Positions 1-51,462 of a stretch of 51,462 nucleotides of DNA are shown piece by piece; within the stretch, counting starts at the first letter, position 1; each line of letters starts with the position of its first letter. The notes under the pieces are model-generated. The model made no database searches and had not been told where the DNA came from. It saw nothing but the letters and a program-made list of their open reading frames with translations. The position numbers and the translations under genes were made by a program. Source of the DNA: Sporopachydermia quercuum (taxonomy: Eukaryota); NCBI GenBank assembly GCA_001599295.1, contig BCGN01000006.1:1364001-1415462 (forward strand), read 5' to 3'.

Positions 1-227
1 AACCATTGCATCAACACAGCATATTCCCAAGTGTTCTGGACTGACTTCAATTTATCTCTATACTCCTCTTTTTCACTTGGTATATACTCCGGTAGTTTTG
101 CTAAAGCAATTTTTGTCTCTTCGCTTATATATGGTAAGCCAGCTATACGAGCAGGAATCTCCACTGGTTTTACTACAGTTGTTTTCGGTTCAACTGATTT
201 CCTTTTCGCTCTATGGTGTCTGGCCAT
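1..227 (-). CDS. 5' part of a gene running off the window; possibly a DDT/WHIM1-type chromatin protein
   Basis: ATG at 227 (context AAAAATGG) opens a frame with no stop to base 1: MARHHRAKRKSVEPK...KLKSVQNTWEYAVLMQW. Basic NLS-like start. The 'WEYAVLMQW' motif resembles the start of fungal DDT-like domains (from memory, weak). Not in the ORF track. Confidence 0.6.
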   Translation of the reverse strand, partial: MARHHRAKRKSVEPKTTVVKPVEIPARIAGLPYISEETKIALAKLPEYIPSEKEEYRDKLKSVQNTWEYAVLMQW

Positions 228-1023
228 TTTTACTATATGTGGAAAATACCAAAACTTGAATTCTAGCCAAAATCGCTCAAAATATGGGAAAATTAGCATT
301 TCCTACAAAGGTTCATTAGAAAAATTTGCTCTACTATAGACAATGAACAGCTGAATAGTGTGCAGAAGATGTTGAGAAGAAGGAAGTGTTTTTTCGTGTT
401 TGTGGGAATTTTCACTTTAGAGTATCAGGAGTTTATGATTATGTGATACTGTGATTCAGGAAGATACTTGAATAGATAATATGAATAGGCAGCAAAAAAA
501 ATATGCATACTGATATGAATGTACTGCATATAAAGAAAGGTAAAATTTTCATTAACCGGAAATATAATAAACTGATTCAGGGGGTTTAATTTCCAATTCT
601 CTAAGAACAGCACATTTATTAGTTTCCTTACATAATATCATGATGAGGCAGAAAGAATGGAAAATTTCGGAGATAAATTTATCACGTGCTGTTTATTTCC
701 GTTTTTGGGTAACTTATAATATCTGAAATAGCATACAACAGAAGGAACGGGGCTGAAGGACTACTTGGCCGAGCTTTCTTCCGAACTTTTGCGTGAAACA
801 TACAAACCTTCCGCTAGATGCTTATATTATCTACATATAAAGAACCTTAATAAATAATAAAGTTTCAACTGTTAGCTTAGCAACCACGAAACACCTTCAA
901 CCAACGAAACCCTACAGGTTCTATGCTGTCAGAATTGAATGCTAACGAATCTCATTAAGTACTACTCAAAAGTATGAATAAAACCCCCCAAAATGCTAAT
1001 CAAAACGTAATTAATTAATCGAG

Positions 1024-2694
1024 TTAATCCTTCAAAATTCTCAAATCAATTGGCTCGGAAATGGTTGTAATTTCGTCATAAAGCAAAGTAGTTAAGAACC
1101 CGCTGAAACTCTTCCCTGTGATATCATTTTCAAAATACTTAGCAGCCAGTTTGAACTTATTATCAGGGCTAGCTTTAGCAACTAATTTCTCCACCTCTTC
1201 ATTTAGAATTCTCAAATTCAATTCAGGTGTGACTGTTACGTTAGTATCAGCTGTTTTCACACCATGAGTAACCCATTGGTATAACTGACATCTGCTAACT
1301 TCAGCAGTAGCAGCATCTTCCATTAAGGAATTGATAGGTACACATCCAAAACCTCTTAACCAAGCTTCCATATAGCATAGACCAATATATAAATTCAATC
1401 TGATGCCATTTTCTGTAATTTTTCCACCAGGAATCTTAGTATCGATCAAATCCTGCTCAGTGACATGAACATATCCTTCTTCAGTATCAGGCCGGTAGAA
1501 AATTTGATTAGGGGTTGGCATGTGTTCGTCAAAAATATCAGTAGCATATTTAGCCAACGCTGGATGAGCAACCCATGTACCATCATGACCAGCTGTAACT
1601 TCTCTAAGTTTGTCTTTCTTCACATTGTTCATTGCCTTTTCATTGGCCTCAGGATCATTCTTGATAGGAATTTGGGCTGCCATACCACCCATAGCATGGA
1701 CACCTCTTTTATGACAAACAGCAATCAACCGTTTAACATAAGAAGCCATAAATGTAACAGTCATAGTAACATCTCCCCTGTCAGGAAGAATAAACTCCTT
1801 ATGGTTTCTCAAATTCTTGATAGTAGAAAAGATATAATCCCATCTTCCGCAATTCAATCCTGCTGAATGTTGTCTTAACTCGAATATAATCTCTTCCATT
1901 TGAAAAGCTGCTGGCAATGTCTCAAGTAATGCTGTAGCTCTAATAGTTCCTCTTGGAATGGCAAGCATATCTTGTGCAACGTTAAATACATCATTCCAAA
2001 GTCTTGCCTCTAAATAGCTTTCCATCTTGGGGAGATAGAAATAAGGACCAGCACCGTTTTCAATGAGTTGCTTTGCATTATGGTAGAAATACAACCCAAA
2101 ATCAAATAACGAGCCGGACATTGGCTTTCCATCAACAAGTATGTGTTTTTCTTCCAAATGCCATCCACGGGGTCTGACAAGAATTGTTGGAATATGCCTG
2201 GAGCCATCATAGTTAATTTTATACTCTTTTCCAGTAGCAGCGAGTGTGAAATCTACTTGTTTTCTAACTGCATCGTATAAATTCACTTGGCCATCAACCA
2301 TGTTTTGCCATGTAGGAGCAGCAGAATCTTCGAAATCTGACATATAAGTATAAACTGAAGAGTTGAGGGCGTTAACAATCATCTTTCTCTCTGGTGGACC
2401 AGTAATTTCAGCTCTTCTATCAATTAAGCCAGGAGCCAAAGTTGGACCTTGCCATGAAGGATCTTCTCGTATTGATCTTGTTTCTTCAAGAAAAGTTGGA
2501 AATTCTCCTTGGGCAATTTTCGCTTCAACGATTTTTCTTCTTTCTAGCAGTTCCAACCTTCTAGCATTGAAGGTTCTTTGAAGAATAGTTATGAACTTGA
2601 TTGCTGATTTTGTGAGAATGTCTTTTTGGCTTGTTGGACCAAATTCTCCTTTATCGGCAATTGGTGCCAATATTTGAATTCCTTCTAATGACAT
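1024..2694 (-). CDS. MLS1: Malate synthase A (glyoxylate cycle), 556 aa
   Basis: Motifs [64 protein letters not shown]. Confidence 0.97.
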
Positions 2695-3034
2695 TATAGA
2701 TATGAATTATGAACTTTTTGTTATACGGAATATGTGACCTCTGATAAGTTCGTGGATAACAAAAGCAGAACCAGTGATGACTTGATAGACAGTAGAACAC
2801 CACTAGAAATCAGTCAAGATATACATCAAATAATGAAATGTTCTCTAGAAATGATTAGAATAGTGGAATTGTTGATAGTAAGAGAATACACGAGAAATTC
2901 CTACATATTTATAGTCTTAATTTAATCCAGCAGTAACTGCACATTATTCCTTTGTACTATCTATCTAATACCCCATATTCCTAATTGATAAATTCATATC
3001 CGGGATCAGAGATAAAGTTTGCTTAGGCAGACTC

Positions 3035-3045
3035 CGGATATACGG
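3035..3045. promoter_or_regulatory. CSRE-like (Cat8/Sip4) element upstream of MLS1
   Basis: CGGATATACGG has one mismatch to CGGNYNAAYGG and lies about 340 bp upstream of the MLS1 ATG. MLS1 is a known CSRE target in S. cerevisiae. Confidence 0.4.
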
Positions 3046-4678
3046 AGAAAATATTGGCGTGAGACGTGATGTTTAGTAGTTGGAAGACAAACATAACATA
3101 ATCATGAAATAAAGAAGAAAGATTTGAAAGGATATGGCATGGCTTAATGGCTTACTACAAGTAATATCTTATGTTTTGGTTATTCTAAAAAGCCATAATA
3201 GTACGGGTTCGTTGTTGATCATTGGTTGCTGATTCCTTATATCCAACGATTCAGATAAACTACTAGATGTTTGTATATTTCAATACAGCTTGTTTACCCC
3301 TATAATGAGACAACTGAGATCCCCTGTCAGTCCCTTTTCGCTCTTTTCCATCGTTCCTCATGGAAGGACAATAAGGAACGATGGAAAGCAACAATTCAGC
3401 CTTTCGTTGCCCCCGATTTTCTGTGCAAGTGTGATTTATTTTGTGATTTATGGGGAAAGAATGTAAAGATTCATTTTTGAGGTTGATGGGATGAGTCCGC
3501 CATACGGATTGAGAACAGCTGTTAATACTCTACAATAACCTCTATTTTCAACAAGAGGCTGTTTACACTACACACGAGAGAAGTGTTATTATTTCCTACT
3601 ACTGACTTTCTTATCAGTATAACAGGCCAATAACGGGTGAGACAGTAGAAAACATTGGCTTTTATCAATCGATCAGTCACCCAGATTTGAAGTGTTGTTA
3701 GTTAAGGTTTGAAGGGACTTCTAACACGGAACCCATGGCTCACTCTATGATGATACCTTATATCGGATGGCAATGTGGAACTGACAAAGGAGTTAGGTAC
3801 ATATTAAAAGTCAATTCAGTACTATTGGCAATTGGCAATCTAATAGGTAATGTGAATACTCCAGAATTTTTTTTACTAAAATAGAAGTCTATGTTATCAA
3901 TTCTAACTAATCCAGATCTAGTATTTGTTTCAACCTTTATCCCTTCCCATTACCTATCGTTACCTCAATGCTCGAACTTCCAAATACTAGGAATATATAT
4001 ATTCTTTGATAATTTTCAATCGTTCAAATCAACTTCGCTCCGGCAATTCTCTTTCCATCAGGCCCGAAATGCTTTTCTGTTACAATTGTATGCTATCTTC
4101 TAAGCGATGTATGATGGAGATCTGACTCGGGATTGTAAGCATAAATCGCGTAAAACTTTATCCTCCGTATATAATAATCGCATTTTCTCTTCAGTACATG
4201 AAGACTTCAACGGTTTTACATTATCACTTTCATGATGAGCTACATATATACTGAATTCTTCACGATTAGTTCTTACGGAAAGGAATGTCAAAGGTAAGCA
4301 AAAGTAAGTGTTTATATTCCAGTGGTTGTCAGACAGTTGGAAGTTAAAAGAACCTATGGGATTGGAAATCATTGAAGACTGTTTAGGTTGTTGAGAGAAG
4401 ATCTCTGTTGTAATTGGACAATAGAGATCTTGCCTGACTGATGATCATGAATGAGTTTGATTTTCCAGAGTCTTACTTGGTTGGGTCTTGTCGTGTTTAC
4501 TTCTGTAGAATTATCATTATGAAACTTGAGAGCCGTGAAATAAGATAGCAATTCTATTTAAGCAAAATCTACCAATACATCAGTGATTTCTCTATCCATG
4601 CTTGTCAAAGTCCGTAAACCCATAATCATGTTTGTCTGATGGAAGAATACAGGTCCCTTCAATACAGTATTCATCACC

Positions 4679-6316
4679 TTACAACTGACCTTCCCAGTTT
4701 CTTTCAACGCGGTTGTCATACACATCATAAAGACTTTCATTTTCGTTCCCATATCCCCAGCTAAAAGTCGATGAACAAATATCACGGTCCGGAGATAAAC
4801 CCTCACGAAAATCAAGAGACACTTTTGATTTCAAGTTAGGATAATAATTGACTTGTGACACTTTATTTAGATTCAAACCCAGCAATTTCTGACAATCGAG
4901 CTTATAATTTAGATTAAGAGGTGATATAGATACCTGTTTGTCCATACTTTCTGTTGCGAAAGCGAAATCAGCATCGCAATGTCTAGAGTTTGTATTACTG
5001 ATGTCTTGTGTTTTGTTTGAGAGAGAATGATCAGTTCTCTTTATGATTTTATCATTTCCGTTGCTTATTATTGCATGTTCCTGAGCCTCTTCTATTTGAT
5101 CTGTACCCTTATCTTCATTCTCATATTCATTATCATTCCCTTCCTTTTCTACTTGCTCAAAGAAGAACCCACCACATGAACCATTGGAATCTGAATCACC
5201 TGTCAACTCCAAACAACAAGATTTATTATCTTCTTCCTGAATATCTGGAATCTGTTCAACATTGTCATAATTCTCCTCATCCTCCGACAAGGTTAATTCA
5301 AGTTTATCTGAGTGCCAACCAAACTTCTCACATGCAGCTCTAGCTGCACTTACAGATAATGAGTTAGGAATATGAGGATCTTCAAATTTATTCTGTTCCA
5401 CAAGTTGTTGTGACCGCTCACAAGCCAGACAATTACAACTTTCAGATTTTCTATTTTTCTCGTTTATCTCGCCCAATCTCTCCGTTTTCATTTTCAGACC
5501 AAAATTGCCTCTTCGCTGCTTGGATGATCTAAATCGAGGTCTGAAAGAAGAAGAAACCTCAGAAAACTCTGCTGAAGAATAACCGAATGGTGCTTTGACA
5601 GCTCTATGTTGCTTCATGTTGGATAATGTAGCTATCAGACCAGGCATATAGAACAATAAAGAATCTCTTTTCTTGTGACTTAACTCTTCATGCTCTTCCA
5701 AAAGTTGATTCATTTCTGGTATGGCGCATTGCTCTTTCAAGGAAGTTCCCAAGCTTTCACCACAGCTATTTTTGTTGCCTTGCTTTGCTTCTATTTGTTG
5801 CGACTTTTCTTGTGTGGCTTCTTCGTGTTTCGCATCTTGCTCTTCTATTTCGTCTCTATCTTCTGGTTCCTGCACCAATACTGCTTGATTTGCAGAGAGT
5901 CCTACAAGGTCTAAGCACTTCCTACATCTAATAACAACCACTCCTGCACCATACCAATGCTCTTGNTCACCATATACTGTGTCTGTCCCATCATCAAACA
6001 TAAAGCTCAGTTTTGCACATTTTGTACATACAAACTCTGTCTTTGGACCTGATTCCAATACCTCGCAACCATGACATAAATGCCATACTTCTCTTTCTTC
6101 AGCTGGAACAATTCCTTCTTGGCTACCATCTCCTCCACTACTAAAGTTCTCAAATTCTTTCTGTGCATCATCTAAATCTGCAACTACATGAGGAAAAGCA
6201 CGTAGTGTTCGCAAAGGCTTTTGAGACTCTTTCCCATCTACAATCCTAGAGTTTCTATGAAACTGGTTTCTTTTTCTCCTTATAAGAAGTTGTAGTTTTT
6301 TGAATGACGGATACAT
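4679..6316 (-). CDS. Hypothetical protein, 545 aa, acidic, with several CxxC pairs
   Basis: Long ATG-initiated ORF in AT-rich DNA. CHGC, CTKC, CRKC and CNCLAC motifs. No family recognised. Confidence 0.7.
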   Translation of the reverse strand: MYPSFKKLQLLIRRKRNQFHRNSRIVDGKESQKPLRTLRAFPHVVADLDDAQKEFENFSSGGDGSQEGIVPAEEREVWHLCHGCEVLESGPKTEFVCTKCAKLSFMFDDGTDTVYGXQEHWYGAGVVVIRCRKCLDLVGLSANQAVLVQEPEDRDEIEEQDAKHEEATQEKSQQIEAKQGNKNSCGESLGTSLKEQCAIPEMNQLLEEHEELSHKKRDSLLFYMPGLIATLSNMKQHRAVKAPFGYSSAEFSEVSSSFRPRFRSSKQRRGNFGLKMKTERLGEINEKNRKSESCNCLACERSQQLVEQNKFEDPHIPNSLSVSAARAACEKFGWHSDKLELTLSEDEENYDNVEQIPDIQEEDNKSCCLELTGDSDSNGSCGGFFFEQVEKEGNDNEYENEDKGTDQIEEAQEHAIISNGNDKIIKRTDHSLSNKTQDISNTNSRHCDADFAFATESMDKQVSISPLNLNYKLDCQKLLGLNLNKVSQVNYYPNLKSKVSLDFREGLSPDRDICSSTFSWGYGNENESLYDVYDNRVERNWEGQL

Positions 6317-6746
6317 TTTGTCAGCATGAGTTGGGTTACAAAATAAATCTGTACAAAATCATATATAAGATCTCAATGATTAATATACAATATCGGTCAG
6401 TACATATTTTTCTTTAAAATGGATAGCGAGCCACTATTAGAACAGTGATTAGAGATAAATAAAAGATAACAAGCTACAAACAAATATAGAAATAAACATA
6501 AACGTAAACATCACAAATAAAAAGTTCACGGCATAATTACAATGATTACAGACCTTAATTTGTTTGTGGATCAACAGATCAAACTATCGCTAAATGGACA
6601 CAAACGAATTAACCATAACTTAATCAATCCCCTTAAATTTGAAGAGAGCTATTAATCTCAAATCAAGATAGTCTATTTATTTCGATATTTTCCACTTGCT
6701 TACAAGTCAATCAATATATTATTTGGTTTACTGATAATCTAGTAAG

Positions 6747-8937
6747 CTATCTAAGCAAATCGCGGACGGCATTTTCAATACAATCTTTGATTTCTTTATA
6801 CGTAACTATCAAACAATTTTTCTGATCGCGAGATACTAAAAGAATCTTCTCATCTACTCCAGCGTCAAGTTTGTTCAAACACCTAAGAATATGTCCCAGA
6901 TCCACCACAGGTTTTCCGTTCTCATCTACCTGATGAAATAAATGATCACGAAAAAGTTTCACTAAGTATCTATCACCAGTTTCTGACCATAAAGGATCGT
7001 AATCAAATTCAGGGCGCTCATTTACTATTCCTAATTTACACATAAGTCTCACAATTCTGGAATTCTCAAGCTCTGTCATTAATAGCGATTCCAGGTGATC
7101 GCTTGCTGTCTCTACTAGATTGAATTGACCTATAATCTGTGTAGCAATAATCTTGTTGAATTCGGTCATTGTCTTTGGCTCATTGGATTTGTTGTCGATG
7201 ACTAAGAGATACGAAAGAATTTCCTTCACCATGGGCGGGAAACTGGCAGTTATCAAATAGTTGGCGACAGTGTTGGAATCAGCTTTCAGAAGATTGGCTC
7301 TATCTTTTCCACAGTTGAGCAGTTGTAAAACAATCAGTCCAAAATCACAGAAATCTTTCTGTTGCAACTCAGCAATAGAGAGTTTATTTGTGTCGTTGGT
7401 ACTTGAGTCATCCATAGACCAACCTTTCGTTCTGTCTACTAATCCCACCACAGCTTCCTCTTGATCAAATTTCAAAACATCAAATATCCCACAAGAAGAA
7501 AGCTTAATCTTATTGTTAGAAGTTGAAATAATCTTTGAAAGTTCCAAACAACGAGCAGCTAGCTTGCTAGCATGGATTCCAGTGAGTGCTCCCGCAATTT
7601 GAACGATAATGCTCCAAAATAAGTGGTCTGGAACTAGAAATTGTGAATTTAAACCTGGTCTCACCTTTGTAAGGTCTAGTTTCTGTTGTAAAGTTACTGA
7701 TAATGCGTAATAATCGTAAACAAAGATCAATGAGTTATCACCAAACGCTCTCGTGGTAAATGCTTCATAGAGTTTCACTACATTACTATTGTTTACACTT
7801 GCCCACGCTTTAACTGCATGAATTGCTATCTCATCTTTCAAATGAACGTTTTCAATCCTTCGAAGACAATACGGCCGGCCGTCTTTCACTGAAAATGCTT
7901 TATATACTGAAGAACAGTAACCGAAATACGTGTTTGACTTACTGAGTGTCGTATCAAGGGGAACCAGATCAGTGTACATATGAATCAATTCTGGTAACTT
8001 TGAACCAGGAATTGTTTGTAATGTTGCTTCTGATTTTCTTCTCAAAGATTCACCTATATCTTCAGGAAGAAACAATTGTGCTATTGATCTTTCGTATGGC
8101 TCTAGTTTGTCCAAATACGGAGGTTTAGGTGCGTACAAATGATGGTTCAGCAATATCTGAGGTTCATGTCCATAGAATTCACTACCATGATGACTCATTG
8201 GTATAGGCATAATATGGTTCTGTTGTGGTGAGGTCCTAATGAAATCTTCTGAATAGGAAGGGGTCATTGATTGTGTTGAAGCAGACGGTCCCATGTAGCT
8301 GGACATATCTGTCATACTTTGAGCCGGTGTAAATGATGGACTATCAAAATTAAATTTTTTGCTATTACTGTTTTCATTTGCCACAGTGTTGACTGTTAGG
8401 TTGGATTTACTACTAGGAATAAATGATGGAATATTAGCTAGATTGGGGGACATTTTAGACTGTCTGACAGCTAATGAAGGTCCTGGTGATGATGGAGGAG
8501 CAAATGCTGGTGCGGAACCATTTAATCTCATCTTAGGTCTCTCTGCCGTATTGATAGAAGCGGAATTCATTCCTCTACCAAATCCAGAATTGCCGGAAGC
8601 TCCTGAGCTTCCGATTGACGCTCCTGAACCTACTCCTGTACTTGAAGAGCCCCCAGAGGCTAATGTAGATGAAGAAGTTCCAGGTCTTTTCATATGATCG
8701 TGGTTATAAATACAACCTTCGTCAGCGTACTTGCAGTACCCGTATATTTGAATGTTCCGACATGGTATATCCCCCGGTGATACCTGAGGTTTGGTTCCTA
8801 GTAAAGCCAAAGTTAGTATTCGTCCTGCAGCACTATTCCTTCGATTTCAAATACAAAATCTCGTTTCGCATTACAATAGTAAACATACTAAAACTACCAG
8901 TTGACGTCAGAGAGCCGGAATTCGTGTTTGAACCCAT
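6747..8937 (-). CDS. PAN3: PAN2-PAN3 deadenylase subunit Pan3, 699 aa, 2 exons (8937-8889, 8797-6747)
   Basis: CCCH finger (CRNIQIYGYCKY..C.YNH), PAM2-like motifs (LNGSAPAFAP, FNFDSPSFTP), pseudokinase domain and knob (WSETGDRYLVKLFRDHLFHQVD, LNKLDAG). Intron 8888-8798: GTATGT...TACTAAC...TAG, phase 1, joins in frame. The ORF-track start at 8810 is an intronic TTG. Confidence 0.95.
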
Positions 8938-10639
8938 TTTATAATCTCTAAATCAATCTGATAACAAACATCCACAAGGACACATGACGTGATATTCAAT
9001 GTCTCCAGTTGTATCGAGGGCAACAACTATACGGCGATTCAAAGACCCAATCGTTTCTTCATCAATCAAGTAAGATGATTAAGTGATGGATCACTAAAAA
9101 TAGTCACCGAACTTGAACAATACTTGTTACTATAAAAACAACGCAATGATGGAGTACCAATCAGAATAGGTGGGGTTTGAATGGTATTCAATACCAAGAC
9201 AGCGGGGTGCAACACTGTTTCACCAAATTAAAGTTCTCCAGATTGAAGTATTCGTGTTTCTTATGATGCTGTTCTTTGCTTTAAGATGTATAATGAGAGC
9301 AGATTTTATTATATTGTTCCACATCCTCTTGTTTATTTAATCTCCCTGTTAACGAGAAGACAATGTACGATTTCTACAATCAAATTAGGCAGGATTAAGG
9401 GTTACGTGATCTTTAATTATTTAGGAGTAAGACAACACCCGTTACCCTTCTACACTTACGAGTTTGTCTGAGGGCGTTTAGGGGCCTGTTGTAGGGGATA
9501 GGAACAAAAGAGATATCGATGGTGAGAAATAATTTTTATGTAGAAATTTGACATAAAAATTGTAATGAGAGGCTATATCTTAAACTGAACTTTTATTCGC
9601 AAATTTATATGATTGGAATATTGGACCTTTCATCAACAATCCAATTTGTGGAATAGGCAAACAAAAGACTCTCAGTATATACTTAGCATGTGACAGTTAA
9701 AGATGCGTTCGTTGTTCAGACCCACAAAAACACTAAAAAAAAAGAATGCTATCAACTTGGAATAACATCAACATAGAGCTACTTTGTAGATATTTTTCAA
9801 AAATATACGTAACTTATAAAATCTAGANCTCTCCACACATTCAACTCCCGACAAATTTAACACTTTGACAGCTCATTCTATCCCGCAAATCAACCCATAT
9901 ATTTTCCCCAATGTTCCACTCTCCAGACTTCCCCATAATTATCTCTTCTATTCATCTCCATTTTGAGAGAGGGTAACTCTGATGATAACCTCTCACTCCA
10001 GTTTTGTCATATGTCTAGAATGGCACTTACAATAAATAAACAGAAATATTCACCTGTTCATCACTTCAATATATACAGATCAATTGCTAAGAGTAGACTC
10101 ATTTCTCGTTCATATTTCCTGAGCTTTATCACCAAAGAGAAAAGTAGCTGACTAGGAGGAGGAGACACAATAGTTTCAGAGAAAATATCCCAGCTGTCTA
10201 TAAACAGTTCGCCTTAAATACCCGGCATTGTCACTTACTACCAATCCTACAAACACACAAATTATAAATAAATTCATACACTCAGAATCAGGCATATTAT
10301 AAACAATCGTTGTATTTGTCTCAGCAATTGAAAAGCCACACTGCATAGCAGAATCGTGTTACATTATATCGACATTGCCTAAGAAACGTTGACAGAGAGC
10401 TCCGGTGCCAATCCAACTTTTAATCAGTCAGTTCTCGGGCACTACAGGAACAGGAAGTATGGCAGCTGTTTTTTCACAAGCACTATCGTCACCAGCATTA
10501 TCATAACGACAAATATCAAAACTCGAGCAAGCAGAAATTTGTACCAACAAACTCAATAAAGCCCTTCCTTTCTAAAACCACCTTTCTATAAGACCAGAAT
10601 TCTGTTTATATACTTATTCCTACTGAAAGATTTCGTCAG

Positions 10640-12719
10640 ATGCCTCATAGCTCAACTCCAGATATTCCAGGCACCAAAGTGGTGATTCCGGATTATCTTG
10701 AGTTTTTACAAGCAAAAGTTCGCGCTTTGCTTCATACGAAAAATCCAAATTCTTTTCCTGGTAAGTATTTCTTTAGCAATAAGAAAAGCATCAGAAATGA
10801 CTGCTATATGAAGGATGAAAAAGAAAAAAAAAAAATTGAGTAAGAAGAAAGGTACCAGAAAAGAAGAAACAGAAGAAGCATATCAGGAATATTTCGTGTT
10901 AGAGTTAATTGAATTACAAGATAAATTCAATCCTGAGCTGTATTAGAATAGTAGAATTNATTCTTCTAGCGCTACAGTTCATATTTTTAGATTCATTCAC
11001 AACATAATACTAACCGATTTCATAGGCTCACAACCAATTTCGTTCGAAAGGAAACATCTAACTGGAAATCTAATGAAACATGAGTAAGTGTAATTGTGGA
11101 AGAACAATATACGGTGAATGAGAAGTAGTATTGGCAATACAATCCCTAAGCTGAAAGCATTAAGACAAAATGCATTGCTGTACTGTGATTTATTGTGTTG
11201 TCCTTTGATGTTTTTTATCATCTCCATTTCACTACTAACATAATACTCTCTAGCTACTTTGTATGCGAAAAGTCCGATGGGCTCCGGTGTCTCCTTTACC
11301 TTGCAGTTATTGATGGGGAGGAAAAATGTTTTTTTGTAAGTATTGAATTATGGTTAGTACCTTTGATATCTACACTATTCTAACACCTTGCATTAGATAA
11401 CTAGAACGAACGAGTACTATGAAGTAACCGGAATGCATTTCCCAGAACCTGACGACCGAACCTCACCTCATGACGGAACGATTTTAGATGGGGAGCTTGT
11501 ATATGATCGTATAGACAACAATGATATAATGCAAGACCTTCGGTTTCTCATATTTGACTGTTTGTCTCATAAAAGGAAGCCTATCATTACCAAAAACATC
11601 TTCGGAAGACTTGGATACGCCAAAGAATTTGTATACAAGCCTTATGCTAAATTATGCCATGAGTTCCCTGAAGATACGGAATTGTTTCCTTTCAAGCTCG
11701 TACTGAAAGAAATGCAGTTTTCTTATAAGCTGGATCACGTTTTCTCGGATATTTTACCGAACCTGCGGCACGGAAGTGATGGGTTGATTTTCACATGTTG
11801 TGAAACTCCGTATGTCTTCGGAACGGATGAGACTTTGTTGAAATGGAAACCAGCTGAGGAAAACTCTATTGATTTCAAGATGCAATTGAACTTCGAACAA
11901 GTTCCGGTTGATTTCGACAGTGAGACCAATTCCGATCCGGAATCGGAAGAGAACTCTAAGAAATCTGGGAAACAGGAAAAGATAAGTAGAAGTGGAAGGT
12001 ATTATTTGGACTATGACAGTAAACCAGAATTCATACTGCTGGAGAACATGGGTCAAGGAGAATATGAACCGTTTGGTGAAATGTATGTAACTGAAGAAGA
12101 ATGGGAGAAATTCAAGCAGTTAGGAGAACCTTTACAGCATAGAATCATTGAGGTGTACCGTAGCAAAGAGCATCAGTGGAGGTTTCTTCGATTTCGGGAT
12201 GATAAGGAAGATGGTAATTATGTTGATGTAGTTCGTAAGGTTCTACGCAGTATTGATGATAGTGTCAGTCGTGAAGAGTTGATTGGAATGGTACCGAGAA
12301 TTCAGGAAGAATGGAAACGAAGGGCCGCACGAGGGTCAAGTGGAGCCAGTGGGGTGAAACCGGGAGTTCAAGGAGCTCGGCACGAAGAGGAATCTCGGAA
12401 ACGGAAGCCCAGTTTAAGCAGCGGCAGAGGAATCAACAGCGGAACCGGAAATACTGATAGATCTCTTCCTAAAAAGGGAACAAACCCAGAACAGGAAGCT
12501 AAAAGACAGAAAATAGACAATGCTGAACAGACAGAAGAATCTTCGGAACAGTCCGGAGCAAAGAGTGCTACTAAGCCAGCACGAAGAGTATTTGATTCAA
12601 GAGCTGATGATGATTATAATACTAGTAGTAACAATAAGTATAATGACGAAGATTATGATGAGGATGAACAGCCGGAATATTCCAGACCTGTTGATGAAGA
12701 CTATGATGATGAAGCCTAA
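10640..12719 (+). CDS. CEG1: mRNA guanylyltransferase (capping enzyme alpha), 527 aa, 4 exons (10640-10760, 11026-11083, 11254-11335, 11397-12719)
   Basis: Spliced product reads FPGSQPISFERKHL...HDYFVCEKSDGLRCLL (motif I, KxDG), then GTILDGELV, FLIFDCL, SDGLIFT, LLKWKP, WRFLRFRDDK. Three GTAAGT...(TA/TT)CTAAC...TAG introns keep the frame. Confidence 0.95.
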
Positions 12720-13500
12720 TAGATAGACAACACTGTAACAACTTTTCAAGATGGAATGGATCTTTTAATTAATGTATAAATGTTTATATACATTGTATTA
12801 TTTGTATTATAAAAAATGATTTAGCATATGGTATATTATGTATTGGATTTATCACAAGGATAAACTATTAAATATGATCATGTTTCGACTCTTACTATGA
12901 TTTTCCCAACATATGACATAAGAGTATACTGGCATAACCATGAGGTGACGGGTTTAATTGATAATACAATAGGAGATGTATAAACAGCAATTGTTCTTCA
13001 AATTCAAAAAAAGAAGCATGTGTTAAGGAAGCCTACCTTGCTCTTTGGTCACCTAGGTAATTTCAGTTACTATTATAATATTATGATGTTAGTATATAAA
13101 AATTCATGAATTGACCGTTAAATACTTGTATGTTAGTTCATTCTTGGAGATAAATAATTTTAGAGTACCCACAAAACTTGAAAGATCCAAAAAATAGNCA
13201 GCTATTATTCCAAGAGAATTACCTCTTAGAACCTACCAGGCATCATTACCGCCGGGCAACTCTGCTGAAAGAAGACAGACTTTTCCATCAACAAAAAGTC
13301 TATACTATGATTTGTCTTCAGTAANTGGAATTGGTGTTTAAAGCATACGGAGTGTTATGTAACTCAGCAGATCTCCTTATTTAAAAGATTCAAACCGGTA
13401 GGTTGAGGATATTATATTCGAATTAAGAGACTTTATATGCTAAGGTGTTTGCAGTGATCTGAGAAATGTGAGTGAACCTATCCTTGATTCATGACAGTTC

Positions 13501-13532
13501 GTTTGTCTCCACGTTAGTTTGTCTCCACGTTA
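13501..13532. repeat. Tandem 16-bp duplication (GTTTGTCTCCACGTTA x2)
   Basis: Read directly in the CEG1-STO1 intergenic region. Confidence 0.85.
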
Positions 13533-14230
13533 CAATAGAAATGTCATAAGATCCACAGGTGATTTTCCTTGCACTTAATAGGATGGACCGTCTGGAGAAA
13601 GCTTTTACTATGAAGTATTTCTCTCATTCGCCTTTCATTCAGTGGCGAGTCAGAGCAATTTTGAAAAAAAATCTCTCTATTGGGTCTCACTAATTCCAAG
13701 TACACTCACAACACATGAAGCTGTCATAATAATCATATCATACCCTTCAATTGAATTATGAAAACAATTCTATAGCTTAAAAGAGAATTTATAATGGCTC
13801 AATGGATATGTACTTTTCAAATAACTTCGTTACAATAATAGTTTTCTCTGTTCTTCTTCATTCCTACATAGGATATTTTCACTTTAACCTCGAAACCTTT
13901 AAAAATAATTAAGCTATTATGTAATCATAAATCTAATTAAGACTTCAGCTCCTCCTCCCATTTTGAGACAAATGAAAAATAATTCAATGGTCACCCTACT
14001 GTCAATTGTGACGGGTCAAAATGGCAGGTAATTTGTTTCCTATTAATGGATGATCCGAATCGAATGTGAACCATACATAATCTTTCATTATAACCTAACA
14101 GAAACATCTCATCAATTGATCAAACTTTACAACTTAAGGGAGTTTGAATAGAACCGTGGACAATCCAATTGGCCCTCAAACGGTGATTAATTTAACTAGA
14201 TTACCCGAATTTGCCTCAGGTAGTATCACA

Positions 14231-17200
14231 ATGTCTGATTTTCAATCGGGATCCAAAAGAAGAAGAAGAGGTAAGTCGCCAGATGGAATACGATGGCATC
14301 AATTAGCAATGACGCTGGAGGAATTCCAAAGGGTCATAACAGAATTTAAAGTAACTAACAATGTATTCAGATAGTGATGAAGGTGACTATAAACGTCCTC
14401 GGTTACCGCAGATAGTGGAAATAACCAAACGGTTGAGCAAAGATATCTGCGAGATTGGCGAGAGAGCCAATTTGAACCAAGTGATTGATTCAATTGAAGA
14501 TGCAAGCAAACCGCTTGCTATTGAACTTGAAAACGAGGCAGGATTTCGACATAAAATTCTTCATTCAATTTTTGCAGTTGTATGTGAACAACCACATAAA
14601 ATTCATTATCTTGCAGCATTAGTTTTTGTTGCTCATGCAAGGAACCCTGTTGTTGGTAAGTACGTGATTGAGTTTCTTCACTCTCGACTTCAGGAGTTGC
14701 TGGATGCTGAAATAGCCACAATTTCGACAGAAAAGAATGTAAATGAAGAGTTAAGGGATAGTTTAAAAGGTACAGGGTTAAGCAATGGAGTACCAGACGA
14801 GCCAGGTATTTGGAACAGGATAAAAGCAACGCTCAGATTTTTTTCAGTATTAAGGCCTCTTATACAAGAGAAATGCTTGAGCAATATTTATCGACAATTA
14901 TTTGAGTTGGCACTTAATCTTCAAGAATTACCCTATTTTGCAAACGAGCGCTGTGCTTTAGCTGAACTACTCTTCTATTCACTTGTTGTGGATCTGCCAT
15001 ATTTGGTAGTAGGAGCCAATGGTTCGGAAGCAGCAGCCAAAGTAGAAGCAAATGAACTCTGGGAACTTGCTAGGAAGTTTCGGTTAGAAGACAGTAAAGG
15101 AGCCGAATTACTACAAAGTTTTCCGGGATCGGAAGACGAAGTTCCATATAAGAACGAGAGTATACTCTCATTAGCATTCAACGCTGTTGAGCGATTCGTC
15201 AATAATGAATGGGAAGGCTTGGAGTTTATTCCTACGTACAATGAAGAATTAAAGCCCATTATTACCGAAATTCTATCCCGAAATGAGTCGGAATGTCAAC
15301 CAGAAGAAGCAGGAATATTGTTTGGCCTTAAAACAGTCCATTTACCCATTTTTGCTCTTCCTTCAGCAGAATCGCTTGTAGAATACGCAACATTAACCCG
15401 CGCCACAGGCAGTGCCGACAGTTTATGGAAAACGCCCAGGTTCAATTTCCGGGTTTATCTCCCTCTTGAAATTGAAACTGTTCCTGCCCCACAGACTTAT
15501 GAATCAGTGATATTTCATGATGTATGTGTAGACATAATAGTTTCTCTNGAATTCAACCGGAAAGAAGCTGCAAGACAATTAATGACACTTGATTTGTTCT
15601 TTTCACCTGGAGTTTTCGCAGCTCCAGGTATTTCCATTGACAAGCTAAAGGAACTTGTTACTCGATCAGAAGAAGCAGAAATGAATTTAGATCCTGAGGA
15701 TGGTGACGAAAACTCCAGCTTATCGAACAGACCTAAAAGAAAGGTCCCCACATGGAAAATTGAAGATTTGGCCGTTGAATCTGTATTAGGATTACTATTT
15801 AATCTACCTCATCAGGCACATCCTCCTGTGTATTATATTGCATTATTGATCGAATGCTGCGAAAAGGCATCACAAGCCATTGCGCCTGTGTTTGGCCGAG
15901 CAATCAGATTTTTCTATGCTAATCTTCCAGCTATGGACTTTGAATCGTCGTATAGGTTTCTTGATTGGTTCTCACTGCAATTATGCAACTTTGGTTTTAC
16001 CTGGAAATGGAAAGAATGGGTTGATGAGTTAGACGAATTACTTAATGAGGACAATGATTTGCCTGAATGGGAAAAAGTGAATAACAAGTTCAATCCAAAA
16101 GCAGTATTTGCCCGAGAATTAATTTGTAAGGAAATTGCTCTTAGTTCCGAGGATGAAATCCGAGTGTCTTTACAATTGGTGCCACAGTTGTTTAGCCTGT
16201 TGGATGTTTCATTACTTGATTCAGGATCAGTAGGGGCTTATGATGTTGAAGTTTATGGAATAAAAGCTTTCGAAGAAGCAAGAGTTGCGCAGGACAGTCT
16301 AGAAAACGATACTAAGTCTGAAAACGAGGTTGATGATACGCCTGAAAACGACTCTAAGAAAGAAACCCAGATCTTAAGCGTTAGAGCATTGTCAGCGTCA
16401 AGTATCCTCTCCGAAAAATCTACCGAGATTCTCCAATTATTCCAATCACAAGCAAACAAAGAAAAAATTCAGGAGACTCTTAAATCAGTTAAGTTGACTT
16501 GGGGTTCGACCGATGAACTCGCTGGCTTACAAATTAACAGAGTTATTCTTGATGTCTTCACTCAAATCATATGTTATTCTGGTAGTAGATCTTTATCACA
16601 TGTTGATCATCTAATCAATAAACACAGGGAGGTTCTATTGACATTAATCAAAGACTGTGAGGAGACGTCAGGTTCACAGTACATAATTTCTGCTGTATTG
16701 AGATTTTGGAATAATAAACCATTTGTTGGGGTTGCTATTGCTCAAATGTTGGTTAATTATGAGATTATCAGCATTGGGTCATTTGCCAAATGGTTGATTG
16801 ATCATGAGAATCATTTAGTAGTTTCAACGGGATATGGATATGATTATTTGTTAAGATGTCTAGATGATTTAGCTGAGAGTTCTTTTGAGCATGAAACCGT
16901 GATAGTAAAACCAAAAGCACAAGGAGAAGGTGAAGCTGATGGAGAAGGTGAAGGTGAAGTGGAGGTTGATGGAACAAATGGAACAAATGGAACAAACGGA
17001 ACAAACGGAACGAAGGGAACGAAGGGAAACTCTGAGAAAGCAGGCGTTGTCATGGCTGATATTGTTAAACAGCTTATTACTAAGTTGCAAGAAACAAAAA
17101 GATCATGGGATGTTTTACCTGTAGGTGAAAAAGATATTGTTAACTGGATCTCTTGGAGATATACTCGATTGATTAGGTCATTACTAAGAAGATATGCGCC

Positions 17201-17327
17201 GGTGTTCGATTCCGAAGAGTCAATTACTAGTTTAGATTCTTTTATGCAAGAAGAAATCCTTGAAGAAGGAGTGAGACTAATTATTCAAGAAGATTTGACT
17301 TTACTCAAAGGAATGAATAGTTATTGA
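14231..17327 (+). CDS. STO1: Nuclear cap-binding complex large subunit (Cbp80/Cbc1), 998 aa, 2 exons (14231-14270, 14371-17327)
   Basis: Exon 1 MSDFQSGSKRRRR, then a GTAAGT...AACTAAC...CAG intron. MIF4G-type motifs EQPHKIHYLAAL, EFNRKEAARQL, TWKIEDLAVE, AIAPVFGRAIRFFY, RFLDWFSLQLCNFGFTWKWKEW. Confidence 0.95.
16971..17024 (+). repeat. Coding 9-bp minisatellite x6 in STO1 (GTN x4, GTK x2)
   Basis: GGAACAAAT x2, GGAACAAAC x2, GGAACGAAG x2. Confidence 0.9.
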
Positions 17328-18001
17328 GAGTATTAAAAGGCTTTGAGAAGTTAGAGAATCAATAATAGCTACTGTAGATAACAGATGAAAAATGGTTGAT
17401 TGTATTATGTACTAATAATTAATAATAATTATAGAAATAAAAAGATGATATTGAGTCCAAGACTATTTGGAGTAGAACCAGTAGATGGATTTATGGAGTC
17501 CAAGTTTACGCTATGATCATTATATCTAGGCGATTCATTGTCTGACATCAAATAATTCATCATACGAACATAATGAATAGCTGAATCGTCAATGCAGTTC
17601 TTATTATTTGTTCTTATCTCTTGTTTTTTTTCTTTTGTCTTTAGATATATAGTTAACTTATTACTCGCTAAAAGGGATTTTCCGTGCTATTCACAATAAA
17701 ATGGCTCCGTTACTTACCTTCTGACTTAATTTGATGTTTGAGAGGAAAGCCTAAAGCGTCTCAGTAAGTCCAAACGCAAATTCGAAGCCTTTCCCAAAAT
17801 CATGGTGAATATTTCTTCCCAGAATTATCTGCATCTGCATAATTATATAGCTGAGCAGACACCAGCGCTTCTTATCGTAAAAGATGAGTCATTCAAATTT
17901 CCCAATACACGAATTCTGGCTAATTAACTAGAACTGTTTCTTAATACTTCTTTCCGTATTTCTGACATTTCCATTTTCCCATTTCCCATTTGTTTACCAA
18001 C

Positions 18002-20473
18002 CTAACCCCAAGTAGTATCCCAAGCACCATCTTCAAATGAAGCAATCAAATTAAATGCAGAATCTAAATTAAAGTCAACATCAAATATAACTTTTTCATT
18101 ATCAATATTGATAGTTAAATCCAAATCGTTAAATACTCCTTTCATTCTATCTCTATCCTTATCCAAATTTTGCCCATTATCATCTTTATTATTTCCATAT
18201 GCGCTTTCTTTACTGTTGTTTTCTTCAGCTACACTGCCCACTCTTTCTATAACAGCCTCACTTAGCTTCCTCATTATTCCACAGCAAATTTTGACGATTT
18301 TGCTGAACTCTTCGCTTTGCTGTAGTATATTTATGCAGGTGTTACATTTCTCTTGTATATCATCAACAGACGCCTTCCTAGCTAGAAATTCACATTTAAA
18401 TATCGAGTAGTTGTTCAATATAGAAGTAATAAATAACGTACTGATACTTAGGATTCTATATGTTAGTTTCTTTTGCTGGGCCAATTGATTAAAAATATCA
18501 ATGATTGTACCAGTTGAGTTATATAGGATGATGTAATCATCAACACTTGGTGTGCAAAACCAAACATTCGGTTTGTGGAGCAATGTAAGCGCTTGATAAT
18601 AAAGTAACGATAAATATAGCTCACAAAAATTTGAACGGTTGCTAATTTTGCTGTGAAATACCAAAGCTTCGTTGTTGATGGCGTCAAGTTTTTGTTTCAT
18701 CCGCTCTCTGCATTGTAGAATGAGAGATTTAAGTGATGAAGAATGAGATTGGGAAGAGGAAGAGGATAGGTTATTTGAGCTTGACGTAACTTTAGAAGTA
18801 GAATTAATTATGGAAGCCGTAGGTGATGTTGGAGAGGTTGTAGGAGAAATGAGATTATTAATATTTAATCTGGATCCAGCGTTTCTATCAAAGCGTATGT
18901 CAGATGTGTGATGGCTATAATTAGTACCTTGCAAAGATCCTCGATATTGAGAATAAGGCTGGGAATGAGTTGGTGGGTTTAATATTGATTCATCTAAAGT
19001 GCCTATCATTCCTGGATCAGTGGGTATGCCTTGCAGTGGCAAATCCGCGCTTGCATCTTGCTTCTCTTTCAACTCACCAACTATCTTCATTAACTCGGTG
19101 TCACTGACCGTATTAGAAAACAATAACTGCTTGATCTCAGAAACCACCCGACAGAACTTAATGTACAATAGAGAGTACTCCTTTGTGTACACTGTTATTT
19201 CTGCCAGCCGCAAGTTATATCCGTCAGGAATGTTGCCAACAAATGCTTTTGAAACTGTGAAGTAACGTGTGGATATTGAATTCTCATCAATTAAATGCGG
19301 TCTTCCTATACATAAACAGATATACCTATCAAGCAAGTAACTGGCCCAAAAGATCCTTCTTCTAACATCAATTTCCATCTGATCATCAGAAGCTGTGATT
19401 TTCTTCTCATCATAATATTTCAGCTTTATAACCATTGAACACAGAATACTTGTGATGTTCCATAGACCAGGGAAGCATGGTCTACATAATGCTATTTGAC
19501 CTAACAATATCAAACTTTGCAATTGATAAGTTAAATCCATTTTATTGAAAAACTTTCTGTTCATTTCTTCGGCAATGTTCAAATAATGATCACGTTTGGT
19601 ACCTAACAGTTTTCCATCGTGCGATTCTAAGTTACTGCATGTCAGCGCTAATACTAAGAATATAGAATAAAGCTCTTGGAAATCTTGTCGGCGATACTCA
19701 GTATCTATATTAGACGACCTTAATGTGTAAACATTGTGCAATCTGATGATGAATTCTTTATAGTCAAGTATGGGAAAGATTGGATATTCTAACTCAAAAT
19801 AGATATCAACCAGTTGAACAGCCTGAGATTTTTCAGGTAATTGACGAAGATAATATCCAAGGAATTCTATTGGGATCATTGAGTGATCTGTATTGTTTGT
19901 CTCATTGCTACTACTAGCATCATCTACTTCTGTTATTTCTTTTTCAAGAGACTTGTACACAGAAGCACCATAACTAGCTATGTTTTCTAATGAGTTGTCA
20001 ACATCTGCAGCATCTGCTATGGAACCGTCGCGATTACTGGCCCTTTCCATACTGGACGTCACTCTTTGCAGATACTGAAATTCTGATTCAACCTCACGAA
20101 GCAATTTTCTCGATGGATTCTTTTGTTTACGTGAAGAGGTTTTGACATTATTTAACGCTACATCATTCACGCAATCAACGGTATCAAACGCATTATCAAT
20201 CAGTTCTTCATGGTTTGAGGAGTCTGCTGTAGTGGGAATCAGCTTATACATATTCTCCAAAACTGTTTTCTGTTTGGTGATAATATCTCGTAATTCTGCA
20301 TTTTCATCTTCCAGCTGAATTACATAATCTCTAGGCAATTCACGGCCAAAAAGTATGTTATCTTGAAGACAGGAAGCATTAGTACTTTCACAGAGCGAAC
20401 ATCGTGGAAAGTTAGCATCGCATTTTCGTTTCCTTCTCTTGCATCTTGTGCAAGCAGCAATTCCTTTGTTCAT
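18002..20473 (-). CDS. Zn(II)2Cys6 transcription factor, Ppr1/UaY-like, with fungal TF middle-homology domain, 823 aa
   Basis: ACTRCKRRKRKCDANFPRCSLC...C followed by a Ppr1-type linker and coiled coil (GRELPRDYVIQLEDE). Also YPIFPILD and RRRIFWASYLLDRYICLCIGRP. Confidence 0.9.
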   Translation of the reverse strand: MNKGIAACTRCKRRKRKCDANFPRCSLCESTNASCLQDNILFGRELPRDYVIQLEDENAELRDIITKQKTVLENMYKLIPTTADSSNHEELIDNAFDTVDCVNDVALNNVKTSSRKQKNPSRKLLREVESEFQYLQRVTSSMERASNRDGSIADAADVDNSLENIASYGASVYKSLEKEITEVDDASSSNETNNTDHSMIPIEFLGYYLRQLPEKSQAVQLVDIYFELEYPIFPILDYKEFIIRLHNVYTLRSSNIDTEYRRQDFQELYSIFLVLALTCSNLESHDGKLLGTKRDHYLNIAEEMNRKFFNKMDLTYQLQSLILLGQIALCRPCFPGLWNITSILCSMVIKLKYYDEKKITASDDQMEIDVRRRIFWASYLLDRYICLCIGRPHLIDENSISTRYFTVSKAFVGNIPDGYNLRLAEITVYTKEYSLLYIKFCRVVSEIKQLLFSNTVSDTELMKIVGELKEKQDASADLPLQGIPTDPGMIGTLDESILNPPTHSQPYSQYRGSLQGTNYSHHTSDIRFDRNAGSRLNINNLISPTTSPTSPTASIINSTSKVTSSSNNLSSSSSQSHSSSLKSLILQCRERMKQKLDAINNEALVFHSKISNRSNFCELYLSLLYYQALTLLHKPNVWFCTPSVDDYIILYNSTGTIIDIFNQLAQQKKLTYRILSISTLFITSILNNYSIFKCEFLARKASVDDIQEKCNTCINILQQSEEFSKIVKICCGIMRKLSEAVIERVGSVAEENNSKESAYGNNKDDNGQNLDKDRDRMKGVFNDLDLTINIDNEKVIFDVDFNLDSAFNLIASFEDGAWDTTWG

Positions 20474-20936
20474 GATATAGTTAGTAAGAACAAATGAAGC
20501 CGCTTATCTTATGGTAGATTTGTCATAGGTAAACGTTAGATAATCACCCGTAAATCCTGGTATATCATAGTTGATCATAGTTCTTTCTTATATCATAACA
20601 GTATCAACCTTAATAATTTAGCGGTATCTTCCTTATTGGATAATTCAGTGCGCCAAATCAGAACTTGTTGCTACTATGATAGGTATTCGGTTCCTCTCTG
20701 TAGATGATGTGAAGCAACTTTATCAACTCAACAAACTATTGCTGCACTTTATGCATAGATGGGCGACATGTGCAATAGGCTTATCATAGCTTACTCAATT
20801 ACAATCGGATCATGATTGTTTACTGGTTGTCGAATGGTTAGCTATAAATCAATAACCAATTTGGAAGTATTTTGCTTAGTATCATCCTCAATCAGTGATT
20901 TCTACTGTCAATCATTTGTTATCAGAAAGACTACAG

Positions 20937-20950
20937 GCGGGAATTCCCGC
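20937..20950. promoter_or_regulatory. Perfect palindrome GCGG-GAATTC-CCGC (CGG-N6-CCG, Zn2Cys6 site) upstream of the TF gene
   Basis: 14-bp GC-rich palindrome in AT-rich intergenic DNA, about 465 bp upstream of the TF ATG. N6 spacing matches Ppr1/UaY. Confidence 0.6.
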
Positions 20951-21357
20951 GATCTTCGATAGATAACGTTAGACTGTTGTAAGGTGGGTCCTTCCTCTAA
21001 CAATCGTAGTAAGCTGACCCTGTAATCGGACAACCATTACAATCATTTAAATCGGAAAGCAATGGAGAAGGGTCTTAAGAGTATAAGGTTAACACAAAAT
21101 GAAATAATTCAAAGGGCTCTAACTATGAATAAGTTCAATCCAAATCTTAAATTAAAAATGATATGAGAAAAGATACCCAATCAACATCAACAATATGATA
21201 GGAAGAATGAAATATAATAATGCTAGTAACGATGTAGAATATCATTAGTGTCTACTATTGAAGGCTTATTGATCACATATTATCTATGAAAGTTCTATTG
21301 CTATTCTATTAAGTAAAAGAAGAAAGATTGTACAAGCATACATCAAATTAATGATGG

Positions 21358-22899
21358 TTATTTATGTAAATATTTCAATTCGAAGTATCGTAATACAGGA
21401 TAGGTAATACCAGAAAAACCAAAACTCAAAAAGACACCTAAATCACCACCATATTCTCCGATTTTCAAAGCAATTGGACCAATGTAGTAAACTTGACACA
21501 TTCCAACCACTGCTCCAGCAACTCCGCAACAGAACGCAAGAGTTGCTGCATATCCATCTGTTAATCCTTTCTTATCATTCCATGATGACCATTCATATTC
21601 ACGAGTTCTTCTAAAGATTAAGGTTTCCTCAACTAGAATTGTACAGAAAATCATAGTCCAATATCCAATCATTGGCAAAAAGTTGTTCAAGTAGTTTGAT
21701 AGTTCGTTTCTACCACCAAGACTACAGCCCAATGAAATTAGGAATCCAATAACTGTCACAAACCATCTTGGTACTTTTGAAAAGAATGAAGTTCCTGCTT
21801 GAACAGCTAATGGTACTGAATAGAAGTTAAGCACATTGTTTGATATCAACGAAAGGAATAAGATAACTAATATGAATTTTCCTCCTCCATTCCATCTAGA
21901 TAATGCTTGATTGAGCAAGCCGCCATTACCAGCATCTGCATAGGCATCTTGGAATNCGGTGTTATTAAGATAAGCAGAAGAAATACAACAAGCTAAAGCA
22001 CCCACGAAACAAGAAGGTAGACAAATACCAATAAATGTCAATCCAAATGTTTTAATTTTTGGTGTGTTTTCTGGGAAGTAAATATAATAATCACTAGCGA
22101 TTGCTGCCCAACCAGCATTAATACCAAATGCAACTCCAAAGAATGATAGCGCATTACCTGCAATTGTTACAGAGTCACCAGAAGAAGGAGTAGTGTTATC
22201 AAAATACTTTCCAGAGCAAATAAATGTCAATAAAAAGAATATTATTGTAGGTAAACACATAACTTTTTCATAGAAATGAACCAGTTTGATACCAACGATA
22301 GCGACAACAACAGAAACAATAGCAACAATGACAATTCCAACTTCTATAGGAACTTTACCGTTAGAGATTGATTTCAATACTTGTCCACCGAAAACCAAGT
22401 TAATAATACTAAAACCTTCAACTGATATGAAATTGAAGATACAAAGAATTTTAGATGGGAACCAGCCAAATGTAATTCTTGAACCTACCATTTGTCTCAA
22501 ACCAGACATTGGTCCATAAATTGAACAATAGGCAGCAACCAATGCACCAGCGACTGCACCAAACATACTCGACACTAATGAGTCTCGTAATGAAAGACCA
22601 AACAATGGTGACCCAAGGAAAAATCCTGAAGCAGAAGTAAGTGAACCAGCACCAGAGCACCAGAGATAAATCATATTTAATTTTGAAAAGTGTTCATCTC
22701 TTTCATTTGCTTCTACTCTTTCAATACCTCTTGCTTCAGCTCCAAGACTATCTAACTTATCTGAGATGACTTTGAAGTGCTTGAAAATTCCAACGGGAGC
22801 TTCCTTTTCCTCGACCGAGATGGAACCAATATCACTTTCCTCGTAGATCTTTGGTTGGGAATGTTTTTCTAATGATGATGACTCCATTGTATTTAACAT
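21358..22899 (-). CDS. NCS1 permease of the purine-cytosine/vitamin B6 (Fcy2/Tpn1) family, Tpn1-like, 513 aa
   Basis: GAEARGIERV, LWCSGAGSLTSASGFFLGSPLFGLSLRDS (closer to Tpn1 than Fcy2, from memory), GLRQMVGSR..FGW, ASDYY, GMCQVYYIGPIA, YPVLRYFE. About 12 hydrophobic segments. Confidence 0.9.
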   Translation of the reverse strand: MLNTMESSSLEKHSQPKIYEESDIGSISVEEKEAPVGIFKHFKVISDKLDSLGAEARGIERVEANERDEHFSKLNMIYLWCSGAGSLTSASGFFLGSPLFGLSLRDSLVSSMFGAVAGALVAAYCSIYGPMSGLRQMVGSRITFGWFPSKILCIFNFISVEGFSIINLVFGGQVLKSISNGKVPIEVGIVIVAIVSVVVAIVGIKLVHFYEKVMCLPTIIFFLLTFICSGKYFDNTTPSSGDSVTIAGNALSFFGVAFGINAGWAAIASDYYIYFPENTPKIKTFGLTFIGICLPSCFVGALACCISSAYLNNTXFQDAYADAGNGGLLNQALSRWNGGGKFILVILFLSLISNNVLNFYSVPLAVQAGTSFFSKVPRWFVTVIGFLISLGCSLGGRNELSNYLNNFLPMIGYWTMIFCTILVEETLIFRRTREYEWSSWNDKKGLTDGYAATLAFCCGVAGAVVGMCQVYYIGPIALKIGEYGGDLGVFLSFGFSGITYPVLRYFELKYLHK

Positions 22900-23273
22900 T
22901 TCGTTGAATTGTTAGAACGAACTGGAGAATAGAAGGACTAATACTAATTTGTTATGAAAGTATTATTGTATCTCTAATGTCATGTATATTATTCATATCA
23001 ACCTTTCAAAATCTAAGCGGCTTCGATGCAATATTTATATAACTTAACCTTTGCATAGTCAAATGCTGATTTAAGAAAGAACTGCTGATATCTTATGTTG
23101 TTCATTATATGTTCAACTGGAAACATTCATCCCCTATTCTTTTTATTGTAAACCTTTCGATATTTATATTTCTTTATCTGAAAAGAAGTAATAAAAAAAT
23201 TAATTAGTCAAAATATAGAAAGAAATGAACAAAGAGAGAAAAGTAAGAAAGAAGTAGACGCATTTAAGACGTT

Positions 23274-23306
23274 GATAAGAAGAAAGGCGGAATTTTCCAC
23301 CTTATC
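23274..23306. promoter_or_regulatory. GATAAG - GCGG-AATTTT-CCAC - CTTATC composite element upstream of the permease
   Basis: GATA sites at 23274-23279 and 23301-23306 flank a one-mismatch CGG-N6-CCG site at 23287-23300. Confidence 0.5.
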
Positions 23307-24120
23307 AGAATAAATCATTCCTTTAAATGGATACCTTGTGAAACTTACGAAGAGGAGATTTCCGTTCCTGTATATGTCAAATAAATGGCAATTTTTATGA
23401 AGATAAAATAGAAAAAATCATAAAGAATCGAACAATTTCAATTTAAACTTGATTATTATTATTATTGCTGATTTATTGGTCGGTTTGGTATCGTGTGAAT
23501 CTCATATAACCTGACTAACGGATAAGACTAGATTGATACTCCATTAATATGCCACATAGGTTTCCAGACATTCGAAAGTCTAAAGGGGGCCATGATTTTT
23601 GATCATTGCAACGTGACGACTTGAACAATAGGCTTATAATCTAGATGAGTAACTCGCCGTTTGTTAGCCTTGTTTATTTCTGTTACATATCTGTTCAAGC
23701 AAGCAATAATTATTTGAGTTTAACAATGGTCTACTCATCGCCTGGGAAGTAAGAAGGTCTTCATTTTTTTCAGCTATCAGTCACGTGCTGTAATTGAAGC
23801 TAGCTTAAGCGTAAGAAAAAAAGGTTTGTTCTAAATAGCTAAGACTCCGAAAGGGAAGAAAGTCTCGTTAGAGAATACGATGCAACAAGTGAATAGGAAA
23901 TAACTGATAAGAAGTGAAATTACAGCTCAAAAGAGAGAAGTTAAGAATTTTATGCATNTAAATTTTAGTTATTAGATCATTCATTTAAACGAGAATCAAA
24001 CTTTTGTATTTAATGAGTTTAGTGAGTCATTATCAATAGGAGGCTCGGGAGTAGTGTGATTTAAGCTTCAACGCTTTTCTCTAAGCTACCTGCCTGATAT
24101 GGAAAATAGTTTGAACCTTA

Positions 24121-24136
24121 AGCGGAACTTTCCGCT
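24121..24136. promoter_or_regulatory. Inverted repeat AGCGG-AACTTT-CCGCT (CGG-N6-CCG) upstream of the amidohydrolase
   Basis: About 250 bp upstream of ATG 24384 and about 90 bp upstream of TATATAAAA (24227-24235). Confidence 0.6.
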
Positions 24137-24383
24137 GAGGATATCCTCTGATTGTCGAAGCAGAAATATTTCTCATCTATCATTGGTTTGATAACGAAAT
24201 AGAACAATAAATAAAAGTTACCTAAATATATAAAAGGTCGTTAGCAGTATAGCGGCAATAGAATAACTATGGTTTGGTTTATGTTGCGGAGTTGTGGGTA
24301 TCATCTTGTTCTTTATCGATTATCATCATTACTCAAGTAAACCAGGTTCTTCAGATAGCTGAATAAACTGAAAACCTGCGATT

Positions 24384-25718
24384 ATGACCCGACTCATATT
24401 GAAAGGAGGAAAAATCCTCACTTTAGATGAGAAAGATACATTGCTTTCATCCGAATATGTTGTAGTTATCAACAAAAAAACTGGAATCATTGAGCAAATT
24501 ACAGAAAGTTACGAGGAAGAAAGTGATGATGAAGTGTTAGACTGCACTGATCAGGTCATTATGCCAGGATTGGTTGACATGCATTTTCACAGTGCAGTTG
24601 CTAGAGGTTGGAATGATCATATGCCTTTGAAAGAATATCTAGAAGAGTGCTGGTATCCTTCTATTAGAGCTTTGGATGAAGAGTCTACCTATTGGGTGGG
24701 GCTAGCTTCTTATTTGGAAGCTATCAAATCAGGGACCACTCATGTTAATGACATGTACAGATTTTTGGGCGGATTAGCAAAAGCTGCCGATAAAATAGGA
24801 ATCCGAGCTGTTTTGTCTAACGATATTGCTCTAGACAAATATAATCTCGATACTCTAGCCGACGCCAAAGAAGCATTCTATAAATACCATAATAGTGCTA
24901 ATGGAAGAGTAAAAGTAAGAATAGGTATCGAATGGTTGCCATTAGCCAACAAAGAATTATTACTCAATGCCCGAGCACTAGCTGATGAATTAAAAACGGG
25001 AATTCATTTACATTTGAATGAAAGTCCAACAGAAGTTGAAATAGTGAAAGGCTATACAGGTGGTAAGGGACCTACAGAATTGGCATACGAGTGTGGTATT
25101 CTAGGTCCTGATTGTGTTGCAGCACATTGTGTTCATTTAAGTGACAACGAGATTAATCTTATGAAACAAACAAACACTTTTATCTCACACAATCCTTCAT
25201 CTAACGCAAAACTAGGTAATGGTATTGCGAGACTTTGTGAATGGCAAAAGAAGGGTATAGTTGTTGGATTGGGCCACGATGCTGCGGAATGCAATAATTC
25301 AAGAGACGTTTTCGAAGTCATGAAGTTCTGCTCTTTGATCCATAGAGCCAAATTTCAAGATCCAACACTTTTACAGCCAAATACTATTCTCAAGATGTGT
25401 TGTGTTAATGGCAACCTTGGTTTGAACTATGACAAATACTCTCAGCCAATCAAAGCAGGTATGGTAAAAGTTGGCTATAAAGCTGATTTAATTACATTAG
25501 ATTTGAAGAACATCAAAATGGTCCCAGTATCAAAGAACGATGTCCTTCAATACTACAGTAATATAGTGTTCTCTTGTAATGGTAGTGTGGTCATGTCATC
25601 AGTTATTGATGGTGCCGTTGTAATGAAGAATAAAAAGTTTGTTAATGTCGACGAGGAAGAAGTCATTAACAAAGCCAACGAAATCTTCAATAGGATCAAA
25701 GATCAAATTCACGCTTAA
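24384..25718 (+). CDS. Metal-dependent amidohydrolase/deaminase (MtaD/SAH-deaminase, AtzA/TrzA family), substrate unknown, 444 aa
   Basis: MPGLVDMHFH (HxH), EAIKSGTT...DMY, IHLHLNES (HxxE), AAHCVHL, SHNPSSNAKLGNG, GLGHD, G.KADLI. No intron. Confidence 0.9.
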   Translation: MTRLILKGGKILTLDEKDTLLSSEYVVVINKKTGIIEQITESYEEESDDEVLDCTDQVIMPGLVDMHFHSAVARGWNDHMPLKEYLEECWYPSIRALDEESTYWVGLASYLEAIKSGTTHVNDMYRFLGGLAKAADKIGIRAVLSNDIALDKYNLDTLADAKEAFYKYHNSANGRVKVRIGIEWLPLANKELLLNARALADELKTGIHLHLNESPTEVEIVKGYTGGKGPTELAYECGILGPDCVAAHCVHLSDNEINLMKQTNTFISHNPSSNAKLGNGIARLCEWQKKGIVVGLGHDAAECNNSRDVFEVMKFCSLIHRAKFQDPTLLQPNTILKMCCVNGNLGLNYDKYSQPIKAGMVKVGYKADLITLDLKNIKMVPVSKNDVLQYYSNIVFSCNGSVVMSSVIDGAVVMKNKKFVNVDEEEVINKANEIFNRIKDQIHA

Positions 25719-26393
25719 GGATGCAACAAGACTGATGGATTATATAAGGAAATATAGGCTAATAGATAGAGGTACTTATTTTATAGCAATTAATTATAAT
25801 CATTATTTGGTATAATAAAATGNGTAAACAGAAAGAGAAGATTGAAAATGGTAGGATTCTTCCCGAGATTGTCTTATTGGTTCTGCTTATCTTGGGACAT
25901 TTATATTGATGTAGATTTAATTGTTTCCGTTATTTGATAAATACTATAATGAGGTTATAATCGGGACTTAGCATGTGTACTGCTTGGGATTAGTAGTTAA
26001 GTCTGTTACAGATATCTATTGTTGCTCCCNTGGTGCAAACGTATGTATCTTCGTTGCAAGAGATTAATTTTATTATTGATTACTTCATCACTTATTATAA
26101 TGGCAAATCACCACAACTATCAGCCATTATCAGAAGGTGACTCGGTGTAAAAGGAAAGGTTTCAGAACATATATTTATATANTATTCTATAATATTATTC
26201 TTAATGAAACTAGCTTATGTCAGCTCGTTATTTCATATTGAATTGCTAAGATGAAATCTAACATGCTTACACAAGCAGNTCATCTTCTGACTCTCCCATG
26301 ATCACTTTCAACTGATCTTCTGAACACCCCGTAGAATTTGTATGAGCTTCCACACACCAAAATAAAGACAGCTCATGTATCAATCTCTCACTG

Positions 26394-26402
26394 TGTGGCA
26401 AT
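26394..26402 (+). promoter_or_regulatory. Possible PACE (Rpn4)-like element upstream of PRE3
   Basis: TGTGGCAAT shares the GTGGCAA core of GGTGGCAAA, about 260 bp upstream of a proteasome gene. Imperfect match. Confidence 0.3.
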
Positions 26403-26660
26403 AGGAAATGTCCGATCAACAACTCTATATCTATCGCAGTTAATCAATTGTCACACTTTTCTTTCTCCGGTGAGTCTCATTGAATGATCTTTTACTTGAG
26501 GTTATAAAAACTACGTTCAATTGACATTTCAATGTTTTCACTCAGAGAGAATTTGTTTACTAATACCGTTCAAGCAAATCAATAGTTAAATTGATAGAAG
26601 TTTCATTCAATCCATTAGGAAGAAATAAAGGTTCATAGGTTAGAATAAAGAAAGATCAGT

Positions 26661-27720
<1,060 letters not shown>

Positions 27721-28664
27721 AAGTGGTTTGAGTCAAGGTAGCAATAATATGATAATTCATCGATAAAAAAAATGATATGTTTCAAGATGGGGTACTGTAG
27801 AAAGGAGAGAAAGAGTGCTCGTAGCCCTGAATAACTACACTATGTTTCCAAAGAAGACAGTCTTTTGAACTACCTTTAGCTCGTGAATTCTCTCCTGTTA
27901 AATCTGAAGAGCCATAGAAATTGTTGAAAATTCAGATCCATGATCGAGTACCAAATTTGTTCATAGATTTCGTAGACTGAAGTTTGATACTCAATGTATG
28001 TTCACTTCAGCTGAAAGTNAAAAAAACTAGAATTGATACTTGTGTTTGCTAGTACTAATCCGTACATAATCCGATGGTAAATTTTCTTGACAATATTTAT
28101 TTCAAACTAACTCTTATTATAATCTTATAATAATACCATGCTGGCACTTCTTCATTCAATGAACGAGATAGAGGACGAAATATTGTCAGTTCGAAGAATA
28201 AACAGAATATTGGGTAAATATAAGGTTAGCAGAAGCAATGTCCAACTGAAACTCCGTGAAAAACTGATAGACTGTGCTTTGTTTACTCTCAGCACCTTAG
28301 AACCCTTTCAAAGAACACACTTTGTGGATACTAACAAGACAATACCTCACACTACTTGAATTTCCCTTTTGCTGAGCATCATGTTTTCCTTTAAAGCGCT
28401 TACAATCACTCCACAGGCATTACATTATTCCTAGTTATTTAACTTTGCATCAAACCATGCATCACGTCTCATCTTGCCAACCTTGTCAGCTTATACTTTT
28501 CAAAATTCTCCTTCAGTGTTACGTGTTTTGCTACACAGAAGACTTCTCTAACTTTGTATCTCATTTTTGCACGACTGATAATTCAACTCCCAGTACTGAA
28601 TGATCTGCTAGATATAGGGTCGAAAGGGTGTGCGGTTTAGATTCTTTGTGTCAGACAGATATAA

Positions 28665-28670
28665 ACGCGT
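28665..28670. promoter_or_regulatory. MCB element (ACGCGT) upstream of MNN11
   Basis: Exact hexamer 145 bp upstream of the ATG. Single copy. Confidence 0.3.
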
Positions 28671-28814
28671 TCAGGTAGACAGCTTCTGGTCCTTTTGTAT
28701 AAATGAATAGTTGTTTATCACTATAATTCATAGCAGCAAAGAGGTAAAACTACTATTCTGCTTATTATAAATTTCAACCACATCATCACTTAAGGAAAAT
28801 CCAGATCATAGAAT

Positions 28815-30434
28815 ATGCACGCTGGGTTACCAAAGCGAGATCACTTCCGCCCAAAGGGCAAACAGGGCAATGGAGCGTTTGTCGCCGGGTTTGCATTGGT
28901 TCGGCGGTTCGAAAGACTGGTTGAATCGCCAAAAAGAAGGAAACAGGTCCTATATATTATGTTGGGAATATTCACGTTTATATGGTTTTTCTTTGCTACA
29001 TCATCATTTGGTAGTGGTTATACTCTCGACTCATCAGGCTCTGTTGATGCTGCTAAAGACAAATCGCTAAGCTTATACAGCAAAAATTCAATATATGCCA
29101 ATATCAAAGTAATGGTTCCAACATTGGAAGATCTACCTTATCTTGGTCAAAAGAAACCTAAGAAACCAGATGTACTGAGTTTAAAATCCATAGATGAGGT
29201 TATTGATTTCCGTACTGGCAAGCCTATCTATACCAAGAAACAATTGGCAGAGGTTCAAAAGAAATCCAAAAAGACGTACGAAGAGGAACTGGAAAAGTTC
29301 AACCAATCTCCAGCAGGTAAAGCATTTCGGAATTCAGAAGTTCTCGATTTGATGGTGTTCTCACCTGATGGAAAACCTATCACCGACCAACAACGTCAAA
29401 CTACTTATAATTTCAATAATGGCTATTCGAAGTCTATGGGAATTCCTCCTGTTGTCATCGTTACAGGACTTGATCGCGAGAGATATAACACAGATCATTT
29501 GAAAAGGGTTTTGGAGAACAGAATGGAGTATGCTGGTAATCTAAAGTATGGTTTGTATACTAGATATCTGCAAGACTATGTCTCTGATCCTTCCTACGAG
29601 ATTAGTCCTGAAAATGATAAAGCATGGGCTAAAGTTGAACTTTTGCGCAATGCTATGCATGCATTCCCTACCAGTAAATATTTCTGGTTTATTGATGAAG
29701 ACGCTTTGATAATGGATATTTCATTTGATGTGGTAAAAAATGTTATTGACCCAAAAGCATTAGATAATCTAATGATCAAAGATGAGCCTTTAACAGAACA
29801 ATCATCAACTATCAAAAGTTACAAGCATATTCTCCCAGAAGATGTGAATTTCATTATAACTAAAGGTGAGATACATCCCGACACATCGTCCTTCATTATT
29901 ACTAATAATGATTATGGAAGATCATTCCTCGAGTTTTGGAATGAACCTTTATTCAAGAAGTACAATGGTTTTCATCTCAAAGAACAGTCTGCTTTATCAC
30001 ATATCTTACAGTGGCATCCTGTGTTGCTTTCTAAGTTTGCTTTCGTTCCTGCAAAAAGCATAGCCAGTAAATATGGTGTTGCTAGTTTAAATGAGAAGAC
30101 TGTCGTTGATGTAAACGACGTTCATTATTCTTCAGGTGATCCCATTGTAGTTCTGAAGGATTGTGAACTAGCTGGTAATTGTTTAGAAGAGTTCCAGAAG
30201 TATTGGAGTAGGCTAAAAACTGGTACTAATGAGGGATCTAAGATAGATAAAGCTGATCTCAAACCAAAGAAAAAAGATGATGCTAAAGCACAAGAAGTAA
30301 AGAAGGAAGAAGCTAAGAAAGGAGGAGGAAAAGAAGAACTCCAGAAAGGCGTGGAAGCGGAAAAATCAAAAAAAATCAAAGAGTCATCCGGTGATGCAGG
30401 TCTACCAGAGAAGAAGAACGCTGCTAATGCTTAG
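28815..30434 (+). CDS. MNN11: GT34 Golgi alpha-1,6-mannosyltransferase subunit, Mnn11-like, 539 aa
   Basis: Type II TM segment near residue 45-63. ENRMEYA...YG, WAKVELLRNAMHAFP..YFWFIDEDALIMD, SALSHILQWHP. Confidence 0.85.
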   Translation: MHAGLPKRDHFRPKGKQGNGAFVAGFALVRRFERLVESPKRRKQVLYIMLGIFTFIWFFFATSSFGSGYTLDSSGSVDAAKDKSLSLYSKNSIYANIKVMVPTLEDLPYLGQKKPKKPDVLSLKSIDEVIDFRTGKPIYTKKQLAEVQKKSKKTYEEELEKFNQSPAGKAFRNSEVLDLMVFSPDGKPITDQQRQTTYNFNNGYSKSMGIPPVVIVTGLDRERYNTDHLKRVLENRMEYAGNLKYGLYTRYLQDYVSDPSYEISPENDKAWAKVELLRNAMHAFPTSKYFWFIDEDALIMDISFDVVKNVIDPKALDNLMIKDEPLTEQSSTIKSYKHILPEDVNFIITKGEIHPDTSSFIITNNDYGRSFLEFWNEPLFKKYNGFHLKEQSALSHILQWHPVLLSKFAFVPAKSIASKYGVASLNEKTVVDVNDVHYSSGDPIVVLKDCELAGNCLEEFQKYWSRLKTGTNEGSKIDKADLKPKKKDDAKAQEVKKEEAKKGGGKEELQKGVEAEKSKKIKESSGDAGLPEKKNAANA

Positions 30435-30902
30435 ATTCTTGAAAACGTTTAATCTCCCCTATATACCATACATTTCTATTCATAGTCAGTGAGTACTTAT
30501 TTGATTATATTCTACATTTTGTTCTGAAGTTGACTGAATAGATAGCTCCATGGACCAGATCATTGATTGCTGGTTTGTCAATGTAGTAATTTGTAAATTC
30601 AAAGACGTTTTTGGAAGGTTTTTTTTTATATTTTTTTTATATTTTTTTTTTTGATGAGAATCTGTTCAAACATTTTGTATTAATGTACATAGTTAAACTG
30701 TGTCGCTTTCTAANNTTTAATGTGATGTTACATCGCTCTCATATTATAATATTTCTTAGAGTTCTGCTATCAACCATACTTGATTTCAAATCAAGGATGG
30801 TAGTCCTTTTCGAATGCTCTTAAGTTGAAGCATTCTTCTTATATCTACAAGGCTATGAAAGCTCAAATTGTAGAATAGCATTTCTTATTGAGAAGTTCTA
30901 AA

Positions 30903-32039
30903 TTAAAAACAAAATACATCTCCCGTAGAATTTTCCATATGATATTGTGTTATTAANTATGGTTTAGAAGCTTCAGTATTGTGGGCTGGATCGTCAGGTT
31001 GAACAGCTATAACACCAATATTTAGATTCTTGGCTTCATCAACAGCCATTCTTTCCTCTAACACTCTTAAAGCAACAGCGCGTCTTCTTTCTGCAGCGTT
31101 CAAGTTAGAGTTGCCTGCTCTCTGTTGAGAATTAATTCTTGCTGATGCCCTCAGGTTGCCTTCGACAATATCTGTTTGTTCGAATGGCTCTATAATACCA
31201 ATTATCACCGAAAGCTTGTAGCATTGGTCGAAGAATGGTTGCAAAACAGGTACAATGAAGTTCGGAAAAAAGCTAACTAAAGCAAAGGTGTCTGAAGCAT
31301 CACCACGAACAGTTACTGAGCCTGCAGATCCTGCATTAGCTCCAAGAACAGGTGCTGTTTGGGAAGTTTGGAAAAACCTAAGATAAACCCAAGAGGAAAA
31401 GAATCCTGAGACAGCTAAAGCTATGATCTGTAATTTACCTAGTAAGATAGATAATACTAGATAATATACAAGGAACCCAACCACTAGTCTCTTTAGTCTG
31501 AATTTAATTAGTCCTTTGAACAGCTTTAAATTATGTTCTGCTAGTAATTGTTTTAGTACTACAAACAGTGCAAGATGGATACCAAAACCCCCGTTGATAG
31601 GACTTGTAATCCAGTAGTACTTTCGAAATAGAACACCTGTCAATAGGACTACAAAGAGAGCACCTAAATTCGATGCAATTGTTACTATGATTAGAAATTT
31701 GGTCACCTCTTGCGAACCCCAGGCGTGTTCACAATATTTCACACCATAGAAGTATATTAAACCAGTGAAAAGAAGGCCAGGAAGAGTTGTTTCAACGTAT
31801 GACGTTGTTAGCAGCACCCAAGGATGTGTGAAAAAAGAGTTAGGAACAAGCCTCAGCCAAGGCATTACAATGCTACTGAAATCAATTTTGCTGGCGTCAT
31901 CAGATCCTTCCTGAACTGTTTTATTGTATGTTGATAGTCTGGCAAATGCTGAAAATGTTGATAGTGTCAGCAATGTCATCAGCACTGTTCTTGTGACTGG
32001 CGGAACATTGATTCTGGTTGGAAGGTTTAAAAAAGCCAT
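30903..32039 (-). CDS. TMEM115/YOL107W-like (DUF1751) Golgi membrane protein; may end at 30957
   Basis: PWVLLTTSYVE, KYCEHAWGSQE, SWVYLRFFQ, RGDASDTFALVSFFP, AERRRAVALRVLEER. The codon at 30959-30957 is TAN (Tyr or stop). Confidence 0.88.
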   Translation of the reverse strand: MAFLNLPTRINVPPVTRTVLMTLLTLSTFSAFARLSTYNKTVQEGSDDASKIDFSSIVMPWLRLVPNSFFTHPWVLLTTSYVETTLPGLLFTGLIYFYGVKYCEHAWGSQEVTKFLIIVTIASNLGALFVVLLTGVLFRKYYWITSPINGGFGIHLALFVVLKQLLAEHNLKLFKGLIKFRLKRLVVGFLVYYLVLSILLGKLQIIALAVSGFFSSWVYLRFFQTSQTAPVLGANAGSAGSVTVRGDASDTFALVSFFPNFIVPVLQPFFDQCYKLSVIIGIIEPFEQTDIVEGNLRASARINSQQRAGNSNLNAAERRRAVALRVLEERMAVDEAKNLNIGVIAVQPDDPAHNTEASKPXLITQYHMENSTGDVFCF

Positions 32040-33740
32040 TTTTGATATTTATATATGATTTCTCTAGGTATAATGTCTCTGTCTATGATATATGATGAGC
32101 AAACTATACAACTGATGATAGAACAATGAGAGTTGATGAGAACAACAAATCGATCTTATAGATAGTCATGAAAATACCATTCACACCTAGAAACAAATAT
32201 TATGAAAATCAATCCAATTGTTCATTTCTTGAAGGAAATTCTACTTTTTCTCCATCCGTTCAAGCGGAAAAGGATTTCATTGATTGTTTATAGTAGAATA
32301 ATTTGTTCGTAATAGTTGGTAGGAGAAGTTGATATTTGGCATCTCAATGATCCTGTTATGAATTGGGTTAAGTTCTGGATGTAGAATTCATGCAAGCTTC
32401 ATGCAGGATGTGTCAGAGGATGATGGTAATGAAGATGAAAGTGAAAAGAAACAAGCAATGTAAATAGTGTTTAACCGGCAAGAAAAATCCTAGGTAAAAG
32501 AATATGAATAGAAACTAGGGATATTATGGAATTATTTTACGTTCTATTACAATCTCGCAAGTGACGTATAAGCATGCATAACATTATATGTAATATAGAA
32601 AAAAAAGATGTTTAGTAATGTGTAAGAATAAGCACAATCCTATTAAAGTTTGATTTCTGGTAAGGATCAGAAATACGGATATTACGTAACTTCATTGCGG
32701 AGAGAATAGTTGATAATCGGAAATAATAGAAAAGTATTAAAATGTACTGCATGCATAAAAATTGAACTTTAAACCGTTGTGTGAAGAAATCAAATAGCGG
32801 ATAGGAATTTGATTATAAGCCATTCATTCCTTTACTTGAATTGAATGTTCTTTTTGAAACCATTATTCCTATTGAATGGTTTCAAATTATGTTACTATTA
32901 AGTTCTAGAAAACTAATTATGAAAGCTTTTGAAGGAGCTAAAAGTCAACAAACATAATTCTAGCTTACGTATGTAGTTGAAAATCAAGAAAAGCTGGGAA
33001 AATACACTTCCCATTTCATATGGTGAACATAGCTATGAAGCATAGATCATATATATACAAAAGTTGTACTAAATAATATTTTAAGAAGCATATGAATTTA
33101 TCACCTCAGCTTGAAACCGTTGATCTGATGAACAGTCAATGCATCAAATTCAAAGAATAGTTAATGTTCCTAATCACTGAACCAATCTCTACAAATACTT
33201 CCTGAAGAGTTCAATTATATCTTCGGTTAATCATTTTACTCCAATTGAAATCTTTTTTTTTGAAAACCTACGTCTTTGATCTCATTTCTTTCCATTAACA
33301 ATTCAACTGACCCACTCGTAATAATCTGTCCATAGACTAACTGGTTTGGCATACAGTTCATTTTATACTTTAACTTTATGTTTTTATTCAGACGTTAAGG
33401 TTTTTCTGACCAATTTCAAACCGAAATTGTGCAATAGCTCACATGAAAGGGAGGTGGTGATTGAACGACTCTTTGAGAAAACCGTTAATCATATATAAAA
33501 GGAACACTACTATTGTTTAATACTAATTGACTGCTTACTTGACAATACGTAGATATCATAATCTGTTTTGTTCATATATCTACTTGTGATTTCTGCAAGC
33601 GATACTCCGAAATTGTTGGAAGAAGGTAGTATTGCCCTGTCCCATAGATAATGATAGATTATATCGATTATACCTTATATTTGATATGATCTCTTGATAG
33701 ACATTCAAATCGTTTAATTCATGCATATCTGAGAGGCAAA

Positions 33741-35513
33741 ATGTTTAAAACAATTCAAAAAAGAGTATTGAGTGGGCGACTTGTAAACAGTATTAAACGT
33801 CCTGCTACTTCACCAGCCAATAATGGCAGAGTCAACTACTTTTTTTTCCGTCCTGAATCCGTTCAAGAGTACTCATCAAAAAAAGAATCTTCTTCAAGCT
33901 CCAAAAGCAATCTATTACCATTAGTTTTTGCCTCAGCCTTTGGTGCTGGGACTGCTAGTGCTATTATTTACTTTAGTCAAACTGAGCCTATCGATGTAAA
34001 CAAGCCAACACTACCAGTGGAAGATCTACCTGGTATAAAGCATGCAAGTAATGAAGAATTGCTCAAAGCTTTTGATGAAATAAAGCTAGTTGTTGGCCCT
34101 GACAACGTCTCCGAGGATCCAAACGATATCGAAAGTCATTCTGATACTGAATGGAGCATTGAACATCCAGAACCTCATCAAAGACCTAAGCGAGTTGTCC
34201 ATGTCAATACCACTGAAGAAGTCTCCAAGNTCTTAAAGATTTGCTATAAGTACCGTGTACCTGTTGTTCCTTTTTCTGGGGGAACTTCATTAGAAGGACA
34301 GTTTATAGCAACGAGACAAGGAATCAGCCTTGATCTGAGTGGCATGGATAATATCTTAGAATTTCATAAGGATGATTTAGATATTGTTGTTGAACCGGGG
34401 GTTGGCTGGCAAGGGCTAGAAGAGTATTTGAAACCTCATGGACTTTTATTTGGACCTGATCCTGGCCCTGGGGCTCAGATTGGTGGAATGGTTGCAACAT
34501 CATGCTCCGGTACTAACGCTGCTCGTTACGGTACTATGAAAGACAATGTGCTTTCATTGGAAGTTGTTTTGAGTGATGGTACAATTATTAACACCAGACG
34601 AAGACCAAGAAAATCTGCGGCTGGTTATAACCTCACTAACTTATTTATTGGTTCCGAGGGTACCCTTGGAGTTATTACCAAAGCAACGCTAAAATTGAAT
34701 CATCGCCCTGAAAGTGAAAGAGTTGCTGTTGTTACCTTTAATAATATAAAGGAGGCAAGCGACACCGTTACTGATATCCTTAGCAAAGGTATTCAATTGG
34801 GAGCACTTGAATTATTAGATGATGTCCTAATGAAATGTATCAATGAAGTTGGTGGAACTAAAAGCAAATGGACCGAGAAACATAGCTTATTTTTGAAGTT
34901 TCAGGGCTCACCAGACCATGTCAAACAAACTATTTCCAAAGTTGAAAGCTTAGCGAAAAAGAATAAATGTGACTCTTTCAGATTTGCCAATAATGAAGAA
35001 GAATCCGTTGAACTATGGAGCGCACGTAAAACTGGATTATGGTCAACAATTGAATTTGGTAAAAAGAAAAATGCAAACGCAAAAGTTTGGTCAACTGATG
35101 TTGCAGTGCCCATTACATCCTTATCTAAGCTTATTGAGCAATGCAGAGAACAATTTGACAAATCAGGTCTTGTTGTAACAATTATGGGTCATGTAGGCGA
35201 TGGTAACTTTCATGGCTGTATGATATATAACAATGAAGAAGAAAAGAAGGTAGCTGAGGGTTTAGCTGAAGATATGGTCAAACGTGCTCTTAAGTTGGGC
35301 GGAACTTGTACTGGAGAACATGGCGTTGGTTTGGGAAAGAGAGACTTCTTGATCGAGGAAGTAGGAATCAATGCTGTTGATACAATGAGAAGGTTGAAAT
35401 ATGCGCTAGATCCCAAGTTGATCTTAAACCTAGATAAGATCTTTTACATGGACGTAGACGAAGCAAATCAACATTTGCATGCCAATCATCCAACTGGCAT
35501 TTCATGCTGTTGA
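33741..35513 (+). CDS. DLD1: Mitochondrial D-lactate dehydrogenase (cytochrome c), FAD-linked, 590 aa
   Basis: Presequence plus hydrophobic segment. PFSGGTSLEGQF, FGPDPGPGAQIGGM, RPRKSAAGYNLT.LFIGSEGTLG, GHVGDGNFH, GTCTGEHGVG. Confidence 0.93.
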   Translation: MFKTIQKRVLSGRLVNSIKRPATSPANNGRVNYFFFRPESVQEYSSKKESSSSSKSNLLPLVFASAFGAGTASAIIYFSQTEPIDVNKPTLPVEDLPGIKHASNEELLKAFDEIKLVVGPDNVSEDPNDIESHSDTEWSIEHPEPHQRPKRVVHVNTTEEVSKXLKICYKYRVPVVPFSGGTSLEGQFIATRQGISLDLSGMDNILEFHKDDLDIVVEPGVGWQGLEEYLKPHGLLFGPDPGPGAQIGGMVATSCSGTNAARYGTMKDNVLSLEVVLSDGTIINTRRRPRKSAAGYNLTNLFIGSEGTLGVITKATLKLNHRPESERVAVVTFNNIKEASDTVTDILSKGIQLGALELLDDVLMKCINEVGGTKSKWTEKHSLFLKFQGSPDHVKQTISKVESLAKKNKCDSFRFANNEEESVELWSARKTGLWSTIEFGKKKNANAKVWSTDVAVPITSLSKLIEQCREQFDKSGLVVTIMGHVGDGNFHGCMIYNNEEEKKVAEGLAEDMVKRALKLGGTCTGEHGVGLGKRDFLIEEVGINAVDTMRRLKYALDPKLILNLDKIFYMDVDEANQHLHANHPTGISCC

Positions 35514-37498
35514 GAATGAGAGCAAAAAGCAAATTATAGATTATAGATTTATAATGTAAATAAAAATAAAAACAAGATAGAAAAACGATGCATACTCTCT
35601 GTAGAAGTTCGATAGACCTTTAACTCGATTGTAATTCAATTCAATTTATATTTAACTCGTCAATTTGATGGAAATTGTTGCGGCGAAGAGATCGGCTTAA
35701 GCTTTTATTAGCACCGATAGGACTTAAGAATGAACATTCCATCTTATATTGTATGCTATGCTACGTTATGCTACGTTATGCTACTATTCTTCATATATTT
35801 ACTCATAAACACTTCCCAGTTACATTCTTATTCTTATTTTCAAGCAGAATTTGGAGTGTGGATTTGGATTTGCTGGGCCGTTTTATCACTATTACCACTT
35901 TCTTTCAGATGAAGTCAATCACTTCGACACCTGTCGGAATCTTGAGGTATTAACCAAAATGATAATCCGCATTTGCAATAAGATTTAGCCCAACCACTGC
36001 CAACAGTTACAAGAGACTTGGTATAAAAGATTACCTAAGCGTAGAGAGCTTCCAGCTTTCGAAATGTTCGCTTCAGTGGATTGTTTACCTACAATGGACC
36101 CTATAAGCAAAGTCCATAACTGCTCTATGGGGAGCTGGATGACCTACAACGATGCTAATTTAACTGCTCTACTGGGGGAACTGAAACCAAAATTAGACCA
36201 AAAAAAAGCCAATGNCAACAAAACTGAGCTATCAATAGGCTATAATCGTAAGTCTGTCTTTTATTTGAATTGATCAGGTGAGCTTCAACGAAGAACAATC
36301 GATAATCTATATATTGCTTGATACTAATTGATGTAAAGTGATAACAGTATACCTCAAATATCTAGGTGTCCTTTAAGACCTAAACCCGAAAGGTAATTGG
36401 TAAACCAATAGTAAACTAATGAAGCATAATGCATAAAGTTTGAGGCTTCGATATAAATCAATTGTTTCCTTTTCAGATAGAAAATTTCGATTTGCTATTT
36501 ACAGTCACCAATTTCTTTTGTTAAACTACTTCCATGATTTTAGTGAAGGCAAGCAAACAATTTTGGTTCCTTAATGAAAACAAGTCTTTAAATTGGAGAT
36601 TGCCAAGAATTCAACAGGGAAAAAAACTTTGGTACCTGAATTAGTTTCCAGGAGAAGAAAAATGTATGAACAAGCGATGCAATGTAGTAAAACACTGCAT
36701 GATGATAACGAAACAATGGAGTTTCATAGAGAAATGTCTCTCAAATTTTGTTTCTAGCTTTTGGTACTACTAAATACTTCAAAATTATTATTTGCCTTGT
36801 TTATTGTTGCCGGGCAATTGATCTTAGATNCAATTCTCTTTCGGATAATAGTAAAATATTTTAATTCTTTATTTCATTTTGCAAAAGTGGGAGATTATTA
36901 GGCTATCTCATTATAAGAGGAAGTTGTCATTACTAGGGAGATTCAAGTCCTCAATCAATTCTTCATTCACAAATATTTCTTTAACAGTTATACCAGACAA
37001 ATGATGGGTTAACTGAAGAATGAAGCTAATTTTCAACTTTAAATAAAGACCTTAAACTTAACTTTTTTATTTTCTTCATTTAGTTGAGCTAAGTTTACTT
37101 CGTTTTGAGTAGATTCAAAACTTTATTCTTCTTTTGGATGTTCAGTTTTTTTTCAAACGATAAGGCTCTCACTTAGGAAGTCATATAGATGAATATACTA
37201 TTATGAAAGTTTTTACTAATTGTACTATAGAAACTTTTGGGCTCAAGAAACACCCTACCTACTTCTTCAAGTCAGTAAATTGAACGTTTGGAAAGTCACT
37301 AGCTGTGTGACAAAAGGCTTCCCTGAAGATGAAGCTCTTACTTAAGTGATAATAAATGGTGATAATAAATGGATAGATAACTTACTAATATTTAGTGGAT
37401 TTATAAATATTATCAATTTCCTTTATAGAAAAATACGTATACTTGACAATCTAATTCAAACCAGGGCATCTATAATCTAGTATATCTTCTTAATTTGT

Positions 37499-38959
37499 TT
37501 AAACGGTTTGAGCTTGAACATCAACAACAGGCGATTCATCCCATAACTTTCCAAGGTTTCCCCAAGCGTTTTCTAAGGCAGTGGACTCCTTCAATCCAAT
37601 TACTGGGAACGGTCTTCCGGTAGAATTTAGTGGTTCAGGTCCTCCTCCCAAAGTCGTGAGCTCATTCAAGTATTTAACTGCAGCCTTAACACCAATAGTA
37701 TGATATGGTCTTGAAGAACCAAAATTTAAGTACCTTTCATCTATCCACTTCTGCTGTTCTTCTCTATTTGGTAATGTTATTTTTCCTGAAAAAACTCGTG
37801 AAACTAATACTGCTTGATATTCGAATACTCTAAAACTTAGGCCATCAATTGGGACACCTACCAATGCCAATGTAGGATCGTCGATATAAAATGTATGCTG
37901 GAAAACTTTTGGCAAAATCACTCCATCAGTGAAACCAGGTACTGATTTTCGAAGAAAGGGAAATGAGAAATGGTATCCAGTACCATAAATTACCTTATCC
38001 ACATCCCTCTCAATGGTATTATCTGAAAACTTAACATCAAGCTTATTAGTATCTGGATTAATTGAATATTTCACAATTGATGGTTTTACTTCAATTTCTT
38101 CAACACCAAAGACAGGAATTAATACGGAGTTTGGGTTTCTCTTAGATAAAATAACCTTGCTAGCAAACTTTCTTATGCAGCTTGAAATATCAGCACCTGA
38201 AGCTCTTGAACCCACAACAATTACTTTCTGATCTTTATAATCAGAAGGTTCACGATACAGCTTGGCATGCTCAATTGCATTTGGAACCTTTTGTAAAACC
38301 TCATTTATTCCATCAACGTCTGGAAGGTAAGGTACATGGTAATGCCCAGTAGCAATTACAACGGCATCGTATTTCTTTTGTCTCCATTTGAAAAGCTGTT
38401 TTCCGTCATTATCAACTACTACTTCTTTCAAAGATAAAACCCATTTATCATCCGATTTAGTTACAGATTCAACAGTGGTGTTATAATTGATATGACTTGG
38501 ATGTCTATTTAAATATTCACTAATATACTGTTGAACAAAGTTAGCTGATGTGTAGTGTTCATCATCTGACTTATCCTTTGCAGGCCATTGAGGTTGATCT
38601 GAATATGTCATTATTAACTCAGGAATATTAGTTCTCATTCCTTTGTAAGATGGAGTATGGACATATCTATTATGATCAGAACTAGCTGGTTCATAAACGA
38701 TTTCATCATCTTTCAGAGAAGGTGGCTCTATTGGTGGATCAATGCTTTCGTCAAACTTTCCAGGCTTTAGCCTTATTGGATCAGGCTTCGGATCGAGCAC
38801 CCAAATTCCTCCTGGAACATCTCTTCTTTCAAATAAATCAATAGTATCAAATGCCTTTTCTTGAATCAATGAGTCAAGTGCAATTGCTCCTGACGCACCA
38901 CCACCTATTATGGCCACTGATGATGCTTTAAATGGTTTTGAAACGGTTGAAGTTGGCAT
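37499..38959 (-). CDS. Flavin-containing monooxygenase (Fmo1-like, class B), 486 aa
   Basis: IIGGGASG (FAD), GGIW, VIATGHY, HAKLYR (FMO fingerprint), VVGSRASGAD (NADPH), GTGYHFSFPFL. Confidence 0.92.
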   Translation of the reverse strand: MPTSTVSKPFKASSVAIIGGGASGAIALDSLIQEKAFDTIDLFERRDVPGGIWVLDPKPDPIRLKPGKFDESIDPPIEPPSLKDDEIVYEPASSDHNRYVHTPSYKGMRTNIPELIMTYSDQPQWPAKDKSDDEHYTSANFVQQYISEYLNRHPSHINYNTTVESVTKSDDKWVLSLKEVVVDNDGKQLFKWRQKKYDAVVIATGHYHVPYLPDVDGINEVLQKVPNAIEHAKLYREPSDYKDQKVIVVGSRASGADISSCIRKFASKVILSKRNPNSVLIPVFGVEEIEVKPSIVKYSINPDTNKLDVKFSDNTIERDVDKVIYGTGYHFSFPFLRKSVPGFTDGVILPKVFQHTFYIDDPTLALVGVPIDGLSFRVFEYQAVLVSRVFSGKITLPNREEQQKWIDERYLNFGSSRPYHTIGVKAAVKYLNELTTLGGGPEPLNSTGRPFPVIGLKESTALENAWGNLGKLWDESPVVDVQAQTV

Positions 38960-40047
38960 TGCGATGATCTTAGCAAAGTCTAACCTTTTTCACTTAGAAT
39001 TAATTGAATTCCAGAAAAAAGTAGAAATAGTTGTTCAAACTAAGCAAAAGTTTTTGATATACTGTCAAACTACACAGCAACTTCAAAATATTTATAGAGA
39101 TACATTAGAACTTGTAAAACACATATCTATTCAATAGATGTTGTAATCCAACAAGAAGAAGAACTCATAATGGAACGACTTTTTTTTTCCTTTCTCTTTT
39201 CTCAATCTACTCATTTGTGAGAATCACGTTAAAGATTCACCAAATGAGTAATGTCTACCTTGAACATAATGTGAGAATTGTAGCTAAGAGTTGCTAAGGC
39301 ATATTCATGTTTCTTTTTGCTATGTAGAAACAAAATAACTTTAGACTTTCGAGATATGCGTAATCTCAGAGAATTTGACGCAATATCTGAATGATATTTA
39401 AAAGAGATAGCAGAACCTTAAATTGAATGATTACAGTGTATTATCGAATCTAGAATTATAGTTTTATTATTGCTAAAGCATTTCGGACACTTCACTCTTT
39501 TGAGTACAATAAGATCCACTTATTCAAAATGTTTGAACTCTAATGGGATTCAGATTAGAGTTTCTGAGCTGATTTGAGTTAATTTGCTTAGTTGATGAAG
39601 ATTTCACTCTACATAAACCAAACATGTTTATCCTTCGAAACCGAAATAATTCAGTCACTTCAAAGTTCTTAAGTACAAGTAAGTGAAAGCTTCAATGTAA
39701 GAATAACTGAAGGTTTCCACTGTTCCACATAGAGAAACGGGATAACGATTATTACTTATTTGAATTTGGTCTCACTGAAATACTGAGGATGGAGTGTTAG
39801 TTTTGTCTGCATTTCATGATCTTTCACATCCCTTAGTTTATTAAGGAGTTGCTATCAAGCAAGAATTGAAGAGATTGGAAGTCAGATAGTCTATATAATG
39901 TTAGAAGTATCATTGTTATTTCTCTAATCGAATTCTAGTATATGAATTATATTTTATTCTTTTGTTCATTCTCAGGAAAAGTGCAAGATATTACTTTCTC
40001 TCAATATTTGTCCACCTTCAAAAGCTTTCCAGTCTCACTAGCAAAAA

Positions 40048-41253
40048 ATGGCACCTACAGTTATTTCTGTTCAGGATATCATTGATACTGATGAAAAGTT
40101 TCAGAAGTTAGTAATTGATCCCACAACTAAGGTACCTCTGGGAAAGAATGCTTCGTTTGTAGAACACATACCGGAAAATACCAGAATTAGATTTGAGAAG
40201 CATGGTATTGATTTGAGTAAGGGCTACCCTAGCAGATTTGAAGTTATTCCGATCTATCTGGATGAAGCTGAGAAGATTAGAAGTGAGGACTGGCCCTACA
40301 TTGAACGAGGAAAGAACGCTGATCCTGAGAAGAAGGCTCTTTTTGGTGCTGCTAAAGAAGTAATTGATTTGACTCCTCATATTGGTACTGAAATTGTCGG
40401 TCTTCAGTTAGCAGATTTGACTGATCAACAAAAAGATGAACTTGCTCTTTTGATTGCGGAAAGAACTGTCGTGTTTTTCAGGGANCAAGACTTGTCACCT
40501 CAAAAGCAATTGGAACTTGGACATTACTTTGGTAAAGTAGAGGTACATCCTATCTCACCCCATATTCCAGAATTACCTGGTACAACTATTGTATGGCCGG
40601 ATTATGCCAGACTCAAAGAGGGTCACCACTATAATCATAAGAAGCCATTTGCCACGGCCTTGTGGCATGCTGATTTATCTCATGAACATCAACCAGGTGG
40701 AATTACGCATTTACATCTTGATCAAATTCCTAAAATTGGTGGTGACACATTGTGGGCATCTGGTTATGCGGCTTACGATAAGTTATCGCCAGCTTTAAAA
40801 GAATTCTTAGATGGAAAGTATGCAGTTTACAGATCTTTTAACGGTTATATAGACAGGAATGATCCATTGAGTGGACCAAAGTTCTTAGAACGAGAGCATC
40901 CTCTTATTAGAACTCACCCTGCAACTGGTTGGAAGGCTTTATCAATCAATAGAAACTATACTACTAGAATAGTTGGATTAGAACCTGCGGAGAGTGACAT
41001 GTTACTAGAATATTTATTAAGTGTTTTTGAAAAAAATCTCGATATACAAGTAAGATTTAAATGGACAGCTTCTGATAAGCCAGGATATGGAACTTCTGCT
41101 ATTTGGGATAACAGAATCTCTCAACATTATGCTGTATATGATTATGAAGGTAACGAACCTCGTCATGGAGTAAGAGTAACATCACTAGCTGAAAGACCTT
41201 ACTTTGATCCTAACTCCAAATCAAGAAGGGAAGCCCTTGGCTTGCAGTTGTAA
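40048..41253 (+). CDS. JLP1: Fe(II)/alpha-ketoglutarate sulfonate dioxygenase (TauD/Jlp1 family), copy A1, 401 aa
   Basis: LTPHIGTEIVGLQL, ERTVVFFR, WHADLSHE (HxD), GGDTLWAS, HPLIRTHPATGWK, AIWDNRISQH. Confidence 0.92.
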   Translation: MAPTVISVQDIIDTDEKFQKLVIDPTTKVPLGKNASFVEHIPENTRIRFEKHGIDLSKGYPSRFEVIPIYLDEAEKIRSEDWPYIERGKNADPEKKALFGAAKEVIDLTPHIGTEIVGLQLADLTDQQKDELALLIAERTVVFFRXQDLSPQKQLELGHYFGKVEVHPISPHIPELPGTTIVWPDYARLKEGHHYNHKKPFATALWHADLSHEHQPGGITHLHLDQIPKIGGDTLWASGYAAYDKLSPALKEFLDGKYAVYRSFNGYIDRNDPLSGPKFLEREHPLIRTHPATGWKALSINRNYTTRIVGLEPAESDMLLEYLLSVFEKNLDIQVRFKWTASDKPGYGTSAIWDNRISQHYAVYDYEGNEPRHGVRVTSLAERPYFDPNSKSRREALGLQL

Positions 41254-42073
41254 AAAAATATTGTATACAGTTAAATATTAATATACTTTCAGTATTTTCC
41301 CTTATTAAGGAGAGATAATAGGCAGAGAAGAACGTTCTATTCGTCAAATTCTAACCGAAAAATAGTACGACTATATTACAGATAGTTGATTACGTTATAG
41401 ACTACATAGAATATAAATGTAGAGTATATTTGAAAATACTTACAAAACGTAGTTGCATCCAAATACAAATCAAAGTTTCTTTCTTGCCACTAGAAGAACG
41501 AACAATACACACCATTTCCATCTCATACTCCTATGTTAATTATATTGTGTGGAATATTTATCTCAATTGAGCTTCCAAACGAGAAGTCATTGCACATTTG
41601 GCTGCTGGAAATACTAATATTTCAGTAATATCGTGCAATTTCACATTGTCCCTAGTTGTTAAACTTAAATCTGGTTAAAGTTTAAGATAGGGTTTGACTC
41701 TAAATAAGGTTAACGCTTATGTTTCATGTTTCAAATGCTAATTGCTTAAAACCTTAAAGTGATTAGTAAGGTTGTTATGAAAGTAGACTTCAACTGAACC
41801 ATATGATCCCTGAACTATACTGATGATCTGATTAGTAAAACATAACTGATCAACGTGATCTTGCGCTATAGAATGTGGAGATTGCTCTTCAGCTTTCAAA
41901 TTCAAAAGTTTGTTATATATTAATTGATAAAGAGGGCTTTCCCAAAAGCTCAGGCATTAATGGATGGAGTTTAGGATAATAGAAGAACTTGTAACTCAGT
42001 AAATTACTTCGTAGTTAAAAGTACCGAATAAGCTTAAGAAGTGATTGTTCAACAAATATCTTTTATTTAAACA

Positions 42074-43270
42074 ATGGCCCCTAGTACTACAACCGTTGAG
42101 GAGACTCAAACAAAATTTGAGAATCTTGTTGTTTCAACCAAACCAAAGGTTGCATTGGGAAAAGAAGCTTCCTATATTGAAAAGCTTCCACCAAATACGA
42201 AGATCAGATTCGAGAAACATGGAATTGATTTAAGTAACGGTTATCCTTCAAGAACTGAAGATATTCCAATCTACGTTGACGAGGCATTCGCTATCAGAAA
42301 TGAAGACTACCCATATATTGAACGAGGAAAGAACGCTGACCCTGAAAAGAAGGCTCTTTTTGGTGCTGCTAAAGAAGTAATTGATTTGACTCCTCATATT
42401 GGTACTGAAATTGTCGGTCTTCAGTTAGCAGATTTGACTGATCAACAAAAAGATGAACTTGCTCTTTTGATTGCGGAAAGAACTGTCGTGTTTTTCAGGG
42501 ACCAAGACTTGTCACCTCAAAAGCAATTGGAACTTGGACATTACTATGGTCAAGTTGAAGTACATCCTCAAGTTCCATTTGTTCCTGGATTACAAGGCAC
42601 CTCAATTATTTGGCCCGATTATGCCAGTGGAAAGGAAAAAATTCCAACAAACTATAGACGACAAGGTGGAACTGCTGTTTGGCACACTGACTTAGTCCAC
42701 GAACATCAACCTGCAGGTATTACACATTTACATCTTGATCAAATTCCTAAAGTTGGTGGTGANACAGTCTGGGCATCTGGCTATGCTGCATACGATAAGN
42801 TATCTCCTGCCTTGCAAGAATTTTTAGAGGACAAAACTGCCATTTNNANTTCNNCTCACNANTATATTGACAGGGATGACCCTTTGTCTGGTCCCAAGTT
42901 TGTTGAACGGGAACATAGAATTGTTCGCACTCATCCAGCAACTGGTTGGAAATCATTGTATGTTAATCGCAAGATGACCACACGTATTGTCGGACTTGAG
43001 CCAGGAGAGAGTGATGCAATTCTCAATTATCTTTATAACGTATTCGAAGATAATCTTGACATCCAAGTGAGATTCAATTGGCAACCTTCAGATAAAGCAG
43101 GATATGGAACTTCTGCTATTTGGGATAACAGAATCTCTCAGCATTTTGCCGTCTACGATTACGAAGGAAATGAACCTCGACATGGCACTAGAGTCACTTC
43201 GTTAGCCGAGAAGCCATTCTTGGATCCTAACTCAAAATCAAGAAGAGAAGCATTAGGCTTATCTGTTTAA
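42074..43270 (+). CDS. JLP1: TauD/Jlp1-family dioxygenase, copy B1, 398 aa
   Basis: Same motifs (WHTDLVHE, AIWDNRISQH). Several N bases at 42762-42862. Confidence 0.9.
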   Translation: MAPSTTTVEETQTKFENLVVSTKPKVALGKEASYIEKLPPNTKIRFEKHGIDLSNGYPSRTEDIPIYVDEAFAIRNEDYPYIERGKNADPEKKALFGAAKEVIDLTPHIGTEIVGLQLADLTDQQKDELALLIAERTVVFFRDQDLSPQKQLELGHYYGQVEVHPQVPFVPGLQGTSIIWPDYASGKEKIPTNYRRQGGTAVWHTDLVHEHQPAGITHLHLDQIPKVGGXTVWASGYAAYDKXSPALQEFLEDKTAIXXXXHXYIDRDDPLSGPKFVEREHRIVRTHPATGWKSLYVNRKMTTRIVGLEPGESDAILNYLYNVFEDNLDIQVRFNWQPSDKAGYGTSAIWDNRISQHFAVYDYEGNEPRHGTRVTSLAEKPFLDPNSKSRREALGLSV

Positions 43271-43602
43271 GTTATGTAGTTTCTACAAACATTTTATAAT
43301 TTTCTTGTATATTGGTTGTTTAATTCTTAGAATATTTGTAGGCATTTTTAACACTTCAAATCCATCTTCTATTTATTTCCTAAATTTGTTATCTTAAATA
43401 TATACAATTTTGGGTTCGTGTTAGATCAAAATCTCTTATACTTAAGATTTGCTATCAGGATGTCTTTCAGGACATGTTATTTGAATATACAAAATCTAAA
43501 GTCAAAGTGCATTGATTGATGTAACAAAAAAAAAATCAAATAAATCCAATGTCTATTTAAATAGAATTACTTCACTAAATAAAGATAAAACTGGAACAAG
43601 AC

Positions 43603-45174
43603 TCAGTTGATAGAGATTTCCTCGGAGCTTTGAAGTTTCTCACTTTCTTTCAATTCTTCAACTTCTTCAGCGTTTGCAGGAGGTATACTTCTCCAAAATC
43701 CTGATCCAATTTTCTTGCTTTGAATGAACATTATTATAGCAGCAACAGCAGCAATAAGAAGAGTGAATACTGTAACGACAATGTTTCCTTTAGTGACAAA
43801 AGGTTGATGATGGGTGGGGAACATCACGATAGGTGTCCATGCCAAGAAGGAGTAAGCAACCGAGTTCATGATTGTGGACACGAACGCTCTCTTGATAGGT
43901 TCACCTAACATCGATTCATTAACCCATGTCCATACTAAAGCAGCAGTACCACCTTGGAAGCCAAACAAATAGTAAAGAGCCCATCTACCTGCTTTATTGG
44001 CAGGGTGAACGGGCACCAAAACAATAGCTAGCAGCACAAAAAATTGGAAGATCCAAACAGCGACGACTACAGGACCTCTTTTTCCTTTAAGCCAATCATC
44101 TGATATGTAACAGTATATGACAGTAGAAACAATTTGAATAGCTTGTGTGCCAGTAGGATAAACGTTGATCTGATATACAGAAAACTCTTGTTGTTCTGCT
44201 GTATTGTATGATTTGAACCAGAAGGGCATTTGTTGACCAACTTGACTTGAAATACATAGCAAACTGAACAGCAGTGGGAAGAAAAAAATCTGCCAGGTTT
44301 GGAACCAAGTAATGACATCTTTCCAGGCATACTTAACATGAAGTTTTGCTTCTATTGGAACACGTTTTCTCGCTAATTTCAATTCTTTCTCGGAAAACTT
44401 CCAGTTGGGCTTTTGCATTCTAGGAACATCGGGTAAAAAGAAGAAGGCTGCTAGTGCTAATGGTAATGAAATAATTCCATCAACAATAAACAGCCATCTC
44501 CATCCAGATCGACCAGCGACACCATTAAGACCATTGTAGGCGGCAGCTTGAAGATAACCACTGAACATAGGACCAACAGCAGTACAGAACTGAATGATAC
44601 CTGCACGCTTAGCAACTTCAGATTTAGTGTACCAAGAAGCTGTTATATAAATAATGCCAGGGAAATGTCCACTTTCAATGAAACCAAGCAAAAATCGAAT
44701 TCCATATAATGTAGGCATATCATTGACAACAGCTGTACAGAAAGTTAAGACTGACCAGGTTACTTCTAAAAATGGTAACCAGTAGTGAGGCTTAACCTTC
44801 GTTAGGATTAAATTTGATGGAATTTGACCGAGAACATAACCAACACTCCATAACATATTAGCATAATTCAACTCATTGCCGTACATGCTAAGTTCTTCCT
44901 TCATACCAGAAACAAAGGCATTGTTAATATTAGCTTGATCCAAGTATCTGAGAAAGACACCTACACAACCAGTGAATAGTAGTGTGGCATCAAGCTTCAA
45001 CAGAAACCATCTTTCATCTTTTGGTTTATCAAGAGTATCCCAAATATGACCTCTCCATGTCTTTGGAGGTTCAACATAAAGGGATTCTTCATCTGAATCA
45101 GTACGAAGTTCTGATTCAGAACTCTTAATAGAAGTTACTGTTTCGTTTTCTTTTCGAGCCATGATTGAAACCAT
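43603..45174 (-). CDS. MFS transporter, Dal5/ACS family (Seo1/Fen2/Liz1-like)
   Basis: KLDATLL, YLDQANINNAFVSGMKEEL, GYVLGQIPSNL, RFLLGFIESG, GLNGVAGRSGWRWLFIVDG. First ATG at 45174, alternative at 45162. The ORF-track start 45189 is TTG. Confidence 0.9.
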   Translation of the reverse strand: MVSIMARKENETVTSIKSSESELRTDSDEESLYVEPPKTWRGHIWDTLDKPKDERWFLLKLDATLLFTGCVGVFLRYLDQANINNAFVSGMKEELSMYGNELNYANMLWSVGYVLGQIPSNLILTKVKPHYWLPFLEVTWSVLTFCTAVVNDMPTLYGIRFLLGFIESGHFPGIIYITASWYTKSEVAKRAGIIQFCTAVGPMFSGYLQAAAYNGLNGVAGRSGWRWLFIVDGIISLPLALAAFFFLPDVPRMQKPNWKFSEKELKLARKRVPIEAKLHVKYAWKDVITWFQTWQIFFFPLLFSLLCISSQVGQQMPFWFKSYNTAEQQEFSVYQINVYPTGTQAIQIVSTVIYCYISDDWLKGKRGPVVVAVWIFQFFVLLAIVLVPVHPANKAGRWALYYLFGFQGGTAALVWTWVNESMLGEPIKRAFVSTIMNSVAYSFLAWTPIVMFPTHHQPFVTKGNIVVTVFTLLIAAVAAIIMFIQSKKIGSGFWRSIPPANAEEVEELKESEKLQSSEEISIN

Positions 45175-47134
45175 GCAAATCACAATCAAGAGAACAATCA
45201 GTACTTATGAAGTTCTTACTTGTCATAAAGAGAACAGAGAAGTACCAGGATAGATTCGATCATGATTTATTTGGATCTAATGAAGTAAGGAATGAGCTGT
45301 ATTTATAATGAATTCATCAAGGTTCTAATTTTCACTTTTTATTCAGGTCTCTAAATGAAAATAGATTCTTGTAACATAAAAGCAAGTATACTTGCTTCGG
45401 AGAGACATAGTTCACATAGTAACTAAAAAATCTTACGTTAAACCAATCGCCGGTACCAACTTTTTTACTTATTCAAGTAATAGCTGATAAAAACCGATTA
45501 CAACATACATGGCTCGAATTATGAAAAATTGCAGAATATTTCAACTTCACAGGTTCCATAGTTTTCAAAGATACTAATGAAAGAATGAATTCAGCTCTGA
45601 TTGCTTGATTATAAAGTTTGGGTACTTAAATCCCAAGTAATTCCATATTATTATCTCATTGAAGGTTTGCCAAGTAGATTAATTTCTTGGGGAAAATTGG
45701 CAACTGTGACTAAGTTGATCAATACAGTTATAGTTGAAAAGTCTGATTATAGATTATAGATTATAGGCTCACAAGGAAACATACAAGAGGAGATACTGAA
45801 ACTAAAAGAAAAATAGTAGAAAAACAGGCAATCCATGGGTCAGGCTTGAGGAAAGTAGTCAGATCAGATAACTGACTTTGAACCTTTAGGATTACAATTT
45901 ATATTTCTTAAATGAGAAAGAATGGAAAAAAGCATATTAAGCAAAATAAGCAGGGTTTGCTGTAAGGGTTCTGAACCTTATTTCTGAAGATGTAACTTAC
46001 AAACTTTTTGATGAGCATTTGACGATACATAACATAGATACATAATCAAATAAATTTAGTAAAAAGAATAGCTTACAATAAAAGTAAGTAAATTTTTAGT
46101 ATGTTATAGAAGCTGGAATGGTGATACCCAAGAAGTGCAAGCCATGAGTTGAATTCTTGACTCATTTCTTCCTTTGCAATATTTNTATCAATTAAGGTTT
46201 AGTCTTCGAGACTGCTTTATTCTTTTTTGCCTTTCTATGACTTTAATGAAGTTTTCTATTTTTCTATTGAAGCACAACACAAGAGAGAAAGAAAAATTAT
46301 GAGCAAGGGAAACCGATAGAGAGAAGAAGTCAGCTCCTGACAACCATGTTTTATTTATTCTCTANGAAAATGTTAAAACTCATAAGAATTCTACTAATTA
46401 GATTTCGGCTAGCTCTCGCTAAAGTGAAAAGAAGAAGAGGTTTACAATCAATTAGAGTTTAACGAAGGGTTAAACGCTAAATAAAACCGACTAGACAGTA
46501 AGTTGAAACACTGAGAGTGTTTGTCTATAGGTACGTAGATAATCCTGACATTAGAACAATACAAAATATGAATATACAACGAGAGTTATAAGTTTAATAG
46601 TCTTGATTTTCAGTGAAATTTCATTAATACCGAATAAAAGAAAAGAAAATGAATGGAACATAATAGCAGAGCACGGAGTAGATCGTACTATCCTGCCGTC
46701 TTTCTTTTATTATTTATTTTATTCTCCTGCATTTCCTCAGTATAACAGGAATTGCGATCTAAACCCCACATACATTTTTTGATGTCTCTGAACATATAGT
46801 TTTAGCACATTACATACATCATACACTCTCTGTACAGCTCTAGAGATTTCTCGTATTGCATAAGGTCAAAAGAACAATTCTAACATCTTTCTACTTCTGA
46901 TATTTCCATTCTCTTGTTGCAAGGCTCAGTTAGAAGCACATTCATGTAGACAATTTGATCTTTTTGTATTGAATAAACATTTTTAGATCAGTGACAGCAA
47001 AAATGTGAAAGAAACAGTACCCGACAACCATATTTCCTTGGTGACAGAAGATTATTTTTTTAGCAACAGAAAGTGGACAAAAGGCTTCTGAGGTTACGGA
47101 ATAGTAGAAAGAAATGTTCATCAACATTTAACAA

Positions 47135-47143
47135 CCACAGTTT
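47135..47143 (-). promoter_or_regulatory. Met31/Met32 consensus site (AAACTGTGG) in the divergent MFS/JLP1-A2 spacer
   Basis: CCACAGTTT on the + strand is an exact reverse complement, but it lies about 2 kb from both ATGs. Confidence 0.35.
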
Positions 47144-48063
47144 TCAAGATCTATCCCCAAAACTGTTTACTTCTGTTTAATAAATGATAGGAACTATGAA
47201 GCCAACCACTGAACACAGAGCTAACAATAGACAGAATTGAATGATTTCCGAACGCTTTGCAGTGTTACATTGCTACTTTCAGTGCCTGTCTATGAATGAG
47301 TTCAGGTACTAGAATTTTTATGAAACAACACTCGTAGCTCACTCATTGTCGAGAATTAAAGAAGTTAACTTTTCAATGGAATCATTACAATTATAATAAT
47401 TGGAAATATATTGGAATAGCATCTGTTTAAATGAAAAATGGTTATGTAAATTTCCTTTTCTTTCTTGATCATACCTTAGCTCTAGAACATGGCAATAACC
47501 TACTTTGTCTTATTTGGGTTGTACTGATATTCTAATAAAGACTTCTCAAGAAGATTGTTGTATTTTTATTTTCAAAAGCTCCATAAATCGTTACTACGTG
47601 TTTAAATAATGCACAAAAATGATAGACCGGAGGTCATCCACAAAACTTTCACAAGCTTACTTCTAGCAGTCTGTTTCCATTAGTATTTACCAATTCTAAA
47701 ATCTGGGTACACTATTCAAAAATAGAAAGTCGACCATAATCTGAGTAGTAGAAAAGTGATATAAACATATAAATAGCACGGTGCAAGTCACTATATCATT
47801 CAATATAATAATTCTTACAATAAAATAACAAAAAACAACATACAAATCGCAAATGACAACTCCAGGTTTCACCGCATAATTAAAAATACTACCAAAATCA
47901 GTCTGGAAAACAATATTTAAAAAAATAATAGTTCACTTCGACCATTTCTCGTCTTCCTTAATTTTTCCTGTATGTTATGTTATTCTTTATCCTGATCATC
48001 ACAGACTCATCACAATCGCAAACTGATAAATCAATTTGGTTCCAACTTGTTTACCGCATTAAG

Positions 48064-48090
48064 TAACTGAATTAACTGAATTAACTGAAT
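48064..48090. repeat. 9-bp tandem repeat (TAACTGAAT x3)
   Basis: Read directly. Confidence 0.85.
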
Positions 48091-48620
48091 TGTAAAAAAA
48101 ACCATAAATCGGTGCATAGTACTTCTGAAATAATGTTCTACTTATGATTTCTCTTCTTAAATCTCAATCTCTCGGATAACAATCCGCCAGGGCAAGAATT
48201 CTCTTCTATTTTGAGGAAAATATGTCAACCAAGTTTGTCTCCACTGTTAAGCAATATGTTCTTAGGATTCGTACGAGGGACCTCTCAAACCGATCGAGAC
48301 TATAATAGACTTTACATCACACAAGACTGAATTGAGTTATCATTATTTTATGTCTGTTAAACTTCACAATCAAAGTGTCCACCGCTCATTTGAATAGACC
48401 AAATGCATTTATAGCTAACTATTACAGTTTAAACAGATGATTATTGCCAGTACACAGCTTCACTGGATTAGAAGGACTATGCTTTTAGTACGGGGTATAG
48501 GCAAATGTAGCGTAATAATAATTGAATAGAAGAATTAGTAAGCTGACAGTAACTGAGATGAAAGTATTTTGTCACTTACTTGGTTATCCATAGTAAATTT
48601 CTTTTTTTAAGTACTAAAGA

Positions 48621-48660
48621 TTGACAAGAATTGACAAGAATTGACAAGAATTGACAAGAT
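48621..48660. repeat. 10-bp tandem repeat (TTGACAAGAA x4, last unit variant)
   Basis: Read directly. Confidence 0.9.
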
Positions 48661-49327
48661 TTGTTTAGAATTGTGTCATTTATAAGGTTTTTCCAAGTTA
48701 TNTATTTAACTTAGAGTTTAAGTTTTAAAGTGCAAGCTTAAGAGTTGTACTGAAACTTGAGAAGCTTAAAAACTCACAGTATGAAACTAAACATAGCTTA
48801 CCTGGATAACTCGTTATAAAGTTTCGGAAAGATACTCCTATGTATCCCTATAATCATAATTCGCGAACATAAGTATATCAAAAATAATATTACTTTGAAC
48901 ATTTGTTGAGGACTATTCTATGTACATATAAAAAGAAATATGTGACATCAAGACTTATACTCAAATATCATTTTGCATGTATATAAAAAATTAGTTAATG
49001 TGAGAGTAGTGTGATAAGTCATAATATGCCATAGTGTTTACATATAACTGATCACAAGAAAGTTAGTAAGTAAGGCTTCACTTTNCTTTCTGTTGAAGAT
49101 TTTCTGTTACCTTACTTGAAGTTTAATATTAAAGTCCGGAGGCTGATGGTGGACTCCAGAATTGTCCTATTTAAATAAGCAATTGTCACCACTACCTTGT
49201 ACTACACCGTAGAATTAGTAACCTCATTGGAAATATACTATTTTCTCTTTAAAAAGAACCTCTCGATTTTGAGTGCATAGAATACAGCTAGTTCAGTTTA
49301 TTGTGATTGTGAAAGACATACTTTAAA

Positions 49328-50533
49328 ATGGCACCAACAATAACTTCGGTTCAAGATTTAATTGACAATGATGAAAAGTATCAAAAAATTGTAATTGATA
49401 CCAAAAAGAAAGCGGAATTGGGTAAAGATGCATCTTTACTTGAATTCATTCCAGAAAACACTAAAGTCAGACTGGAGAGACACGGTATCGATATAAAAAA
49501 TGGTTACCCAGAGAAGACCGAAACGGTTCCAGTTTTTCATGATCAAGCACTTGCAATCAGAAACGAAGATAGAGAGTACATTGAAAGGGGGAAGAACGCT
49601 GATCCTGAGAAGAAGGCTCTTTTCGGTGCTGCTAAAGAAGTAATTGATTTGACTCCTCATATTGGAACTGAAATTGTCGGTCTCCAGTTGGGTGATTTAA
49701 CTGATCAACAAAAGGATGAACTTGCTTTATTGGTCGCTGAAAGAACTGTCGTGTTTTTCAGAGACCAAGATTTATCTCCTAAAAAGCAATTGGAACTTGG
49801 CCAATACTATGGAGAGGTTGAAGTTCACCCAGTAGTACCTCATGTTCCTGGACTTCCTGGTACCACTGTTATTTGGCCTGATTATGCTACTAGAAAAGGG
49901 GGACATAAATATACCCACAAAAAGCCTTTTGGAACAGCTATATGGCATAGTGATCTTTCTCATGAGTATCAACCTGCTGGTATTACCCATTTGCATTTGG
50001 ACCAGATCCCAAGTGTCGGTGGTGACACATTATGGGCATCGGGCTATGCCGCTTACGATAAACTCTCTCCAGAGCTGCAAAAGTTTCTTGAAGGAAAGCA
50101 TGGTGTATACCGCTCTTTACACCCATATATTGATAGAGATGATCCACTAAGTGGACCAAAGTATATTGAAAGAGTACACCCTCTAGTCAGAACCCATCCT
50201 GCTACTGGCTGGAAGTCGTTGTGGGTCAACAAGCATTATACCTTCAAGATTGTTGAATTAGAACCTGCTGAAAGTGATGTCATTCTTAACTATTTGTTTG
50301 GTATCTATGAAAAGAACTTAGATATACAAGTTAGATTCAAATGGAAGGCTTCTGATAAGCCTGGATACGGAACATCCGCTATTTGGGATAACAGAATCTC
50401 TCAGCACTTTGCTGTATATGATTATGAAGGAAATGAACCTCGACATGGTACTAGAGTCACTGCTCTTGCTGAGAAGCCATACTTGGATCCTAACTCAAAA
50501 TCCAGAAGAGAGGCCCTTGGGTTACCTGTTTAA
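49328..50533 (+). CDS. JLP1: TauD/Jlp1-family dioxygenase, copy A2, 401 aa
   Basis: WHSDLSHE, GGDTLWAS, AIWDNRISQH. Same length and N-terminus type as A1. Confidence 0.92.
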   Translation: MAPTITSVQDLIDNDEKYQKIVIDTKKKAELGKDASLLEFIPENTKVRLERHGIDIKNGYPEKTETVPVFHDQALAIRNEDREYIERGKNADPEKKALFGAAKEVIDLTPHIGTEIVGLQLGDLTDQQKDELALLVAERTVVFFRDQDLSPKKQLELGQYYGEVEVHPVVPHVPGLPGTTVIWPDYATRKGGHKYTHKKPFGTAIWHSDLSHEYQPAGITHLHLDQIPSVGGDTLWASGYAAYDKLSPELQKFLEGKHGVYRSLHPYIDRDDPLSGPKYIERVHPLVRTHPATGWKSLWVNKHYTFKIVELEPAESDVILNYLFGIYEKNLDIQVRFKWKASDKPGYGTSAIWDNRISQHFAVYDYEGNEPRHGTRVTALAEKPYLDPNSKSRREALGLPV

Positions 50534-51285
50534 AAGACTACGCTGCAAAATATTATATTTGATATACAATTATATTTTTTTATTGCCGAACACTGTAATC
50601 GTGTAGAATTTTATTATCTTATCACCAGCTATTCTTCTAAAAACTGTTTTCCGAGTGAAACGGCCACCTGGTTTGATAAATCTGATAATTGATTAGGATC
50701 CTACGGGCAACTTTTGCAATTGACATCAGATCGCAGATCAAGCTTTTGTTGGTAATTAATTTTTTTTTACCATAAGTAACGCACCCCATACTTTCTACTT
50801 CTGCTTGAATATTCATTGCAAATCCTGTTGATCTATGGTGCAATAAGGCATGGTTTCCCAAAACTCTATATTAAGTTAAGCTTTACATATCGTGTAATTT
50901 AGCAGAAGTCTTATAGTACAATATTAAAGTGGGTTGAACCTTAAACTCCCTCTAACTTATCTTAAACAACCATTCCGACTACCTCGTAGATGAATTTTGG
51001 ATGAAATCCCCACCGCATTTTGAATGAAGATAGCCCGAAATTTCCAATACATTAGTAATGCGATCAATTTCGAATATATTCTGATTATAACGTATTTTTC
51101 GAATCTTAATTATTGACGTCTAAGGGGCGAATTGCCTAAAGCTTTGTGCTTCTCCATTCTTATTATTCTTCTTATTAAAACTATTGAAATATTCAAACAG
51201 TTAAACCACGTGCAACAGCCCTTTTGAGGTTAGATCAGTTATGCTACAGAAAAGAGACCATATAGCACACATAATATGTAACATA

Positions 51286-51462
51286 ATGGCACCCAGTACA
51301 ACAATATTACAGGAGACTGATACCTTAAACGGTTTCGAGAAGTTAGTAATCTCACCCAAACCAAAGATTGCATTGGGAAAAGAAGCTTCCTATATTGAAA
51401 AGCTTCCACCAAATACGAAGATCAGATTCGAGAAACATGGAATTGATTTAAGTAACGGTTAT
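51286..51462 (+). CDS. JLP1: TauD/Jlp1-family dioxygenase, copy B2 (5' part, runs off window)
   Basis: MAPSTTILQETDTLNGFEKLVISPKPKIALGKEASYIEKLPPNTKIRFEKHGIDLSNGY. 51368-51462 is identical to B1 42150-42244. Not in the ORF track. Confidence 0.88.
   Translation, partial: MAPSTTILQETDTLNGFEKLVISPKPKIALGKEASYIEKLPPNTKIRFEKHGIDLSNGY

Follow-up and report, generated by a model that had tools for sequence, protein, structure and literature searches.

The window analysed here, 51,462 nucleotides of contig BCGN01000006.1 from Sporopachydermia quercuum, contains a cluster of three genes encoding a Zn2Cys6 regulator, an NCS1 permease and an amidohydrolase (Table 1). The permease and amidohydrolase genes are divergently transcribed with 1,484 bp between them, and the regulator gene lies downstream of the permease gene on the same strand. 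The open reading frames and Pfam domains agree with the first-pass annotation, which had described three intronless genes for a transcription factor, an NCS1 permease and a metal-dependent deaminase-type enzyme. The predicted position of the cluster between a STO1-like gene and a proteasome gene is likewise borne out by the flanking sequences. The permease translation contains one X, which stems from an N at 21956. A literature search found no paper on this yeast cluster.

Table 1. Features of the cluster and its flanks (positions in the window).
Feature	Position	Strand	Description
STO1-like MIF4G protein (flank)	14361-17327		
Zn2Cys6 regulator gene	18002-20473	-	uninterrupted ORF, 823 aa; Pfam Zn_clus and Fungal_trans
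Regulator promoter	20474..21357	.	CGGGAATTCCCG palindrome at 20938-20949; GATAAG at 20503, 20780
NCS1 permease gene	21358-22899	-	uninterrupted ORF, 513 aa; Pfam Transp_cyt_pur, PF02133
Common divergent promoter of permease and amidohydrolase	22900..24383	.	CGGAATTTTCCA at 23288-23299; CGGAACTTTCCG at 24123-24134; GATAAG at 23274, 23301, 23521, 23906
Amidohydrolase gene	24384-25718	+	uninterrupted ORF, 444 aa; Pfam Amidohydro_1, 159 bits
Proteasome beta-subunit exon (flank)	27310-27720		

The amidohydrolase is complete, and residues H67, H69, H208, H210, E213, H248 and D299 are invariant across 21 aligned sequences. Judged by its sequence, it is a mononuclear-metal enzyme of the deaminase type with intact metal-binding and catalytic residues. 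MTA/SAH deaminase 4f0r is the closest solved structure (151 bits), and together with Tm0936 (1p1m) and AtzA (4v1x) it shares with the yeast enzyme the fold family and the HxH, H, HxxE, H and D residues. Among the NCBIfam families, the top model is that of the N-ethylammeline chlorohydrolase family, whose 310 bits lie below the cut-off of 609 for membership. The curated models for MTA/SAH deaminase (159 versus 779), 8-oxoguanine deaminase (167 versus 532) and guanine deaminase (105 versus 375) also stay far under their cut-offs, as does every curated model, and no cytosine-deaminase model appears among the 25 families listed of the 56 matched. The proposed assignment to the MtaD/AtzA family is not supported, the enzyme scoring below the curated cut-offs of all MtaD and TRZ/ATZ models. 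From the MTA/SAH deaminase group it further differs in its gene neighbourhood. Mean column identity is 67% in the alignment across yeasts, rotifers and bacteria. Seven positions that are invariant in 12 aligned bacterial enzymes are replaced in all six yeast enzymes, including W83K and the loss of R229, and given these replacements the specificity may have shifted after transfer.

The description of the enzyme as an orphan did not survive database searches, which returned hundreds of close bacterial orthologues and make it look horizontally acquired. Named eukaryotes among the best 120 of 2,069 matches are limited to Brettanomyces nanus (69% identity), Ogataea philodendri (58%) and three bdelloid rotifers (53-55%); three further proteins at 63-70% identity group with the yeasts. 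The remainder of these 120 are 51-58% identical, mostly metagenome proteins, and every name carried is bacterial. The three closest Atlas clusters are 90-100% bacterial. In a free tree with 90 rows, one clade (SH-aLRT 99) on a long stem (0.48 plus 0.62) unites the six yeast enzymes and lies inside sets of 21, 28, 59 and 70 rows (97, 98, 95 and 96) that are otherwise bacterial except for three rotifer sequences. The AU test did not reject the alternative in which the 77 bacterial rows form a single clade (log-likelihood difference 3.48, p 0.078), so that the nesting inside bacteria hangs on an uncertain root with very long outgroup branches. We infer both the direction of the transfer, for which the distribution is the main evidence, and its single origin. 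The gene itself is fully adapted to yeast composition, its GC of 0.375, GC3 of 0.326 and codon usage resembling those of neighbouring yeast genes. Contamination as the source of the gene was ruled out by this yeast-like GC3 and codon usage, by the yeast genes on both sides and by the single contig that covers 16000-29000 in each of two runs. Taken together, a bacterial origin of the yeast gene is highly probable.

The permease is assigned by sequence to the Fcy/Tpn1 branch of the NCS1 family. Its identity reaches 61-63% with B. nanus FOA43_000265, P0124 and P0126, and the 42-47% shared with TPN1-annotated proteins is in line with the earlier label "Tpn1-like". S. cerevisiae Tpn1 is a vitamin B6 permease, and the known substrates of the Tpn1 type are methyl- and hydroxymethyl-substituted six-membered N-heterocycles. 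While sharing the NCS1 fold of the S. cerevisiae Tpn1/Fcy2 family, the four cluster permeases form a separate clade (support 100, stem length 0.88) that is confined to yeasts with the cluster. The clade joins TPN1-like proteins from Geotrichum, Magnusiomyces, Nadsonia and Trichomonascus and stands apart from the Kuraishia and Pachysolen ones. This placement and the long-stemmed clade indicate that the cluster permeases are probably not the standard TPN1 orthologue. The permease-enzyme pair appears to be a mosaic of a fungal permease and a bacterial enzyme.

Linkage of the two genes recurs in other yeasts. In B. nanus, permease and enzyme are adjacent, with the consecutive locus tags FOA43_000265 and FOA43_000266. 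In a second yeast, the clusters of regulator, permease and enzyme give the same longest-contig sizes (19273, 16695 and 7730), and in a third the permease and enzyme clusters both show a longest contig of 48062. These equal contig sizes, which stand in for the DNA itself, suggest that the pair shares a contig in two further yeasts and that in one of them the regulator lies there too. Permease and enzyme hence adjoin or share a contig in all four yeasts in which both were found, two of them by equal contig sizes, and the enzyme and permease trees branch compatibly for the species in common. The best 120 permease matches hold no O. philodendri orthologue. The sole regulator homologue found in B. 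nanus has locus tag 000005, about 260 locus tags from the pair. This linkage supports the proposed sensor-importer-enzyme module, for the regulator by equal contig sizes in one further yeast; in B. nanus the regulator homologue is not adjacent. That permease and enzyme work together is likely.

Residues 4-85 of the regulator match the Ppr1 DNA-binding domain 1pyi as the best solved structure (E 1.4e-9), whereas the Lac9, Hap1 and Gal4 structures give E values of 0.02 or worse. The zinc cluster, linker and dimerisation region of Ppr1, the S. cerevisiae pyrimidine pathway regulator, all align with this segment, and Ppr1 is also the annotation of the closest named relatives (24-29% identity), which upholds the "Ppr1-like" designation. 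In contrast to Ppr1, the regulator is a member of a tiny orthogroup, with only three representative clusters at E <= 1e-30 in a search of 1.84 billion proteins; it is collinear with P0245 of a second yeast over most of its length at 31% identity. We regard it as a diverged Ppr1-family paralogue and putative pathway-specific activator.

Ppr1 binds CGG-N6-CCG, and the candidate target sites in the cluster have the same 6-bp spacing. The common upstream motif CGG-N6-CC(G/A) was recovered as described, with one site 261-465 bp upstream of the ATG of each cluster gene; the palindromic CGGGAATTCCCG lies 465 bp upstream of the regulator ATG. The window holds nine distinct sites, and the only three outside long ORFs all fall in the cluster intergenic DNA, which makes up 2,368 bp of 25,020 non-coding window bases (binomial P = 0.00085, nominal because this degenerate motif was set in the first pass after the sequence had been seen). 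The 13 window-wide matches compare with 5.3 expected, a count reached in 0 of 100 shuffles and nominal for the same reason. The reported GATAAG sites stand as a local cluster, with 6 of 16 non-coding window copies in the cluster intergenic DNA (nominal P = 0.0025), but not as an enrichment over the whole window (36 versus 32.7 expected). Two copies in inverted orientation (23274 and 23301) bracket the CGG site CGGAATTTTCCA at 23288. Control of the permease and enzyme genes by the regulator has about even odds.

The surroundings of the bacterial orthologues bear on the substrate. TenA (thiaminase II) is encoded within 6 kb in 56 of 79 loci and a ThiY/NMT1-like binding protein in 33, with one or the other in 63. 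In a second set, from metagenomes, 30 loci span at least 8 kb; TenA is present in 20 of them and an NCS1 permease in 8. Overall, the permease accompanies the enzyme in 2 of 79 loci of the first set and 12 of 80 of the metagenome set. As a control, 28.5 Mb from five genomes gave 10 TenA matches, five of them inside the enzyme loci. The neighbouring TenA matches solved thiaminase II structures and keeps the QDY, PC and E..FW motifs. Of the 12 bacterial rows closest to the yeasts, 10 have TenA, 10 a ThiY-like protein and 11 a luciferase-like monooxygenase; the monooxygenase scanned, from Curtobacterium locus L008, is RutA-like (284 bits, under the cut-off of 498) and follows NCS1 and enzyme genes in that order. 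Other bacterial neighbours include ABC transporter parts, LysR or GntR regulators, oxidoreductases, decarboxylase-type Amidohydro_2 proteins and RutA/RutD-like genes, and an M20 deacylase (724 bits on PRK08596) in one locus, L053. No TPP riboswitch was detected in 11 loci scanned, and no purine-metabolism family among 66 neighbour ORFs.

TenA, ThiY-like importers and RutA-like ring-opening enzymes point to a vitamin-B1-type aminopyrimidine, a link to thiamine drawn from gene neighbours only. The wide substrate range first proposed (purine, pyrimidine, pyridine, pterin or triazine) is narrowed accordingly by the bacterial context. The Bacillus scheme of thiamine-pyrimidine salvage, ThiXYZ-YlmB-TenA (PMC3020362), has counterparts in the bacterial loci in TenA, ThiY-like proteins, ABC parts and the deacylase of L053. 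Relative to this scheme, the loci add the deaminase, oxidoreductases, Amidohydro_2 and RutA/RutD-like genes, and the 11 scanned are without TPP riboswitches, so that they look like breakdown rather than salvage loci. The yeast took the deaminase only.

We put at roughly 0.45 the reading that the cluster is a small catabolic or scavenging module; a thiamine-type aminopyrimidine as its substrate is tentative, a little short of an even chance. In this model, in which we infer substrate, co-regulation and physiological role (nitrogen scavenging rather than detoxification), the diverged Tpn1/Fcy-type permease would import an amino-substituted pyrimidine, most likely a vitamin-B1-derived 4-amino-2-methylpyrimidine (HMP, its aminomethyl form or a close derivative). 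The bacterial-derived metal-dependent deaminase would hydrolyse the ring amino group to release ammonia, its probable role in the yeast being to free nitrogen from pyrimidines of this kind. The Ppr1-type factor would activate both genes and itself through the CGG-N6-CC(G/A) sites, probably beneath GATA-factor nitrogen control. NCS1 carriers are known to transport HMP (PMC5874261), which fits this choice of substrate. Deamination of HMP would, however, give oxy-HMP, which served as a toxic analogue in PMC5874261, so the compound actually acted on may be a derivative.

A module for purines or nucleosides, with adenine, guanine, 8-oxoguanine, isoguanine or 5'-methylthioadenosine-type compounds entering through a purine-cytosine-type permease and being deaminated by the enzyme, is unlikely. 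The best solved relative of the enzyme is an MTA/SAH deaminase, one source gives this name to many bacterial orthologues (best 120 of 2,069 matches), and the permease family includes purine-cytosine permeases. Nevertheless, the curated purine models score far under cut-off, the bacterial neighbours are of the TenA, ThiY-like and RutA-like kind with no purine-metabolism family among the 66 neighbour ORFs scanned, and the Glu after the WP motif of 4f0r, presumably its ribose-binding residue, aligns to a gap in the yeast enzyme. It is unlikely, too, that the pair serves vitamin supply or self-protection rather than nitrogen nutrition, by recovering a damaged or blocked B1 pyrimidine or destroying a toxic analogue (toxopyrimidine-like or bacimethrin-like). 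A hydrolytic deaminase, as the residues suggest, could not restore the 4-amino group of the vitamin, GATAAG sites cluster in the yeast promoters, and the bacterial loci combine breakdown-type genes and regulators with the lack of TPP riboswitches in those scanned; against this, they pair the enzyme with the full known salvage parts, namely the importer with its ThiY-like protein and TenA, both widespread, and, in L053, the deacylase. Salvage of this kind is described in PMC3020362, and carriage of HMP and its toxic analogue by NCS1 carriers in PMC5874261.

The seven yeast-specific replacements, the long stem of the yeast enzyme clade and the N-ethylammeline chlorohydrolase family as top model would also suit an amino-heterocycle outside vitamin B1, such as a cytosine analogue, pterin, s-triazine or amino-pyridine, acted on after a change of specificity. 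We consider this similarly improbable: the top model stays below its cut-off, the mean column identity suggests a conserved function, and the permease that accompanies the enzyme is Tpn1-like, with the substrates generally known for that type. Chance neighbours with coincidental motif sites are very unlikely, even though the B. nanus regulator homologue is not adjacent and the motif was defined post hoc, because the permease-enzyme linkage holds in all four yeasts in which both were found, the permease clade is limited to those yeasts, bacteria also pair the enzyme with an NCS1 permease, and the sites are unevenly distributed (nominal P).

The preferred reading, a scavenging module for B1-type aminopyrimidines, has a parallel in E. 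coli codBA, in which the cytosine permease CodB is paired with the cytosine deaminase CodA, and the deaminase releases ammonia by removing the amino group from an aminopyrimidine ring. The pairing of an NCS1 permease with an amidohydrolase-superfamily deaminase is common to both systems, and locus L008 is laid out alike. Unlike codBA, the yeast pair is divergently transcribed, has its own eukaryotic regulator and joins a fungal permease to a bacterial enzyme.

The three genes of the cluster were found where the first-pass annotation had placed them, as uninterrupted reading frames with matching coordinates. The permease and amidohydrolase genes are divergently transcribed with 1,484 bp between them, and the regulator gene follows the permease gene on the same strand. 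To the left, the cluster is bordered by genes for malate synthase, PAN3, a capping enzyme and a STO1-like protein, and to the right by a set that includes a proteasome beta-subunit exon and an MNN10-like gene. Apparently, the cluster is a mosaic in which a bacterial enzyme is combined with a fungal permease paralogue and a paralogue of Ppr1-type regulators. The earlier idea of a sensor-importer-enzyme module is largely supported. What is mainly added here is a probable bacterial origin for the enzyme, together with a narrower guess at its substrate.

Coordinates of the cluster genes, candidate promoter sites and other features discussed in the text
Feature	Position	Strand	Description
Regulator	18002-20473	-	823 aa; Zn2Cys6 cluster and fungal transcription-factor middle domain
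Permease	21358-22899	-	513 aa; NCS1
Enzyme	24384-25718	+	444 aa; Amidohydro_1
Candidate site CGGGAATTCCCG	465 bp upstream of regulator ATG		
Candidate site CGGAATTTTCCA	389 bp upstream of permease ATG		
Candidate site CGGAACTTTCCG	261 bp upstream of enzyme ATG		
Open reading frame	4679-6316	-	545 aa; no Pfam family at E <= 1e-5
TauD/TfdA-family dioxygenase paralogues (three)	40048-41253, 42074-43270, 49328-50533	+	398-401 aa
MFS transporter among the dioxygenase genes	43603-45174	-	
Bacterial loci noted for second amidohydrolase copies	L006, 7357-8655		also L044, L059, L041, L024, L054

Named eukaryotes are few among the best 120 of 2,069 enzyme matches, being limited to Brettanomyces nanus (69% identity), Ogataea philodendri (58%) and three bdelloid rotifers (53-55%), with three further proteins (63-70%) that group with the yeasts. 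The remaining matches among these 120 are 51-58% identical, and their names, where present, are all bacterial. The nearest Atlas clusters are likewise 90-100% bacterial. With its nearest relatives bacterial and its presence patchy within these best 120, the gene was probably acquired horizontally from bacteria. A genome scan with the enzyme gave 629 matching stretches; relatives are encoded by 411 of these, and the 79 loci kept come mostly from Actinomycetota, with some from Rhizobiaceae, Acetobacteraceae and Cohnella.

A tree of 90 rows, built by a quick method, unites all six yeast proteins in a single clade (support 99). This clade lies inside successive sets of 21, 28, 59 and 70 rows (support 97, 98, 95 and 96) that are otherwise bacterial except for three rotifer sequences. 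Because the AU test did not reject a single clade of all 77 bacterial rows (log-likelihood difference 3.48, p 0.078), and because the root is made uncertain by very long outgroup branches, the direction of transfer rests mainly on distribution, with hundreds of bacteria set against only a few yeasts and rotifers. The rotifer proteins (P0010, P0011 and P0027, from Adineta steineri, A. ricciae and Didymodactylos carnosus, 53-55% identical) fall with the yeast enzymes in one 21-row set without internal resolution, to which both separate and common acquisition would conform. The table of bacterial transfers into Brettanomyces in Roach and Borneman 2020 (PMC7052964) does not include this enzyme gene; the text there gives twelve orthogroups and the table ten.

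Contamination is rejected by the host-like composition, in that GC (0.375), GC3 (0.326) and codon usage resemble those of the neighbouring genes, as well as by the yeast genes on both sides and by spanning contigs. More specifically, positions 16000-29000 are covered in each of two runs by a single 29.5-kb contig with no difference, and the DNA studied here may itself derive from these two runs. By the same three lines of evidence, the enzyme gene is physically integrated in the yeast genome.

The enzyme belongs to the amidohydrolase superfamily (Amidohydro_1, 159 bits against a cut-off of 25) and is of the mononuclear deaminase type, which takes in cytosine, guanine and MTA deaminases as well as triazine hydrolases. 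The metal ligands and the catalytic Glu and Asp (H67, H69, H208/H210, E213, H248 and D299) are invariant in 21 of 21 aligned sequences, with a mean column identity of 67%. In this type, the HxH motif follows strand 1, the His within HxxE follows strand 5, the next His strand 6 and the Asp strand 8. The narrower families first proposed for it were not supported. The MTA/SAH deaminase model NF012037 scores 159.3 against a cut-off of 779, which counts against MtaD, and for the TRZ/ATZ triazine hydrolases (AtzA, TrzN and N-ethylammeline chlorohydrolase models) NF004701 reaches 309.7 against 609 and NF006549 220 against 540. The 5'-deoxyadenosine deaminase model gives 275.6 (cut-off 522). The best score among all these curated models is the 310 against 609 for an N-ethylammeline chlorohydrolase family. 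The closest solved structure is 4f0r (151 bits). Since no curated model reaches its cut-off while the residues are intact, we regard the protein as a deaminase-type hydrolase whose specificity is assigned by none of these models. Seven otherwise invariant positions, including W83K and the loss of R229, separate all six yeast enzymes from the 12 aligned bacterial ones, and these replacements could reflect a shift in specificity.

The permease is fungal. It belongs to NCS1 (PF02133, 54.4 against a cut-off of 23.5, residues 71-473), and its score on the bacterial TIGR00800 model, 184.8, is below the cut-off of 353.1. Among its best 120 matches, identity is 61-63% for B. nanus FOA43_000265 and for two other proteins, 53% for one from Nadsonia and 42-47% for those annotated TPN1. 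In an unrooted tree of 33 rows, built by a quick method, the four cluster permeases form one clade (support 100, stem 0.88) that groups (100) with TPN1-like proteins of Geotrichum, Magnusiomyces, Nadsonia and Trichomonascus. The proposed likeness to Tpn1 stands as far as identity goes, but the cluster permeases lie apart from the TPN1-like proteins of Kuraishia and Pachysolen and are probably not orthologues of TPN1, the vitamin B6 permease. As a separate, long-stemmed clade, they probably represent a paralogue that has diverged from the usual TPN1. The window contains 33 single N bases, among them 21956, 23958 and 25823; the one at 21956 falls inside the permease reading frame and gives one X in the protein, and another falls inside the divergent promoter.

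For the regulator, a HMMER scan of 1.84 billion representatives gave 1,233 relatives, only 3 of them at E <= 1e-30. A word-based search returned five proteins, led by B. nanus FOA43_000005 (31%), and the regulator aligns collinearly over most of its length with P0245, a relative from a second yeast. Over residues 4-85 it matches the DNA-binding domain of Ppr1, 1pyi (E 1.4e-9), other zinc-cluster structures giving E >= 0.02, which bears out the earlier description of the protein as Ppr1-like. Named members of the next-best clusters, from Pichia kluyveri and Wickerhamiella sorbophila, are annotated as Ppr1. These Ppr1-annotated clusters score 114 bits at 24-29% identity, against 268-288 bits for the true orthologues P0246 and P0262. 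The regulator therefore lacks the full-length similarity of a Ppr1 orthologue but resembles Ppr1-type Zn2Cys6 regulators in its zinc cluster and linker and in the predicted CGG sites, with 6-bp spacing, in three promoters. Ppr1 itself targets CGG-N6-CCG, and a Ppr1-type domain fits the 6-bp spacing of these predicted sites.

The motif CGG-N6-CC(G/A) was found at 9 distinct places in the 51 kb, with 13 strand-wise matches against 5.3 expected, a number reached in 0 of 100 shuffles. Outside long reading frames, all three sites fall in the cluster's intergenic regions, which make up 2,368 of the 25,020 non-coding bases (P = 0.00085, nominal, as are all motif P values here, because the motif degeneracy was picked after the sequence had been seen). 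With one site in each promoter, the motif is indeed shared upstream of all three genes. For GATAAG, the second motif put forward, there is no enrichment window-wide (36 against 32.7 expected), but 6 of its 16 non-coding copies are concentrated in the cluster's two intergenic regions (nominal P = 0.0025). Two GATAAG copies in inverted orientation flank the CGG site at 23288 in the divergent promoter. An Rfam search of the window gave no matches.

In B. nanus, the permease and enzyme genes carry consecutive locus tags; the regulator homologue is on the same contig, of 4.26 Mb, at a distance of some 260 tags. In the second yeast, the protein clusters of regulator, permease and enzyme have longest contigs of matching size (19273, 16695, 7730), and in a third yeast the permease and enzyme clusters both show 48062; from these equal sizes we infer linkage in both. 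Counted in this way, the permease-enzyme pair is kept in 4 of 4 yeasts and the trio in two of the three with an assignable regulator homologue. No permease orthologue from O. philodendri was present among the best 120 matches.

To characterize the bacterial loci, 66 neighbouring reading frames from 14 loci were assigned with Pfam and turned into profiles, which were run over the six-frame reading frames of all 79 loci, since plain calling in high-GC loci yields many spurious opposite-strand frames. Within 6 kb of the enzyme orthologue, thiaminase II (TenA) was found in 56 of the 79 loci, Zn alcohol dehydrogenase in 41, GMC oxidoreductase and Amidohydro_2 in 38 each, an ABC ATPase in 37, an ABC permease and a ThiY/NMT1-like binding protein in 33 each, aldehyde dehydrogenase in 32 and NCS1 in 2. 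TenA, the ThiY-like protein or both occur in 63 of the 79, and the aldehyde and alcohol dehydrogenase genes usually adjoin the enzyme gene, with median gaps of 30-41 bp. As a control, TenA matches in five genomes (28.5 Mb) numbered 10, and 5 of these lie inside the enzyme loci. A metagenome scan with the homologue P0005 gave a second set of 80 loci, all bacterial-type, in which 30 loci reach 8 kb; of these 30, TenA is present in 20 and NCS1 in 8, and NCS1 occurs in 12 of 80 overall. In Pararhizobium, the TenA beside the enzyme is matched by solved structures of thiaminase II, yeast THI20 among them, and keeps QDY, PC and E..FW, which include catalytic residues of TenA. For the 12 bacterial rows that lie nearest the yeasts, TenA and the ThiY-like protein each accompany 10 and a luciferase-like monooxygenase 11. 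The one such monooxygenase scanned, from locus L008, is RutA-like (284 bits, below the cut-off of 498). Furthermore, the Rhizobium locus L052 encodes a RutD-like hydrolase (207 against 238), its neighbour L053 an M20 deacylase (724 bits on PRK08596), and in Curtobacterium the gene order runs from NCS1 through the enzyme to a RutA-like gene. No TPP riboswitch was found by an Rfam search of 11 bacterial loci.

The widespread cluster, mostly in Actinomycetota, as a whole comprises TenA, a ThiY-like ABC importer, the amidohydrolase, GMC oxidoreductase, aldehyde and alcohol dehydrogenases and Amidohydro_2. Several loci hold a second, tandem amidohydrolase of the enzyme subfamily, with 49-56% identity to the yeast protein; distant paralogues (20-24%) occur in other loci, and altogether a second match occurs in 27 of 79 loci. 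The 711-aa homologue P0006, considered as a possible fusion, proved to be a bacterial-type tandem duplicate. Group II intron domains and an IS110-family transposase adjoin the Cohnella cluster L062 (8802-8967, 12817-12889), which hints that this locus is mobile.

The enzyme neighbours point to breakdown of the vitamin-B1 pyrimidine. From them we infer a bacterial route in which thiamine-derived pyrimidines would be imported and hydrolysed by TenA to HMP, a pyrimidine of the 4-amino-2-methylpyrimidine type; oxidation and decarboxylation, or a Rut-like ring opening, would follow, and the ring amino group would be stripped by the present enzyme. Vitamin B6, suggested as a substrate by the likeness to Tpn1, was rejected, since to our knowledge the B6 vitamers have no ring amino group to deaminate. 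A role as formylaminopyrimidine deformylase was also rejected, as L053 already has an M20 deacylase and the enzyme residues are of the deaminase type. Deamination of HMP itself would be expected to give oxy-HMP. In PMC5874261, oxy-HMP is employed as a toxic analogue. This argues against HMP itself being the compound used by the yeast, unless oxy-HMP leaves the cell or undergoes further metabolism. PMC5874261 also names PLUTO and the predicted CytX as NCS1 carriers known for HMP.

A bolder reading, with a probability of roughly one in three, is that the enzyme is the first identified deaminase of HMP or a close HMP derivative and the entry step of a widespread bacterial route for the breakdown of this pyrimidine. 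According to this tentative reading, it was captured by a few yeasts through horizontal transfer and placed in a eukaryotic regulon with a duplicated Tpn1-type permease and a duplicated Ppr1-type sensor, by which the yeast would harvest nitrogen from degraded vitamin B1. In the literature searched, we found no description of the yeast cluster, no paper on the bacterial cluster or on any thiamine-pyrimidine breakdown cluster, no genes described for vitamin-B1 pyrimidine breakdown, and no account of the reaction of the enzyme family, despite its hundreds of bacterial members. Fungal regulator-permease-enzyme clusters and bacterial genes in yeasts are both known already, and the apparent mosaic cluster would be a compact case of a foreign gene wired into eukaryotic control. 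The permease and enzyme make up a simple two-gene system for probing the reaction. The yeasts concerned are relatives of Brettanomyces, which matter in fermentation; if linked to vitamin B1 chemistry, the cluster could be relevant to competition for nutrients in that setting.

Elsewhere in the window, the three dioxygenase genes and the MFS transporter gene lie within 10.5 kb and may form a sulfonate-utilisation cluster. Four CGG-N6-CC(G/A) sites are located inside two reading frames of this group.
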